Assembly (NCBI RefSeq): GCF_988243305.1 | Contig: NZ_OZ547139.1 | Length of the DNA: 64,000 nt | Strand: one strand, 5' to 3' | From: a plasmid | In this document: positions 1 through 64,000 of the stretch, piece by piece | How positions within the stretch are numbered: the first letter of the stretch is position 1 | Layout of the letters: every line of letters starts with the position of its first letter | Program-made: the position numbers and the translations under genes | The notes under the pieces: generated by a model | The model's database searches: none | What the model was told of the DNA's origin: nothing | Seen by the model: the letters and a program-made list of their open reading frames with translations, nothing else

Positions 1-47
1 CAGCCCCTGCACTTATTGGCCGGGCTGTATTGCAATAGGGTACGCAT
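1..47 (-). CDS. Possible repB/repY-type leader peptide start (MRTLLQYSPANKCRG..., open to the left edge, toward an off-window repA)
   Basis: ATG at 47 (minus) with AAGGA about 10 nt upstream, just downstream of the RNAI target hairpin. The frame is open to position 1. Called by analogy with I-complex/IncL/M replicons; too short for the ORF track. Confidence 0.3.
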   Translation of the reverse strand, partial: MRTLLQYSPANKCRG

Positions 48-57
48 TTGCTATAAT
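30..57 (+). promoter_or_regulatory. sigma70-type promoter of the replication antisense RNA
   Basis: TTGCAA (30-35), 16 nt spacer, TATAAT (52-57), read directly. It fires into the hairpin at 84-133. Confidence 0.5.
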
Positions 58-61
58 CCTT

Positions 62-145
62 TCTGCCAGCAAGGCAGTTTGCGCCCCCTGATTTCATCTC
101 TGACCGGCCAAAGTGAGAGGATGAATCAGGGGGTTTTACTTTTTG
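62..145 (+). ncRNA. Replication-control antisense RNA (RNAI / Inc-RNA-like)
   Basis: Small 5' hairpin ctgcc-agcaa-ggcag (63-77). Long imperfect hairpin 84-133 (ccccctgatttcatctc / gagaggatgaatcaggggg) followed by T-runs at 134-145. The complementary mRNA loop reads UUGGCCGG, like the UUGGCG loop motif of I-complex replicons. Confidence 0.5.
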
Positions 146-297
146 TGGCTCCTGCCACACCCCAAGCGGTACATCTCCGGGCCGCTCTTCCCGTGCTAAA
201 TTCTGTAATAACCCCGTAAGGTTATGTAAACGCCGCTTAACATATCATGCGTTTCTAAGCGGGGCAATACCTGCGAACCCGCTTTTACATAGTAAGA

Positions 298-546
298 TCA
301 CTCTTCAGAATCGTCAAATTTCAATCCGTCGTAATAACTTTTGACAAGAAATTCAATGACTTCAGCCTGAGTGAGTTTTTTAACTTTTGTGATCTCTATC
401 AACATTCTTTTTGCATCTTTGGGGAGATAAAGGTTTAACTGGTCGTGTGTTTCCCGGATACGGTTCCGGTACTCTCTCTGGAACTCCGGGTTACTCTTCT
501 GTTCCTGGCGCTCAGTAACTCTGTTCACTACTTCCTCCCACAACAT
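298..546 (-). CDS. Small ribbon-helix-helix-like regulator at the RepC position of the replicon (82 aa from internal Met MLWEEVV...)
   Basis: The ORF 298-627 overlaps the excA terminator, so the start is moved to ATG 546. The LNLYLPKDAKRMLIEITKV...LTQAEVIEFLV pattern looks RHH/CopG-like. It sits directly upstream of the replication leader. Confidence 0.5.
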   Translation of the reverse strand: MLWEEVVNRVTERQEQKSNPEFQREYRNRIRETHDQLNLYLPKDAKRMLIEITKVKKLTQAEVIEFLVKSYYDGLKFDDSEE

Positions 547-572
547 ACGACTATAACCACTTGAGTATACAC

Positions 573-598
573 AAAAAACCCGCCATATTCGGCGGGTT
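573..598 (-). terminator. Rho-independent terminator after excA
   Basis: cccgcc-atattc-ggcggg hairpin (579-596) followed on the minus strand by T6. Confidence 0.7.
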
Positions 599-602
599 AA
601 AC

Positions 603-1256
603 TCAATAATTGCTGTTTATGAACCATCCAGCGTCTGTCAGTTTACTCTTCAGATGCTGATAGTTTTCATCCCTATTTTTATGCGTTCTGCAGATGATTT
701 CCATATCCCTGTACGCTTTATTGATATTTGGAGCTGTGATCGTTATCGTCGTAAGCCCCGTATTTCGCAGGTTTATGATTAACTCCCTGCCGACTGACTC
801 CCATGACTCGACTGTTTCGGCTTCAAAAAATAGCCGCTCACGTTTAATACTGGATGTGGCATACAGGGATGCTACTCCTATGATTCCAGTACTGAAGTCA
901 AAGCCGATGTAAGTTCTCCGGGCCAGGTCATAGTGCTCGCAGTCCTTATGAGGCTCGAAGAAACCAGAGTTCTTCATTGAAGCAGTTACTTGGTAGAGCT
1001 TGCGGCTCCTGAAGTCCTTTTTCAACATCCAGATCAGCACTGCATCGATCACAAAGATACCGACTGTACTAAACCAGTGCTCCTGAATTGAACCGTCTCT
1101 AACCGTCCAGTATAAGCCGCTCAGAAACACGAAAGCGCTAACGAACAGAAAGAGGAATACAAACATCATCCAGAGCCATGATGCGTAGTATCCAAGCCTT
1201 TTAGGACGCGCATTGTTACTAATTTTCTTAAAGTCAGTGTTTGATAACGCATTCAT
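603..1256 (-). CDS. excA: Entry-exclusion protein (ExcA position), membrane protein, 217 aa
   Basis: Last gene after traY, as in I-type transfer regions. The translation has two or three hydrophobic helices. The assignment is positional. Confidence 0.6.
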   Translation of the reverse strand: MNALSNTDFKKISNNARPKRLGYYASWLWMMFVFLFLFVSAFVFLSGLYWTVRDGSIQEHWFSTVGIFVIDAVLIWMLKKDFRSRKLYQVTASMKNSGFFEPHKDCEHYDLARRTYIGFDFSTGIIGVASLYATSSIKRERLFFEAETVESWESVGRELIINLRNTGLTTITITAPNINKAYRDMEIICRTHKNRDENYQHLKSKLTDAGWFINSNY

Positions 1257-1258
1257 AT

Positions 1259-3439
1259 TTAAGCTCCTTTGATGCCGTCCTTGCTCTTATCTACACCTGC
1301 GTCAGGATTAAATTGCTTAGGGTTGTTACGGTTCATATTTTTGGCTCCACGACCGAACGCAGCAAAGATGTCATGAACATGGTTCTGCATATCACCCAAC
1401 ACTGAATCGTTCATCTTCTGTCCAATCCAGTTTATAACATAGTTCGGCATCCTCGCAGGAAGTGCAAATACGCGAGCCACCATACCTGTGCAAAGCCTTG
1501 CATATAACATCAAAAATCCGATCGATGACAGCAGGCCAGTGAAAGAGTCAGACTGGACCTGTTCCATAGCGAATTTAAACATCATGTTTAACGCTGTTCC
1601 CAAAGCTACGATGGCCAGAGAAGCAAAAATAAACCCCATTACCATGAGCATCGGCCGAATCATTACATCGATAAGGAACACATAACCATATGTACTCCGC
1701 TCATCATTACTCTGGCCAATGTTGATATGGGTAGCTGCCCACAGGGAAGACGCCAATACACCTGTCATAAGCGTAACCAGCCAATCTGCCATAGCAACAA
1801 ACCAATAAATCATCGGTATAAACGGCAGCCAGATAGATAGTGCAAGACCGATACCAAAGAGGCTATAAAACAGCGGGTAAACCAAGAACGAAACCGATTC
1901 TAATACGCCAGCAATAGCATCTCGAATCCCTGTAAGTTTGTTCATCATTCCCGCAGCAAAACCGGGTAGACTCTTCCCTTCTGAAACCTTCACTGCAACA
2001 TTGATAGCGGTCCAACTGGCGAGTCCAACCTCAGCTACACCTAACGTGTAATCGCCGATAGCTTTCATTTTGAGTAAAGGGTTGGTCACGTCACTGTAAC
2101 CATCACCAGTGCCGTAGTTACTCGTTGCAAGCCAGTTTGTAACGTTGAAGTCGAAAATTTTTGTAATAAGGGACGTTCCGTCTCCAGTTGTGGCGGCATT
2201 TTCAAGGCTTTTTTGATCAATGTTCCTTGCAAGTGCGTTAGATTCGGTGCCAAGAGGCGGCGTATAATTACTATTTTTCAGTTGAGAATGGTAAGCCTGG
2301 AACAAGCCTTTAAAGTAATCGATAGAGCCGATATCGCCATCGTTACTCATTCCTGAAACTACCGGCTTCAGGTTAGCAACATCTTTCATCTCGGTATTCG
2401 CAGTAGCTAATGTGTGATAGTACACACCAAGATATAGCCACCCTTTCTCTTTGATATCCGACTCCATTTTTTGAACAATTTCGTCGTCACCGGCTGCTGA
2501 ATTAGCAGCATGTTGAACCTGAAGCTGGTAATCACGCGCAGCAGTCTGGATCGCGCTTTCAACATCTGGCAGCTCACCGTCCCCGGAACGCATTTTTGCC
2601 ATATATGCTGCATTAAACTGCTCTGCAGCAGTCTTCATTTTTCCCCACAACGTGTCCGTTGCTTGTTGCTGAACGCTGTAGACGGAATCCGCATAACCGC
2701 TAGCGAAGATAGAAGTCCATCCTGCTGGACGTTGTGGCAGCGAAACGGTCCCACATACAGCTGAGCCGTTGTTTACAGATATAGAATATGTGCTGTCACC
2801 TGTTTGGTATTGCATTCTGGCGTTATTCTCATAATGTTGGCCAGAAGCCTCCATTTGAGCAATCCCCTGATTTACACCCAAAGCACAAAGGTTTGTTTCA
2901 AACATCCCTTTTGCAACAGACGCCATTTCTGGCATAACAGGGGCTATATAGACAGCTTTACCACTCGCTAATTCCGAAGCCGTTTTATCTGCAATAACAT
3001 TGGCAGATCCTACGCCAATGATTGAACCGCACCATAGAAAAAGCAGCTGCGCCACAGACCAACCGACAACGGTAGGTACAAGCAACAACCACCCAAAAGT
3101 CGTTTTAACAATTTTGAATGCGTTATTGCCATCACCCTCAATGAAACTTCCCAACTGACCTGCCTGGTGAAGTTTCTTAATGCTGATTATCCCCATATAG
3201 ACAAGGGCAAGAATCGCGATAACTTCGTTGACAGTGAAGAAAACGTTATTAAGTAAGCCATCGCCGGAAGGGCTAAACGGATTATTAACTACCTCACCAA
3301 AAACGGTATGTAACATTTGACGCGATAGGTCACCTGAACGTTTAGCCGCTTCAGTTATGCCATCAATCCCCAAATCCGCTGAATATGAAGGCGACGCCAC
3401 AACGAAAAGAGATAGAAGCAACCTTTTTAATTTACTCAT
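1259..3439 (-). CDS. traY: TraY, DotA-like polytopic inner-membrane T4SS protein (726 aa from MSKLKRLLLSLFVVASPSYSA)
   Basis: Large multi-TM protein at the traX-traY-excA position. The start is moved to ATG 3439, which gives a signal-like N-terminus and overlaps the traX stop. Confidence 0.75.
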   Translation of the reverse strand: MSKLKRLLLSLFVVASPSYSADLGIDGITEAAKRSGDLSRQMLHTVFGEVVNNPFSPSGDGLLNNVFFTVNEVIAILALVYMGIISIKKLHQAGQLGSFIEGDGNNAFKIVKTTFGWLLLVPTVVGWSVAQLLFLWCGSIIGVGSANVIADKTASELASGKAVYIAPVMPEMASVAKGMFETNLCALGVNQGIAQMEASGQHYENNARMQYQTGDSTYSISVNNGSAVCGTVSLPQRPAGWTSIFASGYADSVYSVQQQATDTLWGKMKTAAEQFNAAYMAKMRSGDGELPDVESAIQTAARDYQLQVQHAANSAAGDDEIVQKMESDIKEKGWLYLGVYYHTLATANTEMKDVANLKPVVSGMSNDGDIGSIDYFKGLFQAYHSQLKNSNYTPPLGTESNALARNIDQKSLENAATTGDGTSLITKIFDFNVTNWLATSNYGTGDGYSDVTNPLLKMKAIGDYTLGVAEVGLASWTAINVAVKVSEGKSLPGFAAGMMNKLTGIRDAIAGVLESVSFLVYPLFYSLFGIGLALSIWLPFIPMIYWFVAMADWLVTLMTGVLASSLWAATHINIGQSNDERSTYGYVFLIDVMIRPMLMVMGFIFASLAIVALGTALNMMFKFAMEQVQSDSFTGLLSSIGFLMLYARLCTGMVARVFALPARMPNYVINWIGQKMNDSVLGDMQNHVHDIFAAFGRGAKNMNRNNPKQFNPDAGVDKSKDGIKGA

Positions 3440-4082
3440 GTGGCCCCCGCTCTTGACCAGCCTGCGAAAAATTAAATGTATTACGCACTCCCCCATCATT
3501 AAGGAAATAACGTAACGTACCTTGCTCTGCATCAGAGTGAGCCTGGTTTCGTAACTGCCACCCCATGAACTCACATGTGAGAGCCTTAATGAAAGTAAAG
3601 ATCCCAGCAGCAAACAGGACGCCACAGGTGAGAGTTGCTCTTAACAAGCTCATGTTCGGTGAGCCATTTAGAAGCAATCTGGCATAACCAGACGTTAAAA
3701 AAAGCAGAATGAGGACTAATGCAAAAAAACAACAAAGCCAGTATTTCTTGTATAAACTGGCCTTATCCAACAATTCTGATACAGGTCTATTGCTCCGTTT
3801 CATAACTTCGGCGAACGGCTGATTTGCATCAGAATCAACAGGTGGACCATCAAGGTTTTTTATTTGCTTCTTAACGAATGAAGCCCGCTGAAAGAGCAGG
3901 CTGAATGTTTGCTTTACTGACGCGATAATAAAATATATATCGCTGATGCCAGTAATATAATATATCGTTCGTTTAGCCTTCCCTTCCGGGAGGTCATTGA
4001 CACCTGTTACAACATCAAGGCCTTTTTTTAATTTCCCTGATTTGGCTGTGTCTTTATCCCCTGTTTTATTTTCGTCGGTCAT
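3432..4082 (-). CDS. traX: TraX, membrane protein of the I-type T4SS
   Basis: Synteny between traW and traY, with TM helices. Start and stop overlap the neighbouring genes. Confidence 0.6.
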   Translation of the reverse strand: MTDENKTGDKDTAKSGKLKKGLDVVTGVNDLPEGKAKRTIYYITGISDIYFIIASVKQTFSLLFQRASFVKKQIKNLDGPPVDSDANQPFAEVMKRSNRPVSELLDKASLYKKYWLCCFFALVLILLFLTSGYARLLLNGSPNMSLLRATLTCGVLFAAGIFTFIKALTCEFMGWQLRNQAHSDAEQGTLRYFLNDGGVRNTFNFSQAGQERGPHE

Positions 4083-5287
4083 TTTCTGGATACTCCCGCG
4101 TTCACACTCTCCAGCTGTGCTGCCAGCATCGGTTTGTATGTTTGATATGCGTCGTTCGCCAGGATCTGGCCAAGCAGCACATTTTGTTTCTCCAGCTGCT
4201 GTTTGGTTTTCAGCACTAACCAGTTGTTCAGATTGGCGATATTGATTTGCTCACGCATCAAATCTTCGGTGTTCTTGTTGGTCAGCGTCGCCTGGTAAGC
4301 AGGGTTGCTGTAACGGCGACCTACTTCGAATTCCTCAAACTCTCTGGCAGACATACGGTTAAGCTGTTTCGCCCTGTTACTGGCCGTCGCCTGGAAATAG
4401 GATTCGACTTCCGGCACTTTGCGCGCATCTGCAAGCGCGGCATCAGTGGCCGGGTTCGGTTTGGAGTTGGCGATCATTTCCATCTGAGGTTGTGCGGCCG
4501 CGTCGGTGAGCGCCTGGTATTGCTGAATCATGCCCAGGTAAATTCGCCCGCTGGCGCCTTTAACTTCCCCACGACTCAGCTGACGACCAGCACTGCGCAA
4601 CGCGGTATTTTTCATATAGCGCAGCGCCGCATCTGTCTGCTCATCTGTAAACGTCAGATCAGGTGCCTTGCCTTCTTTGCCGGCGCCATAAAGCAACGAG
4701 CTCAGCGACGTATCTGCCCGCGGCATGTCAGATACACTTGGGCAGAATGAAGTCCCACCAAATGCAGCATAATCCGAACTGTCGCAGTACTGGCTGTGAA
4801 CTTCGGCCGTTGAAGATGCATCCACGTCGGTTGCGCGTGCCGGCACTTCAAAAATAGCCTTAACATCTTTCGCAGAACTGGCGCTTCCCAGCGTTCGCTG
4901 ACCGCCAGCGGCCGCAGAGGATACCCCCGCGGCGCCACCGCCAATAGACTGCGCACAGATATCATCCGGAACACGGTACTTATCCTGTGCCTGCAGCAGC
5001 CGGTCATTACGTTTTTGCTCGACTTCGAACTGTCGGTTAGTTTCAGCCACCTGCTGCATTAATGCTGCCTGGCGATCGCCCTGCTGGCTGATTGCCGTAC
5101 CAATGTTAATCAGCGTGGCCTGGATATTACCTAACAGGCCATTAGCTGTGCTCAACGCCGGCATAACCTGCGTTGAGATGGGAATGCTGCTGTTAACGTT
5201 GACCGTATAGGCAAATGCTGACTGTACGCTGAAGGCCAGAATTGAAACGGCCATCACTGACCGTTTTGCTTTTCCGATTTTTATCAT
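4079..5287 (-). CDS. traW: TraW, exported T4SS protein (402 aa)
   Basis: Signal peptide MIKIGKAKRSVMAVSILAFSVQSAFA. Lies downstream of traU and is translationally coupled to it. Confidence 0.6.
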   Translation of the reverse strand: MIKIGKAKRSVMAVSILAFSVQSAFAYTVNVNSSIPISTQVMPALSTANGLLGNIQATLINIGTAISQQGDRQAALMQQVAETNRQFEVEQKRNDRLLQAQDKYRVPDDICAQSIGGGAAGVSSAAAGGQRTLGSASSAKDVKAIFEVPARATDVDASSTAEVHSQYCDSSDYAAFGGTSFCPSVSDMPRADTSLSSLLYGAGKEGKAPDLTFTDEQTDAALRYMKNTALRSAGRQLSRGEVKGASGRIYLGMIQQYQALTDAAAQPQMEMIANSKPNPATDAALADARKVPEVESYFQATASNRAKQLNRMSAREFEEFEVGRRYSNPAYQATLTNKNTEDLMREQINIANLNNWLVLKTKQQLEKQNVLLGQILANDAYQTYKPMLAAQLESVNAGVSRK

Positions 5288-8200
5288 CTGAATCCCCTTC
5301 TCACATCAGAAATGATTTCTTTAGCGAGCTTCATCGCCATAGTTTGTGATTCTTCTTCAGAATCACGCTCACCACCCTGATTGACCACCATTTCATCAAT
5401 GATACTTGATGCACTTCCCATAGGGAATCTATTTGCTAATTCTTCCCTTGCTTTTTTCGTTCCCAGCTCTTCATAAAGCACATCTCTGAGCGCTCTATCT
5501 TTTGCAGATGAGTTCAAAGCCCAAAGCAGTTTTGGTCCTAATGTGTTTTTCAGAATGTGGCAAATAAGACCACGTTTTGTTTTAAAAATACCGAGGAATG
5601 CAGTACCACTTCCGTCCGGATAAACCCCTTGCGGAAGCTGTCTGAAACGACGCAGGATATCGGCCGGGATGTTGATCTCTAATTGCTTCAGATACTCTTC
5701 ATCCCCTTCCGTCAGGCGCATCATAAACAGGCTGTTCATGGTTTTAAGCACACTCGAAGGCATATGGCTCAGATACTGAGACGAGAAGGCAGTACGGACG
5801 TTGAATTTACGATCTTCAAGGTCAGCGGTGTTCAGCGCATTTTGAATAAAGTCGATGCCGGCAAAGTTATGACACTCATCATAAAAGGTATGTTTAACCT
5901 CTTCTGAAAGCTCCCTGATGCGCGCCTGGTGATATGCCCTGTACTGCTCCGGTAAAGCAGGAATGAAGGTTTCTGCGGACTGAGGCAGGTAGTAGTTACG
6001 CACAGCCATCTGGCGCGCAAAAAGATACATAATGCCGGACTTGAGCTTACCTGCAGGTGTCGTTCTGTCACCGAGGACGTTTTGCATGTCCAGGATCGCA
6101 ATGCGAGTCTCCGGGCTGAAATCATAAACCGTTATCCCTGAGAAAATGGCATACTCAGCTGCAGCAGCCTGGAAGCAACGTGCAACGAAGCCTACTACAG
6201 GCTCACTCCCATTAACTTTTACGTCAGCGTATTGGTTTTTAAATGATTCAGTTTGTAGTTCAGCAATAAAATCGTGAATGGTTGGCACAGCATAACGCTG
6301 AGCAACCGTCGCAGCATGAAGATATTTTTTGGCAAACAGCTTATCAACGACTTCCCACCATGTAGCTCTTTCAAACCAGTCTTCACCAAGCTCTTTATCC
6401 AGACCTGATTCTTTCAGAGCTTCATTAATCACCGGGTCGTTATACTTAAACAAGTTAGCACTTGAATGCGCTTTTGCTTTGTATACGTTTGATACAACCT
6501 TACTGACGATTTGGCCAACGCTCATTGCATCTGGCGGCTGGCCAATTGCCGGATCAATACAGAATGCGTTAAGCATCTGCTTTAAGAATACTTCCTCAAA
6601 CTGCGTCAGATACCTTGAACCTAACTGCGTATCGCAGATGTTAATACAGTGCGATTCGTCATTGTTCAGGGTGATACTGGCAATCTGGTGACGTTTCTCT
6701 GACGGCAGCTCAGCGCTAATCAGATCGGCGATACCTTTTGCACTGTAGCCCTTATCAATGATGGTCAGATAAGGCAGTTTTTTATCAGCCCGGTAAATCG
6801 AACTCAGGTTAAGGCGGTTGGCCAGCACGCTTTTACCGGAACCAGGAACACCGGTGATGACATCGGTAAATTTCTCCTGCAGGGGACTGGCGATTTGATA
6901 GGGGAACAGCTTGCCATCGAGCGTGATGAAGTTGATATTGCCTTTACCATGCCAGGGACTGGCCGGACGTTCAAAAGGTAACATCCGCAAGCCTTCACTC
7001 AACGGCGGATAATGCAATGAGCCAGGTGTGGCCGTCGTCAGCCCCGGAACGGATGCAATCAGTGCGCTACCTGGATTGCCATATGTCTTGGACACACCTG
7101 ATACACCCCAGCCTTCAATCGCCTTAGTTAAAGCCGCCAGGTTGCGTTTGGCTTCATCCTTAGTGTCGCCCCAGGTGGCAAAGTTGATGGCCATGATAGC
7201 CGTTGGATCGGTTTCGCTCTGGGCCCGGACATAATCCATATCACGCGCGATATTACCGAGTGAGGGAATGAAACGAAGGAAAGATATGATTACTGATGGC
7301 CAGAACAGTGCTTTTTTGCCCCCGCCTATAAAGTCATATTTTATCCGGTACGGGATTTTCCGGTTAATCGCGTTGAATAACTGCTTAAATTTGACAGGGT
7401 GAAGTGGTGGTAACTCAAGGGCAACAGAGCCGTAATACTTACCATCACAGTAAATCAGGCCACCATCTTCTTCCAGTTCCCCTTCCATGATCTGGATATT
7501 CAGCCGCGGCGGCAGCACGGAGTCGATATTGTCTTTCCGTGGGGCGCCATAAATTCGCAGATTTTGGTCAAACGGCGTGCGAGGGTACCAGTTTTCTGAT
7601 GTTGAATTCCGGAACAGCATCTGACGCATCATTGCGCCAGCGTGTTTGACATCGAGGACATCAACCAGAAGCCCCATTCCTGATTCATCATCCCCCTGAA
7701 GCATACCAATCAGGCGCCACAGCATCGCGTCATGCGTGATCTTCAAACCTTCAAGCTGAAATTCGATTGGGTTCTGACTGAAGCGCGTCTGCGGGATATC
7801 CTTCAGTACGCCGGCAGCTTTTGCCTGTTCGTTTTTAAGTTCATCCTTCGCAATCATCCCCTTCGAGGTATACAGCACGATGTAAGCGCGTTCACGGCTG
7901 TAATGAGCGGCGATTTTTTTTGCGTCATCGGCGATCAGGTCTTTAATGTCTATCTGCAGACGCTCTATTGCTGCTACCTGCGGTTTATAAACATTATTCA
8001 GCTCTTCCTGGTTCTTGGTAAAGTCGCGTTCGAACACCACAGACAACTTATGGCCGCTGTTAATAAAGGAATTCGACAAGGAGTTTGATAGGTGCATGAT
8101 GAAGTCATTAAACGACTTCTCGTCAAACGATGATTTAGCGCCCTGAACCTCAATAACGGTAAGAAAATCGTTGTTCTTAGTGGTCAGAATGTACGGAGCC

Positions 8201-8334
8201 CTGATTTCAGGATGCTCAACGCGATCCTGCGACGTAAGCCCTACAACCGTTGTCAAATCACAGTATTTTAACGAGTCATTTGATGTCAGATTGCGTGAGA
8301 TACCTTCGATCACATCCTCAAAGAAAGAAATCAT
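5284..8334 (-). CDS. traU: TraU, DotO/IcmB(VirB4)-like T4SS ATPase (1016 aa)
   Basis: Size, Walker A GVPGSGKS, and position after the traR-traT-like genes. Confidence 0.85.
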   Translation of the reverse strand: MISFFEDVIEGISRNLTSNDSLKYCDLTTVVGLTSQDRVEHPEIRAPYILTTKNNDFLTVIEVQGAKSSFDEKSFNDFIMHLSNSLSNSFINSGHKLSVVFERDFTKNQEELNNVYKPQVAAIERLQIDIKDLIADDAKKIAAHYSRERAYIVLYTSKGMIAKDELKNEQAKAAGVLKDIPQTRFSQNPIEFQLEGLKITHDAMLWRLIGMLQGDDESGMGLLVDVLDVKHAGAMMRQMLFRNSTSENWYPRTPFDQNLRIYGAPRKDNIDSVLPPRLNIQIMEGELEEDGGLIYCDGKYYGSVALELPPLHPVKFKQLFNAINRKIPYRIKYDFIGGGKKALFWPSVIISFLRFIPSLGNIARDMDYVRAQSETDPTAIMAINFATWGDTKDEAKRNLAALTKAIEGWGVSGVSKTYGNPGSALIASVPGLTTATPGSLHYPPLSEGLRMLPFERPASPWHGKGNINFITLDGKLFPYQIASPLQEKFTDVITGVPGSGKSVLANRLNLSSIYRADKKLPYLTIIDKGYSAKGIADLISAELPSEKRHQIASITLNNDESHCINICDTQLGSRYLTQFEEVFLKQMLNAFCIDPAIGQPPDAMSVGQIVSKVVSNVYKAKAHSSANLFKYNDPVINEALKESGLDKELGEDWFERATWWEVVDKLFAKKYLHAATVAQRYAVPTIHDFIAELQTESFKNQYADVKVNGSEPVVGFVARCFQAAAAEYAIFSGITVYDFSPETRIAILDMQNVLGDRTTPAGKLKSGIMYLFARQMAVRNYYLPQSAETFIPALPEQYRAYHQARIRELSEEVKHTFYDECHNFAGIDFIQNALNTADLEDRKFNVRTAFSSQYLSHMPSSVLKTMNSLFMMRLTEGDEEYLKQLEINIPADILRRFRQLPQGVYPDGSGTAFLGIFKTKRGLICHILKNTLGPKLLWALNSSAKDRALRDVLYEELGTKKAREELANRFPMGSASSIIDEMVVNQGGERDSEEESQTMAMKLAKEIISDVRRGFR

Positions 8335-8825
8335 TTAAAACCTCTCTTACCCTTGTAAATTTCATTCCAGTCACTTACATCCGGCAATTCGTCTGACTCT
8401 GCAACAGAAGCGACAAACTCATCGTCAAAATTCATGGGAAGTAACTGATGGTGTTTTTTTATCAGGTGCAGTAAATCGTATCCATCATCACTGCCGGTTT
8501 CGTTTAGAACTACGTCAGTTGTGCTGAGCAATATCTGTTTAAGTTTCTTCGCCTTTTCACGGTAAGAATCGTCCGTTGACTTTTCCGCCTTTGCAATTGA
8601 ACGAAACAGCAGGCTGTAGAGTTTTCGGTTTGTATTTCTCTTCAGCAGAAGTCCGGTTTGAGTCTCTAGTTTCATTTTCTCCGGATGTTCGAGCGACAGG
8701 CATACAGAGCAAAGCATTCTCTCTTTCTGTCCATCTTCTGCGAGGGAGAAAACATCTTTGCTCTTTATCCCGCACACATGGCATCTGGCAGGTTGTTCAT
8801 TCCTGGTGAGCTTAAAATCTTTCAT
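8331..8825 (-). CDS. TraT-position protein, IcmJ/DotN-like Cys-rich (CxxC...CxxC) protein, 164 aa
   Basis: CHVCG...CSVCLSLEH pattern. The order traR-X-traU mirrors icmD-icmJ-icmB. The start is moved to ATG 8825 (GGAG upstream, after a hairpin). Confidence 0.5.
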   Translation of the reverse strand: MKDFKLTRNEQPARCHVCGIKSKDVFSLAEDGQKERMLCSVCLSLEHPEKMKLETQTGLLLKRNTNRKLYSLLFRSIAKAEKSTDDSYREKAKKLKQILLSTTDVVLNETGSDDGYDLLHLIKKHHQLLPMNFDDEFVASVAESDELPDVSDWNEIYKGKRGFK

Positions 8826-8870
8826 GAGGGAACTCCGGTATTGGCCCCGCAAGGCGGGGCCGAAGGGACA

Positions 8871-9260
8871 TTACAGGGTTGCGTCAACGCCAACAGTTGA
8901 ACCAACAGAAGAGATCCATGCGGTCAGGCCGACCAGGCAGGCACCAACAACCATTGACCAGAAGATGAAGCTGCCACTGATATCTTTCCCGCGTTTGTTT
9001 TTAAGGAAAAGAGAAACAAGCCCGACAATAAAGAACACAACACCAATGACTTTACCGCCGGTAATCAGACCAGGCTGGGTACTGGCAAGACCTTCCGTGA
9101 AGGTATTGATTTTCTCCCAGACAGTCGTTTCAGCCGCAGCCTCTTTGCTCAGTAATGCCAGCGGCAATACCACTAACGATTTTGCCACCGTTCCGCGCAG
9201 CTGATACGCTGCGATGGATGCAGATAATGCCTTGTCTTTGATAAGTTTAACAATTTTCAT
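8871..9260 (-). CDS. traR: TraR, IcmD/DotP-like small membrane protein
   Basis: 129 aa with 2-3 TM helices; assigned by synteny. Confidence 0.6.
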   Translation of the reverse strand: MKIVKLIKDKALSASIAAYQLRGTVAKSLVVLPLALLSKEAAAETTVWEKINTFTEGLASTQPGLITGGKVIGVVFFIVGLVSLFLKNKRGKDISGSFIFWSMVVGACLVGLTAWISSVGSTVGVDATL

Positions 9261-9276
9261 AAAGTATCCTTTTTGA

Positions 9277-9807
9277 TTACCAGTGAATGTTTAATGTGCT
9301 CTGCAACGCATCGAGCGTTTGTGTATCGAACATCAGAAGTAGTCCACATACAATTTTCACAATGGATGCCCCTCTCGTACCCGAAGCTGACAGCTCCGTA
9401 TGGCCCTCAAGGTAAGAGTCTTTCAACCCCTTTATACCCCTGTAAAAAAAGTATGCGCCGAGAATTCTAACAATCCCCAGCACTGCGTTGACTGCTGCGG
9501 CTCCCATGCCAAACGTAGATTCGCTCGCATAACTGACGGGTCCGAAGCTAACATCGCCAAATCCTAAAGTGGCACCGCCTGAGTTCATCTGTGCCTTCAA
9601 CGTGATGAGGCATACACAGAAGATGATACCGGCAAAAATTCTGCCAACTTCCACACCTTTTGTTGAATGCCTGGCCTGCTTCCGCAGGCTCATCAGATAT
9701 CCAATAACACCAATGATCCCAACGACTGCAGCGACACCTATGATTAGCCTTGTCAGCGGTTCCTGACCACCGTTAGCAACCTGAATTAATACCGATTCTA
9801 AATCCAT
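9277..9807 (-). CDS. traQ: TraQ, IcmC/DotE-like membrane protein
   Basis: 176 aa, polytopic; assigned by synteny. Confidence 0.6.
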   Translation of the reverse strand: MDLESVLIQVANGGQEPLTRLIIGVAAVVGIIGVIGYLMSLRKQARHSTKGVEVGRIFAGIIFCVCLITLKAQMNSGGATLGFGDVSFGPVSYASESTFGMGAAAVNAVLGIVRILGAYFFYRGIKGLKDSYLEGHTELSASGTRGASIVKIVCGLLLMFDTQTLDALQSTLNIHW

Positions 9808-9830
9808 AGTTTCGCCTTTTTGGGTCCTGT

Positions 9831-10541
9831 TTAGCGGATAAGGCCTTTACTTGTAGTAACGATTCTATTTTCAGTATCGATACCCGTAATGGTGACTCCG
9901 CCAAGTTGACTACCGACCTTCACAGCATACGTCTGGTTTTTGTATTTTACCCAAGCAAGATCGCCAGATAAATCATTAATTGAAAAACCTCTCAACAAAG
10001 GTAATGCCTGCGACGTTGCCCCAGAAATTGTTCCACTCTGATTACCAAATGAAGGCCCATAACCAGCGGATTTCATTTTCAGTTCCTGAACCTGATTGTT
10101 CAGATTTTTGATTTGTTCATTAGCGCTTTGTAACTGACTGGAAAGGATCATCATTCCATTTTTAGAAGTTGATTCTATCGCGTCCAGCCGTTCCTTTTGC
10201 TGCAGCAAAATCCCGGAAATTTGCTCGCGGAAGTCACCAGAATCCTGCCCGGCAGGGGCAGCCTGTACGTTCTGACGTTGCCCTGAAGACTGGATCGTGC
10301 CATTCCCGGCCGCAGGCGCAGTGTCACTATCGGAGCCCCCAAACAACCAGACTAAAAGCAGGATAGCTATGACAGCGATACCACCAATCCATGCATAGTC
10401 ACTAATCTTAAGCGGCTTTTTGTTTGCTTTTGCTGCTGGCGTCACTGTCGGTTTTGGCTTTTCAGCAGGCTTGGCAGACACCGGTTCCTGGGCAGGAGCT
10501 GCTTCGTTTTTATTGTCTTCTTCAAACAGATTCATTATCAA
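9831..10541 (-). CDS. traP: TraP, DotF/IcmG-like bitopic protein
   Basis: N-terminal Pro/Ala/Lys-rich tail, one TM helix, a coiled region and a C-terminal beta domain; assigned by synteny. Confidence 0.6.
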   Translation of the reverse strand: MIMNLFEEDNKNEAAPAQEPVSAKPAEKPKPTVTPAAKANKKPLKISDYAWIGGIAVIAILLLVWLFGGSDSDTAPAAGNGTIQSSGQRQNVQAAPAGQDSGDFREQISGILLQQKERLDAIESTSKNGMMILSSQLQSANEQIKNLNNQVQELKMKSAGYGPSFGNQSGTISGATSQALPLLRGFSINDLSGDLAWVKYKNQTYAVKVGSQLGGVTITGIDTENRIVTTSKGLIR

Positions 10542-10546
10542 TCTCC

Positions 10547-11896
10547 TTAACGGTAATACGGGTTACTGGAGCCATACCCGTAGCCGGGGTAGCTGGGAAA
10601 GTTTTGCTGAGGGTAATTTGGAGCCGGTGGTTGTGGCATCTGCTGAGGCGGCACACTGGTGAGTGTCGGAGTAGCTTGCTGCTGCGCCTGCTCTGCAGAA
10701 GCATTTTCCATATTCTCGCCACAGTCGCTTTCATACACCGGCGCGACAAACTGGATGCCTATGAGCTGATTACGGTCAACCGTAACCTGCTTCACCGGCA
10801 GACGGGCTGCATCGTCAGCCAGGACACGCCCTGCCTGTTCACCCATCCCGCCAATAATGGTACCGGCTACAGCCTTCCCGTTCGGTGTGCCAGTTGAGCG
10901 GTATGCGTTCCCGCCGTCAGTGATAATCATCTGCGAATTGCTGTCCGCATACAGCTGACCAGTTCGGCCTAATCCGTTAGCGACAGCCGGCAGAATAATA
11001 CGGCTGAACCAGCGGTTATTTACATTTGAGGAAACGGCCGCGCGCAACGAGTCGGAAGCCACGCCATACGCATCGACCTTACACTGCACTCCGTTCAGCT
11101 CCATGCCGGTGAAGTGAATTCGAATACCATCGCCGGCAAGACGGTTTTGGCCAGAATAGAATTTGGCGCCGGCCTGAGCTCCAGTTGGAACATGGGCAAT
11201 AGCAATACTGTTCTGATCGTCACTGTCCATCGCCGTATCCATTACTGCCGGCACAAGCGTGTAAGCCGATACAAGTCGGGCTCCTTTATCTTTGGCCTTA
11301 TTCTTCGCCCCCTGTTGTTTTTCAGCATCCGGCTTTTTGTTCTGCGGATAGACCGAATCGGTCCACCCTGAGAAGGTACCGCCGTTCTTGTCATTTCCTT
11401 CTGCTCCCAGAGGGGTTGCAAGAGCAACACCCGTGACAACTGGTGTTCTGGCCTGGTCTATTTTCTGCAGTAACGTAGCCACCGCTTTAGCCTGACGCTC
11501 ACGCTCTTTCTGCTCAGCATCATTCGCCTTACTGTTATCGCCCGACGGCTTTGCTGACGATTCCCACGAATATTTTGGTGGCGGTGCTTTGGTGCCGTAA
11601 TCAACGGCCACCGGATTACTGGCTGACAACGTGGAGATGAAGCTATCCCCTGTGAGAGCCGCTTTATCTGAATTATCAACATTCCACTCATTCAGCAGCT
11701 TGTTGTATTGGGGATCATTAGCTTTTTCCCTGCCAGTTTTCCCTTCCAGCCCCTGGGCTTTCACCTGCGACCCACCCGTTGCCGACTCATCTGATGAGCC
11801 AAACAACCAGTACCCTCCCAGAAGCGCCACCACTGCAGCAGCACCACCGACGTAGAGCATCATTTTTCTGGTTTCTTTACCTTTATCTGTAGCCAT
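10547..11896 (-). CDS. traO: TraO, DotG/IcmE (VirB10-like) core-complex protein
   Basis: 449 aa with an N-terminal TM helix and a C-terminal VirB10-like region ending in a Pro/Gln/Tyr-rich tail; assigned by synteny. Confidence 0.7.
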   Translation of the reverse strand: MATDKGKETRKMMLYVGGAAAVVALLGGYWLFGSSDESATGGSQVKAQGLEGKTGREKANDPQYNKLLNEWNVDNSDKAALTGDSFISTLSASNPVAVDYGTKAPPPKYSWESSAKPSGDNSKANDAEQKERERQAKAVATLLQKIDQARTPVVTGVALATPLGAEGNDKNGGTFSGWTDSVYPQNKKPDAEKQQGAKNKAKDKGARLVSAYTLVPAVMDTAMDSDDQNSIAIAHVPTGAQAGAKFYSGQNRLAGDGIRIHFTGMELNGVQCKVDAYGVASDSLRAAVSSNVNNRWFSRIILPAVANGLGRTGQLYADSNSQMIITDGGNAYRSTGTPNGKAVAGTIIGGMGEQAGRVLADDAARLPVKQVTVDRNQLIGIQFVAPVYESDCGENMENASAEQAQQQATPTLTSVPPQQMPQPPAPNYPQQNFPSYPGYGYGSSNPYYR

Positions 11897-11907
11897 CGTC
11901 GTTCCCC

Positions 11908-13059
11908 TTAATTCAGCTCAACTTCAACGTCACGCGCCTGACCATTAACAGAAAAAGTCAGCACTGGTGTTGCCGGCAGCACGTAAACATGTGTGCCATC
12001 GATAGCGGAAAGCGTTTTTTCAAACTCATCCTGCAGCTGCATGTTACTTCTGACGTAGAGCTCATCACCGATCTGCCAGACTTTGGTACTCCCTGGCGCG
12101 TTTTTAAGTTTCAACCGCTGAGCATCTTCAGGCGGGATGCCATCGAGCACGCTCTGCAGCTGCTTGTCATACAGTGAGATTTTTTTCTCAGGCGTAGCGG
12201 TATAAACCGGTGTGTCAGGACTGCGCTTCGGGATACGGAGATCCAGACGATAATCAACATCAACGGTTTTTGATTTAACGGAGGGTTCTGCCCCCTTCAC
12301 GTTAATAATGACCGGCGTGGCCAGCCCCTTCAGAAGCACTGTGATGTTCCCGCTGGCATAGGCATTGGTCGGCTGGATTGTGAATACCGCCGATCCTGGA
12401 ATATAGCCAACACACAGTTCACCACCTGAAGCACAGGGACTCGAATTATATGGAGGGGCACCTAATACCCAGGGGTGTCCGGTTGCATCTGAAAACGTCA
12501 CTGTCGTTGCCTGGTTTGGAAATACCCGTACCTGCGGAATGGATGCGCCAGCTGACAGTGATACCGTCTGGCTTGAAATTCGTGGGATCGGCGTTAATGG
12601 TGAGGTTTTGGCCGCCGCGCTCATATCTTCCATTGCGCTGCGGGCCGACCGCACCTGACCAGGGGTAATAGGCTGGATCTGCTGCAGAACAGGTGCAGGT
12701 AACTCTTCCAGTGTCTGCGGATTAACATGAGTAACCTGCTGCTGTGGTGGAGGAATCTGCGGCATGGGTGCAGGAGGCAGTGCAGTCGTTGGCCGCTGTT
12801 GGGCCTGTGCCTGTGGTTGTTGGCCTTGCGCCTGCTGCTGACCTTGTTCCTGTGCTGTTTGCTGTGGAGGCTGTTGCACCTGTGACTGCTGATTTACGGG
12901 CAACCCGGAACTGGCCTGCTGCCATTGAGCAATATCACCACCAGGCACAGCTGGCGCCGTTTGCTGCGGCGCTCCATTACCAGTCGGCGCATCAGCTGCA
13001 GATACAGAATTTGCCGAAAACAGTGCGGCCATAAGTACAGTTAACAGTTTAATCTTCAT
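11908..13059 (-). CDS. traN: TraN, DotH/IcmK-like outer-membrane core protein
   Basis: Signal peptide MKIKLLTVLMAALFSANSVSA, a Gln/Pro-rich linker, then a beta-rich C-terminus; assigned by synteny. Confidence 0.7.
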   Translation of the reverse strand: MKIKLLTVLMAALFSANSVSAADAPTGNGAPQQTAPAVPGGDIAQWQQASSGLPVNQQSQVQQPPQQTAQEQGQQQAQGQQPQAQAQQRPTTALPPAPMPQIPPPQQQVTHVNPQTLEELPAPVLQQIQPITPGQVRSARSAMEDMSAAAKTSPLTPIPRISSQTVSLSAGASIPQVRVFPNQATTVTFSDATGHPWVLGAPPYNSSPCASGGELCVGYIPGSAVFTIQPTNAYASGNITVLLKGLATPVIINVKGAEPSVKSKTVDVDYRLDLRIPKRSPDTPVYTATPEKKISLYDKQLQSVLDGIPPEDAQRLKLKNAPGSTKVWQIGDELYVRSNMQLQDEFEKTLSAIDGTHVYVLPATPVLTFSVNGQARDVEVELN

Positions 13060-13067
13060 GATTGACC

Positions 13068-13781
13068 TCAGTAGTTCCGGGGTTTGAGAATGGCCTGTGC
13101 TACTTGAATACCCCGTGGATCTTCGTCTTCTTTGACGCGGCGTACCTGAACCATCAAATCGTAAGGTTGCGGTCTGTAGTCCTGAGCCTGCCCAACAAGC
13201 TGAACAGTCACCGGAATGCGGTATTGCCAGGCATAGGTTTTGGTGCCACGGATAAGACCTTCCGTGATCAGGGTTCCAGGAGTTGTGGAAAGTTTTACGT
13301 TCAGACGTTTTTCACTGATATCTTTCAGCAGCCCACTATCGGACAGCGCTTTACGGAAACTAACGTACCCTTCAGCGCTAAAATCGCCGCGGACGCTGGT
13401 TAATTGGTTTTCGTAATTCACAAAGTTCAGTGAAAGCGATTTGATCATTGTACGGTTGGCAAAGTCCATCACCTCTTCCGCCGTGTAAGCGGGTTCATCG
13501 GTTGGATGAACTTCTGTGATCATGCCCCCATTCGTTGCAATATATTTGGTTTTTTTCTGGTGAAGCCAGTAACCCTGAAGACCAATGATAATGATTGCGA
13601 CTAATATGATTAGCGTTTGAATCAAAATTACTTTTAAACCATGTTTCGATACGATTTCTTGTACCGTTCGGTTACTCTCTTCAGCCAGAGCTGGAGCAAG
13701 GGCGTTGCTGTCATCATCAACGACTGAGTTTTGATCCGAGTCAGTTTGATCCATAATATTTTCACCATTTTGTGTTTTCAT
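13068..13781 (-). CDS. traM: TraM, DotI/IcmL-like bitopic protein
   Basis: Single TM helix (VILIQTLIILVAIIIIGL) plus a periplasmic domain. The start is uncertain (ATG 13781 or 13754) because the long ORF start overlaps the divergent hns-like gene. Confidence 0.6.
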   Translation of the reverse strand: MKTQNGENIMDQTDSDQNSVVDDDSNALAPALAEESNRTVQEIVSKHGLKVILIQTLIILVAIIIIGLQGYWLHQKKTKYIATNGGMITEVHPTDEPAYTAEEVMDFANRTMIKSLSLNFVNYENQLTSVRGDFSAEGYVSFRKALSDSGLLKDISEKRLNVKLSTTPGTLITEGLIRGTKTYAWQYRIPVTVQLVGQAQDYRPQPYDLMVQVRRVKEDEDPRGIQVAQAILKPRNY

Positions 13782-13848
13782 AGAGTTTCTCTTTTCAAAA
13801 GTTTGTGTTAGAAAATCACGCAGATCGTTAATGAACAATGAGGTATAC

Positions 13849-14259
13849 ATGAGCGAACATAATGATTACGAATCCTGTGCAGTTATCATGTGCGAACGAC
13901 GAAAAGCCACCGCCGTTTTGCGCAAAATCCCGCCAGAAAACCTTGAACAACTCATTAATATGTGGTCCGACATTGCACAGGGAATGATCGAGAAATTTAA
14001 GGAAGAACAGAAGGCCACTGAAGAGAAAGCCGCAGCCACAAAGCGGTTCATGGAAGAACACAATATTACGGCTGATGAAGCTCTCCAGATCTTCGAAAAT
14101 CTCTTTGGTCCGTCCACGAAAAGTAAATCCACTTTTGGAAAAGTGAAGTACCGGATCGAAGTTGATGGAAAGTCCATAACCTGGACAGGAAAAGGTCGCC
14201 GACCTGCAGCGTTTGCCGAGATGAGCGACGATGAGCTCAAAAAATATGAAATCAGCTGA
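13849..14259 (+). CDS. H-NS family nucleoid-associated protein (136 aa), opposite in orientation to the tra operon
   Basis: The C-terminus KYRIEVDGKSITWTGKGRRPAAFAEM matches the H-NS DNA-binding motif (TWTGQGRTP). N-terminal coiled coil. GAGGT Shine-Dalgarno before ATG 13849. Confidence 0.8.
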   Translation: MSEHNDYESCAVIMCERRKATAVLRKIPPENLEQLINMWSDIAQGMIEKFKEEQKATEEKAAATKRFMEEHNITADEALQIFENLFGPSTKSKSTFGKVKYRIEVDGKSITWTGKGRRPAAFAEMSDDELKKYEIS

Positions 14260-14443
14260 AGACTGGCTGCATACTGTCAGACGTTTCATGAATGAAGATT
14301 CGCTTGATACGTATGTAGACTCAAAACGTGATGTTCTACCTGCCACAGAATTTATGCGTTTACTAACCGCGGCGGAACACCGCCGCGTTGAAATACGAAC
14401 CGGCAAGCTATTCGATAAAATCCCGAAAGGACTCTTCCGGTAG
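14231..14443 (+). CDS. Small protein (65-70 aa) coupled to the hns-like gene; C-terminal AAEHRRVEIRTGKLFDKIP motif
   Basis: The ORF overlaps the hns-like stop. Its C-terminal motif is shared with the 76-aa product of 28897-29127. Function unknown. Confidence 0.5.
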   Translation: MSSKNMKSAEDWLHTVRRFMNEDSLDTYVDSKRDVLPATEFMRLLTAAEHRRVEIRTGKLFDKIPKGLFR

Positions 14444-14956
14444 TTACAAATGGAACGGGAATGCATCACTGTTTGCATCCTCACCACTTCCACTCGCAGC
14501 TGCCGGATTGTTTAATTGCACATTTTTAGAAGATGCGTTGGGCAGGATACCTGACGTATCTGGCAGTCGGGATGAAATCGTTGACCACGGGTCCAGCGTC
14601 GTATTAGTCAGGTTCCCCCACTTCTCATTAATCTTCGATTTAACCGTATTGCATACCTCATCCTTCACCTTATCAATAATGTCGCTGATAGACGGAAACT
14701 GTGGGATTTTAAGTGATACCGATAGCGACCCCAGGCACTGTCCGAGAGAATCAGACGTACTGGATTCGCTTTTTGCGGCGTTGTTAATCCTTTCCACTTC
14801 CTGCTTATAGGCAGCATCTGCACCAGCTTTTGCCAGTTCGTATGCTGCACAGGTCTGTGTTGCCGCAAATGAGCTCACAGAAATGCAGGAAAACCCTACT
14901 GCAACGAGTAGGGTTTTTGTTTTATGGCCGAGGCGCTGACTTTGCGACTGGTGCAT
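14444..14956 (-). CDS. traL: TraL-position exported protein
   Basis: Signal-like LLVAVGFSCISVSSFAA, downstream of the primase. Start uncertain (ATG 14956, 14977/14980 or 14998). Confidence 0.55.
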   Translation of the reverse strand: MHQSQSQRLGHKTKTLLVAVGFSCISVSSFAATQTCAAYELAKAGADAAYKQEVERINNAAKSESSTSDSLGQCLGSLSVSLKIPQFPSISDIIDKVKDEVCNTVKSKINEKWGNLTNTTLDPWSTISSRLPDTSGILPNASSKNVQLNNPAAASGSGEDANSDAFPFHL

Positions 14957-17900
14957 GAGTCTGTTCTCTCCTTTCATCATCTTTTCTTTTTGCAGCATTT
15001 GAAGGATGAAAAAGCTGCTTCATTACTGTTTTGTTTTTTACCTCATCTGAGGCCGCTTGTAAATGCTGAGGCTGTTTTTCATTTGCAATTGTGTTTTTGT
15101 AAAGCAAATTTTTACCCCCCTGATCTACATGTCCATAACCATGCAAAACAATTCCACTTTCGGCATTTTTATTGATTGCTGAAAGAGTCATATACGTTTT
15201 CCAGTTTCCGTCTTTATCAATACGCTTGTTCACTTTTCCAATCACGCTATGGTACTCACCGGACTCCTTATCCTTTGCGATCCCCTGCATGAATCCTTTA
15301 CGCGACTCAACAAGGAAATAATCTGGGCGTTCGCCTTTTTTATGCGGTGCGATCAGCAAAGGTGTACCCGCGGTTTTTGACTCTTGAGGGAGTTTATAGC
15401 CTGTGGGCTTTGTCATGCTTTCTGGAGCTGGCTTACCATTAGGCAGGAACCAGTACAGTTCTTTTTCAGGCACGGCCTCACGGCTGAGATCAACACCGGT
15501 AATCTGCTGAATTGTTGTGCGGAGCTTCTGGAAGGTTGCAGCATCATACGGAACCAGTTCAGAAGGCTTATAGGCCTGTTCATTCCCTGCTGTTGGCTGT
15601 GGGTATACAGGCTTTACTTCCCACTCATTACGTTTGGTCTGGATAGTTTCATAACGAACGATCTTGTTGCTTTCATCACGGACAGGTGCATTCACCTCAA
15701 CATCCACAAATCCCAGCTTTCTGACTGTAACAAGACGTTCTGTGTCTACACCAGCATCTTTAACCGCTCTCTCAAGGTCTTTCCCCCAGAGTGTCTTCTC
15801 TCCATGTTCATTTTTGAGGGTGACAAAGTAGTTCATGGATTCATCTTCTTTCCACTCATACTTAGCACGTCCATGCGCGACGATAACGCCTTTCTCCCAG
15901 GGTTCCCCTGCAGCTTTATCTTCCTTTTGAGTATCAGATGCATTCTGCTTCTTCGGCTGCACAGAGGCCGATTCTTCCCAGCGCATTCCATTCTGCTGAA
16001 CTGATGAATTTGTCTTTTCGTTTGCCCCTTCCTGCTTATTCGCATTTGAATCAGCAACATTTTCTTTTGCCGTTTCTTTTGCTGTTTCATTTGCTTTTTT
16101 GAGTTCGAGCAATTTAACCCTTTGTTCTGGGTTAGTCAGTTTCACCTCAATGTTGTATTCACTGATAAGGTTAAACACTCGCTCTTTAAATTCGTCACTG
16201 CCGGTGATTTCAATACCACGATGATGTTGCTTATCCGCGGTTAGAACGGCCGCCAGGATCATCTCGTCACTCTGGCTGGCTTCAGGGGTAGCCATACGCA
16301 GATGTGAGCCGTAATCGTAAAACGCATCCTGTCCATCAAGCGTATACGCCGTATAATCTTTCTCTGCTCTGTACCCAAACCGGGCAATTAACCCTTCCAG
16401 GTCTATACGTTCTTTTGGGGGCGTTTCTGCATTATCGTTGGTTGCCCAGCGTATGCCGTTTTCCAGTTCTTCGTTTGTTTTTTTCTTCTCCTCGGTTTCA
16501 TTTTCAGCCGGGGCGGTATTAGCTACAGATTCGCTGGGCGCTATCCTTTCAGGCTTTTGCTGAGCGGAGTCAGTTGTTTCACCGCCAAAGGCCATCATAG
16601 CGGCATACGCCTCAAGATCACTGGCGCTATTACTCTCTTCATCATCGCCGTCTCGATCTGTTGGTGCGGTGTATTCCGGTTCAGCAGCTGCAGGGGTGCT
16701 GGACACCGGCACAGCTTCCTCCGGTTCGGCAGCTGCAGGGGCGCTGGCCACCGGCGCGGTTTCCTCCGGTTCGGCAGCTGCAGGGGCGCTGGCCACCGGC
16801 GCGGTTTCCTCCGGTTCAGCAGCTGCAGGGGCGCTGGCCACCGGCGCGACTTCCACCGGTTCAGCAGCTGCAGGGGCGCTGGCCACCGGCGCGGTTTCCT
16901 CCGGTTCAGCAGCTGCAGGGGCGCTGGCCACCGGCGCGGCTTCCACCGCTTCAGCAGCTGCAGGGGCGCTGGCCACCGGCGCGGTTTCCTCCGGTTCGGC
17001 AGCTGCAGGGGCGCTGGCCACCGGCGCGACTTCCACCGGTTCATCAGCTGCAGGGGCGCTGGCCACCGGCGCGGCTTCCACCGCTTCAGCAGCTGCAGGG
17101 GCGCTGGCCACCGGCGCGGTTTCCTCCGGTTCGGCAGCTGCAGGGGCGCTGGCCACCGGCGCGGTTTCCTCCGGTTCGGCAGCTGCAGGGGCGCTGGCCA
17201 CCGGCGCGGCTTTTTCAGGATCTGCAACGGCAGCGCTGTCAGTCGAGCTGTGATTAACGTCAGTAATGTTCGGGTTATCAGTCGGCATAGTGTCTACCCT
17301 GTTCATTTGATTAATGGCTCCTTCTACCTGCAATCTGACTTGCTCCAGCCCTTCAGAGACATGCAAATCGTTGTAGTCAGTAAGCCCTTCTTTCGGGTTG
17401 CTAAAGGCAGGGACCAGAACATGGCCGGCAGTCAGCTCTGCAGCTTCTGTCGCTTTTTCTAGCCCAACGTTCTCGTCTTTATAAATGTCATTGTCAGCAA
17501 GGAAGTAATGAGTGCTGTTTGGAAAGGTGTCTTTCAGGCGGCCAGCAACTTCCACCATGTTGCCGGCATTAACCGTCATGATCACAGGCTGATTGATGGC
17601 TTCGCTGATACTGGCTGCTGTCGCATATCCCTCGGCATAAAGCAGGTTGTCACCATCCTTCAGTTGACCACCCACAACGAAAAAACTCCCCCATGCCTGG
17701 CCGTCTTTTTCAAGGTGTTTACTACCGTCGGACCAGATGCGCTCAAGGGTCCTGAACTCGCCATCAGCATTAAACAGAGGGATCACAACGTTGCCCCGCT
17801 CATCAGCTTTAAGGCCGTTAGCGGCAATGACCTGTTTGTTTTTCAGGTATGCCAGATCTCCCGTGGCATCCGGAAGCCGGTTATATTCTTCCATCAACCG

Positions 17901-18449
17901 GTTAGCGGTCTGATCAAACTTATCCGCTTGCGCTGCAGCTCTTTGTTCACGCCTTGCCGCAGCATCAGCACGGAGCATGGCCATTTGTTCAGGGTTAGGG
18001 GCTGCGCCGGTAGATACCCATTTCTGAATTTCACCACCGTTCTTATAGTCCCTGTACCACCCTGCAGGTCGGCCATCCAGAAAGGCGGCATACACCCCCT
18101 TTCTTGAACCAGCTTTACCGTCCACGGTATCGACATAATGCTTCTGGCCATCGAACTCTATGGGGTCTTTGATAATGGCACCGCGCTCTTCAAGCCACGC
18201 CGTAAATTCATCTTCAATGGCTTGAATATCCAGGGGCGGTTCTTCGATCACTTTATTGGGGTCAAAAATCCACTCTTTCAGCCGGCTCAGGTTGGCCCCC
18301 GGCTGTGCATACCACACCTTTTCTTCCTTCACGTAGTCCAGAGCATTACTGCCATCAGCCAGTTTGCCGGCCGCACGTATTGCACGTTGGCGATCGTCAA
18401 AGGGAATACTCAGACGGGTTCTTTCAGTTGCAATTTCAGGTTTCGCCAT
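14922..18449 (-). CDS. Sog/Pri-like conjugative DNA primase (1175 aa) with an internal 12 x 15-aa tandem-repeat linker
   Basis: N-terminal domain RTRLSIPFDDRQRAIRAAGKL...KVWYAQPG. TOPRIM-like region (YAEGYATAASI..., FLADNDIYKD). Lies at the sog position between traK and traL. Confidence 0.8.
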   Translation of the reverse strand: MAKPEIATERTRLSIPFDDRQRAIRAAGKLADGSNALDYVKEEKVWYAQPGANLSRLKEWIFDPNKVIEEPPLDIQAIEDEFTAWLEERGAIIKDPIEFDGQKHYVDTVDGKAGSRKGVYAAFLDGRPAGWYRDYKNGGEIQKWVSTGAAPNPEQMAMLRADAAARREQRAAAQADKFDQTANRLMEEYNRLPDATGDLAYLKNKQVIAANGLKADERGNVVIPLFNADGEFRTLERIWSDGSKHLEKDGQAWGSFFVVGGQLKDGDNLLYAEGYATAASISEAINQPVIMTVNAGNMVEVAGRLKDTFPNSTHYFLADNDIYKDENVGLEKATEAAELTAGHVLVPAFSNPKEGLTDYNDLHVSEGLEQVRLQVEGAINQMNRVDTMPTDNPNITDVNHSSTDSAAVADPEKAAPVASAPAAAEPEETAPVASAPAAAEPEETAPVASAPAAAEAVEAAPVASAPAADEPVEVAPVASAPAAAEPEETAPVASAPAAAEAVEAAPVASAPAAAEPEETAPVASAPAAAEPVEVAPVASAPAAAEPEETAPVASAPAAAEPEETAPVASAPAAAEPEEAVPVSSTPAAAEPEYTAPTDRDGDDEESNSASDLEAYAAMMAFGGETTDSAQQKPERIAPSESVANTAPAENETEEKKKTNEELENGIRWATNDNAETPPKERIDLEGLIARFGYRAEKDYTAYTLDGQDAFYDYGSHLRMATPEASQSDEMILAAVLTADKQHHRGIEITGSDEFKERVFNLISEYNIEVKLTNPEQRVKLLELKKANETAKETAKENVADSNANKQEGANEKTNSSVQQNGMRWEESASVQPKKQNASDTQKEDKAAGEPWEKGVIVAHGRAKYEWKEDESMNYFVTLKNEHGEKTLWGKDLERAVKDAGVDTERLVTVRKLGFVDVEVNAPVRDESNKIVRYETIQTKRNEWEVKPVYPQPTAGNEQAYKPSELVPYDAATFQKLRTTIQQITGVDLSREAVPEKELYWFLPNGKPAPESMTKPTGYKLPQESKTAGTPLLIAPHKKGERPDYFLVESRKGFMQGIAKDKESGEYHSVIGKVNKRIDKDGNWKTYMTLSAINKNAESGIVLHGYGHVDQGGKNLLYKNTIANEKQPQHLQAASDEVKNKTVMKQLFHPSNAAKRKDDERREQTHAPVAKSAPRP
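16676..17215. repeat. Tandem repeat, 12 x 45 bp (encodes EETAPVASAPAAAEP-type units inside the primase)
   Basis: Counted directly: the unit ccggttcggcagctgcaggggcgctggccaccggcgcggtttcct recurs head-to-tail with a few point variants. Confidence 0.95.
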
Positions 18450-18473
18450 ACTGTCTACCCCTGTAGTTATGTG

Positions 18474-18734
18474 TTATCGCTGAGAGCGCCGGTACCACCA
18501 CGGCCGCCCGGTAAGTTTTTTCCCGCGGATAACCCGGAGAATGACCTGGTACAGCACCGGTAACGTGTAGCCCATCATGGCCAGCAGAAAGTAAAAGAGA
18601 ACCACACAGGTGCAGATAACAAAGGTTTTTACTGACGGGAACGGAAACCAGATGAAGTACACAAGAAACGAGATAACAGGCACACCAAAAACCGTCAGTG
18701 GCCGGCCGGCATAACGCCATTTGTTAATGTCCAT
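18474..18734 (-). CDS. traK: TraK, IcmT-like small membrane protein (86 aa)
   Basis: Size, two TM helices, and position after traJ. Confidence 0.65.
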   Translation of the reverse strand: MDINKWRYAGRPLTVFGVPVISFLVYFIWFPFPSVKTFVICTCVVLFYFLLAMMGYTLPVLYQVILRVIRGKKLTGRPWWYRRSQR

Positions 18735-19887
18735 ACTTGCCCTCTTTTAACGCCAGATAGTCCATATATCCTGCGACCTCGATGACTTCCGCTTCGTCGA
18801 TCAAACCTTCCTGGTGCATTGCCCAGGCGTTCTGAATCAGACTGCGGTTTTCAGCGATCAACAGGTCGTCGATGTAGCGGCCCCACTTGCTGTAATCAAC
18901 GTCATAGAGTTTGCGGCGCAGGCTGTTATCAATGACGAGATATTCACGGACAGCCTTGCGCCGGCCGTCTTTTGTTTTAAGCAAGCGTTGCACGATGATG
19001 TAAGAAAGGATACTCAGCAGGTCAAAGGCGGCAGCTTCACGCATTTCCGGCGGATAGTTCTGCAATGATCGGGAAATGGCTTCTCCGACCGTTTTGACGT
19101 GCAGTGTGCCAAGACAAAAGTGGCCGGATTTACCTGCCAGTACAGCAGCTTCAAATGACAGGCGGTTAAGGAGCTCACCAACCCCCATAATCTTCGGAGA
19201 ACGACGGAGCCCGGAGAGAGTGATAAAATTGTGGAAGGAATCAATATCGCGCCCAATCTGTGACTGTGCCGGCGCCGGAGCAATCCAGTCTCGACTTCCC
19301 AGGCGATACTCGATGGGATCTTCAACCGTGATGATTTTCCGGTCCTGGTACGTTTCACCGCAATACTGGAAGATGCTGGCCATCAGGGTTGACTTGCCCG
19401 ATCCCGTCTCGCCGCATATCAGTCCGAGGCCGGCAGCCGGCAACAGAGAATTAAACAGGTCCGGCTCAATACCCATTTGTTTAAGCTGAGGAATAACCTC
19501 ATTCAGAACACGGAGTGTCAGAGACATTGCCGCTTCTGTTTTATAAATATCGGCCTGAGTAAAGTTCGCGCGGAACCGGCGGGTTTCGCCGCGGCCGAGT
19601 CCAATCGTGCCCGCTTCATCACCTCTTAGCTGGATAGCGGTATTAACGACCGCAGCACTTTTCAGCGTCCCTTTGATCTCCTGACCGAACACCTTATCAA
19701 CGGTACGTTCCAGCTCCAGGTTGTCGAGCGGGTAAGATGTCATGGGCAACTGGCGCCCATGACGTTCTACCCAGATTTTATCTCCGCCCTGCAACAGAAT
19801 ATCGGACACTTCATTGTTTGAGCAGTGTACGAGAAAACGTTCCAGCGTCTGGGGCGTCAGCGTTGGACCAAAATTGAATGCTTCCAT
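18724..19887 (-). CDS. traJ: TraJ, DotB-like (PilT/VirB11 family) secretion ATPase
   Basis: Walker A GETGSGKST, 387 aa; assigned by synteny. Confidence 0.85.
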   Translation of the reverse strand: MEAFNFGPTLTPQTLERFLVHCSNNEVSDILLQGGDKIWVERHGRQLPMTSYPLDNLELERTVDKVFGQEIKGTLKSAAVVNTAIQLRGDEAGTIGLGRGETRRFRANFTQADIYKTEAAMSLTLRVLNEVIPQLKQMGIEPDLFNSLLPAAGLGLICGETGSGKSTLMASIFQYCGETYQDRKIITVEDPIEYRLGSRDWIAPAPAQSQIGRDIDSFHNFITLSGLRRSPKIMGVGELLNRLSFEAAVLAGKSGHFCLGTLHVKTVGEAISRSLQNYPPEMREAAAFDLLSILSYIIVQRLLKTKDGRRKAVREYLVIDNSLRRKLYDVDYSKWGRYIDDLLIAENRSLIQNAWAMHQEGLIDEAEVIEVAGYMDYLALKEGKYGH

Positions 19888-19897
19888 CTACTGCCCC

Positions 19898-20677
19898 TTA
19901 ACGTATGGTCGGTTTCCAGCTGCGTTTGTTGATGTCAAACTCAGCTTGCTGCTTCATACGTTTCGTTTTATCGCCCAGCATGAGGCGGTTTTTATCCCCT
20001 GTAACTGTTTGCTGCTGCTGTGTGATGACTGGAGCCTTAATCATGCCCTGCTGCAGTAGCGTGCTGTAGCGCAACATGCCGGTGTAATCCCGTGTGAGGC
20101 GATTGAAATTAGCAGTGAATATCTCATCAGCTTTTTGGCGACCGTCAGACCAGCCCAGCGCGACAGCTTTTTTCCAGATATCACGTTGTTTCCCGTCCTT
20201 CGGCATTGCAGCCGGTTCAGGCAATTCGATCCGCTGCGCCATCAGCCCGGTCAGAAGATAGCTTTTCCAGGTCGGTGGGTTACTGACAAAGCGCGCCGGC
20301 ACCACAATGTCATAGGCACGGTTGGCCGTTCGGATTTGCTCATTGGTAATGTGTGCAACGTCTTTAGCTTCAGCAATGACCGGTGGCAGGTAGCCTTCAG
20401 AAGAGACCAGCGGCTGGAACGAATACATGTAATCAAGGTTGCTGCGCTGATTTTCCAGCGCGGCGCGAATTTCTTTAGCGCGTTCTGCCTTTCCGCCGCG
20501 AAATCCAATGGTGTGCGCTGCGTCGTTTAGCATACTGCCAGTAACATCGGCCTCATCGTCACTTTGGCTTGGCGGGTCCATGTAGTAATCCAGGCCTTTA
20601 ACATCGGAGTCGTCCGCGCGTGCAACGTTCGCAGCAAGCAGCGGTAACGTCAGAAGCACGATCAGTTTAAGTTTCAT
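19898..20677 (-). CDS. traI: TraI, DotC-like exported/lipoprotein
   Basis: Signal peptide, 259 aa, lies between traH and traJ. Confidence 0.65.
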   Translation of the reverse strand: MKLKLIVLLTLPLLAANVARADDSDVKGLDYYMDPPSQSDDEADVTGSMLNDAAHTIGFRGGKAERAKEIRAALENQRSNLDYMYSFQPLVSSEGYLPPVIAEAKDVAHITNEQIRTANRAYDIVVPARFVSNPPTWKSYLLTGLMAQRIELPEPAAMPKDGKQRDIWKKAVALGWSDGRQKADEIFTANFNRLTRDYTGMLRYSTLLQQGMIKAPVITQQQQTVTGDKNRLMLGDKTKRMKQQAEFDINKRSWKPTIR

Positions 20678-21174
20678 GGGCGGGTCCCTCTGAGGAATGA
20701 ACCTTTCTTCGATGGTGTGAGGTAAAGCAGCTGCAGTTCACCGGGTTTCTGGTTGATGGTGGCACGGTACTGCGTTTGTTGTCGGATCAGGGTCAGCAAC
20801 TGTTCAAACGTAACCTTCGAACCACCAACATCGATATTGAGTGGAAGCGGTAACTTGATCCCCTGACTGGTGAATTGAAGGCCACGCTGTTTAGCCAGTT
20901 GCTCCAGTAATTCGTAAGCATCACCCTGCCAGCTCACACGAACATACTGACTGTTTGCATTGATAATGGTAGGGAATTTGTAACGGGTCCTGTTAATGGC
21001 TCCAGCCTGGTAAAGCTCATCCTGTGCGAGTTTTATCTTAATGGCTTGCTCACGCAATTCCTGATCTACCAGCTGCTGTGCAGAGATTTGTTTTTCCTTT
21101 TCGCTTTGAGAGGCACACCCGGCAAGAGCTAACACAGAAACGGCCGCGAGGACCGTTTGCATTTTGATTTTCAT
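20674..21174 (-). CDS. traH: TraH, DotD-like lipoprotein
   Basis: Lipobox LALAGC, 166 aa, first gene after nikB. Confidence 0.65.
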   Translation of the reverse strand: MKIKMQTVLAAVSVLALAGCASQSEKEKQISAQQLVDQELREQAIKIKLAQDELYQAGAINRTRYKFPTIINANSQYVRVSWQGDAYELLEQLAKQRGLQFTSQGIKLPLPLNIDVGGSKVTFEQLLTLIRQQTQYRATINQKPGELQLLYLTPSKKGSFLRGTRP

Positions 21175-21187
21175 TTCTTACTCCATT

Positions 21188-23167
21188 TTACTTCGGATTG
21201 AATTTGTCGTCGCTTTCACTTCTGAATTGCATTTCATTTTTACTATTATTTTGCTCACGAATCAAACGATGTTTCTCGTTTTGAGCATACGCCTGCTGAG
21301 CGGCATCTGTGAAGGTAATGCCCTGCGCGACAGGGAGATTGTGGTTCACAGCTGCATCGACGATACGATTACAGCACAGTTCCTTAAACTCGCCGTCACC
21401 ATCAACACGAACAGATTTGGCTTTACCAGCAATCGTTAATGCAATTGCAAGGTCAGCCGTTTTCTCTTTGTCGATTCCATTACTTTCTGTCAGCACAATA
21501 TGACCACGATCAGCCGCTACCGGTTTACCATCGCGCTCAAAGATAACAGTACCGTCTTTCAAAAGCCGTGGCTTGACACCATGACGTGCTGAGGCCATTA
21601 CGGCCACATCATCACGATCATGACTGGTGATGGCGTTAAAGGTACGGTTGAACCCGATCTGCTCAACCAGTTGCTGTTTATACTTCTCCTTCTTCCTGGA
21701 GGAATAGGCAAAGCCCCTCATTTGGCTGAGCGCTGCCTTATCACCCTTCAGTGCTTCCTGTTCGACCCACTCCCGGTAAGAAAGCCGTGGGTTAGCCGCC
21801 CTGAAGCCGTTGCGTTCTTCACGCAAGCTAAGACGCAGATTGGCAACCGCCTGCAGGCGTTTGAACTCAGCCAGGTTGTACATCAGCTTTCTGGTATGAG
21901 GATCTGAAACAGAATGCCGGACGTTATTTTTCACCAACCGGGTATGTTGGGCAATTTTCCGGTATTCATCGGCGATGCGATCCTTATCCGGAGAATATAT
22001 CGGTAAATTGTTCCGGTAGGCGCGATAGCGACCCTTGAGCAGCATTCTTTCTTCTGCGCGCTCAATTTTACGCTGCAGACGTTTATTGGCATCTCGACGA
22101 TAAGCACCAGGGGTATATGCGGTTTTAAATACCGATACTTTGGCCGGTTCAATATGTGAAGGCTGGTATTCACCAAAGCGCTCTTCCATCGACTTCAGGG
22201 TATATTGTGCCTTGTTAAATACCAGACTCGCCTTAACAGCCGTCTTCTGGTTTTGATGTTCGTGGGTAATGACGTAGCCCTTTTTCCCCTGTGCTTTTTC
22301 GACACGAAGACCGATGTCTGCAAATGTCTTATGCACATCATCCCAGCTTTTGGCTTCACGAAGTCCAGCTGAAACATGGATCAAGTTTTGACGACTACCG
22401 CCTACTTGTTCATCACCAACGATATAGCGATAGAGCGTTTCAACCCCCTCTTTATTCTCCATCTTGTTGATGCGATCGAGTGAGCGCCAGTTGCCCCGCT
22501 CTTTCTTACTGTGAGGGTTCCGGACAATCTGTTGACGGTCATTAACCACATATGCGCCGTTTGAATGGGACCAACCATTCTTCAATTCCAGTAAGCGGCA
22601 CGCCTGATGAAGAGTGTCTTTGGTAAAGCTCGATGAGGCGGCTTTATATGTCTGGGGATTGATGCGGTTGACAGCAACATGCACATGCAGGTTATCTGTA
22701 TCCCGGTGGATGGCTGCAACATACTGGTGATCGGACATGCCCATAGAGGCAAGAGTGAACTTCACCGAATCGAACACCTGATCGTCATTCGGCTTCTCAT
22801 AGTCTGGCCATGAGAGAACATAATGCATGACCGGGTCTTTGCAGCGTGTGTTTTGCTGGGAAACAGAATTCATTTCCTGTGCTGCACCATCGAGCGAGAA
22901 GGTATTGTACTGGCAGGTAACATCACCAACCACAACACGCTGTACACCTGGCTCAACATCCACCGGTGTGCTGATCACTTTCTGTTTACGGATAAGGTAA
23001 TTGTTTAACCCTTCGAACATATCCGATTTAACAGCTAAAACCGTCTCAGGAGTAGGCTGAACAGTATCAGTCAACTCCTGAGACGGCTTGTCTGCCATGT
23101 ACTTAATCAGCTGACCAAAGCTGGATTTTTTATCCCTTCGGCCCTCAATGATTTTAGGTATCACCAT
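21188..23167 (-). CDS. nikB: NikB, MOBP-family relaxase (659 aa)
   Basis: His-triad motif AAIHRDTDNLHVHVAVNRINP. Follows nikA and lies adjacent to oriT. Confidence 0.85.
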   Translation of the reverse strand: MVIPKIIEGRRDKKSSFGQLIKYMADKPSQELTDTVQPTPETVLAVKSDMFEGLNNYLIRKQKVISTPVDVEPGVQRVVVGDVTCQYNTFSLDGAAQEMNSVSQQNTRCKDPVMHYVLSWPDYEKPNDDQVFDSVKFTLASMGMSDHQYVAAIHRDTDNLHVHVAVNRINPQTYKAASSSFTKDTLHQACRLLELKNGWSHSNGAYVVNDRQQIVRNPHSKKERGNWRSLDRINKMENKEGVETLYRYIVGDEQVGGSRQNLIHVSAGLREAKSWDDVHKTFADIGLRVEKAQGKKGYVITHEHQNQKTAVKASLVFNKAQYTLKSMEERFGEYQPSHIEPAKVSVFKTAYTPGAYRRDANKRLQRKIERAEERMLLKGRYRAYRNNLPIYSPDKDRIADEYRKIAQHTRLVKNNVRHSVSDPHTRKLMYNLAEFKRLQAVANLRLSLREERNGFRAANPRLSYREWVEQEALKGDKAALSQMRGFAYSSRKKEKYKQQLVEQIGFNRTFNAITSHDRDDVAVMASARHGVKPRLLKDGTVIFERDGKPVAADRGHIVLTESNGIDKEKTADLAIALTIAGKAKSVRVDGDGEFKELCCNRIVDAAVNHNLPVAQGITFTDAAQQAYAQNEKHRLIREQNNSKNEMQFRSESDDKFNPK

Positions 23168-23471
23168 CCATCTCCTGTTGCAGTTTCTGTGCGGCCTTTT
23201 TGACCTCGATCAGAATCTCTGAATACTCCTTGCTATGAACCCCGGCACCTTCGTTAAACAGATGTTTTTGAAGGGCTGTTATCTTTACAAGAGCGGCAAG
23301 TGCATTGTAATTACCTTTCGATTGAATGCGCTTTCCAAGCCCAGATTTGATAAGATATTGACTAAGACTAAGCCCTGCTTCATGGGCCTTTTCGGTGAGT
23401 TTAGCTTTCACTTCTGTGGAACATCTCACCTGGATTCGATCGTCTGTTTTTCTGCTCTCGCTACGGCTCAT
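23154..23471 (-). CDS. nikA: NikA, RHH relaxosome accessory protein (105 aa from MSRSESRK)
   Basis: RIQVRCSTEVKAKLTEKAHEAGLSLSQYL is a typical MobC/NikA RHH. The start is moved to ATG 23471 (GAGGT upstream). The upstream part of the ORF covers oriT. Confidence 0.75.
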   Translation of the reverse strand: MSRSESRKTDDRIQVRCSTEVKAKLTEKAHEAGLSLSQYLIKSGLGKRIQSKGNYNALAALVKITALQKHLFNEGAGVHSKEYSEILIEVKKAAQKLQQEMDGDT

Positions 23472-23489
23472 CAGATAGCTAACCTCGTT

Positions 23490-23580
23490 AGGGGGTGTCG
23501 GGGCTTGCCCTGACCAAGACGTTTTTGGACGGCCGCCGCGTGTCGGCGGTACTCCAAAAACACATCTTGTCCCGTACTTA
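23490..23580 (+). other. oriT: inverted repeats plus a MOBP-like nick motif (putative nic 23569/23570 on the plus strand)
   Basis: Imperfect IR ggtgtcggggc-tt-gccctgacc (23493-23517) and IR ccgccg-cgtgt-cggcgg (23533-23549). CACATCTTG|TCCCGT resembles the R64/RP4 nick region YATCCTG|Y (from memory). Confidence 0.55.
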
Positions 23581-23745
23581 AATACCTCATTGAATTCTAC
23601 CATCGGCGAGGTTTGAAAGCCAGCAGCGAAGGGCCTGGCAGGCAGAGCAATTGAATCGTGCCGGGCATCATGTAAAATCACCCGAATAGCCTGGGTCGAT
23701 TTTCTCCGGTTCAGCATGGCGATTTTGACATTATTGGGAGGGCAT

Positions 23746-24111
23746 ATGCCTGCAAAAAAGAAAGCATTTTATAGCAGTGAGGACATCGGAAAATTCAAAA
23801 GCATTCTCGACAACTTGCCTGATGTGACGTCAGAAAGGCTTGAGAAAAAGCACGTACTCGACGAGCTTAAGTCTGACATTAAGAAGCTGAAAGATTCGAA
23901 AGGATATGAAGATAAAGAGATACTGAAATTCCTCAACGATGCGGGTTTTTCAGACGTTACATTACGTGATATCAAGGACATTACTGCCGGACGAGTTGGA
24001 AAAAAAAGAACCAGCAACAGCCGAAAAAAAATCACTGGAGTTGACGAAGAGCAGCGCACACAAAATAGCTCTACCGCTCAGAATCCTGACGCTTCAGGTC
24101 CGCAGTATTAA
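23746..24111 (+). CDS. oriT-adjacent basic protein (121 aa from MPAKKK), divergent from nikA; possible relaxosome/mobilization accessory
   Basis: GGGAGGG Shine-Dalgarno before ATG 23746. Lys-rich with a disordered tail. The functional call rests on position only. Confidence 0.45.
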   Translation: MPAKKKAFYSSEDIGKFKSILDNLPDVTSERLEKKHVLDELKSDIKKLKDSKGYEDKEILKFLNDAGFSDVTLRDIKDITAGRVGKKRTSNSRKKITGVDEEQRTQNSSTAQNPDASGPQY

Positions 24112-24360
24112 CCTTCACCTTTCGCATATAGCATCCAACATTATGATATAGCTCCCGGCCTGACAGGCCGGGCATGGGTGCTGCCTGTTCGTGTAATTGA
24201 GCGTGCATACTTGTCACCGTTCCGGTGACAAGGGCACTCATTGGCCGGAAAAAAATTTCCGGTTCCGCTGCAATGCAGCGCTCAATGGTGCGCACGTTCA
24301 GGACCACGATCCGCCTTAGATCCCGATAAATTTACAGGGAAAGGAGTCCGGGCACGGATA

Positions 24361-24386
24361 TTAAAAAGGGGCGCTTACAGCGCCCC
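24361..24386 (-). terminator. Rho-independent terminator after the 46-aa ORF
   Basis: 7-bp GC stem ggggcgc/gcgcccc (24368-24386) followed on the minus strand by T5. Confidence 0.7.
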
Positions 24387-24401
24387 TGAGACAGTTACAG
24401 A

Positions 24402-24542
24402 TTACATCGCGGCTTCTTTAATCCGCCGGAACACTGCCAACCAGAAACGGAAGTGATCCCATTGCGCTGCGTTCATCGGATGCGACTTTGTTTGCACTCC
24501 GTTTGCGACATCTTCAGCATAGTGTATAATCCACAACGGCAT
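24402..24542 (-). CDS. Unannotated 46-aa ORF (MPLWIIHYAEDVANGVQTKSHPMNAAQWDHFRFWLAVFRRIKEAAM)
   Basis: GAGGT 6 nt before ATG 24542 and a strong terminator 15 nt after the TAA. Below the ORF-track cutoff. The plus-strand 88-aa ORF opposite it looks spurious. Confidence 0.45.
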   Translation of the reverse strand: MPLWIIHYAEDVANGVQTKSHPMNAAQWDHFRFWLAVFRRIKEAAM

Positions 24543-24605
24543 TTTGAACCTCACAATTTAAATTGCCTACCCAGCCGGATTGTTGGCGCAATCCGGCACC
24601 TTTTC
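24537..24605 (+). ncRNA. Candidate ~70-nt cis-antisense RNA covering the SD/start of the 46-aa ORF
   Basis: Promoter TTGCGA (24503-24508), 16 nt spacer, TATAAT (24525-24530). Hairpin gccggatt-GUUGGCGC-aatccggc (24574-24597) followed by TTTT. The loop carries the UUGGCG motif. Confidence 0.4.
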
Positions 24606-24611
24606 TGGATT

Positions 24612-25148
24612 TCAATGATTCATCACCTCCTTCACATCCAGAACCAAAAAGTTATCGTTAGCGTGACGCTGCCCTACGATGAAAACAGCATCAAAGCGAC
24701 TTACTGCAACTACGTTTAGTTTGCCTGTAACCTCCTTTCCGTTGATGTTGATGGTTTCATAGAGCACCTCGTATTCCTTCGCAGAATCGGAATACTTCTG
24801 CTCTTTCCAGTTTTCTATCTGTGCGATCAGCTCCGGGGCCAGCTGCTGACGAACACGGTTTAGTTCATAGTCACGATTGAGAATCAGGCGGTAATCTTTA
24901 ATTAGCTGGTTGATAACCTTGTTCTCATCCCACTCGGATAGCAGTGGGCACTGTTCGCACTGTATAACACCATCTTTAATCAGTTTTTCTCTGATGCCAT
25001 TAACAACCTGTACAGCACTTAATTCACTGTCGTAGTTCTTTTTAATTTCATCGCTTCCCGGATATACCATAGCGACATCATTAAAATGGCTTACGATTAA
25101 TTCTGACACAATAAGGGTATAAACCTCATAAGGGTATAAGGTCGCCAT
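24612..25148 (-). CDS. Leading-region protein of unknown function (178 aa, AT-rich gene)
   Basis: ORF with its own copy of the conserved leading-region promoter core. No motif recognised. Confidence 0.6.
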   Translation of the reverse strand: MATLYPYEVYTLIVSELIVSHFNDVAMVYPGSDEIKKNYDSELSAVQVVNGIREKLIKDGVIQCEQCPLLSEWDENKVINQLIKDYRLILNRDYELNRVRQQLAPELIAQIENWKEQKYSDSAKEYEVLYETININGKEVTGKLNVVAVSRFDAVFIVGQRHANDNFLVLDVKEVMNH

Positions 25149-25207
25149 AATATTCTCTCCACGTTATTTACAGAGCGTTTTAATCAATATCCACTTTTAA
25201 ACTTCAC

Positions 25208-25241
25208 GATTATTATACGTCTAATGAGCCATTGCAGGCAA
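25208..25241 (-). promoter_or_regulatory. Leading-region cassette copy 1 (promoter core only)
   Basis: Minus strand: TTGCCT, 18 nt spacer (..atggctcattagacg), TATAAT. Same core as the other copies but with a different UTR. Confidence 0.6.
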
Positions 25242-25280
25242 GAAAAAAATGCCCCTTTTCGAGGCATATTTTTAACCGGT

Positions 25281-25592
25281 TTACCACTCCCAAACGGTCA
25301 GTTCTGGCACCTGTTCTGCATCCCGGTCAAACCAAATCCAGTCGAACCCGGCACCATTTAACGCGGCTATATTATCCAAAGCACTTGCACTGATCCCCGC
25401 CCTGGCTAATTCCACACGCCATTGTTCAGTAGCAGAAATACGCAATATCCACCCATAGCGATTTTTCTCGATCCAGAACAAACCTTGACCGGACAAGTCA
25501 TCGTTACAGACCTTATCCAGTAGCTCCGCGTCTTCTTTTTTTACATGGCCGGTACTGACGACAGCCACCCGATATTGTTCACTGATATTCAT
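25281..25592 (-). CDS. Leading-region protein of unknown function (103 aa), co-transcribed with ssb
   Basis: ORF with a G-rich Shine-Dalgarno, 58 nt after the ssb stop. Confidence 0.6.
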   Translation of the reverse strand: MNISEQYRVAVVSTGHVKKEDAELLDKVCNDDLSGQGLFWIEKNRYGWILRISATEQWRVELARAGISASALDNIAALNGAGFDWIWFDRDAEQVPELTVWEW

Positions 25593-25650
25593 ACTCCCCC
25601 CCCTTCAGGGTTGGCGGCCCGCGCCCTGCGGGCCGTTCTAACTCAAATAC

Positions 25651-26085
25651 TCACTGCGGGTAATCATTCATATCCGGGAACGGCGGTTCATCATGATTTT
25701 CAGTGCCTCCCAGACCTTCAGCACTGGTGTTACGTGGCCCAGCTCCCGGCAGCATCTGCATTTCGCCGTTATTATCGATCACAATTTCCTTGTTACTGCG
25801 CATTTTGCCGTCTGTCCCTTGCCATTTGTTATTACGAATGCGCCCGACAAAATACAGCATCATACCCTTTTTGAAGTACTTCCCAGCTGCTTCGGCCTTC
25901 TTTCCAAAAATGACAACATCATGCCATTCCGTTTCTTTTTGCTCCTTCCCTTCGTTGTCGCTGTAGCTGATTTCTGTAGCCAGCGTCAGGCTCGCAATGG
26001 CCGTTCCGTTTGGGGTGTAACGCACTTCTGCATCTTTGCCAGCACGCCCCATCAGAATCACTTTGTTTTCGCCACGTTTCCACAT
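25651..26085 (-). CDS. ssb: Plasmid single-stranded DNA-binding protein (144 aa from MWKRGENKV)
   Basis: OB-fold N-terminus (NKVILMGRAGKDAEVRYTPNGTAIASLTLAT...WHDVVIFGK), Gly/Asn-rich linker and an acidic Pro-Phe tip (DEPPFPDMNDY). Confidence 0.85.
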   Translation of the reverse strand: MWKRGENKVILMGRAGKDAEVRYTPNGTAIASLTLATEISYSDNEGKEQKETEWHDVVIFGKKAEAAGKYFKKGMMLYFVGRIRNNKWQGTDGKMRSNKEIVIDNNGEMQMLPGAGPRNTSAEGLGGTENHDEPPFPDMNDYPQ

Positions 26086-26156
26086 AATACACCTCATATA
26101 TTTGATGTTTATCAGTAAAAAATGGGAGGATTAAGGGGGATTTCTCCCCCTCTTTA

Positions 26157-26378
26157 TCAGTAAAACTTCACGTTCGATTTCAGGGCTTTTTCAAAGTCTT
26201 TTACAAAGGAATTTGCAAAAGTGTAATCACGATGAATAAGCTGTTTTGTTTTAGGATTTCGCCACTCAACCTGCACTGATTCGGCTGAGTATTCGATCAC
26301 CTCGATTTGATTTTTTACACCGAGATAATCAGCAATTGCCATTACGGCATTCACTTTTTTTTGGTCTGCTTCTTTCAT
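26157..26378 (-). CDS. Leading-region protein of unknown function (73 aa)
   Basis: ORF immediately preceded by a full promoter+UTR cassette. Confidence 0.6.
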   Translation of the reverse strand: MKEADQKKVNAVMAIADYLGVKNQIEVIEYSAESVQVEWRNPKTKQLIHRDYTFANSFVKDFEKALKSNVKFY

Positions 26379-26383
26379 TTCAA

Positions 26384-26468
26384 CTCCTTCGCCAGTCGGG
26401 GCGCTACCGCGAAAGACTCAACTGCCTTTCGATGTAATAATTATACGTCTAATGAGCCACTTTATCAA
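26384..26468 (-). promoter_or_regulatory. Leading-region cassette copy 2 (promoter + UTR + SD)
   Basis: Minus strand: TTGATA, 18 nt spacer, TATAAT, then atcgaaagg..tctttcg, then ggtagcgccccgactggcgaaggag, then ATG. Confidence 0.65.
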
Positions 26469-26497
26469 CTCATCAGACGTATTTTTTTATTTAATTT

Positions 26498-26513
26498 TGT
26501 TCAAATATGAACA
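26498..26513. promoter_or_regulatory. 16-bp palindrome TGTTCA-AATA-TGAACA (copy 1 of 2)
   Basis: Perfect inverted repeat, identical (as reverse complement) to 41080-41095. Confidence 0.4.
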
Positions 26514-26531
26514 TTTATTGATGCTAAATAT

Positions 26532-26816
26532 CTAACATAATGGCTTGAATTTGGCCTTGTTGTAGGTGATCCGGTAGTCTTTGCACTTCCCGTTCTGCCG
26601 CAGGAACTCCAGCGAGACAACGTTAGCAGCGGCAAAATTGATGCACATAATGCTTTCCAGCGCCTCGAACAGGTCGGCCCCATTGGCAAGCGGAAACCAC
26701 AGATCGTTGTCGCTACCGCTTAATTTTTCATGCAGACAGAAATGCACAGCACGCACGCCGCCAAATTCCGTAACCAGCACCGTATTGCTGGCGCGAATAT
26801 CAGTTAGTGTTAACAT
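26532..26816 (-). CDS. Leading-region protein of unknown function (94 aa from MLTLTDIRAS), co-transcribed with klcA
   Basis: The start is moved to ATG 26816, which lies after the post-klcA hairpin and a GGGGGA Shine-Dalgarno. Confidence 0.55.
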   Translation of the reverse strand: MLTLTDIRASNTVLVTEFGGVRAVHFCLHEKLSGSDNDLWFPLANGADLFEALESIMCINFAAANVVSLEFLRQNGKCKDYRITYNKAKFKPLC

Positions 26817-26859
26817 TTTTCCCCCTGTCAGTATTGGCCCCCTCGCGGGGGCCGCCGTT

Positions 26860-27300
26860 TCAGTCAATCGCGCGGTAAATCAAACCGGCTTCGGCGTGCT
26901 GGTCGGCATATAATTTGAGTTTTTCCTGCTGGGTGATCAGCATGTCGCAGATGTGCTGATAGCCTTCTTCATGTGCGTGCCAGATCATGCGGTTCAGGGT
27001 GAACAGGGTCAGCACGATACCGGTAGCTTCTGCGGACAATTCCCCTTCGAACCAGTTACCGCTAACCGATACCGTGAAGCGCTCTGCGCTCAGTGGGTAC
27101 ATGAAGCCGCTACCGCAAGACAGTTCGACGAACTCCCAGGAACCGCCTTGATAATCGGCGCAGAGAGAACGTGCGTGGTTGTAGACACCGGCCTCACCTG
27201 TGAGATACCAGGCGCCGAACAGGCGTGGCAGAAAGGCCATGCGGCGGTTATTGGGGATAATGCGTGCAGTGATGGCGGGTTGATTCAGTTCAGTAGACAT
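26860..27300 (-). CDS. klcA: KlcA/ArdB-family antirestriction protein (146 aa)
   Basis: Colinear with RK2 KlcA as remembered (..FLPRLFG..GE.GVY...LC..Y.GG.W.F..., GELSAEATGIVLTLF, C-terminal IYRAID). Confidence 0.85.
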   Translation of the reverse strand: MSTELNQPAITARIIPNNRRMAFLPRLFGAWYLTGEAGVYNHARSLCADYQGGSWEFVELSCGSGFMYPLSAERFTVSVSGNWFEGELSAEATGIVLTLFTLNRMIWHAHEEGYQHICDMLITQQEKLKLYADQHAEAGLIYRAID

Positions 27301-27308
27301 TTTCTGTA

Positions 27309-27395
27309 CTCCTGCGCCAGTCGGGGCGCTACCGTCGAAAGACCGGATTGCCTTTCGATGTGATTATTATACGTCTAATGAGCCATACCAATCAA
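27309..27395 (-). promoter_or_regulatory. Leading-region cassette copy 3 (full) driving klcA
   Basis: TTGATT, 18 nt spacer, TATAAT, then aatcacATCGAAAGGCAATCCGGTCTTTCGACGGTAGCGCCCCGACTGGCGCAGGAG, then ATG. Confidence 0.7.
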
Positions 27396-27500
27396 GCAAA
27401 ATATTCCCGCCTACCTGAATATTTTCAGGCGGTAGAACTCTTTCCCCTGTCCATTTTTGGGGGCAGGATCACGCCTGCCCCCTTCTGATTCACATGATTA

Positions 27501-27806
27501 CTATGACTTTGTTTCAGCGTTAAAGTGTACGGCTGCGATCCTGACCAACGGGATCACCGCGCTTTCCTCATCGAGCACACGAAAATTTATCGCTTCCCCC
27601 AGGTGCATCAGGTTAGCGATAAAATCAACGATGATTTCGGAAACCGGGTGTCCGTCGCAGTCCTGCTCATTCAGGCGCGCAAACAGCGCCAGCGCCTTAG
27701 CGGCCTTGATTGCCCGCTCTTCGTTTTCTTCGTCCATACTGCCGAAACACCATTGCCCCTTTTCAATCAGGGCCAGCGTGTCGTAATAGGCTTCATTCTG
27801 GGACAT
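27501..27806 (-). CDS. Leading-region protein of unknown function (101 aa)
   Basis: ORF preceded by the conserved translation-initiation module only. Confidence 0.6.
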   Translation of the reverse strand: MSQNEAYYDTLALIEKGQWCFGSMDEENEERAIKAAKALALFARLNEQDCDGHPVSEIIVDFIANLMHLGEAINFRVLDEESAVIPLVRIAAVHFNAETKS

Positions 27807-27813
27807 GTTTTTT

Positions 27814-27840
27814 CCTCCTGCGCCAGTCGGGGCGCTACCG
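27814..27840 (-). promoter_or_regulatory. Leading-region cassette copy 4 (translation-initiation module only)
   Basis: cggtagcgccccgactggcgcaggagg follows directly after the upstream stop codon. No promoter part is present. Confidence 0.6.
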
Positions 27841-27867
27841 TGAAAGTTCGCTGCGTTACTGCATGAA

Positions 27868-28278
27868 TTAGCCGTTAATCACCTTCGTGATGCACTCCAG
27901 CGCCTCAGACTCCTGCGGATAAAGTCGGCGTGCAGCTCCTTCACCAGACTGGATTTCTTCCAGCCGGATAAACTGCGCCGCCAGCGCCACGACTTTTTGC
28001 AGCGCCTCGGCATTGACCTCTATCTTTCGATCGCGGGCGGCATCTTCGCGCACCTGCTTTGCCAGGCTCCAGACGGTATCTTTTCCGACGCCATAACGGC
28101 TGTGTGAACTGCATTCCGCGATTTCTGCCAGAACGGCTTCGGCCTCATCGTCAGTGAGGTTCATATCACTGGTGCAGTCATGGACATCTTCAGCAGTCCA
28201 GATCAGAAGGCTGATCCGCTGCTGTGGTTCAAAACTATCGAGAAGCCTTGCGCAAATTTCATTTACGTTACCGTGCAT
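27868..28278 (-). CDS. Leading-region protein (136 aa), possibly DUF1380-like
   Basis: LLIWTAEDVHDC...LTDDEAEAVLAEIAE resembles the plasmid leading-region DUF1380 family (memory, low certainty). Confidence 0.55.
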   Translation of the reverse strand: MHGNVNEICARLLDSFEPQQRISLLIWTAEDVHDCTSDMNLTDDEAEAVLAEIAECSSHSRYGVGKDTVWSLAKQVREDAARDRKIEVNAEALQKVVALAAQFIRLEEIQSGEGAARRLYPQESEALECITKVING

Positions 28279-28285
28279 TGTAAAA

Positions 28286-28370
28286 CTCCTGCGCCAGTCG
28301 GGGCGCTGCCGCGAAAGACCGGATGCCTTTCGATGTGATTATTATACGTCTAATGAGCCATATCAATCAA
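28286..28370 (-). promoter_or_regulatory. Leading-region cassette copy 5 (full)
   Basis: Same architecture as the other full copies. Its -35 TTGATT overlaps the last codons of the upstream gene. Confidence 0.65.
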
Positions 28371-28599
28371 GCGATTTTTCACGCTCATAGCTGCTACAGG
28401 CAACGCTGTAGCAGTTTGCATCCAGTTCTGAAGGCCAGTCGTCACGCCCGCAACCTGACAGCAGGCAGGCGCTGAGGTGCCCAGGGCGATAGTCGAGATG
28501 CTGGCATGAGGCGCAAAGGTCATCATCTGAGATTGAGCGGCCTGCACAGATAGGCGGCGCGCCATCAGTGGGAATTTCTCGAATATGCAGCGTTGTCAC
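28363..28599 (-). CDS. Cys-rich leading-region protein (78 aa, GTG start)
   Basis: GTG 28599 lies 7 nt after the conserved AGGAG module. 8 Cys residues in 78 aa. The alternative 28350-28565 frame lacks the module. Confidence 0.5.
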   Translation of the reverse strand: MTTLHIREIPTDGAPPICAGRSISDDDLCASCQHLDYRPGHLSACLLSGCGRDDWPSELDANCYSVACSSYEREKSLD

Positions 28600-28607
28600 T
28601 TTTTTTA

Positions 28608-28634
28608 CTCCTGCGCCAGTCGGGGCGCTGCCGG
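28608..28634 (-). promoter_or_regulatory. Leading-region cassette copy 6 (translation-initiation module only)
   Basis: ccggcagcgccccgactggcgcaggag. Confidence 0.6.
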
Positions 28635-28670
28635 TTAGCGATGCAGGGGGCTGTCGCCCCCTGCGGCGGT

Positions 28671-28784
28671 TCAGTCCTTACCCTTATCCTTCATGACTTT
28701 AATCAGCCCGGTAATGGCTGTAATGAGGGCGGCCACGGCCGTGATAATCTGAGGGAGGTTATGGAGGATTTCAGAAGAGGTCAT
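28671..28784 (-). CDS. Unannotated 37-aa single-TM peptide (MTSSEILHNLPQIITAVAALITAITGLIKVMKDKGKD)
   Basis: ATG 28784 lies after AGGTG, with TGA at 28671-28673. It has its own copy of the conserved promoter core and a hairpin at 28643-28664 downstream. Below the ORF-track cutoff. Confidence 0.45.
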   Translation of the reverse strand: MTSSEILHNLPQIITAVAALITAITGLIKVMKDKGKD

Positions 28785-28812
28785 AATGCACCTGTAAGGC
28801 TGTTTAGGAAGG

Positions 28813-28864
28813 TACTGATTTGAATCAGTAAAAACATTATACGTCTAACGAGCCATATATGCAA
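28813..28864 (-). promoter_or_regulatory. Promoter (cassette copy 7, core only) with an 18-bp palindrome at the predicted +1
   Basis: TTGCAT (28864-28859), 17 nt spacer, TATAAT (28841-28836). Palindrome TACTGATT-TG-AATCAGTA at 28813-28830. Confidence 0.55.
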
Positions 28865-28896
28865 GCAAAAAAACGCCCCTTGTAGGGGCGCTGTGA

Positions 28897-29127
28897 TTAT
28901 TTTACATACTGCCAGACATGCGGCGGGATCTTATCCCAGATGCGTCCCGATGCCAGCTCTGCGCGGCGATGGTCGGCGGCAGCCTCAAAAGCCTCGGTGT
29001 CCTCCGGCGGCACCTGTCCACGATCCCGCATGGATTCGTACATTTTTTCCAGTGTGTCCGGGTTACGACTGCGCCGAAAACGGAGAAGGTAAAAACGCCT
29101 CCGTGCCTGATAAACTGTTTCCGCCAT
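28897..29127 (-). CDS. Small protein (76 aa) with C-terminal AADHRRAELASGRIWDKIP motif
   Basis: ORF whose motif is shared with the 14231-14443 product. Confidence 0.55.
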   Translation of the reverse strand: MAETVYQARRRFYLLRFRRSRNPDTLEKMYESMRDRGQVPPEDTEAFEAAADHRRAELASGRIWDKIPPHVWQYVK

Positions 29128-29224
29128 GTATCTGCGTCCTGAGCGCCTTGTTATTTCGCATAGTATTCACGTTTTGGTTGAATAAGTCTTCGACTATACG
29201 CCCCTTGCGGGGCGTAGCAGGCGG

Positions 29225-29563
29225 TCAGCCCCAGGTGCTGTAAAAATGGCTTTCGTTAGGATCGGTCTTATAAGCCTGTTCGTACTCGTCAATGCTGACA
29301 GACGGATGCTCATGGTTTTCACAGATGCGACGGGTCACGGGTTCGCCTTTAAAGTCGTTCAGTACCGGCTTTAACTCGCCAGACATTGCACTGTCTGCTT
29401 TCACCTGCTGCGCAGCGATGCGGCGCAGTACGGCGGTTTTCTTACCGCGCAGGGCGATCACCTGATAAAAACAGGTATTTGTCTGCTCATAACCCCAGCT
29501 GGAAACAAAAACATCACCAAGAGAAACGGAGCCGTTACGGAACTGAAGGGATTGAATAGCCAT
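29225..29563 (-). CDS. Leading-region protein of unknown function (112 aa)
   Basis: ORF preceded by a full cassette. Confidence 0.6.
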   Translation of the reverse strand: MAIQSLQFRNGSVSLGDVFVSSWGYEQTNTCFYQVIALRGKKTAVLRRIAAQQVKADSAMSGELKPVLNDFKGEPVTRRICENHEHPSVSIDEYEQAYKTDPNESHFYSTWG

Positions 29564-29571
29564 GTTTATTA

Positions 29572-29657
29572 CTCCTGCGCCAGTCGGGGCGCTACCGCGA
29601 AAAGCCTCATTGCCTTTCGATGTAATTATTATGCGTCTAATGAGCCATATTAATCAA
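29572..29657 (-). promoter_or_regulatory. Leading-region cassette copy 8 (full; -10 is CATAAT)
   Basis: TTGATT, 18 nt spacer, CATAAT, then a UTR variant (tcgaaaggcaatgaggcttttcg), then ggtagcgccccgactggcgcaggag. Confidence 0.6.
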
Positions 29658-29752
29658 GCAATAAATACATGCCCGGCATGATTTTCTCAGGCCGGGGAAT
29701 ACTTCCTTTCCCTGTTTATATTTCAGGCCGCAAATGCGGCCTGCCGTCTGCA

Positions 29753-30613
29753 TTACACGCGAGGGGGTAACATTCCGGGATAGTGACTGGCAACCAGATT
29801 ATTGATCTTCTCAACCAGCTCCGGGCGTTTAAACGTAATGTGCGCGCTGCCCTTTTTGTAATATCGCACGCTGAAGTAATCACACTCGAACACCTTACCG
29901 TTGAACTGGTTTTCACTGAAAAAGGCATCCAGTTTGGCACCGTCAGAAACACGGTAATCAGGCACGTTACGCCCGTCCAGCACGTAGAACGGCCGCGCCA
30001 GATCGTCAATTTTGGTGTGCCCGTCTGAGCTGAAGCGCACCCAGCCACTGCGCCAGACATCGAGCAACGGCGCGATGATGATACGCTTGCCAAACATGCA
30101 GGGGTTATTGGTTTTATAATCCCACGACAGGGATTTAAAGATATCAATCAGCCCTTGCGTGAAGGTATCGGCCTTACTTGCGTTCAGGTGCCGGAACGTG
30201 CTCATAACGTTCTCCAGCGTTATCGGCGGCATTTCTTCGCCTGCCACCTGCCGATCCCATTCCTGACGTTGTTTGTTGCTCATCAGCGTATACATGCCGG
30301 TTTCCGACATCAGCCGATCCCAGATTTTTCCGTCGATAACGCGGGAAATAGCCGTTTCGGCCTGGTCTGGTCTGGTGTCGCTCCATTTGATCGCGCTCTC
30401 TACGGCTTTGTCGTAGTCATACAGGTACTGACAGCCTCCGGCCTGCTGCATCAGATCGCGCGCTTTTCGCAGCTTGTCTATGCCGTCGAGATAGACGCGA
30501 ATACCTTCATTCCGCAACGAGATAATGCGCTCAATAGCAATGGACGGGATCACTTCACCGCCATGCTGGCAGGACATCAGATCGACCGACGGGAGAGTTT
30601 TTTCAGATGACAT
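29753..30613 (-). CDS. Leading-region protein of unknown function (286 aa from MSSEKTLPSVD)
   Basis: The start is set to ATG 30613 just after the conserved module. The long ORF start at 30682 would overlap the module. No catalytic motif recognised. Confidence 0.6.
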   Translation of the reverse strand: MSSEKTLPSVDLMSCQHGGEVIPSIAIERIISLRNEGIRVYLDGIDKLRKARDLMQQAGGCQYLYDYDKAVESAIKWSDTRPDQAETAISRVIDGKIWDRLMSETGMYTLMSNKQRQEWDRQVAGEEMPPITLENVMSTFRHLNASKADTFTQGLIDIFKSLSWDYKTNNPCMFGKRIIIAPLLDVWRSGWVRFSSDGHTKIDDLARPFYVLDGRNVPDYRVSDGAKLDAFFSENQFNGKVFECDYFSVRYYKKGSAHITFKRPELVEKINNLVASHYPGMLPPRV

Positions 30614-30619
30614 TTCAGA

Positions 30620-30645
30620 CTCCTGCGCCATGCGGGGCGCTACCG
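30620..30645 (-). promoter_or_regulatory. Leading-region cassette copy 9 (translation-initiation module, variant loop)
   Basis: cggtagcgccccgcatggcgcaggag. Confidence 0.55.
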
Positions 30646-30685
30646 TAAGGGGTGAACAGGGCTGGCAATGCCAGCCCATCAATGA

Positions 30686-30865
30686 TTATTTGCAGCGCTG
30701 AAGCAGTTTACTGACCTGCTCGGCCAGCGCATACGTGGACGCATACGGGCCACTTAAACGACGGTTAGGGATTTCGTTGAGGGCATACAGGCACGCCTTC
30801 AGCAGCGCATCTTTCTGCGTGTCCAGTTCAGCTTTAAGCTGGGAGGGGGTCAGTGCTTTACTCAT
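30686..30865 (-). CDS. Unannotated 59-aa protein (MSKALTPSQLKAELDTQKDALLKACLYALNEIPNRRLSGPYASTYALAEQVSKLLQRCK)
   Basis: ATG 30865 follows a full cassette; TAA at 30686-30688. One residue below the ORF-track cutoff. Confidence 0.55.
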   Translation of the reverse strand: MSKALTPSQLKAELDTQKDALLKACLYALNEIPNRRLSGPYASTYALAEQVSKLLQRCK

Positions 30866-30874
30866 AATTTGTTA

Positions 30875-30960
30875 CTCCTGCGCCAGTCGGGGCGCTACCG
30901 CGAAAAGCCTCATTGCCTCTCGATGTGATTATTATACGTCTAATGAGCCACATCAATCAA
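30875..30960 (-). promoter_or_regulatory. Leading-region cassette copy 10 (full)
   Basis: TTGATT, 18 nt spacer, TATAAT, then UTR and module. Confidence 0.65.
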
Positions 30961-31015
30961 GCGTTATCTGATTAATTTTCTTTGTTTTTTCCCGGACTCC
31001 TTTCCCTGTAAATTT

Positions 31016-31472
31016 TGCTTTTCAGATCCCCATCAGCCCGATGAAGGTGCTTTGCCGGCATGGTGCAGGGGTTCAGGCATCAGACACTAGCGATAGCCCG
31101 AAACCCCGCAGGGGGTTCGGCGGAGCTGCCAGGCCTTGCCTGGCTAGCGGAGTGTGGCTGACGACTGCCCGACGGGCAGGAGCCGAAGGGGCCCAGAGGT
31201 GTTTTAGTACGGCAGGCCTGCCAGAAAACGCCGGCAACTGAGCAGAAATGAACAGGGAAGACACGCTGTGCGGGCGTCAAAATTAAGTTAACTGGCAGAC
31301 ACCAGGGCGGGATCACATCAGAAAGGGCCAGAATAGGGGGCAGGACTCGTCAAAGTCACAAAAACGATGATGGGTACAGGTTTTTTAAATGCGCGCCCAG
31401 AGAGCGGCTCAGAGCGTTTCAGGGCAATACGGGTTCGATGCCCGTATTGCCCTGCAGGCGGCAACCACCGCG
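31016..31472 (-). other. Hairpin-rich GC-rich non-coding stretch downstream of the DGQHR gene (candidate structured RNA or ssDNA element)
   Basis: No ORF with a credible SD. Perfect 14-bp hairpin cagggcaatacggg/cccgtattgccctg (31421-31455). At least five further short GC stems lie between 31095 and 31225. Confidence 0.3.
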
Positions 31473-32756
31473 TCAGCCTTCAGCTCCGGCCAGATAGCGG
31501 CTTAGCCCCTCACGGGAAGCCAGCACCGACGCTCTGAACTGCGGTTCGCCGTCACCCAGCGCCTTCAGCTTCTCCACGATATTGATCATCGGCGCGGCAG
31601 TACGCTGCTTATAATTCTCGATGTCGGCTGCATATTTCAGTAATGCCATATCACTCGCCTCCTCAGCTGGCAGGTAATCACGCAACCACAGCGCATCTGC
31701 GAACGGATCTATCAGCTTTTGCAACGCTTCAGCCGTTGCTTCGAGCGCCCGCCTGTCGGTTTTGATGGTGCCTGTCTCCGGATCAACACACTTCCCTTCC
31801 CAGCACTCAGGTACAAACGACTCCCGGTAATGAAAACCGTTGTCACCGTTTTCCGCACAGGCCAGTAGGTTCTCGATGCTTTCAGGGGTTCTGTGCCGTA
31901 ACATCCTGGCCGTTGCCATACCGATCGCATTAATCATGATGCCATGCAGTCCCAGCGCCTCCTGACGGTACTCCGCGGCGATATCATCCTGGGCAATATC
32001 ATTCCAGCGCATCGCCTGCGCCCAGGCAGTCCAGAGTCTTTCTGCCATATCACGCTGTTGCGGCGAGGGAATGCTGTTGGCCCGCAGGTTGAGCATTTTT
32101 TTCGTCGCATCGTTCAGCGCTTTAAAGCTGATAAGCCGTGAGCTTTTTGCCGGGACCACGTTGTGTTCAAAATCCACTGTGCCCGCCAGCCCGGTGACGG
32201 TTCGGGCCAGATGCATTGCCAGCTGGTTGACCGGATCATTGTTGTTATATGCCATACTGATCGCCGCTGCCGGTTTGCTCGCGTTGTTATTAATATCAGC
32301 GAAAAACTGCTGGCGTAACTCAAGTGGCAGGCCAACGGTAAGCAATAAGCTGATCGTATCTTCCGTGTTGGAATAATCGCGTACAAATTCAAAAATACCC
32401 AGCGCACGGTGCTGGCCATCGAATAATTTTAAATCAGCGTCCATCGGAATTTTAAGAATACCGACTGCCGGCGAGAGTTCGCTGGGAAGGAATTCAACAT
32501 GACTATCAATATTTCCGGTAATTGACGGCAAAATATAGGGAGCTCGTTTTGATGTTGCGCCGGCAACATAATTCCGTATTTTTTTGGCCCGCGTTTTGTT
32601 CGCTTCTCGCTGGCTGCGATCCATAACATCGCCATCATTGTCCATTGCGAGAATACGACGTAACACGACCATAGGAACCGTCAGCATGTATTGTTCTATG
32701 CCGCCCTGTATTCCGCGTGTGGCCGGGACTCTGAAAAAATAGTTATCAGTATTCAT
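31473..32756 (-). CDS. DGQHR-domain (DndB-like, ParB/Srx superfamily) protein, 427 aa
   Basis: Literal motif KLFDGQHRALG. The upstream RSQREANKTRAKKIRNY and downstream QFFADINNNASKP fit the DndB-like family as remembered. Confidence 0.7.
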   Translation of the reverse strand: MNTDNYFFRVPATRGIQGGIEQYMLTVPMVVLRRILAMDNDGDVMDRSQREANKTRAKKIRNYVAGATSKRAPYILPSITGNIDSHVEFLPSELSPAVGILKIPMDADLKLFDGQHRALGIFEFVRDYSNTEDTISLLLTVGLPLELRQQFFADINNNASKPAAAISMAYNNNDPVNQLAMHLARTVTGLAGTVDFEHNVVPAKSSRLISFKALNDATKKMLNLRANSIPSPQQRDMAERLWTAWAQAMRWNDIAQDDIAAEYRQEALGLHGIMINAIGMATARMLRHRTPESIENLLACAENGDNGFHYRESFVPECWEGKCVDPETGTIKTDRRALEATAEALQKLIDPFADALWLRDYLPAEEASDMALLKYAADIENYKQRTAAPMINIVEKLKALGDGEPQFRASVLASREGLSRYLAGAEG

Positions 32757-32819
32757 AATATTTCCTTCGTATATCCGATACGTTCAGGAAGCACGTTTGC
32801 GCGTCGGTGTTTTGCGCGG

Positions 32820-33086
32820 CTATTTCCAGATCGGCGGTAAGCCGGCATCGATGCATAGGACACACCAGACGGAATACGCGATGTCACTTTCTCCGTTCAC
32901 CCAGCGGCGCACCGTTCTGCCGTTCACGCCAACATGTCGCGCCAGCCCCTCCTGACTGAGGTTGAGCACATTTTCCAGCAGATAGCGGAGTTCATCCCCC
33001 GTCGGCGGGGTCCATTTATCAGCGGGACGGAAACAACTTTCGCGGATCGCGCCCACGTTAAGCGGCACGGTATATTTATTGCCCAT
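32820..33086 (-). CDS. HTH transcriptional repressor, KorC-like (88 aa from MGNKYTV)
   Basis: HTH LSQEGLARHVGVNGRTVRRWVNG. GGAGG before ATG 33086. A KorC-type palindrome lies in the operon promoter. Confidence 0.6.
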   Translation of the reverse strand: MGNKYTVPLNVGAIRESCFRPADKWTPPTGDELRYLLENVLNLSQEGLARHVGVNGRTVRRWVNGESDIAYSVWCVLCIDAGLPPIWK

Positions 33087-33130
33087 AGCAAGCCTCCAGA
33101 GCCGGCCGCACCACTGTGCGGCCGCGGTTA

Positions 33131-33580
33131 TCAAATCAGACCATGTTCAGCAAAAGAGTAAATATCGCTGCCGCCCACAATCAGGTGATCGAGGACTTTG
33201 ACATCAACCATCCCCAGCACCTGCGCCAGACGCTCGGTGATCAGCTTGTCAGCCTGGCTGGGTGCAGTGTTAGCGGAAGGATGGTTATGCGCCAGTACCA
33301 CGGCGGCGGCATTATGATGCAGGGCGCGTTGCAGGACGATACGCGGATGAACGGTGACGCTGCTGATAGTTCCCTTAAACAGTTCTTCAAACGCAATCAC
33401 GCCGTTGTGGCAGTTAAGAAAGAACGCGCAGAATGATTCGCGTGGTTCTGCAGCAAGACGAAACCGCAGTAAGGAACGCGCGGCGTCGGCGCCGGTGATA
33501 AAATCCGTTGTGGTAATTTTACCGGCAATAATGGCGTCCGCCTGGCGGATAATGTTGAGTTCTTCTGCTGAAAATTTCAT
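33131..33580 (-). CDS. radC: RadC-like JAB-domain protein (149 aa)
   Basis: JAMM-type motif VVLAHNHPSANTAPSQAD and C-terminal DHLIVG. Confidence 0.8.
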   Translation of the reverse strand: MKFSAEELNIIRQADAIIAGKITTTDFITGADAARSLLRFRLAAEPRESFCAFFLNCHNGVIAFEELFKGTISSVTVHPRIVLQRALHHNAAAVVLAHNHPSANTAPSQADKLITERLAQVLGMVDVKVLDHLIVGGSDIYSFAEHGLI

Positions 33581-33628
33581 ATATTTCCCTCGTTAGGGGA
33601 CCTGAGCACCATGCCCGGCCACAAATAT

Positions 33629-33657
33629 ATAATAGGACATTTTGTCCTAGATGTAAA
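33629..33657 (-). promoter_or_regulatory. Promoter with embedded 17-bp KorC-type operator
   Basis: TTTACA (33657-33652), 17 nt spacer, TATTAT (33634-33629). The spacer holds the palindrome TAGGACAAAATGTCCTA (33633-33649), which resembles the RK2 OC operator TAGGGCATAATGCCCTA (memory). Confidence 0.55.
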
Positions 33658-33701
33658 TACAGTTAAATATAAAAAAGCCCGATTTAACGGGCTTTTATGG
33701 T

Positions 33702-34064
33702 CTATTTCTGTCCCCCTGCAATAACTTCCAGTTCCGTCTCTGAAAGCATAATTTTCAGGCAGGGTTTGGTACGGCTGAGAAGTTCAATCGACCTCGGATC
33801 GAGGTCCAGGGATTCGCAAAAATCATCTCCGCCACAGGCATCACGCATCCGGTCCCAGAGCTCGTCAAAATCCGTTGTATCCGGATTGAAACCATTGGCG
33901 TAACAGACATTGTGCATCCCATTACTGTTTTTCTCACCTTTCGCCGCCATCACATACACGCCATGATCTTTGACAAAAAGAAGCGGGCAATTAAAACGCT
34001 TAACTTCAGCAATAACGACGTTGAGCATAGGATCAGTAAAAACAAGTTCTGATTGCATGGTCAT
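33702..34064 (-). CDS. Leading-region protein of unknown function (120 aa)
   Basis: ORF followed by a strong terminator (aaaagcccgttaaatcgggctttttt on the minus strand). Confidence 0.6.
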   Translation of the reverse strand: MTMQSELVFTDPMLNVVIAEVKRFNCPLLFVKDHGVYVMAAKGEKNSNGMHNVCYANGFNPDTTDFDELWDRMRDACGGDDFCESLDLDPRSIELLSRTKPCLKIMLSETELEVIAGGQK

Positions 34065-34085
34065 AGTGTATTTACTCCCTGAAAG

Positions 34086-34349
34086 CTATTTGTTGACCGC
34101 AGCGGCGGTGAGAATGTCAGAAAGCGACCCCAGCAGGTATAATTCGGTGAGCTCGCCTGTTTCATTCAGAAGAAATAGCCCTGCAGGTCGGCCATTATGA
34201 AAAATAATGGCTTCATGCGATTGATGTAATTCACACTGACACAGCGAGAAATAAATAAGTGACCATTCAGGGGAAATAACGGTTTTATTGCCATGTTCCC
34301 GGATATAGCGGGCAACATCAGCCTGTTGCTGAGAATTGAGAGCAGTCAT
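34086..34349 (-). CDS. Leading-region protein of unknown function (87 aa)
   Basis: ORF preceded by a full cassette. Confidence 0.6.
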   Translation of the reverse strand: MTALNSQQQADVARYIREHGNKTVISPEWSLIYFSLCQCELHQSHEAIIFHNGRPAGLFLLNETGELTELYLLGSLSDILTAAAVNK

Positions 34350-34356
34350 AAGGTGA

Positions 34357-34443
34357 CTCCTGCGCCGGTCGGGGCGCTACCGTCGAAAGACCGGATTGCC
34401 TTTCGATGTGATTATTATACGTCTAACGAGCCATATAAATCAA
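34357..34443 (-). promoter_or_regulatory. Leading-region cassette copy 11 (full, near-identical to the klcA copy)
   Basis: TTGATT, 18 nt spacer, TATAAT, then ATCGAAAGGCAATCCGGTCTTTCGACGGTAGCGCCCCGACCGGCGCAGGAG. Confidence 0.7.
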
Positions 34444-34466
34444 GTTAATTTTGTTATTTTCCTGGT

Positions 34467-34877
34467 TTAAGGAGACTCTTTCCCCTGTAAATTTTGCATC
34501 ACAAGCGCACCGTTCGGGCGCTGCAGGCGAATAATATCGTTCTGGCGAGCGTCTTTTTCCCGGATGATCCGCCAGGTTTCGGTGACGGCGCCGGCTGGCT
34601 GATACAGTCTGACCTTCACCTCGGAACGCTCTGCAGACAGCACAATGCAGCCTTTCTCATCTTGTGCAGCTGCGTGCCGGGCTTCATCTTTATCCCGCGG
34701 GCAGTCATCAAATCCTGATATTCGGACCGGATGGCCATCGATATCAACCTGATAGCCGGGCGAAATCACGGGCACGGGCTGTGGCACATTCGGGAAATAA
34801 TCAGCCAGATCACACCCTGTCAGGGCTACGGGCACAAGGCAGGCATACAGCATTAACATTCGGCGTGTGGTGATCAT
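34467..34877 (-). CDS. Lipoprotein of unknown function (136 aa)
   Basis: Lipobox VALTGC. Confidence 0.6.
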   Translation of the reverse strand: MITTRRMLMLYACLVPVALTGCDLADYFPNVPQPVPVISPGYQVDIDGHPVRISGFDDCPRDKDEARHAAAQDEKGCIVLSAERSEVKVRLYQPAGAVTETWRIIREKDARQNDIIRLQRPNGALVMQNLQGKESP

Positions 34878-34905
34878 AAAGGGTCCTCTCTGGTCGCCGC
34901 GGGCC

Positions 34906-35385
34906 TTATTTCACCTTCTCAACCAGCTGCAGTGAAGGATGCTCACCGGCCAGCAGTAACAGGAAATTGAATTCCCCGGTCTTGAGCTTTACGCCGCGCT
35001 GAGCAGCCTTTTCTTTGGTCTGCCATGACGCCGGTTTATAGCCAAACAGCGCTGCAATTTCAGCGTGCTTCAGCCCCAGCGCCAGACGCAGGCGGCGAAC
35101 GTCTTCGGCCGTGGCGGGATCTTTGACCATATCATCCGGACTGAATGCCCTGTTCAGGCGGTAATCAGGATGCACGCCGGCGATCAGCATCAGCATGTTA
35201 TATTCGCCTGGGCGAAGACTGGTCTTGTTGTACTGGCTGAGATCGTCGCTGATAGCTTCCTTACGCTGCCAGGCGCGCAGTTCGTACCCCATGACGGCCC
35301 CTAATGCGGTTTCAGTCATGCCCATTTTTTCCCGGAGCGTCTTCACTGTTTCCGGCTGCGGAACGACGCTAACCATCTTAATCAT
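34906..35385 (-). CDS. Tandem double-HTH DNA-binding protein (159 aa)
   Basis: Internal duplication: TLREKMGMTETALGAVMGYELRAWQRKE...GEYNMLMLIAGVHP versus RRLRLALGLKHAEIAALFGYKPASWQTKE...GEFNFLLLLAGEHP. Confidence 0.6.
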   Translation of the reverse strand: MIKMVSVVPQPETVKTLREKMGMTETALGAVMGYELRAWQRKEAISDDLSQYNKTSLRPGEYNMLMLIAGVHPDYRLNRAFSPDDMVKDPATAEDVRRLRLALGLKHAEIAALFGYKPASWQTKEKAAQRGVKLKTGEFNFLLLLAGEHPSLQLVEKVK

Positions 35386-35884
35386 TACCCTTCTCCCAGA
35401 AGTCTGAATTCAGAAAAATTTTCACCTGGCGTGTGCGGGGATAGTCCTGGTGCTTCAGCCCCTCCCGCGTGTCAGACAGGTACTGCGTTTCCTGCTGCAC
35501 CTTGTTGATTTTGCCATTCCATTTGCGGGCCAGCGCCCGGTAACTCCCGTTCTCCAGCTGATAAACTTCAAACGTATACTTGTTCGGACCGCTCCAGCCT
35601 TCGTTGTAATAGACCTGTTTCATAGGATCTGCCTGATCGATGCGCCCCGTAAACATGACATCCCGGCTGCATTGCCTGAACCAGTAACCGCGGGGCATAG
35701 CCGGTGGCCGGTCGCTTATTTCCCGTCTGGATAGCGTGCCGAAAGGCTGTGAGCGCAGGTGACAACCTGATCTCAGGTCAATCGGGCATGACGTGTTGTG
35801 CAGGGACCAGCGCCGCTGCCGCAGACAATGGCTCAGGGTGATCACAGGAACGACACGGGAAACGAACAGGGGGAATGATTGCAT
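35378..35884 (-). CDS. Leading-region protein of unknown function (168 aa)
   Basis: ATG 35884 follows cassette copy 12. The stop overlaps the next gene's start. Confidence 0.5.
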   Translation of the reverse strand: MQSFPLFVSRVVPVITLSHCLRQRRWSLHNTSCPIDLRSGCHLRSQPFGTLSRREISDRPPAMPRGYWFRQCSRDVMFTGRIDQADPMKQVYYNEGWSGPNKYTFEVYQLENGSYRALARKWNGKINKVQQETQYLSDTREGLKHQDYPRTRQVKIFLNSDFWEKGND

Positions 35885-35891
35885 GGTTTTA

Positions 35892-35961
35892 CTCCTTCGC
35901 CAGTCGGGGCGCTACCGAAAAATGAGCCTTGATAATACGACGAATGAGCCATATAAATCAA
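35892..35961 (-). promoter_or_regulatory. Leading-region cassette copy 12 (shortened UTR variant)
   Basis: TTGATT, 18 nt spacer, TATTAT, then ..cggtagcgccccgactggcgaaggag. Confidence 0.6.
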
Positions 35962-36001
35962 GTTAAAAATCAGGCGGCAGAGTTTCTGCCGCTGCTGTAG
36001 G

Positions 36002-36565
36002 TCAGTACCGTGGAGCCACGTCCTTTCCTTCGCCCCATAAACGGGAAAACTCGTTCACGTAGGCTTCAGTTACTGCAGGCGCGCCGCTGATCAGCACCAC
36101 ATTTTCCGCATTACGACTGTCTGCGCTGGCGCTGAAGTTAAACGAGCCGGTCAATACGGCGCGGCGGTCAAAGACCATGAATTTATCATGCATGGCCTCG
36201 TAGTTATCGTTGATCCGCACCGCCACGCGGTTATTGGCCAGAAAGTTCACTTCGGTGTACCGGTTGTCGTTCGCTTTGCGATCGGCCACCACCACCACCG
36301 ATACGCCCCGTTTTTTTGCGGCACGCAACGCGCCGGCAACAGGACGACTGGTCAGGCTGTACGCGGCAACCAGAATCTCATGCTGCGCGTGGTCGATTGA
36401 ATCCAGAACCAGATTTAATGCGGTCCCGCCGGGTGAAAACCCGGTTTTCACTTCAGTCGCAGCTTGCGCCTGGACATCGCCGGCAATATTGCCGGCCGCT
36501 GTTACCGGGTTTGCTGCCACGGCGCCGGCGATGAGGGTCAGGGTTAACAGCACATATTTTTTCAC
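36002..36565 (-). CDS. nuc: Nuc, PLD-family (HKD) periplasmic endonuclease
   Basis: Signal peptide plus HKD motif MHDKFMVFD...GSFNFS. Confidence 0.85.
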   Translation of the reverse strand: MKKYVLLTLTLIAGAVAANPVTAAGNIAGDVQAQAATEVKTGFSPGGTALNLVLDSIDHAQHEILVAAYSLTSRPVAGALRAAKKRGVSVVVVADRKANDNRYTEVNFLANNRVAVRINDNYEAMHDKFMVFDRRAVLTGSFNFSASADSRNAENVVLISGAPAVTEAYVNEFSRLWGEGKDVAPRY

Positions 36566-36574
36566 GCAGCCCCC

Positions 36575-37018
36575 TTAATCATCATCCGGGAACAGATGCT
36601 GGACGTTCTTACGGGTTTCTTCCAGATTCCTATCCTCCGGTGCGGCCGGTTCGGGAGTCACGGCGGGACTGTTTTCCGGCGCAGCGCCGCCTGCCGGCGA
36701 CACCGTATTGCTGCCACCGCCGGTGGCCTGCAGAAACGCCTCAACCAGGCGTGCCATCTCTCCTGTATCCTGCTGCGGCAGCGTACTGCTGATGATCCGC
36801 TGAATATCCTGCATCGAGGTGCTCTCCGTCAGAAATTCAGCGATCAGGAACGGCAGGCGTTCGTCTTGTTTCATCAACGCGGCACCACAGAGCATCATGG
36901 CGCGCATCGCGCGGCCACGCTCTTTCTGAGGCAGTTTCTCAAGAAAGCCGTCTGCTACCCGGTCCGCCGCATTGCGCTCCGGGTAGATATAAAACGAGCA
37001 CTTACGGTTATCAGTCAT
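36575..37018 (-). CDS. parR: ParR-like centromere-binding adaptor (147 aa)
   Basis: The N-terminus resembles R1 ParR (..LPQKERGRAMRAMMLCGAAL..). Lies directly after parM. Confidence 0.65.
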   Translation of the reverse strand: MTDNRKCSFYIYPERNAADRVADGFLEKLPQKERGRAMRAMMLCGAALMKQDERLPFLIAEFLTESTSMQDIQRIISSTLPQQDTGEMARLVEAFLQATGGGSNTVSPAGGAAPENSPAVTPEPAAPEDRNLEETRKNVQHLFPDDD

Positions 37019-37020
37019 AC

Positions 37021-37995
37021 TCAGCCCTTCATTGCCACCATACCCAGAACCAGATCGAACTGCGGGTTATCACTGACGAAGAAACGATCGTCACTCACCC
37101 CCGTTGCCTGCTTCACTGCGCCGGCGACCAGGCTGGCACCGCCACCGACCACCATGACGTGCGTGAAGCCGGCAAAGCGGCCAACTGAATCGGTGACACG
37201 GTGCGTCAGGGCTTTTTCCCGCTCATGCAGTACCTTCATCACCTGGGCCCGCTGGTCAGCATTCTGGAGGTAACGGGAAAGAAACGTTTCGTCATTTCGC
37301 GCCTGGATCAGACGGTCGGCAAAATACGAACTGGTACGGGTGCTCACGCTGGTATCCAGTGCATGTTTTACGGCTTCGGTGATGATGGATACGCCAGTTT
37401 TAGGATCGCAATGCGTCTTGGTGAAGCCGGACATTTTGCTGCGAACGTGCGCGATATCCAGCGTGGTTCCACCGATATCCACAATCAGCAGGGAGTCCAG
37501 ATCGTCCAGATCCTTCAGCACACTGAAGCCTGCAGGGACCGACTCTGGCAGTACGCTGACTTTACGCACGGTAAAGCTCTCACGCCCCTGAACGGCCACC
37601 GCACGCTTCACGTTCGCTTTTTTCCGCTCGATGTTGGCCATATTAGGCTGATCGTTTTCATCCAGGTACTCGCCCAGCGGCAGCGTCACCACAACATCAA
37701 CCGGCTGCGGTTCAATGCCGGACTGCATCAGGGCATGGTGGATAGCGACGACATTCACATCACTGTACTGATAGCGGGTTTCCGTGGTGCGCACGGCATC
37801 CGGGCTCAGCTGGTCAAAGCTGTACTTTTCCCCGTCAATTTCATAGTTGGCGGAAGCCGGCACCGATGAATCTGTCAGCAATGTCATGGACCATTCGGGC
37901 TTGAAGCTGTTCGGACTGATCAACGTTTTCACTGCGCCTTCTTCCATCCAGGCCAGTTTGATGTTGGTGGAACCGTCATCAACAAAAATACGCAT
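37021..37995 (-). CDS. parM: ParM/StbA actin-like segregation ATPase (324 aa from MRIFVDDGSTNIKL)
   Basis: Colinear with R1 ParM as remembered (FVDDGSTNIKL, ISPNSF, SDVNVVAIHHAL, DIGGTTLDI, HVMVVGGGA). The start is moved to ATG 37995. Confidence 0.85.
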   Translation of the reverse strand: MRIFVDDGSTNIKLAWMEEGAVKTLISPNSFKPEWSMTLLTDSSVPASANYEIDGEKYSFDQLSPDAVRTTETRYQYSDVNVVAIHHALMQSGIEPQPVDVVVTLPLGEYLDENDQPNMANIERKKANVKRAVAVQGRESFTVRKVSVLPESVPAGFSVLKDLDDLDSLLIVDIGGTTLDIAHVRSKMSGFTKTHCDPKTGVSIITEAVKHALDTSVSTRTSSYFADRLIQARNDETFLSRYLQNADQRAQVMKVLHEREKALTHRVTDSVGRFAGFTHVMVVGGGASLVAGAVKQATGVSDDRFFVSDNPQFDLVLGMVAMKG

Positions 37996-37999
37996 TTTG

Positions 38000-38145
38000 A
38001 ACCTCACATTGTTTAGAAAAAAACCGTAGAAATCAGGAAAAATACAGCTTTCAAATGGATTATTACGCATCTCTGCTGACGTGTAAAGACAAAAAGATGC
38101 ACCAATATAGAAAAATACAGAAAAATACCGAATAAAAATCAACAA
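38000..38145. promoter_or_regulatory. Candidate parC-like centromere/promoter region
   Basis: Repeated gaaaaataca(g)-type motifs (38035-38047, 38110-38140) upstream of parM. The repeat structure was not rigorously resolved. Confidence 0.35.
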
Positions 38146-38235
38146 AAGACGGTCAGACCGTCCTGAAAACGGTCTGACATAGAAAGAAAAGGGATTTATT
38201 TAGATTTATACGGAAATATCAGGGAGGGATACAGA

Positions 38236-38976
38236 TTATTCCGGGAGCGTTAAATGACTGTCTGGCAGGCTGAATCGGACGCCATACTGACGACCAACAT
38301 CGAGCGCAAACACGCGCGTGTAGGTTTCTGTGGTTTCCAGCCGGGAATGCCCGGCATAAGCCTGTACAACTTTCAGCGGAACCCCATGCTGGATCAGGTG
38401 CATACAGAAGCTGTGACGGAACGTGTGGCAGGTAACAGGGATACTAAAAGTGACAGAGTCACGTTTTGCGAGGTCCAGTGCCTTCCTGATCCAGTTACGC
38501 GGCGTGTTATCACTCTGCACCGGCCAGAGCAGCTGCTGTTTACCAATACGCAGGGTGGTCAGAAATTCACGCACCTTCCTGACATATTGAGGATCGGTCA
38601 GAGGAACAAGACGGAACACCTCTTCATCCTTGCCCGGCCTGCCGCGGCCACGCTGACGCTGTTTAAGCGTCTTCAGCCGGACAAACGGCCGGGAACCGTC
38701 AAGCTGAAAGCTGGCGCCGGTCAGCGCCAGCGCCTCATTAATACGCGCGCCCGTGTTCCAGAGGGTATCGAAAAGGACCTGCTGGCGCAGGTCTGGCACA
38801 TACCGCAGAAACACCGACACCTCCGGGGCCAGCAGGTATTTGGGTAAATCAGCCTGGCTGGCCATCTCCCGCAGCGCCAGCGCATCGGCATAATCGAAGT
38901 AGGCATATGTCACGCGCCCGGTCCCGATGGCGTCGCTACGTGAATTCTGGGAAATTTGCAGGGGGAAAGTGTTCAA
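38236..38976 (-). CDS. Tyrosine recombinase (XerD/ResD-like), probable multimer resolvase
   Basis: Catalytic-region motifs HTFRHSFCMHL and GHSRLETTETYTRV. Confidence 0.8.
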   Translation of the reverse strand: MNTFPLQISQNSRSDAIGTGRVTYAYFDYADALALREMASQADLPKYLLAPEVSVFLRYVPDLRQQVLFDTLWNTGARINEALALTGASFQLDGSRPFVRLKTLKQRQRGRGRPGKDEEVFRLVPLTDPQYVRKVREFLTTLRIGKQQLLWPVQSDNTPRNWIRKALDLAKRDSVTFSIPVTCHTFRHSFCMHLIQHGVPLKVVQAYAGHSRLETTETYTRVFALDVGRQYGVRFSLPDSHLTLPE

Positions 38977-38994
38977 TTTTTTAAAATCCGCTAA

Positions 38995-39243
38995 TCAGCC
39001 GTCAGGCGACTGAATTTTATGAAATTTCTCGCTGAATTCGACCGCATCCTGCATATCAAACGTCATACTGCGGGTGGAGGCGGTCGAGCTCCAGCTTTTC
39101 CCGCCTTCGATTCTGTAAGGGGGTAGGGTCAGTCCGCGTAAAGGCTTGTCATGCCGGGCTGCAAAAACCAGCTGCCCGGCAGATACTTTTAACATCATAG
39201 CAAACATATCCGCGCTGATTCGGCGGCCTTTCAATCCACTCAT
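38995..39243 (-). CDS. Unknown 82-aa protein, 5th gene of the Mrr-like operon
   Basis: ORF with a 4-nt start/stop overlap with the upstream gene. Confidence 0.5.
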   Translation of the reverse strand: MSGLKGRRISADMFAMMLKVSAGQLVFAARHDKPLRGLTLPPYRIEGGKSWSSTASTRSMTFDMQDAVEFSEKFHKIQSPDG

Positions 39244-39725
39244 AACAACCTGTAACTGAATCCTGTACCACGACTTTTGTTGTAAATCTGCTGACCAGAC
39301 TGACCTTCATCTTCACTGAATACCACCATACGGCGGCCGTTAGTCAGTGAATCCATTTTACGCTGTGCGCCATTATCGTCATAACGCACAGGCAGGCACG
39401 CACCTTTATGGCTGTTTTCACTCTCGACGCGGAACACCCTTACCCTGACGGCGTTCTTCCGCACCTGGTCAGGATCTTCACCACTGACCACGCCCGTCAG
39501 TTTCTGAAGCGTATCTGCCGGACTGCTGTACTCAGCCTGGCTGAGATAGCGGCCGTTCGGGGTTAACCAGAAATCCTGGCTGTCACTGACACGGTAGGTT
39601 TCGCCGTGGCTGGCGATGCCTGAGACGTTACAGAAGCGGTCATAATCGGTGGGCTGTCCGGGGAGCATGGCGCACCCTGTCAGCAGCAGTGCCGGCAGGG
39701 CGGCGACGTATCCTTTGAATTTCAT
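39240..39725 (-). CDS. Lipoprotein (161 aa), 4th gene of the operon
   Basis: Lipobox LLLTGC; overlaps its neighbours. Confidence 0.6.
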   Translation of the reverse strand: MKFKGYVAALPALLLTGCAMLPGQPTDYDRFCNVSGIASHGETYRVSDSQDFWLTPNGRYLSQAEYSSPADTLQKLTGVVSGEDPDQVRKNAVRVRVFRVESENSHKGACLPVRYDDNGAQRKMDSLTNGRRMVVFSEDEGQSGQQIYNKSRGTGFSYRLL

Positions 39726-40309
39726 GTTGTCTCCTGTTCAGGATGAACCATTTCGGTCGGTGGCCGGTATCCCGGATACGGGATAAACGGCGCATCGGTG
39801 GCAATAAGGTCTAGCAGCTTCTGGCCACTGACCAGGATCATGCGGCTGTCTCCGCGAATGAGCGATTTGGTGCCTTCGCGCGTTTTGCCGGTATGGCAGA
39901 AAAAACCGCGGGCACCGGTGGCGTTCAGCAGGTCGCTGAAGTCACGGACGTGGCCAACGGCAATATAGCTGGTATAGCGTTTGGCCTGGATAAGCCAGGT
40001 CTGGCCATCAATCTTCACACGGCCATCAATCCCGCCGTCACCGGTATACCGGCGGTTACGGATCACTTCAAAGCCCCGGCGTTCAAAGCCTTCAAGCAGC
40101 AGCTCTTCGAACACAAACGGGTCAATCTTGCGCAGATAGGCAATTTTCTGCCCGAAATGCGGAAACGTATTAATTTTATCGATCACACGTACCGCGCTGG
40201 CCTGTTTCCGTTCGTGCCGGCGCCGGCGTCGCCGTGTACCCTGCCAGAGGCCATACAGCAGGATACCCGCAAGGATAAAAGAGCCGACAACATGGATGGA
40301 CTCATTCAT
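39722..40309 (-). CDS. Membrane-anchored Mrr_cat-type restriction-endonuclease-fold protein (195 aa)
   Basis: N-terminal TM helix plus an Arg-rich stop-transfer segment, then FEELLLEGFERRGFEV...YTGDGGIDGRV...WLIQAKRY (PD-(D/E)xK Mrr-like core). Confidence 0.7.
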   Translation of the reverse strand: MNESIHVVGSFILAGILLYGLWQGTRRRRRRHERKQASAVRVIDKINTFPHFGQKIAYLRKIDPFVFEELLLEGFERRGFEVIRNRRYTGDGGIDGRVKIDGQTWLIQAKRYTSYIAVGHVRDFSDLLNATGARGFFCHTGKTREGTKSLIRGDSRMILVSGQKLLDLIATDAPFIPYPGYRPPTEMVHPEQETT

Positions 40310-40550
40310 TATCGATCCTCAGCACTTCATACTTCAGCTGCCGCAGCAGCCTGTCTTTGCTCATGGTTTTCAGGGTGGGCCATTCCGCTTTCAGCGTCAG
40401 CGCGACGGTGGCAAGTTGTATGGTCCGGGGTACTGTCTCACCGTCCTCATATTTTACCAGGCTGGTACGGCTGATACCGAGCTCAGCCGCGGCGCGTTCC
40501 TGGGTCCAGTTCAGGCCCCGTCGCCACAGGATCAAGTCAAAGCCGGTCAA
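40302..40550 (-). CDS. XRE-family HTH protein (82 aa), 2nd gene of the operon
   Basis: LNWTQERAAAELGISRTSLVKYEDGE. Confidence 0.7.
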   Translation of the reverse strand: MTGFDLILWRRGLNWTQERAAAELGISRTSLVKYEDGETVPRTIQLATVALTLKAEWPTLKTMSKDRLLRQLKYEVLRIDNE

Positions 40551-41008
40551 TCCGCCGCACTCCCATGCTCAGTGCCGGGCTTCGTGCCGGCGGGTACGGC
40601 CTCTTTCCCCTGTGCCTTTTTTTCCGCCGGGGCCGGGTAGGCCGAGGCCAGTTGTGCCCGGAAATCACGCCACGCTGACAGCCAGAGCGCATCAGATACC
40701 TGGTCAGACGACAGATTAAGGACCGCATTGCGGTCACGCCAGTGGCTAAATGTCTGAGCCGGAAGGCCGGCACGCCGGCGCAACTGCTGCTCGTCGAAAT
40801 AGGCACACTGAACCAGGAGGTGTCTGACGTTCTGCGGGACAACTTCATCTCTGGCCCCTTCCGGCACAGCCAGCATCCCGGCGCTGCATATACCCTGAAT
40901 GCCCGCCTCGGTATAAATCTGCTGCAGATTGGTATCATCAACCTGCGCAGCGCCGGCGGTGTGCGCCACAACCAGCATGATGCCGGCAATAAGTGGTTTC
41001 TTTATCAT
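40547..41008 (-). CDS. Exported protein of unknown function (153 aa), 1st gene of the operon
   Basis: Signal peptide MIKKPLIAGIMLVVAHTAGAA and an Ala/Pro/Lys-rich tail. Confidence 0.55.
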   Translation of the reverse strand: MIKKPLIAGIMLVVAHTAGAAQVDDTNLQQIYTEAGIQGICSAGMLAVPEGARDEVVPQNVRHLLVQCAYFDEQQLRRRAGLPAQTFSHWRDRNAVLNLSSDQVSDALWLSAWRDFRAQLASAYPAPAEKKAQGKEAVPAGTKPGTEHGSAAD

Positions 41009-41077
41009 GCGTACTCAGCTCCTGGCCGAATCCTGGTGGACTGGCCTGTTATAATCTGCCTGTATTTATAGCCTGAA

Positions 41078-41097
41078 AATGTTCATATTTGAACATT
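41078..41097. promoter_or_regulatory. Palindrome AATGTTCA-TATT-TGAACATT in a divergent intergenic region (copy 2 of 2)
   Basis: Perfect 8-bp arms; the core is identical to 26498-26513 in the inverse orientation. Confidence 0.45.
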
Positions 41098-41148
41098 TTT
41101 TATGTATATTAATTCGACAAATTCGTCATAAACACAACAGGAGACGCG

Positions 41149-41598
41149 ATGGATATCAACTACTACGATAAACATCAGGAAGAATTTGAGGCGGTCACGC
41201 TGGCGCTGAAAGCCAATCTGGAAGAAGTTTGGGGCAGCAGCCTGAAAAATCAGGGGGAAAGCCTGGATGATCAGGTGACGTATATGAAGCTATTTGAAGA
41301 GCTGCAATACAACCTCAATCCGTACTACTTCAAGGAGAACACCTCAGCAAAAGAGATGGATGAAGATAAAGTAGCGGCCTTTGTGGCCAGAACCCGCGAC
41401 TATAAGTACGGCATTACCATTAAATCCTGGCCGGGACTCCCGCAGAAATGGCTGAAAGGCCGAATCAAACCTCTTCATCCTGTGGAAGGCACAAACCTGT
41501 GCTGGATCGACACGTCCAACATTGTGCATATCGGTGCCGATAGGCAGTTTGACGATCAATATTACCTCACCGTGACCACACAGAACGGTCAGAGTTAC
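41149..41598 (+). pseudogene. Unknown backbone gene, 3'-truncated by IS26
   Basis: The reading frame runs into the IS26 terminal IR at 41599, so the last 8 codons of the ORF-track protein are IS26 sequence. Confidence 0.6.
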
Positions 41599-42418
41599 GG
41601 CACTGTTGCAAATAGTCGGTGGTGATAAACTTATCATCCCCTTTTGCTGATGGAGCTGCACATGAACCCATTCAAAGGCCGGCATTTTCAGCGTGACATC
41701 ATTCTGTGGGCCGTACGCTGGTACTGCAAATACGGCATCAGTTACCGTGAGCTGCAGGAGATGCTGGCTGAACGCGGAGTGAATGTCGATCACTCCACGA
41801 TTTACCGCTGGGTTCAGCGTTATGCGCCTGAAATGGAAAAACGGCTGCGCTGGTACTGGCGTAACCCTTCCGATCTTTGCCCGTGGCACATGGATGAAAC
41901 CTACGTGAAGGTCAATGGCCGCTGGGCGTATCTGTACCGGGCCGTCGACAGCCGGGGCCGCACTGTCGATTTTTATCTCTCCTCCCGTCGTAACAGCAAA
42001 GCTGCATACCGGTTTCTGGGTAAAATCCTCAACAACGTGAAGAAGTGGCAGATCCCGCGATTCATCAACACGGATAAAGCGCCCGCCTATGGTCGCGCGC
42101 TTGCTCTGCTCAAACGCGAAGGCCGGTGCCCGTCTGACGTTGAACACCGACAGATTAAGTACCGGAACAACGTGATTGAATGCGATCATGGCAAACTGAA
42201 ACGGATAATCGGCGCCACGCTGGGATTTAAATCCATGAAGACGGCTTACGCCACCATCAAAGGTATTGAGGTGATGCGTGCACTACGCAAAGGCCAGGCC
42301 TCAGCATTTTATTATGGTGATCCCCTGGGCGAAATGCGCCTGGTAAGCAGAGTTTTTGAAATGTAAGGCCTTTGAATAAGACAAAAGGCTGCCTCATCGC
42401 TAACTTTGCAACAGTGCC
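41599..42418 (+). mobile_element. IS26 copy 1 (820 bp)
   Basis: 14-bp terminal IRs ggcactgttgcaaa (41599-41612) and tttgcaacagtgcc (42405-42418) flank the tnp26 sequence. Confidence 0.95.
41662..42366 (+). CDS. tnpA: IS26 transposase Tnp26 (234 aa, reference-type G184)
   Basis: [34 protein letters not shown]... recognised as Tnp26. Confidence 0.95.
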   Translation: MNPFKGRHFQRDIILWAVRWYCKYGISYRELQEMLAERGVNVDHSTIYRWVQRYAPEMEKRLRWYWRNPSDLCPWHMDETYVKVNGRWAYLYRAVDSRGRTVDFYLSSRRNSKAAYRFLGKILNNVKKWQIPRFINTDKAPAYGRALALLKREGRCPSDVEHRQIKYRNNVIECDHGKLKRIIGATLGFKSMKTAYATIKGIEVMRALRKGQASAFYYGDPLGEMRLVSRVFEM

Positions 42419-42675
42419 CTAAATCGCTGGCGAAGCAACTGGCCCCTAAAGGGATCCGTGTAAATGCTGTCGCGCCTGGGCCGTACTGGACGGTATTGCA
42501 GTGCTGCGGCGGCCAACCACAGGAAAAAATTGAGAAATTTGGTGCAAATGCGCCGCTTGGTCGCCCTGGCCAACCGGTAGAAATTGCTCCGCTGTATGTC
42601 ACTTTAGCGGCTGAAGAGAACAGCTATACATCCGGTCAGGTATGGTGTTCTGACGGGGGGACCGGAACCCTCTGA
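42419..42675 (+). pseudogene. 3' fragment of a short-chain dehydrogenase/reductase gene cut by IS26
   Basis: The SDR C-terminal pattern GIRVNAVAPGP...ITGQ-like (YTSGQVWCSDGG) starts right at the IS26 boundary. Confidence 0.7.
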
Positions 42676-42770
42676 CGTTTATGCCCCCGAAGTCGAAACG
42701 TCTGAGGGGGAAAGCCAGCCCGGACAATATTGTATAAGGGCAGGGGGCGGCATATACCGCTCCCTGAACA

Positions 42771-43418
42771 TTAACCCATGACAGCGATACCAAGACGTTC
42801 CAGGAGCAACGATGCCTGGTAGCTGTCCAGTTTGACGCCTTGCAAATCAACCCCGCGGATATCTAAATCGCCCAGTTCCGAATTGGTCAAATCACAGTGC
42901 GTAACGTTTGCTGCTCGCCAGTCGAAGGATGAAAACTCGCCGCCAGAGAGGTCTGATCCACTGAACGTTGCGCCCAGCACCTGAGTACCCATCCAGCGGT
43001 TTTCCCACAGCTCGCACTTTTCCAGTACGACTTTTGAAAAGTTGGCGTAGCTTAAGTTGGTATTGGTGATATAGGCGCTACAAAACCAGGTGCGGGTGGT
43101 GATCATATTCATAAAACTTGCGCCGCGAAAATCTGACCCTTGTGCCCGGCAGTGGCGAATTTCGATTCCCAGCGCATTGATATTCCTGAAATCAGCCATG
43201 GAGAGATCACAACTTTTGAAAATGGCATCTTTCAGGTTAGCGCGACTAAAATTACATCCTTTCTGACTTTCTCGATCATAAAACTGGCAGCCAATAAATT
43301 CAGTGCCGCTAAGGTCGGCACCCGAAAAATCACAGTTGAAAAATGTGCTATTTTCAACTTTTTCACCGGTGAACCTGTTTCTGTCAATTTTTTCGCCAAC
43401 TAACGCCAGAGTCATCAT
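42771..43418 (-). CDS. qnrB: QnrB pentapeptide-repeat quinolone-resistance protein (QnrB4-like by context; allele not verified)
   Basis: MMTLALVGEKIDRNRFTGEKVENSTFFNCDFSGADLSG... is the QnrB family; linkage to the psp operon and blaDHA is typical of qnrB4. Confidence 0.9.
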   Translation of the reverse strand: MMTLALVGEKIDRNRFTGEKVENSTFFNCDFSGADLSGTEFIGCQFYDRESQKGCNFSRANLKDAIFKSCDLSMADFRNINALGIEIRHCRAQGSDFRGASFMNMITTRTWFCSAYITNTNLSYANFSKVVLEKCELWENRWMGTQVLGATFSGSDLSGGEFSSFDWRAANVTHCDLTNSELGDLDIRGVDLQGVKLDSYQASLLLERLGIAVMG

Positions 43419-43425
43419 GATTAAC

Positions 43426-43441
43426 CTGTTTTTTTATACAG
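43426..43441. promoter_or_regulatory. LexA box upstream of qnrB
   Basis: CTG-N10-CAG (ctgtttttttatacag) lies 8 nt upstream of the start. SOS regulation of qnrB is established. Confidence 0.8.
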
Positions 43442-43497
43442 TGATTGCAACATGGTAAACTGTTTTAACTCTCGCGTCCAACGTCTGCCCCTGCACG

Positions 43498-44472
43498 CTA
43501 AATTTGGTGTTTCTTCAGTAATGCGCGGAGTTGATGGTAGGTCAGACCTAATAATTCAGCGGCTTTTTTCTGATTAAATTTCGCCTGCTGTAAGCTGGTT
43601 TGCAAAAATTCCTTCTCCTGCTGCTGTTGGAATTCACGCAGATCCAGCGGTAGGGTTACTGATGTATGTCTGGTTTCTTGCGCCAGCGGCGGTGCGGCGT
43701 GACGCCTGAACGGGTCAATCACAATCTCATTCAGTGGGTAATCGCTGGTCCCGTGTCGGTATACCGAACGCTCCACGACGTTTTTCAGTTCACGAATATT
43801 GCCCGGCCAACGGTAGTGGAGGAGCGTTTCTTTGGCCTCATCGGTGAACCCAGGAAACAACGGTAACCCGATCTCACGGCACATCTGAATGGCAAAATGT
43901 TCAGCCATTAACATGATATCGCTTTGACGTTCGCGTAACGGGGGAAGTTGCACCACGTCAAAGGCCAGACGATCCAGCAGGTCGGCGCGGAACGTGCCTT
44001 CACTCACCATGCGTGGCAGGTCGGCGTTGGTTGCGCAAACCAGTCTTACATTGACCTGCAGAGGTTGGCTACCGCCTACGCGTTCCAGCTCTCCGTACTC
44101 AATAACGCGCAGCAGTTTTTCCTGTACCAGCATCGGGGCGGTTGCCAGTTCATCAAGAAACAGTGTGCCGCCATCGGCGCGCTCGAACCGACCTGGGTGA
44201 CGTTTCTGCGCGCCGGTAAAGGCGCCCGCTTCGTGCCCAAAGAGTTCGGAATCAAGTAAATTTTCGTTGAGCGCGGCGCAGTTAAGTGAAATAAACGGGC
44301 CTTGCCAACGGGTTGAGAGGTAGTGCAGGCGGTTGGCGATAAGCTCTTTCCCTGTTCCTCGTTCCCCAATGACCAGCACAGGTTTATCCAGCGGCGCGAG
44401 ACGAGAAACCTGCTCCAGCACTTCAATAAAGCTGTTCGCTTCGCCCAGCAGATTATCTTTGTATCCTGCCAT
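43498..44472 (-). CDS. pspF: PspF sigma54-dependent activator (324 aa from MAGYKDNLLGE)
   Basis: Near-colinear with E. coli PspF (GERGTGKE, GAFTGA, C-terminal HTH). Confidence 0.9.
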   Translation of the reverse strand: MAGYKDNLLGEANSFIEVLEQVSRLAPLDKPVLVIGERGTGKELIANRLHYLSTRWQGPFISLNCAALNENLLDSELFGHEAGAFTGAQKRHPGRFERADGGTLFLDELATAPMLVQEKLLRVIEYGELERVGGSQPLQVNVRLVCATNADLPRMVSEGTFRADLLDRLAFDVVQLPPLRERQSDIMLMAEHFAIQMCREIGLPLFPGFTDEAKETLLHYRWPGNIRELKNVVERSVYRHGTSDYPLNEIVIDPFRRHAAPPLAQETRHTSVTLPLDLREFQQQQEKEFLQTSLQQAKFNQKKAAELLGLTYHQLRALLKKHQI

Positions 44473-44571
44473 GATGAAATTCACCATTTGTTAGTGTTAT
44501 TCACCAATTTACCCTATTTATCCCGACAGGTAAAATTAGTTATTTTCAAATATTTCAATGAATTAAAAAGT

Positions 44572-44587
44572 TGGCATGCGAAGTGCA
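44572..44587 (+). promoter_or_regulatory. sigma54 -24/-12 promoter of pspA
   Basis: TGGCAT-gcgaag-TGCA matches the TGGCAC-N5-TTGC pattern. Confidence 0.75.
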
Positions 44588-44591
44588 TTAG

Positions 44592-45311
<720 letters not shown>

Positions 45312-45365
45312 TAATATCTGGCGGTGCCCGAACGCGCCGCCGCTCATCACCTGTAAGGAGTACTC

Positions 45366-45590
45366 ATGAGCGCGCTATTTCTGGCCATCCCGTTAACCAT
45401 CTTTGTGCTGTTCGTCTTACCGATTTGGCTCTGGCTGCATTACAGCAATCGTTCCAGTCGCGGCGAGCTGGCGCAAAGTGAACAACAGCGTCTGGTAGAA
45501 CTTAACCAGGACGCACAGCGGATGCGTGAGCGCATTCAAGCGCTGGAAGACATCCTTGATGCTGAACATCCAAACTGGAGGGACCGCTAA
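45366..45590 (+). CDS. pspB: PspB
   Basis: 74 aa, MSALFLAIPLTIFVLFVLPIWLWLHY. Confidence 0.9.
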   Translation: MSALFLAIPLTIFVLFVLPIWLWLHYSNRSSRGELAQSEQQRLVELNQDAQRMRERIQALEDILDAEHPNWRDR

Positions 45591-45949
45591 TGGGGGGCGT
45601 TAATCTGAATAAAAAACTGTGGCGTATACCGCAGCAGGGCATGGTGAAAGGGGTTTGCGCGGGTATTGCGCATTATCTCGATGTTCCTGTGAAACTGGTG
45701 CGGATCCTGGTGGTGCTGTCCATCTTTTTTGGTCTGGCCTTTTTCACCTTTGTCGCCTACATCGTACTGACGTTTGTGTTGGATCCGATGCCAGACAACG
45801 TGGTTTCCGGAGAACAGCAGCCATCAAGCGGTGAGCTATTGGATGCTGTCGATCGTGAACTGGCTGCAAGTGAAAAGCGTTTGCGTGAGATGGAGCGTTA
45901 TGTAACGTCTGATACTTTTACATTACGCAGCCGCTTCCGCCAATTGTGA
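45590..45949 (+). CDS. pspC: PspC
   Basis: 119 aa, [29 protein letters not shown]. Confidence 0.9.
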
Positions 45950-45957
45950 GGTTAGAA

Positions 45958-46188
45958 ATGAATAATCGCTGGCAACGTGCCGGGCAAAGGGTTAAGCCGG
46001 GCATTAAAATAGCAGGTAAGCTGGTGCTACTGACTGCGCTGCGCTATGGCCCGGCTGGGGTAGCAGGGTGGGCGGTGAAGTCCGTGGCCCGACGTCCGCT
46101 AAAAATGTTGCTGGCGTTAGTATTGGAACCTTTGTTGAGCCGGGCAGCGACAAAATTGTCGAAACGCTATTCAGGTAATCAACCCTGA
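45958..46188 (+). CDS. pspD: PspD
   Basis: [38 protein letters not shown]. Confidence 0.85.
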
Positions 46189-46350
46189 TATCCGAAACAA
46201 CAAAAGCAAGCAACATTTAGTCAACATTCCCCCAGTTAATTTGCGGCAGAGTAGTCTCTTGTGTCATGGGATCGCTACCAATAGAAATGAAGGTGAAAGC
46301 GACAGACTCCATTATGCAGGTATCGGTGTGAATTACGCATTCTAAAATGC

Positions 46351-46380
46351 ACTGGGGCATTGTTATGCCCCAGTTTTTAT
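46351..46380 (+). terminator. Rho-independent terminator downstream of the psp operon
   Basis: 10-bp stem actggggcat/atgccccagt followed by T5. Confidence 0.7.
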
Positions 46381-46522
46381 ACCAGTGAGTCGGCTAACGA
46401 TATTTGTGTACCCACGGTGATATTTTGTAAACCTTTCTCACCGGCAATCAGGCTAAATAATAAATTACAGCTTTGTTCGCCGAGCTGCTGGGTTGGGACA
46501 TCAATGCCTCCCGGCACGGGCG

Positions 46523-47344
46523 TCAGCATAAATGACAACAGTTCATTACAGTGACGGTATACGGCACCGGCTTGCCGTCACGGGTCATAGACAGACGCGA
46601 TTCCAGATTTTTGACATCAGCGGGGGCATTGAAGGTCAGGCCGATAATGGCGTGTTTTTTCATCGGATCTTGCGGATCCTGATAGAACTCCGCCCGGCCG
46701 CCGCGATAATAAAACTCAGGGGTGGTAAAGGTTTTTTGTTTCTCTGTTAACGCCACCTGCGGAGCCAGCAGTGTTTTGGCATCCATATCGACGGTGTAGG
46801 TTTTCCCCATCGGGAAGGTTTTTTTCGCCGTGAATACCAGCTTACGGTCATTACGCCACTGCCACTCACCTTCCATTGCGGGGGTCAGGGTAATACCGGC
46901 GGTGACCGGTTTACCGATCAGCGTTACCGGTGCGGCAGAGCGGGAGAATGTCACCACCACAATCTGCGCTGAATTATCATCACGGTTATAATTAACCGCC
47001 GAAGGGCGCTGCACAGACGCGGAAATATCCTGCACCACCAGCGGCGCAACATCCACCGGCTTCGGTTTGTTCTGATACCAGTGCCAGGTGTAATAACTGC
47101 CCGCTGCCACCGCAGCAGTCAGTAATAATAAGGCAGATATGGTTTTCGGATAGCGGTTGCCCCCCCGCTCCAGCCGGGCAAGCTGATTACCGGCAAAGGT
47201 CACCCAGCCCGGCACCGCCCAGCGGATCCGTCCGGTGAACGGGCGCAGCAGAAAACCCAGCAGAGTAAAGAGATAAACAAGACTGCGAGCCGCCAGACGC
47301 AGCAAAATAAAAGGTAAGCGGAGGATAAAACGCAGAACGTCCAT
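46523..47344 (-). pseudogene. N-terminal fragment (~265 aa) of a large membrane-anchored protein, truncated at about 46550; family uncertain (possibly alpha-2-macroglobulin/YfaS-like)
   Basis: N-terminal TM helices followed by beta-rich repeats. The ORF ends in junk codons (..VMNCCHLC). Family assignment is a weak recollection. Confidence 0.4.
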
Positions 47345-47538
47345 GACAACATTTTCCTCTGTGTGTTGAGACTGACATCAGTTTGCCGCAGCACACAGTG
47401 AAATCCGGTTCAGCCGGAAGCTGTCAGTGCCCGATACTCTCATCCTCCATAAAACAGCCCATAAAGCAAATTATTGCATAAGGAATAATCTTAAATTACG
47501 GCCCCGGCGTATCCGCAGGGGCCTGTTCAGGAAAAAAA

Positions 47539-49000
<1,462 letters not shown>

Positions 49001-51059
49001 GAAAAAACGGCTCCGCTCGCTGAAGGATCTGGATAAATCTGCATTGGCGCTCGCCAGCGCATGTTCGTACCTGCTGAAAGAAGAAACACCGGACGAATCG
49101 ATTCGTGCTGAGGTGTTCAGCTACATCCCAAGGCAAAAGCTGGCTGAAATCATCACGCTTGTCCGTGAAATTGCCCGGCCCTCAGACGATAATTTTCATG
49201 AAGAAATGGTGGAGCAGTACGGGCGCGTTCGTCGTTTCCTGCCCCATCTGCTGAATACCGTTAAATTTTCATCCGCACCTGCCGGGGTTACCACTCTGAA
49301 TGCCTGTGACTACCTCAGCCGGGAGTTCAGCTCACGGCGGCAGTTTTTTGACGACGCACCAACGGAAATTATCAGTCGGTCATGGAAACGGCTGGTGATT
49401 AACAAGGAAAAACATATCACCCGCAGGGGATACACGCTCTGCTTTCTCAGTAAACTGCAGGATAGTCTGAGGCGGAGGGATGTCTACGTTACCGGCAGTA
49501 ACCGGTGGGGAGATCCTCGTGCAAGATTACTACAGGGTGCTGACTGGCAGGCAAACCGGATTAAGGTTTATCGTTCTTTGGGGCACCCGACAGACCCGCA
49601 GGAAGCAATAAAATCTCTGGGTCATCAGCTTGATAGTCGTTACAGACAGGTTGCTGCACGTCTTTGCGAAAATGAGGCTGTCGAACTCGATGTTTCTGGC
49701 CCGAAGCCCCGGTTGACAATTTCTCCCCTCGCCAGTCTTGATGAGCCGGACAGTCTGAAACGACTGAGCAAAATGATCAGTGATCTACTCCCTCCGGTGG
49801 ATTTAACGGAGTTGCTGCTCGAAATTAACGCCCATACCGGATTTGCTGATGAGTTTTTCCATGCTAGTGAAGCCAGTGCCAGAGTTGATGATCTGCCCGT
49901 CAGCATCAGCGCCGTGCTGATGGCTGAAGCCTGCAATATCGGTCTGGAACCACTGATCAGATCAAATGTTCCTGCACTGACCCGACACCGGCTGAACTGG
50001 ACAAAAGCGAACTATCTGCGGGCTGAAACTATCACCAGCGCTAATGCCAGACTGGTTGATTTTCAGGCAACGCTGCCACTGGCACAGATATGGGGTGGAG
50101 GAGAAGTGGCATCTGCAGATGGAATGCGCTTTGTTACGCCAGTCAGAACAATCAATGCCGGACCGAACCGCAAATACTTTGGTAATAACAGAGGGATCAC
50201 CTGGTACAACTTTGTGTCCGATCAGTATTCCGGCTTTCATGGCATCGTTATACCGGGGACGCTGAGGGACTCTATCTTTGTGCTGGAAGGTCTTCTGGAA
50301 CAGGAGACCGGGCTGAATCCAACCGAAATTATGACCGATACAGCAGGTGCCAGCGAACTTGTCTTTGGCCTTTTCTGGCTGCTGGGATACCAGTTTTCTC
50401 CACGCCTGGCTGATGCCGGTGCTTCGGTTTTCTGGCGAATGGACCATGATGCCGACTATGGCGTGCTGAATGATATTGCCAGAGGGCAATCAGATCCCCG
50501 AAAAATAGTCCTTCAGTGGGACGAAATGATCCGGACCGCTGGCTCCCTGAAGCTGGGCAAAGTACAGGTTTCAGTGCTGGTCCGTTCATTGCTGAAAAGT
50601 GAACGTCCTTCCGGACTGACTCAGGCAATCATTGAAGTGGGGCGCATCAACAAAACGCTGTATCTGCTTAATTATATTGATGATGAAGATTACCGCCGGC
50701 GCATTCTGACCCAGCTTAATCGGGGAGAAAGTCGCCATGCCGTTGCCAGAGCCATCTGTCACGGTCAAAAAGGTGAGATAAGAAAACGATATACCGACGG
50801 TCAGGAAGATCAACTGGGCACACTGGGGCTGGTCACTAACGCCGTCGTGTTATGGAACACTATTTATATGCAGGCAGCCCTGGATCATCTCCGGGCGCAG
50901 GGTGAAACACTGAATGATGAAGATATCGCACGCCTCTCCCCGCTTTGCCACGGACATATCAATATGCTCGGCCATTATTCCTTCACGCTGGCAGAACTGG
51001 TGACCAAAGGACATCTGAGACCATTAAAAGAGGCGTCAGAGGCAGAAAACGTTGCTTAA
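49001..51059 (+). pseudogene. tnpA: Tn3-family (Tn1/2/3-type) tnpA, 5'-truncated by IS26 (C-terminal ~685 codons)
   Basis: The frame opens at the IS26 boundary and the C-terminus runs into the 38-bp Tn3 IR. Confidence 0.85.
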
Positions 51060-51092
51060 CGTGAGTTTTCGTTCCACTGAGCGTCAGACCCC
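51055..51092. mobile_element. 38-bp terminal inverted repeat of Tn1/2/3 (tnpA end)
   Basis: cttaacgtgagttttcgttccactgagcgtcagacccc is the reverse complement of GGGGTCTGACGCTCAGTGGAACGAAAACTCACGTTAAG. Confidence 0.9.
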
Positions 51093-51130
51093 TTATTTGA
51101 GTAAATGCGATTTCTGCCAGAAGGGCGGCA

Positions 51131-51205
51131 CAAAAAAACCCGACTGGTGAGATCGGGTTTTTATGTTTTGCCCCGGATGGAGGCGGGAACACCTAAACAA
51201 TTGAC
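51131..51205 (-). ncRNA. Candidate ~75-nt sRNA antitoxin (divergent from the toxin; its 5' part is complementary to the toxin leader repeat)
   Basis: Promoter TTGCAT (51240-51235), 17 nt spacer, TAATAT (51217-51212). Terminator hairpin aaacccga/tcgggttt (51136-51160) followed by U7. The body contains the reverse complement of repeat A, which is nearly the complement of repeat B (51359-51395). Confidence 0.45.
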
Positions 51206-51463
51206 GGTTAAATATTACGCCATGAGTGCAGTAAATGCAAACCACCCGGAATAGGGTATACTGCGCGGGTCAATCTGTTGACGTTCTTCTCCAGCCCCCG
51301 CTTACGCGGCGTGAACGGATTAAAGCCCTGGTTGAAAAACAGGTGGTGCTGTTTCAATGCCCTGGCTGGAGTGGGAACATCTAAACAATTGACGTGAGGT
51401 AGCCGCTGTGACAGGCAATGTAAGGGCGATCAGCGGTGTTCCTGCTCTGTATGGAGCAAACGG

Positions 51464-51559
51464 ATGATTAACTTGTTAATCGTCGTTCTGCGGGCTGTTG
51501 TTGCAGTGTCTAACGCTGTGATAGCGGTCCTGGAGCTGATCCGGCAGTATTTTGACTGA
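51464..51559 (+). CDS. Candidate type I toxin, 31-aa hydrophobic peptide MINLLIVVLRAVVAVSNAVIAVLELIRQYFD (DinQ/ZorO-like)
   Basis: GGAG 8 nt before the ATG. A bidirectional terminator at 51575-51604 follows. The core VIAVLELIR resembles DinQ LIALLELIR and ZorO LIAVLELL (from memory). Below the ORF-track cutoff. Confidence 0.5.
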   Translation: MINLLIVVLRAVVAVSNAVIAVLELIRQYFD

Positions 51560-51613
51560 CCGGAAACGTAACTAAAGGCGGGGGGACCACTCCCCGCCTT
51601 TTAACACAAACCT

Positions 51614-52123
51614 TCAGTTTACAGTCTGTTTAGCGGCCGACACCCACTTATACAGACACCCAACCGACAGGTTCAGATCAGCAGCAATTGCCTTAACTTT
51701 TTCCCCCGTTACTTTTCTGGCCTCCATCCTTTTCACGGCTTCAGCCCTGAGCGCTTCTGGTACCACTTTCACTACTGGCGAGTGCTTCCAGATCTGATGT
51801 GTCTGCGCTACGTTTCGCGCAGCCACTTTATGCAGCCTGGTGCTGGTTGCACGTTCCGGGGCGTGCTTCCTTCCTTCAGCCATGAGCGCGAGCTGTTCAT
51901 CGGGATTAATCTCGCCTCGCCGTATGCGGTTCAATACATTCTCTCTGCACTGACGGGAATGGCTGACGCTGGCAAGGGGGGTGTGTAACGGAATAGCCCA
52001 GCGTTCGCGGTATTCCCTGGCGTTCATCTGATGGGTTTTGTTCAGGTGCGGAGCCAGGAACGAGAAGTATTTTCCTCACTCCAGGCATTGAATTTTTTCC
52101 GTTAATTCTTCTTTATCAGCCAT
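51614..52123 (-). pseudogene. Ros/MucR-like zinc-finger regulator fused to a C-terminal HTH, interrupted by an in-frame TGA (52076-52078)
   Basis: AGGAGG then ATG 52123. MADKEELTEKIQCLE*GKYFSFLAPHLNKTHQMNAREYRERWAIPLHTPLAS aligns with Ros [41 protein letters not shown]. The stop codon sits at the second Cys. The ORF track shows only the 137-aa downstream part. Confidence 0.6.
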
Positions 52124-52170
52124 CGTTTGGCCTCCTGATTAACAACGCCGGCAAACGCCGGCGTTCAGGG

Positions 52171-54258
52171 TTACATCTCGATCATCGGAAACAGATCGTC
52201 TTCCTGGTGGTAAAGCACGTCGTCTGTGTCCGTCCCATCAAGCCAGTCAGCGAACAGTTCAAACAGGCACACCGACATTTCCTCCGGTGAAATTGCGCCA
52301 CACTGCAGCTCGTAGAAGACCTCAATTTTTTCCAGCAGGCTGTTGGCCGCTTTGTCGTAGCCGAACAGCTTGATCGGCGGGAAGTGCATTGCATCCGGGT
52401 TCGTTTCCGCCAGTTCATCATCCTTACGTTCCGGATAGATGCTGTACAGCGTCGCCGGCGATGGCGGTAATACCTCGATAAAGCGGTTTATCCGCATCGG
52501 CAGTTCGCTGGAAAACTTCTCATTGTCCGGAATGTAAAACGCTGCGCTGCGTACCAGGGCATCCTGGAAAGAAATTACCCCCTGACCTTCGGTCTGCTTA
52601 CGCAGCTCACGAATGTTCACGCGGTCCTTTTCACGGATTTGGTACAGATCCCCTTCCCGGACCGTTTTGGAAAACGTGCCGTGTTCGGCTTCCTGCCCGG
52701 AGAGCTCTGAATAATAATCCTGGCCGACGGTTTCGCGCAGTATTTCAAAGGTTTTCCGGTCTTCAATCGACTCAAAATATTTCACGCGGGTGTTGGCGAT
52801 CAGCGAATCCACCTCGCCGTTCGCGCCGCGGGCGAGCGACGGGTGATCCTGGGAGGAAAATACGCCCATTTTTTCCAGTGAACGCATCTGCGCACTCAGC
52901 GTATCCATACCGCTGGTGAAATACTGGCCCAGCTCGTCATAAATCAGCCCGTATGGCGCCTGATTATTCAGCGCGTGAGTGAGCAGGACTTCCTCTTTTT
53001 TCCCTTCCAGCTGGTAGCCCAGGTCCTTACTGATGGTCATTCGCTGCAGCGTCACATATAAACGGCCAAGCGTGGCCGCTTCACCGCGTGACAGCTCCAG
53101 CGACGGGATCATGACGATGAGAATGCGGTCATTGTGGAAAATATCGTCCATCCGGATATCGCCGCTGTCTTCCGGAAAAACATGGCCATAAGTTTCATTG
53201 AACAGGGAGAGCGTCTTCAGGAACTGACGGCTCATGTAGTTATGCTGTTCGAAGGCGCGGGCTTCCCACGTTTCCGGGTATTCCGCGTTGGCCAGCAGGA
53301 AGCCTGGTGTATTTTCCAGATAACTTTCCAGCGCGGCGTAACCCTCGCTGTGCCAGCCGTTTTTCTTTGCCTCAACGTACAGCGCGGCCATTGCCGGCAG
53401 CGACATGTTTTTCTGAATAGTGCGCTGTGACAAAAGCAGTTCGCCGCGGGCGCGCTTATAACACAGGGCATTGATCAGCGCCGACATCATGGCTTTTGCC
53501 GTATCCTGCCACTGTGCCGAATCTCCGCCCACCTGGGGGAGCATGGATTCCATCAACTGGATGATGAAGGTCGGCGGGGCAACGCTGAAGAGGTTGACTG
53601 AGTTGGATTGCGCGGGGATGCTTTCCTGCTTCACCAGGTTCACGAACCTGTCAATACTGCCGGTCAGCAGGTTGAGGACGTAATAATCATCCTCACGGCC
53701 GAAACGGCGCGCCAGCGACCAGGTGGCGAAGGCCAGCTTGTTATCTGCTTTACCGTCTGAGAGGCAGTAGCCACGGCACCACAGCAGGAAGTTAACGATA
53801 AACCCATAGAAGGTTTCGGTTTTACCCGACCCGGTGGTACCAAAAAATACCATGTGGCGCAGCAGGTCCGTCATGTTCAGCCACAGCTCGCGGCCGAACA
53901 GGCGTCCCCGCTCATACCCGACATATAAAATTCCCTTCGCTTTCTTTCGCTCCCGGACCTTATGCGGGATGCGAATGGGCCCCAGACGGTATTCCGCCTG
54001 GGTTTCCGTGGTCAGGGTGTCGTCGAACATTTCGCAGTCTTTCGGCATTCGCAGCGGTGGCCGGAATTTACGATCCGTGAATGCCACCATCAGCGGCGGA
54101 AGGATGAGGATGCTCAGCAGCATGGTAAAGGGGAGAAACAGACCCAGCACGGTCAGTATGGCCAGCAGGCCAAACTGTACGTTCGGAGTGAGGAACCACT
54201 CCATGAACGAACCATCTGGGCGGATGACTTTTTTACTGTCTACAGATTCCTGTTGCAT
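52171..54258 (-). CDS. trbC: TrbC, DotL/IcmO-like type IV coupling protein (695 aa)
   Basis: N-terminal TM helices and Walker A FFGTTGSGKTE. Follows trbA-trbB as in I-type systems. Confidence 0.8.
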   Translation of the reverse strand: MQQESVDSKKVIRPDGSFMEWFLTPNVQFGLLAILTVLGLFLPFTMLLSILILPPLMVAFTDRKFRPPLRMPKDCEMFDDTLTTETQAEYRLGPIRIPHKVRERKKAKGILYVGYERGRLFGRELWLNMTDLLRHMVFFGTTGSGKTETFYGFIVNFLLWCRGYCLSDGKADNKLAFATWSLARRFGREDDYYVLNLLTGSIDRFVNLVKQESIPAQSNSVNLFSVAPPTFIIQLMESMLPQVGGDSAQWQDTAKAMMSALINALCYKRARGELLLSQRTIQKNMSLPAMAALYVEAKKNGWHSEGYAALESYLENTPGFLLANAEYPETWEARAFEQHNYMSRQFLKTLSLFNETYGHVFPEDSGDIRMDDIFHNDRILIVMIPSLELSRGEAATLGRLYVTLQRMTISKDLGYQLEGKKEEVLLTHALNNQAPYGLIYDELGQYFTSGMDTLSAQMRSLEKMGVFSSQDHPSLARGANGEVDSLIANTRVKYFESIEDRKTFEILRETVGQDYYSELSGQEAEHGTFSKTVREGDLYQIREKDRVNIRELRKQTEGQGVISFQDALVRSAAFYIPDNEKFSSELPMRINRFIEVLPPSPATLYSIYPERKDDELAETNPDAMHFPPIKLFGYDKAANSLLEKIEVFYELQCGAISPEEMSVCLFELFADWLDGTDTDDVLYHQEDDLFPMIEM

Positions 54259-54270
54259 AGCGGCTCCGGG

Positions 54271-55221
54271 TTATTCTCCTATTGCCTGCTGCAGGCGGGC
54301 ATCGTCTTTGACGACGGAAACCGGGATCACATCACCCGAATCGGCAACGATGGACGGGGTGCCGATAAACCCGAATTTCGCAAATGCCATATTGTTCGCG
54401 TCAACCAGGCGGGCGCCGGTGGTATCCGGGGCTGTTTTCGGATCGTCAATTTTCGGGTTCATGGTGGTGTATCCCATGTTAATCGTGTCTTCCCAGCTTT
54501 TCAGTCGGGTATCTTTCCCGGTATCGAGTACAGGAGCGGCGCGGACCATCGAGCGCAGGTCGCCATAAACGGACACGGGGAAAATCTCGACGTTATAGCG
54601 TTTGCTCAGTTCCTGCAGCCGGGGTTCCAGCGCGCGGCAGTGCGGGCACATCGGATCGGAAAACACATACAGGGTGTGTTTATGCCCGGTTGAAAGCGAG
54701 ATCGTAAAGCGTCCGCTGGTGACGGCATCTTTCAGTGACAGCAAGTCGTTATCAGCCAGTTTTTTAGGGGCTTCAGGTGCTGCCTGAACCTGCAGCTGCT
54801 CCGGCGCAGTGACAGGCTGCTGCAGACCCGGCGCGGGAGCATACGAGTTTGCCTGCAGTGGCTGTGCCGGCTGATGCATATTCATCAACGCGCCGTTGAT
54901 GGAGACGATAAAGCCCAGCGCGGCGACTGGCCAGAAGATAAAGTTAGACAGCCGGCGCACGGCATTGAGTCCGCGCTGCTGTTTCAGCTTTTTACGGATA
55001 TTGTTCAGCGCCTCGATGGCCTGATATTCGTTTTCAAAGCGGAACAGCTGCACCGCTTCACCAGAAAACGTATTGTGCGTCAGGATGTGGCCGCTGCCGG
55101 CATCATGGCCAAGTCCAAAATGACAGGCTGACAGGGGGAAGGAGTGCAGGGCTTGTTCCTGGTAGCTTCCGTCAGCGGAAAGATAAAGTGTGTTGCGATC
55201 GGTTTTTACGGTGAGTTTCAT
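54271..55221 (-). CDS. trbB: TrbB, DsbC/thioredoxin-like periplasmic protein (316 aa from MKLTVKT)
   Basis: CPHC active-site motif (SDPMCPHCRALEP). The start is moved to ATG 55221 (GAGGA upstream). Confidence 0.7.
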   Translation of the reverse strand: MKLTVKTDRNTLYLSADGSYQEQALHSFPLSACHFGLGHDAGSGHILTHNTFSGEAVQLFRFENEYQAIEALNNIRKKLKQQRGLNAVRRLSNFIFWPVAALGFIVSINGALMNMHQPAQPLQANSYAPAPGLQQPVTAPEQLQVQAAPEAPKKLADNDLLSLKDAVTSGRFTISLSTGHKHTLYVFSDPMCPHCRALEPRLQELSKRYNVEIFPVSVYGDLRSMVRAAPVLDTGKDTRLKSWEDTINMGYTTMNPKIDDPKTAPDTTGARLVDANNMAFAKFGFIGTPSIVADSGDVIPVSVVKDDARLQQAIGE

Positions 55222-55231
55222 ACTTCCTCGC

Positions 55232-56539
55232 TTAGAGTTCCAGGTGATCGGGACGGGTTGCCGGCTGAGGTTTAGCCGGCGTCGGTTCATCGTCTGTCAG
55301 TCGCAGACTGTTGTTCGGGGTGTCGTGCGGAGCTGCAGGCGGCGTAGCCGGCTCGTCTTCCGCTTCAGCGTCAGATTCAAATGCAAATGGCGGTATAACG
55401 TCTTCCTGCCAGTGAGCGACCGGAATGGCGGGATCGCGGCGGTCAATATGGCGGTAATGGAGCAGATCCAGCTCAAGGCCCAGCACGGCCGCCCGCACGG
55501 TTGGCGGGAATTTCGCCGCCTTTTCTTCATCGAGCGTCAGCCGGTAACTTTCGCACTGACTCCAGGCAATAACGCCACCTCCTTCAATGAAGAACTTCCC
55601 GCGGCCGGCGCTTGAAAGTGCATACCATAACGTGCGGTCCACGCCTTTCAGCCACCGGAAATTTGCGGATGGCAGCTGCAGGTCATCATCGAACAGCGCG
55701 TAGAGTAGCGAACGGGAGCTGCGGCGCCCCTTTGCAAATTCTCTGAACGCTTCGCACTGGCTGGCGACGGTCCAGAGCCCGGCGGCCAGCGAATAATCAG
55801 GGAAGCCGTCTTTAGTCCGCAGGCAGGAACGGTTGAGATCGTCGAGAATGGATTTAGCCGTTGGCCGGTCGCCCATAAACCGCAGATGTACAAACGAGGC
55901 TGCGAGTGCTTTTTCCCAGGGTGCCAGGGAAAGGGCCGCCCCTTCGGGAGCCAGGTTTACCTGTGACAGGAATACCTTATGTGCGGCTTTTTTACGGAGG
56001 CGGCGTTTAGCGGTATCAATCAGGTTATGTTCCTGGGCAAACTCAACGGGTGACTGCGCGCTGCGTGCTTCTTCCGGATCTTCATTCAGCAGCAGCTGAT
56101 CGAGGTGGCCAAACCGGGCGAGGATATGGGCTATCCCCGGATAGTTTTTTACCATCACCCAGGGCAGGTTCCGGATGGTCAGTTTACGGGTCAGACGGTA
56201 GTAAGGATTGCGCGAGATAACCCAGACGAACAACCCGATGATTAAAATGAACAGGGGAAAGAGCACGCTGGCCGTGTCGTTCATCACGCTGATAAAGTCC
56301 CACAGCGAAACCTGGTGATTATACCGCGCCGCCGACAGCAGCATGTCCCGGCGCTCGGTCGCATTACCCGGTGTAATGGCGTCCGGCAGTACACCGTAGA
56401 TCCAGTAAAGCAGGCGACAGGCTCCGTAAATCACATAATCACGAAAGCCAAACCACATCACTGTGATCATGATGAGAAGGGCCCCGATAATCATCAGGCC
56501 ATCATCCCCTCCCCCTTTCCGTTGTGGCTGGTTTTGCAT
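55232..56539 (-). CDS. trbA: TrbA, DotM/IcmP-like membrane protein (435 aa)
   Basis: N-terminal TM helices; assigned by synteny with trbB/trbC. Confidence 0.65.
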   Translation of the reverse strand: MQNQPQRKGGGDDGLMIIGALLIMITVMWFGFRDYVIYGACRLLYWIYGVLPDAITPGNATERRDMLLSAARYNHQVSLWDFISVMNDTASVLFPLFILIIGLFVWVISRNPYYRLTRKLTIRNLPWVMVKNYPGIAHILARFGHLDQLLLNEDPEEARSAQSPVEFAQEHNLIDTAKRRLRKKAAHKVFLSQVNLAPEGAALSLAPWEKALAASFVHLRFMGDRPTAKSILDDLNRSCLRTKDGFPDYSLAAGLWTVASQCEAFREFAKGRRSSRSLLYALFDDDLQLPSANFRWLKGVDRTLWYALSSAGRGKFFIEGGGVIAWSQCESYRLTLDEEKAAKFPPTVRAAVLGLELDLLHYRHIDRRDPAIPVAHWQEDVIPPFAFESDAEAEDEPATPPAAPHDTPNNSLRLTDDEPTPAKPQPATRPDHLEL

Positions 56540-56934
56540 CAGAACCTCAGAGAATTTTGGTAAACCTTCCCGATATACCAGGCCTTACGCGCCGGCGTAT
56601 TGGAGTGATAGCGGCCGACACCCTGCCAGAAATCCCCCCCTTCGAGAATGATGTTGTATTTGAGGATGTAGGCACTGGCCATTGCAGAGGCGCAAAAGTC
56701 GTGCTGCAGCTGCTCCGCTCTCACACCAAAATCAGCCGCCAGCTTATTCGCCCAGATGGTGTTTATCTGGAATGCGCCGTAATCGTAAGTACCGTTTTTG
56801 TTTTTATTTTTCATTCCCGGTTTCCCGCCTTCAGTCAGCCACAAGGCGAGGAATCCACGGAGAGGAATGTGATAAATCTGTGCTGCTTCAACCATGCAGG
56901 TTGGCAGCGGGATTGAGGGCGGGGCATCAACCAT
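56539..56934 (-). CDS. trbN: TrbN, lytic transglycosylase-like protein (131 aa)
   Basis: SLT-like pattern (YDYGAFQINTIW...GRYHS). First gene of the trb cluster. Confidence 0.65.
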   Translation of the reverse strand: MVDAPPSIPLPTCMVEAAQIYHIPLRGFLALWLTEGGKPGMKNKNKNGTYDYGAFQINTIWANKLAADFGVRAEQLQHDFCASAMASAYILKYNIILEGGDFWQGVGRYHSNTPARKAWYIGKVYQNSLRF

Positions 56935-57038
56935 AACAATCTCCTAATGATTTCTATTTCGAGTAAAAAATATACCATCAAAAGGAGATTTTTTTAAATC
57001 ATTTTGGTGCGCATAATTGAGAGGGTGTCAGAGGAATT

Positions 57039-57389
57039 TTATTTGCCTTCGACAGAGACAATGTTGCCCTCATTCGCATTTTCCCATGTCGGGATTTCGC
57101 CACTCAGCGTGCAGCGAAGCGTCTCTTTTCCGACGGTAAGCCGTGCGCCACTGCTGTAGTAATGACTTTCATACAGGCAGGCGGTTTTCTTTTGTTCCGG
57201 GGTCAGTGTAAGACTGGCATTCTGATCCTTTGCCAGCAGTTGTACAAGATGTTGGTTTGTCTGTACCTGTTCACCCAGAATGCTGCTGAGCAACGAATCG
57301 GTTTTCGGCGCGGATACACTCTGAGCAAAGGCACTGCAACTGATTACGGATGCGGTCAGAATGAGAGCAATCTTCGTGTTGGATTTCAT
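57039..57389 (-). CDS. Small exported protein of unknown function (116 aa from MKSNTKIAL)
   Basis: Signal peptide MKSNTKIALILTASVISCSAFA. Confidence 0.55.
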   Translation of the reverse strand: MKSNTKIALILTASVISCSAFAQSVSAPKTDSLLSSILGEQVQTNQHLVQLLAKDQNASLTLTPEQKKTACLYESHYYSSGARLTVGKETLRCTLSGEIPTWENANEGNIVSVEGK

Positions 57390-57501
57390 TTCACTTTCTC
57401 CATTAAAAAAATCGGTAATCATTTTCTGGATCATTTAAATTAGGTCTGAAAACCGGCCTGAGTGTCAAGCCGATTCTGTTTAAAAATTAACAGGGGATAA
57501 A

Positions 57502-58155
57502 ATGATTCAGTCACGTAATAAATATCTGCAATTTATGCTGGTTCTGCTGGCAGCCTGGGCCATAGCCTGGGGGGCCCTGTTTGTCATGGGGCAGACCGTT
57601 CTGCTCTATGGGCTGGGGAAAAATACGCTGTTCTTCATTCATGGTGCTGTTCTGGTGTACCTGCTGTGTGTGTTCCTGGTTTACCGCCGCTGGGTCGCAC
57701 CGCTACCGGTTGTTGGCCAGCTGCGTAACGTTGGCGCACCGTGGCTGGTCGGTGCGATGGCCGTGGTGTATGTCGGAGAATTTCTGCTGGGTAAAGTGCT
57801 GGACCTGCCCGCTGAGCCGTTTATGACGAAACTTTTTGCCGATAAATCCATACCCGACGTGATCCTGACGTTGCTGGCCATCTTTATCCTTGCACCGCTG
57901 AATGAGGAAACGCTGTTCCGGGGGATCATGCTGAACGTCTTCCGTTCACGGTACCGCTGGACGATGTGGCTGGGGGCGCTGATAACGTCATTGCTGTTCG
58001 TCGCCGCGCACAGCCAGTATCAGAACCTGCTGACCCTGGCAGAACTGTTCCTGGTGGGGTTGATTACATCAGCTGCCCGGATCAGAAGCGGCGGCCTGCT
58101 GCTGCCGGTATTGCTGCATATGGAAGCAACCGCGCTGGGTTTACTGTTTGGCTGA
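57502..58155 (+). CDS. CPBP-family (CAAX/Abi) intramembrane metalloprotease (217 aa)
   Basis: Motifs PLNEETLFRG, FVAAHSQY and LLHMEATA in a polytopic protein. Confidence 0.75.
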   Translation: MIQSRNKYLQFMLVLLAAWAIAWGALFVMGQTVLLYGLGKNTLFFIHGAVLVYLLCVFLVYRRWVAPLPVVGQLRNVGAPWLVGAMAVVYVGEFLLGKVLDLPAEPFMTKLFADKSIPDVILTLLAIFILAPLNEETLFRGIMLNVFRSRYRWTMWLGALITSLLFVAAHSQYQNLLTLAELFLVGLITSAARIRSGGLLLPVLLHMEATALGLLFG

Positions 58156-58247
58156 AAGTTATATTTTTATTAAACATTGCGCGTTAAAGCCTGGTATGTT
58201 TTTTTAGTGGATGTTATATTTAAATATAACTTTTATGGAGGTGAACA

Positions 58248-58505
58248 ATGCATACCACCCGACTGAAGAAGGTTGGCGGCTCAGTTATGCTGACCGTTCC
58301 ACCGGCACTGCTGAATGCGCTGTCGCTGGGTACAGATAATGAAGTTGGCATGGTCATTGATAATGGCCGGCTGATTGTGGAGCCGCACAGACGCCCGCAG
58401 TATTCACTGGCTGAGCTACTAGCGCAGTGCGATCCGAATGCTGAAATCTCGGCTGAAGAACGTGAATGGCTGGATGCGCCGGTGGCTGGTCAGGAGGAAA
58501 TCTGA
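58248..58505 (+). CDS. pemI: PemI antitoxin (MazE/AbrB fold)
   Basis: MHTTRLKKVGGSVMLTVPPALLNALSLGTDNEVGMVIDNGRLIVEP, near-identical to R100 PemI as remembered. Confidence 0.9.
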   Translation: MHTTRLKKVGGSVMLTVPPALLNALSLGTDNEVGMVIDNGRLIVEPHRRPQYSLAELLAQCDPNAEISAEEREWLDAPVAGQEEI

Positions 58506-58506
58506 C

Positions 58507-58839
58507 ATGGAAAGAGGGGAAATCTGGCTTGTCTCGCTTGACCCTACCGCAGGTCATGAGCAGCAGGGAACGCGGCCGGTGCTGATTGTCACGCCGGCTG
58601 CTTTTAACCGCGTGACCCGTCTGCCTGTTGTTGTGCCCGTGACCAGCGGAGGCAATTTTGCCCGCACTGCTGGCTTTGCGGTGTCGCTGGACGGCGCCGG
58701 CATACGTACCACCGGCGTTGTGCGTTGCGATCAACCCCGGACGATCGATATGAAAGCCCGCGGCGGCAAACGACTCGAACGGGTGCCAGAGGCTATCATG
58801 GATGACGTTCTTGGTCGTCTGGCCACGATTCTGACTTGA
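58507..58839 (+). CDS. pemK: PemK toxin (MazF-family endoribonuclease, 110 aa)
   Basis: MERGEIWLVSLDPTAGHEQQGTRPVLIV...; the ATG lies 1 nt after the pemI stop. Confidence 0.9.
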   Translation: MERGEIWLVSLDPTAGHEQQGTRPVLIVTPAAFNRVTRLPVVVPVTSGGNFARTAGFAVSLDGAGIRTTGVVRCDQPRTIDMKARGGKRLERVPEAIMDDVLGRLATILT

Positions 58840-58864
58840 CCCATTGTTTCGACAGAGAACCATC

Positions 58865-59092
58865 ATGATGAAATCAGGAAATTTGATAAGGTATTTGTGG
58901 TTTTTTATCTGCGTTGTCACATGCCTGGTGATGGCGTATTTATGCAGCATGGTTAATCCATATGATGACAGAACTTTGTCCTCCGCCTTTACCAGCTTTC
59001 TGAGGCCAATCGGGGCCGGGTTTGGTACGGCGATTGTCCTTATCCTGATCACTAGCATTGCGCGAGAGCTGCGGTGTTTCTGCAATAAATAA
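58865..59092 (+). CDS. Small two-TM membrane protein of unknown function (75 aa)
   Basis: ORF with hydrophobic helices; start uncertain (58844 or 58865). Confidence 0.45.
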   Translation: MMKSGNLIRYLWFFICVVTCLVMAYLCSMVNPYDDRTLSSAFTSFLRPIGAGFGTAIVLILITSIARELRCFCNK

Positions 59093-59148
59093 AAGCGTGC
59101 CGGCCCGATATTTATGCCGGCATTGCCTGTTTCCTGAAGTCTGCAATA

Positions 59149-59168
59149 TACTGTATATAAAAACAGTT
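59149..59168. promoter_or_regulatory. LexA box of mucAB
   Basis: TACTGTATATAAAAACAGTT (CTG-N10-CAG), 16 nt upstream of mucA. Confidence 0.85.
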
Positions 59169-59183
59169 ATTGGAGGCTAGATT

Positions 59184-59618
59184 ATGGCGCTGGATCTCGT
59201 TTATCCCCGGCCTTCAGTGGAAGGCGCCGCACTTCCTTTTTTTGCCGAACCCGTTGCGGCCGGCTTTCCCAGTCCGGCCGCAGGCTATGAGGCAAATGAA
59301 CTTAACCTGCATGATTACTGCGTGCGGCGTCCGGCCGCAACGTACTTCTTGCGTGTGTCCGGAGATTCTATGCGTGATGCCCGCATTCATGATGGCGATG
59401 TGCTGGTCGTCGATCGGGCAGAAGAGCCCCGGCACGGCAGCATCGTGATTGCCAGCATCGATAATGAATTTACGGTCAAGCAGCTGCAGCTCCGCCCTTA
59501 CCCCTGCCTGATGCCGCTGAATCCGGCTTTTCCGCCAATCAGGTTTGATCCGGAGGCGCTGCAGATATGGGGTGTGGTTACGTTCACTGTTATGAGTCAC
59601 CGCCCGTGTACGCCTTAA
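59184..59618 (+). CDS. mucA: MucA (UmuD-like, S24 self-cleaving peptidase)
   Basis: [30 protein letters not shown]. Confidence 0.9.
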
Positions 59619-60871
59619 TCGACGTCAATTCGATGTACTGCAGCTGCGAAGAGGCGTTCCGCCCTGATTTGCGGGGGCGCCCTGTGGTCGTCCTCAGCAA
59701 CAACGACGGGGCGCTTGTTGCGGTCAATCGCGCGGCGAAAGCGCTGGGAGTGCGCCGCGGGGAACCCTATTTCCGCTGCCGTCGCCTGCTGGAACAGCAT
59801 AACGTCGCCGTATTCAGTTCCAACTACACCCTTTACGCCTCATTCTCCGCCAGATTTGCAACCGTAGTGGAAAGTCTGGCGCCGCGGACGTTTGTTTACT
59901 CAATTGATGAGCTCTTTGCGGATGCGTCTCACATGGAGGGCGTGATGTCGCCGCAGGCGTTTGGCCAGCTTTTGCGGGCTGAAGTGCTGCGCCAGACAAC
60001 GCTCACCTGTGGAGTGGGCGTCGCGCCAACGAAGACGCTGGCCAAGCTGTGCAACCACGCCGCAAAGACGTGGCCTGCCACCGGGGGGGTTGTGGCGCTC
60101 AGTGATCCTGTGAGACTGAAAAGGCTGATGAGCCTGGTGTCGGCCGGCGATGTGTGGGGGGTTGGCCATCGTACCGAAAAAGGGCTGGCGACAATGGGGA
60201 TCAAAACGGCGCTGGCGCTCGCAGAGATGGATATCCGACTTGCACGCCGGCTGTACGGTGTGACGCTGGAACGGACCATCCGTGAGCTGCGTGGCGAGGC
60301 CTGCTTTGCCCTGGAAGAAGGTACCGGCGCGAAACAGCAGCTTGTTGTATCCCGCTCGTTTGGATCGCGGGTCACGCAACTGGCGCAGATGCAGCAGGCG
60401 GTGACTAAATATGCCACACGGGCAGGGGAAAAGTTGCGCCAGGAAAACCGTCTGGCGAAGGTGGTAACGGTCTTTATCCGCAGCAGTGCTTATGACGCCG
60501 GCGGTGTGCCCTACAGTAACCAGGCTACGGAAGTGCTTTCCGTGCCAAGCCAGGATACCCGCGACATCATCGCCGCGGCGCAGCTGGGGCTGTCGCGTAT
60601 CTGGCGTGAGGGTGTGCGGTATGCAAAAGCCGGCGTGATGCTCAGCGATCTGCAGGGACATGAAACCCAGCTGGATCTGTTTGCGCCGGCTGCAGTGCGG
60701 CCGGGCAGCGAAAAACTGATGGCCACCATCGACAAAATAAACAGGGAAGGAAGGTCAAGGGTCTTCTTCGCCGGGGAAGGTATTGATCCGGAATATGCCA
60801 TGCGCCGTGAAATGTTGTCTCCGGCCTACACCACGCAGTGGAAGGATATTCCCGCGGCGTTTATGCGATAA
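59606..60871 (+). CDS. mucB: MucB (UmuC-like Y-family polymerase, GTG start, 421 aa)
   Basis: (V)[34 protein letters not shown] aligns with the UmuC N-terminus. Overlaps the mucA end. Confidence 0.9.
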
Positions 60872-60893
60872 CAGCGATGTGCAGGCCAGTCTG

Positions 60894-61742
60894 TCAGCCC
60901 TGCAGCCGTTCCTGCTCCTGCAGCAATGCCAGATGGTATGCGGCAATGGCGTTCACCACCCCGGCCGTCATCCGTGCATCGGCGATTGCCGAGTGTGCCT
61001 CCCCTTCCCAGGCCAATGCTGCCTGACTGGCCGCGCTGGCCAGCGAAATGGTGCCATAGCGATTGGTGGCCCCAAAATACCCTGCTGCCAGCTCCATCGC
61101 GCAATATACTGTCAGTTCTCCCAGCCAGTCGGCCGGATCGCCATGTGCGGCGGCCGTCTGTTTCAGAATGCGGGTATCAAAGGGGGCGTTAAAGATAATC
61201 ACTGGCCGGTCCCCGATGGCGTGTCGCAGCTGCAGCGCCACATCTGGCCAGGATGGTGCGCCGCTGAGTGCCGGCTCATCGATACCATGCACGGCGGCGG
61301 CCTGCGCCTCGATGGCGACCGTCGGCTTCAGGCGGGTTTCAAATATCACCCGGCCGGCCGCATCGGTCAGGCCGATTTCCAGCGCTTCTGCGGTATTACC
61401 CAGCCCCGTCGTTTCGGTATCCAGAAAGAGCGGCGCCAGACTCAGCCAGTCGTGTGCCCGCCGTGCCATCCGGCCACTGGTGCTGTTAAGCCGGGACAGG
61501 ACGGAAAGACGCAGGCCGGCCTGCTGCTGCTTCTCGGTCGGCGGCCGTTTTTCCCGCATCGGAACACAGTCTGCAATGCGGTATACGGCGTACTTGCCGC
61601 CATAGGCGCTTTTGTACCATTTCACCGGCTCAGCACCGGGAGCCGGCTTCATTCTGAATTCATCGCGCAGGCGCCCTTTCGTGAAGCACCGATCGCCGGC
61701 TATCGCCTCTGCGCGTCGTGTGGCCAGCTCATCATTCTTCAT
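60894..61742 (-). CDS. DEDDh (DnaQ-like) 3'-5' exonuclease with a ~95-aa N-terminal extension (282 aa)
   Basis: Exo motifs LFLDTETTGL, VIIFNAPFDTRIL, HSAIADA. Confidence 0.8.
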   Translation of the reverse strand: MKNDELATRRAEAIAGDRCFTKGRLRDEFRMKPAPGAEPVKWYKSAYGGKYAVYRIADCVPMREKRPPTEKQQQAGLRLSVLSRLNSTSGRMARRAHDWLSLAPLFLDTETTGLGNTAEALEIGLTDAAGRVIFETRLKPTVAIEAQAAAVHGIDEPALSGAPSWPDVALQLRHAIGDRPVIIFNAPFDTRILKQTAAAHGDPADWLGELTVYCAMELAAGYFGATNRYGTISLASAASQAALAWEGEAHSAIADARMTAGVVNAIAAYHLALLQEQERLQG

Positions 61743-61744
61743 GG

Positions 61745-62065
61745 TTATTCCATCTCCGTCAGGCGTTTGTGATAAACCTCTCTGGCGATCTCCAGGCCTG
61801 CCTCTGTCAGCCCAAACGCGAGCGTCAGTGACTGATTATCCCGGTATTTGCTGAGCAGGCCGTGACGGTTCAGCGTATGGCAGGAGCGACGAAAATTGGT
61901 ATCGGCAACGGGCTGGAGGCGTCCCTTATTGAGGATGCTGAAAAGCTGCATCGCCGGGAACGGGCCCGCCAGCTGACGTTCTGCCAGACCATACAGAACA
62001 AACAATACGTCTTTTTGCACACCGGAGAGCCGCATCGAGGGGGCTTTACTTTGCATCTTATTCAT
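61745..62065 (-). CDS. Winged-helix DNA-binding protein (106 aa), coupled to the exonuclease gene
   Basis: The stop lies 2 nt before the exonuclease ATG. Two palindromes sit in its upstream region. Confidence 0.55.
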   Translation of the reverse strand: MNKMQSKAPSMRLSGVQKDVLFVLYGLAERQLAGPFPAMQLFSILNKGRLQPVADTNFRRSCHTLNRHGLLSKYRDNQSLTLAFGLTEAGLEIAREVYHKRLTEME

Positions 62066-62209
62066 GTGTCACGTCATTAAGGAATTAATGACAAAGTAAC
62101 CTAATTGATGTGAGACATCAATAATATTGTGTTCATAACGGGAAATCAGGAGTCCGAAAAAGAAAATGCCGCTCTTGACGGCGGCTTGTTTTCCCTGGTG
62201 TCGGGAGAA

Positions 62210-62902
62210 TTATGGTTTCTGGTCTGGGTCAATGCGCAGGGCGCTGTCTGTGAGCAAATCCAGTGCTGCCGTCAGATGCTGACTCCGCCCGCCGTGATAA
62301 TCCGGCCACGGAAGAAAGGGTTTTGACGTATCAGACATGAACATGATACCGGTCGGGCAGCGCCACTCCGTGGGGGTTCCCTTGTTGTAATGAACCAGCA
62401 GTACTGAACGGTCACACTGCACGTCATTACTGTCATCGTTGTTCAGTACAAAAGTGGCCACGATGCCGGCATCGGGCCTGGACACAAAAAGCAGGCTGTT
62501 GGCAAAAATAACGGCAATCACCACTGAGGCAATGGCCGCACCGGTATACCAGAAACGGCCGTTTTTCCAGGCCCGATAGCCATACAGAATGCACAGCAGA
62601 ATGGCGGCAGCGATACCTGCCCACTGCGCACCGACTGACAGGCGGGAGAGTGCATCCATCGATAACGGCCGGCTCAGCGCATAAAATGTGACAAGGAAAG
62701 GTGAAGCCAGCGCCAGCGTCAGCAGAACGAAAACGAGGGGTAAGAAGCGGTTGCCGGTATAGCTCCCATTGCCAAGCGCCGTCATCGTGCGGATCATCTC
62801 ACTGAACGCCATGATCATCATAAAGCAGCATAAAGCCATGTATAACATTAAAACATCCCCAAACTGTCCGCGTGATATGGCCGGATTTTCGGCCTGTTCC
62901 AC
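62210..62902 (-). CDS. Polytopic membrane protein with a C-terminal soluble domain (230 aa), unknown function
   Basis: 4-5 hydrophobic helices in the translation. Confidence 0.55.
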   Translation of the reverse strand: MEQAENPAISRGQFGDVLMLYMALCCFMMIMAFSEMIRTMTALGNGSYTGNRFLPLVFVLLTLALASPFLVTFYALSRPLSMDALSRLSVGAQWAGIAAAILLCILYGYRAWKNGRFWYTGAAIASVVIAVIFANSLLFVSRPDAGIVATFVLNNDDSNDVQCDRSVLLVHYNKGTPTEWRCPTGIMFMSDTSKPFLPWPDYHGGRSQHLTAALDLLTDSALRIDPDQKP

Positions 62903-62916
62903 ATAGTCCCGACCCC

Positions 62917-63126
62917 TTATCGGGGTGCATAGCCCTCTTCAGCCAGTGCTTTCATGATCTGGTTGATTCCATCCATCATCAGATATGCCTCAATATCTGA
63001 CGTCGCCAGGCCGCGGCAGTCACTGAATCCCAGCCGCTTAACCAGTTGCGCCAGAGCCTGCGCTTCTCTGTGTGTCAGCTGTATATTCACTTCAACGGGT
63101 TTTTCGTGGCGAATTTCATCTTTCAT
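62917..63126 (-). CDS. Small protein of unknown function (69 aa from MKDEIRHEKP)
   Basis: The internal Met start fits the stop of the upstream gene at 63129. Confidence 0.45.
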   Translation of the reverse strand: MKDEIRHEKPVEVNIQLTHREAQALAQLVKRLGFSDCRGLATSDIEAYLMMDGINQIMKALAEEGYAPR

Positions 63127-63128
63127 GG

Positions 63129-63347
63129 TCAGAGTCCTTTTTTGATGTTTCGTGAAATGTACCAGGCTTCTTTTGCCTGAGCTACAGCCCAGATCCAGAC
63201 GAGAGTTGACACAATGCACAGCCCCGTCATGTTCCAGAAATGACCTGTCGTATATTCATGGCCATGAAGCAGGAGGCCGGCGCCGGCCGCCAGGCTCATG
63301 ACCAGGAAAAGGACGGCTGCGCCGGCGTGATAAATGATGCTGAACAT
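63129..63347 (-). CDS. Small two-TM membrane protein (72 aa)
   Basis: Hydrophobic ORF. Confidence 0.45.
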   Translation of the reverse strand: MFSIIYHAGAAVLFLVMSLAAGAGLLLHGHEYTTGHFWNMTGLCIVSTLVWIWAVAQAKEAWYISRNIKKGL

Positions 63348-63391
63348 GTAAAACCCCCTTCTGGCGACGGTAGCGCCAGTCTCTGTCTGTA

Positions 63392-64000
63392 TTAAATGGT
63401 CGCCGCCTGCCGGGCGTCTGCCTGCATCATGGCGTCAATCAGGGCGCCGGCGCAGGCAATATTCAGGCACGTCATGTTCGATTTCAGGGTCGCCATCATG
63501 TCCGCGCGGCTTCTTTTCAGAAACGGCTGCAGCGGACCACGATAGCCCTGTGAGGTCACGATAATCAGCTGAGTGGCCGCATCATGCAGTGCCGACACGC
63601 CGGCCAGAATATCCTGCTCAGCCGCGCTGATATACACGGGTGAACCGGCGATCACAAAGCGATCGTCCGGGCAGCGTTGCATCAGCTCAGCCAGGGAGGC
63701 GCAGCGGCCCGCCAGCGGGGGCCGTGCCGTCAGTGAGCCCCAGACGGTCGCCGGCGCGAAGGGCATGGCGTGAAACGTTGCCTCATACGCGACCGCCGGA
63801 TCGGTATGGTGGCGCAGCCCCAGACCGGCCGACATGGCCCACAGCTCGATGCCCGGCCACCGCGCCGCGATACCGCGGGCACGCAGCCAGTGTGCGCCCC
63901 GGTAAAGCTCTCCCGTTTCCAGCACCCTGCCAGGACGGCGGGCAGCCTGGGCGATCAGCCTGTACCAGCCGTCAAAGGCGTCATCAAGGGAAGCGTCGCC
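63392..64000 (-). CDS. Protein of unknown function, 5'-partial (frame open to the right edge)
   Basis: The frame has no stop between 63925 and 64000, so the listed GTG start is probably internal. Confidence 0.5.
   Translation of the reverse strand, partial: GDASLDDAFDGWYRLIAQAARRPGRVLETGELYRGAHWLRARGIAARWPGIELWAMSAGLGLRHHTDPAVAYEATFHAMPFAPATVWGSLTARPPLAGRCASLAELMQRCPDDRFVIAGSPVYISAAEQDILAGVSALHDAATQLIIVTSQGYRGPLQPFLKRSRADMMATLKSNMTCLNIACAGALIDAMMQADARQAATI

What the first reader, a model, noticed from the sequence alone, without database searches (positions are those of the whole stretch)
51614..52123. Ros/MucR-type zinc-finger regulator with an in-frame TGA exactly at the second zinc-ligand cysteine
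Seen in sequence. A strong AGGAGG SD and ATG at 52123 open a frame that reads MADKEELTEKIQCLE, then TGA (52076-52078), then GKYFSFLAPHLNKTHQMNAREYRERWAIPLHTPLAS and onward. The frame continues unbroken into the 137-aa ORF of the track.

The text aligns with the Ros/MucR finger as I remember it ([39 protein letters not shown]). The spacing is the same: C-x2-[stop]-x9-H. The stop codon therefore replaces the second Cys (TGC/TGT to TGA is a single change). The C-terminus carries an extra HTH (VKAIAADLNLSVGCLYKWV), an unusual fusion.

There are three readings. It may be a recent nonsense mutation, making this a pseudogene. A truncated finger-less protein may be made from ATG 52027. Least likely, the UGA may be recoded (Sec or read-through). 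I see only a weak 5-bp stem downstream and nothing like the fdhF SECIS.

The gene lies at the end of the trbN-A-B-C operon, so it is a candidate transfer regulator.
Basis: partly seen in the sequence, partly recalled or inferred. Interest (0 to 1): 0.55.

Follow-up and report, generated by a model that had tools for sequence, protein, structure and literature searches.

The report
Nonsense-mutated MucR-type regulator gene orf46
This is the already known, non-essential plasmid gene orf46 (a Ros/MucR-type zinc-finger protein of IncM resistance plasmids), knocked out by a single-base stop-codon mutation that a small circulating plasmid lineage carries; it is an ordinary pseudogene, not a recoding signal.

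Summary
On the minus strand an AGGAGG/ATG (52136-52121) opens a frame that hits TGA at 52078-52076 and then runs on, in frame, to the stop at 51614. The gene is orf46 of IncM plasmid pCTX-M3 (169 aa, annotated MucR family regulator). With the codon restored it matches Pfam ROS_MUCR (51.6 bits against a cut-off of 25.4) and the solved Ros domain 2JSP. The TGA sits at Cys16, the second ligand of an invariant C-x2-C-x9-H-x4-H motif.

pCTX-M3 and pQC11_4 were read directly and have TGT there. None of 106 PLSDB plasmids or 11 complete E. coli genomes matches the 81 bases around the TGA exactly. Over 15,003 bases the window differs from plasmid pIT-Cfr-01/2015 at this one base only.

The mutation is not a base-call error. 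The same 137-aa remnant is called on 14 contigs of draft assemblies named Klebsiella pneumoniae and Enterobacter hormaechei, and all six loci fetched carry the same TGA.

There is no SECIS and no Shine-Dalgarno sequence before the downstream ATG. Published deletions of orf46 change neither conjugation nor mobilisation, and IncL (pOXA-48-type) plasmids lack the gene.

Verdict: a recent, inherited and tolerated nonsense mutation in a known accessory gene. Interest is low.

The parts
51614..52123 (-). orf46 (pCTX-M3 nomenclature; orthologue of WP_011091091.1, MucR family transcriptional regulator, 169 codons), here a pseudogene with one in-frame stop
   Evidence: Translation. It is identical to pCTX-M3 orf46 except at one base. 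Annotation of the pCTX-M3 record. Named Orf46, 169 aa, ROS/MUCR superfamily, in PMC6112013.
52131..52136 (-). Shine-Dalgarno sequence AGGAGG, 7 nt upstream of the ATG at 52123-52121
   Evidence: Read directly from the sequence.
52076..52078 (-). In-frame TGA at codon 16. The pCTX-M3 and pQC11_4 alleles read directly have TGT (Cys16, the second zinc ligand). The variant base is window position 52076.
   Evidence: This is the only difference in 15,003 bases from NZ_MH722216.1. None of 106 PLSDB records and none of 11 E. coli records is identical over the 81 nt around it. The same TGA is present in all six draft-assembly loci fetched.
52079..52123 (-). Residual 15-codon reading frame (MADKEELTEKIQCLE) that the strong SD/ATG would still translate. 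It contains Cys13 (TGC, 52085-52087).
52031..52048 (-). His26 (CAC, 52046-52048) to His31 (CAT, 52031-52033), the two histidine ligands of the C-x2-C-x9-H-x4-H motif. They now lie downstream of the stop and upstream of the next ATG.
   Evidence: C13, C16, H26 and H31 are invariant in 8 full-length homologues down to 53% identity. Alignment to Ros87 2JSP.
51614..52027 (-). 137-aa remnant ORF starting at Met33. It lacks all four zinc ligands and keeps the second half of the Ros domain and the C-terminal HTH-like region (residues about 123-168 of the full protein). There is no Shine-Dalgarno sequence upstream.
   Evidence: Pfam ROS_MUCR scores only 16.5 bits, below the 25.4 cut-off; HTH_23 scores 22.5 bits, below 24.6. 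The upstream sequence CACCTGAACAAAACCCATCAG has no GGAG-like run. Draft assemblies call it as EMD6373989.1 and others.
51574..51601 (-). Intrinsic-terminator-like hairpin (10-bp stem, 7 G-C pairs) ending the trb/orf46 transcript. It lies between orf46 and the convergent dqlB.
   Evidence: It is conserved in IncL plasmids that lack orf46.
52145..52164 (-). 8-bp G+C-rich hairpin (ACGCCGGC-GTTT-GCCGGCGT) in the 47-nt trbC-orf46 spacer. It is part of the orf46 cassette.
   Evidence: Read from the sequence. It is absent together with orf46 from IncL plasmids. It did not meet the terminator scan's T-tail rule.
51607..52167 (-). 561-bp orf46 cassette (hairpin, SD and gene) that is cleanly missing from pOXA-48-type IncL plasmids
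   Evidence: Pairwise alignment with NZ_CP034283.1.
52171..54258 (-). trbC (coupling-protein gene, 695 aa), the upstream neighbour and last essential gene of the trb operon
   Evidence: Listed as TrbC, 695 aa, in PMC6112013.

Best explanation
The locus is orf46 of an IncM (pCTX-M3-like) conjugative resistance plasmid. It encodes a small accessory DNA-binding protein made of a Ros/MucR-type C2H2 zinc-finger domain at the N-terminus and a probable helix-turn-helix at the C-terminus.

In this plasmid a single transversion at window 52076 (coding strand TGT to TGA) turned the Cys16 codon, the second zinc ligand, into a stop. Ribosomes that load at the strong AGGAGG/ATG therefore release a 15-residue peptide, and no zinc-finger protein is made. 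The gene is a young pseudogene.

Shown:
- the gene's identity;
- the single-base difference from the intact allele;
- that the intact allele is overwhelmingly the common one;
- that the TGA allele is inherited in a small plasmid sub-lineage found in assemblies named K. pneumoniae and E. hormaechei.

Inferred:
- that no functional product is made;
- that the loss is neutral or nearly so. This follows because orf46 is experimentally dispensable for conjugation and mobilisation, because it sits last before a terminator and so causes no polar effect, and because the sister IncL group lacks it altogether.
For: Single-base change:
- pCTX-M3 and pQC11_4 have TGT where the window has TGA.
- Window 48998-64000 differs from NZ_MH722216.1 at one base in 15,003, and that base is 52076.

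Frequency of the alleles:
- All 106 PLSDB records and all 11 complete E. coli genome records that hold the 81-nt stretch fall below 100% identity to the TGA allele. Nearly all are annotated as an intact MucR family CDS.
- The intact 169-aa protein is seen on 965 contigs, the 137-aa remnant on 14.

Real and inherited:
- Six independent NCBI draft assemblies carry the same TGA.
- Five of these loci are 100% identical to the window over 4.7-6.2 kb, and one has 3 mismatches.
- The source names are K. pneumoniae and E. hormaechei.

The residue matters:
- C13, C16, H26 and H31 are invariant in 8 full-length homologues down to 53% identity.
- The finger aligns to the Ros87 finger and the restored protein matches Pfam ROS_MUCR at 51.6 bits.

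Loss is tolerated:
- An orf46::cat replacement has wild-type conjugation frequency and does not change mobilisation (PMC6112013 and PMC7440800).
- IncL plasmids lack the 561-bp cassette.
- Other disrupted alleles of the family are on record.
Against: - No expression data exist for this allele, so low-level UGA read-through or re-initiation at Met33 cannot be excluded by sequence alone.
- The wild-type function of Orf46 is unknown, so 'neutral loss' rests on laboratory matings only.
- Comparison with pQC11_4 suggests the intact gene is under purifying selection. I count 5 synonymous against 4 non-synonymous differences in the alignment. The gene is therefore not generally decaying.
- The 14 contigs may come from one outbreak, so the allele's persistence could be hitch-hiking.
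Confidence: 0.9

Rival explanations
1. A truncated, finger-less 137-aa protein is made from ATG 52027 (Met33). It acts through its C-terminal HTH-like domain as an altered or dominant-negative regulator.
For: - The ORF is intact, and gene callers report it as a protein (EMD6373989.1 and others).
- The C-terminal 45 residues are predicted as three helices with pLDDT of about 80-88. They give weak HTH_23, HTH_28 and HTH_Tnp_1 matches in 7, 6 and 4 of 8 homologues.
- The stop lies only 48 nt upstream of the ATG, so some post-termination re-initiation is conceivable. This last point is established knowledge of bacterial translation, not something tested here.
Against: - There is no Shine-Dalgarno-like sequence in the 20 nt before ATG 52027.
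- In the predicted fold, the bases just 3' of the ATG pair in an 8-bp stem.
- No homologue starts at this position.
- The product would lack all four zinc ligands and half of the Ros domain (ROS_MUCR 16.5 bits, below the 25.4 cut-off).
- The HTH matches are all below the Pfam thresholds, and the Foldseek hits are not significant (best E 0.2).
Confidence: 0.08
2. The UGA is recoded, either as selenocysteine in place of the zinc-ligand cysteine or by efficient read-through, so a full-length protein is still produced.
For: - UGA is the leakiest stop codon in E. coli, and a following G is not the strongest termination context (established knowledge, not tested here).
- Sec-for-Cys exchange at metal ligands occurs in genuine selenoproteins.
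- The 73 nt from the stop onward fold somewhat better than shuffled sequence (z -2.26).
Against: - No Rfam family of any kind, SECIS included, reaches even E = 0.7 in the stretch from the UGA to the next ATG. The only two weak hits lie at the terminator.
- The predicted fold is a 5-bp stem at the UGA plus an 8-bp stem closing a large irregular loop, not an fdhF-type hairpin.
- The downstream sequence is base-for-base the same as in TGT alleles, so nothing has co-evolved with the UGA.
- UGA is found in only about 1% of contigs, on a backbone otherwise identical to TGT plasmids.
- Ordinary read-through would insert mainly Trp, which cannot bind zinc (established knowledge).
Confidence: 0.02
3. 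The TGA is a sequencing or assembly error, and the real plasmid has TGT.
For: It is the only difference from a close relative in 15 kb, and it is absent from every complete plasmid in PLSDB and from every complete E. coli genome record.
Against: - The identical base is present in six separately assembled NCBI genomes, out of 14 contigs in all, from sources named for two species.
- The site is not in a homopolymer.
- One of those loci has three further differences from the window, which implies descent rather than a shared artefact.
Confidence: 0.02

Closest known systems
Orf46 of IncM plasmid pCTX-M3 (WP_011091091.1; Dmowski et al. 2018, PMC6112013)
   Same: - It is the same gene at the same position, downstream of trbC and before the terminator and dqlB.
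- All 510 bases are identical except one.
- It has the same 169-codon frame, SD and terminator.
   Different: Codon 16 is TGA instead of TGT, so the window's copy cannot make the zinc-finger protein. The wild type itself has no known target and no conjugation phenotype when deleted.
Ros of Agrobacterium tumefaciens and MucR of Brucella/Sinorhizobium (Pfam PF05443; Ros87 structure 2JSP)
   Same: - The prokaryotic C2H2 zinc-finger DNA-binding domain is shared: C-x2-C-x9-H-x4-H, followed by the conserved Y-R-E-(K/R)-W-x-(L/I)-P helix.
- The alignment covers residues 8-61 against 19-71 of Ros87 at E 1.8e-8.
- The Pfam match covers profile positions 63-115 of 123.
   Different: - The N-terminal domain of about 55 residues, which forms the higher-order oligomers needed for H-NS-like silencing, is missing (PMC9779718). 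Only 12 residues precede the first Cys.
- About 105 extra C-terminal residues end in an HTH-like three-helix unit.
- The gene is plasmid-borne in Enterobacterales rather than chromosomal in alpha-proteobacteria.
- Binding to AT-rich DNA was not tested.
Bacterial selenoprotein genes with UGA plus SECIS (for example E. coli fdhF)
   Same: An in-frame UGA sits at a position that is Cys in homologues.
   Different: There is no SECIS, no conservation of the UGA, and no sequence change accompanying it. It does not work like one.

Membership tests
Ros/MucR family (Pfam PF05443) | Profile match above the curated gathering score | tested here: met
   With codon 16 restored, the protein scores 51.6 bits (E 1.3e-13) against a cut-off of 25.4. 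All 8 homologues match. The window's own longest ORF (137 aa) scores only 16.5 bits and fails on its own.
Ros/MucR family (Pfam PF05443) | Complete zinc-coordinating motif C-x2-C-x9-H-x4-H encoded in one uninterrupted frame | tested here: not met
   The second Cys codon is TGA in the window. The motif is complete and invariant in pCTX-M3, pQC11_4 and 8 homologues. By descent the window holds a member of the family, but as a pseudogene.
Ros/MucR family (Pfam PF05443) | N-terminal oligomerisation domain (about residues 1-55 of MucR) that supports H-NS-like silencing | tested here: not met
   The Pfam match covers only profile positions 63-115 of 123, and the protein has 12 residues before Cys13. 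The role of this domain is taken from PMC9779718.
Ros/MucR family (Pfam PF05443) | Zinc binding and binding to AT-rich DNA | not testable with these tools
   This needs purified protein (metal analysis, EMSA). The AlphaFold model of the finger region is unreliable (pLDDT 34-38).
Pseudogene by recent nonsense mutation | Differs from an intact orthologue by a single base that creates the stop, on an otherwise identical background | tested here: met
   One difference in 15,003 bases from NZ_MH722216.1, at window 52076: TGT against TGA.
Pseudogene by recent nonsense mutation | The intact allele predominates among relatives, and the stop is heritable rather than a read error | tested here: met
   None of 106 PLSDB and none of 11 E. 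coli records has the allele. Contig counts are 965 for the intact protein and 14 for the remnant. The same TGA is in 6 of 6 fetched assemblies.
Selenocysteine / programmed UGA recoding | SECIS stem-loop immediately 3' of the UGA | tested here: not met
   No Rfam hit between the UGA and the next ATG, even at E up to 10. The predicted fold lacks an fdhF-type hairpin. The downstream sequence is identical to that of TGT alleles.
Helix-turn-helix DNA-binding domain (Pfam HTH_23, HTH_28, HTH_Tnp_1) at the C-terminus | Profile match above the gathering score, or a significant structural match | tested here: inconclusive
   - HTH_23 scores 21.8 bits against a cut-off of 24.6.
- 7 of 8 homologues match at E below 0.01, the best at 3.4e-5.
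- AlphaFold predicts three helices (123-139, 143-150, 154-168) at pLDDT of about 80-88.
- The Foldseek PDB hits are all HTH domains, but the best E-value is 0.2.
Regulator of IncM conjugative transfer (like orf35 and orf36) | Deletion changes transfer or mobilisation frequency, or tra transcript levels | tested here: not met
   From the literature, not computed here. The orf46::cat replacement has the same conjugation efficiency as pCTX-M3, and the deletion does not influence mobilisation (PMC6112013, PMC7440800). Homologues are not syntenic with trbC.

The most novel reading that the evidence does not exclude
Loss of Orf46 is not neutral. It may be selected in the K. pneumoniae / E. hormaechei plasmid sub-lineage, for example by relieving Orf46-mediated repression of plasmid or host genes. 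Alternatively, the HTH-only remnant from Met33 may be made and rewire regulation. In either case the recurrent disruptions of this gene family and its clean absence from the very successful IncL pOXA-48 plasmids would reflect repeated adaptive loss of a plasmid-borne MucR-like silencer in Enterobacterales.
Probability: 0.07. Interest if true: 0.4.

Novelty: already known. Interest (0 to 1): 0.12.

Why it matters
It matters little beyond annotation. The 137-aa ORF should be labelled as the remnant of a nonsense-mutated orf46, not as a protein, and no recoding should be inferred.

There is minor epidemiological value. The T-to-A change at codon 16 is a clean single-base marker of one IncM plasmid sub-lineage seen in assemblies named for two species.

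The wild-type Orf46 remains functionally uncharacterised. It has a Ros-type finger without the oligomerisation domain, joined to a probable HTH, and sits on plasmids of Enterobacterales. That is the only open biological question here, and this allele is a natural knock-out for studying it.

Tried and rejected
- **Exact-pattern scan of genome contigs.** I scanned with the 47-nt site, leaving N at the variant base, and found nothing. Species-representative genomes evidently do not hold this plasmid stretch, so the scan was uninformative.
- **SECIS and other RNA families.** Rfam with an E-value threshold of 10 over 51400-52400 gave only two chance-level hits, both at the terminator. Recoding was rejected.
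- **Own promoter for orf46 or for the remnant.** The sigma-70 scan found none in 51300-52500. This weak negative is consistent with read-through from trbC.
- **NCBIfam.** There was no specific model hit.
- **Structure.** The AlphaFold2 model from an 8-sequence alignment was poor overall (mean pLDDT 57.6). The finger region was unmodelled and only the C-terminal three helices were confident. Foldseek against the PDB gave no significant match. I therefore drew no fold-based conclusion beyond 'compatible with an HTH'.
- **Synteny as evidence of a transfer role.** Three homologues lie in unrelated contexts: a genomic island, a plasmid leading region after psiB-psiA, and a short contig with an LPD29 gene. 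Linkage to trbC is not conserved.
- **Sequencing error.** I considered this first, because the allele is absent from all complete plasmids searched. I rejected it once six independent assemblies showed the same base.

Full report
**What is in the sequence.** The minus strand was read. AGGAGG lies at 52136-52131 and, after a 7-nt spacer, ATG lies at 52123-52121. The frame reads MADKEELTEKIQCLE and then TGA at 52078-52076. The same frame continues without another stop (GKYFSFLAPHLNKTHQ, Met33 at 52027, and so on) to the stop at 51616-51614. The 137-aa ORF in the mechanical ORF list (51614-52027) is the part from Met33 onward. Upstream on the same strand lie trbC (52171-54258, 695 aa), trbB, trbA and trbN. 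Downstream lie a strong terminator-like hairpin (51601-51574) and a convergent 31-aa ORF (51464-51559).

**Which gene it is.** An 801-base query around the site matches IncM (IncL/M-typed, MPF_I, MOBP) plasmids of Klebsiella, Enterobacter, Escherichia, Citrobacter and Serratia. The best match is pCTX-M3 (NC_004464.2) at 99.9% identity. That record annotates a 510-base CDS at the same place, WP_011091091.1, 'MucR family transcriptional regulator'. [quoted passage not shown]

**The single-base difference.**
- Alignment of the window with pCTX-M3 and with the more distant pQC11_4 shows TGT (Cys) in both where the window has TGA.
- Across window 48998-64000 (15,003 bases) the window differs from pIT-Cfr-01/2015 (NZ_MH722216.1) at one position only, 52076, which is the third base of this codon.
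- Over the same stretch it differs from pCTX-M3 at a handful of positions.

**Is the Ros/MucR assignment real?** With codon 16 restored, the protein matches Pfam ROS_MUCR at 51.6 bits (E 1.3e-13; cut-off 25.4) over residues 9-61, corresponding to profile positions 63-115 of 123. It also matches the solved Ros87 domain (PDB 2JSP) at E 1.8e-8, with CLECGKYFSFLAPHLNKTH aligned to [19 protein letters not shown]. The motif is C13-x2-C16-x9-H26-x4-H31. In eight full-length homologues down to 53% identity, C13, C16, H26 and H31 are all invariant. None of the homologues starts at the downstream ATG.

**How the protein differs from canonical MucR.** It lacks the N-terminal oligomerisation domain of about 55 residues that underlies H-NS-like silencing (PMC9779718). 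It also carries about 105 extra C-terminal residues. The last 45 of these give sub-threshold HTH_23, HTH_28 and HTH_Tnp_1 matches: 21.8 bits against 24.6 for the query, and 7 of 8 homologues below E 0.01. They are predicted as three helices at pLDDT of about 80-88. The model as a whole is poor (mean pLDDT 57.6), and Foldseek hits, although all HTH domains, are not significant. I rate the C-terminal HTH as plausible, not shown.

**How common the TGA allele is, and whether it is real.**
- An 81-nt query centred on the codon finds 106 PLSDB plasmids and 11 complete E. coli genome records. Every one is below 100% identity, and nearly all are annotated with an intact MucR-family CDS.
- That alone would fit a base-call error. 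However, an exact look-up of the 137-aa remnant finds it called on 14 contigs of NCBI draft assemblies.
- All six loci fetched carry the same TGA. Five are 100% identical to the window over 4.7-6.2 kb. One has three further mismatches and a different junction beyond the IS26 boundary.
- The source names for this protein are Klebsiella pneumoniae and Enterobacter hormaechei. The intact 169-aa sequence is on 965 contigs.
- The mutation is therefore real, heritable, rare (about 1% of contigs in this protein cluster) and present in assemblies named for two species. That in turn implies that the mutant plasmid still transfers.

**Consequences for expression.** The strong SD/ATG would now yield a 15-residue peptide. 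The next possible start is Met33. It has no Shine-Dalgarno-like sequence (upstream CACCTGAACAAAACCCATCAG), and the bases just 3' of it are paired in the predicted local fold. A product from Met33 would lack all four zinc ligands and scores only 16.5 bits on ROS_MUCR.

**Recoding.** No Rfam family, SECIS families included, appears between the UGA and the next ATG, even at E up to 10. The predicted structure is a 5-bp stem at the UGA plus an 8-bp stem closing a large irregular loop. The downstream sequence is identical in TGT alleles, so nothing has evolved to serve the UGA. Ordinary UGA leakage would mainly insert Trp (established knowledge), which cannot restore zinc binding. Because orf46 is the last gene before the terminator, no polar effect on other genes is expected (inference).

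**Is it a transfer regulator?** This has been tested for the intact gene. pCTX-M3 orf46::cat conjugates at the same frequency as the parent plasmid. The authors state that deleting orf46 does not influence plasmid mobilisation, and they used the locus as a neutral site for a selection cassette (PMC6112013, PMC7440800, PMC8125031). By contrast, deleting orf35 or orf36 raises mobilisation efficiency. Genomic evidence agrees in three ways:
- The sister IncL plasmids (pOXA-48 type, several hundred records) lack a clean 561-bp cassette, window 51607-52167, which includes the small hairpin after trbC, the SD and the gene.
- Homologues elsewhere sit in unrelated contexts: a genomic island, a plasmid leading region after psiB-psiA, and a short contig.
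- Several other disrupted alleles of the family are on record: split, frameshifted and truncated.
Against general decay, the intact gene looks constrained. The motif is invariant, and I count 5 synonymous against 4 non-synonymous differences between the window and pQC11_4. Its function is probably real but conditional, and it is unknown.

**Verdict.** The finding is a correct and careful observation of an ordinary event. A single-base nonsense mutation has inactivated a known, dispensable accessory gene of an IncM resistance plasmid, and the allele is carried by a small circulating sub-lineage. The gene family is known, the gene is named in the literature, and there is no evidence for recoding or for a functional remnant. 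What remains open is what wild-type Orf46 does. This allele is a natural knock-out for that question but does not itself answer it.

Noticed in passing
window 16675-17212: A 45-nt tandem repeat with 12.0 copies and 93% matches. pCTX-M3 aligns here with only about 224 bases (roughly 5 copies), inside its pri / LPD7-domain gene. This looks like an in-frame 15-residue variable-number repeat in the plasmid primase gene.
   Followed up: partly
window 26377-30962: Five dispersed direct copies of a roughly 95-nt element (63-94% identical to the reference copy), spaced 0.9-1.3 kb apart in the region that corresponds to the pCTX-M3 leading region. Their function was not examined.
   Followed up: no
window 51464-51559 (+): A 31-aa ORF (MINLLIVVLRAVVAVSNAVIAVLELIRQYFD), annotated in relatives as the DinQ-like type I toxin DqlB. 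It is convergent with orf46 and separated from it only by the hairpin at 51574-51601. It is retained in IncL plasmids that lack orf46.
   Followed up: partly
window 41597-42419 and 48181-49000: Two IS26 copies bracket a roughly 5.8-kb module that matches the widespread qnrB4 / pspF-pspA segment, which is usually linked to blaDHA-1.
   Followed up: partly
window 1-41601 versus 48998-64000: The backbone is a mosaic. The tra and leading-region part is only 97.7-99.2% identical to pCTX-M3, whereas the trb, pemIK and umuDC part is 99.94-100% identical. This suggests recombination between IncM sub-lineages.
   Followed up: no
proteins P0013 and P0018 (both listed with a longest contig of 43,723 bp), P0015 (87,190-bp contig), P0033: Other disrupted alleles of the orf46 family are on record. 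There is a pair of N-terminal and C-terminal fragments whose junctions overlap at 'IR(R)', which suggests an insertion. There is also a frameshifted 95-aa form and a 101-aa form. Inactivation of this gene appears to be recurrent.
   Followed up: partly
window 61139-61153: A 3-base length difference from pCTX-M3 inside the 3'-5' exonuclease gene. The closest relatives (NZ_MH722216.1 and NZ_CP063010.1) share it, so it marks a lineage and is not an error.
   Followed up: no
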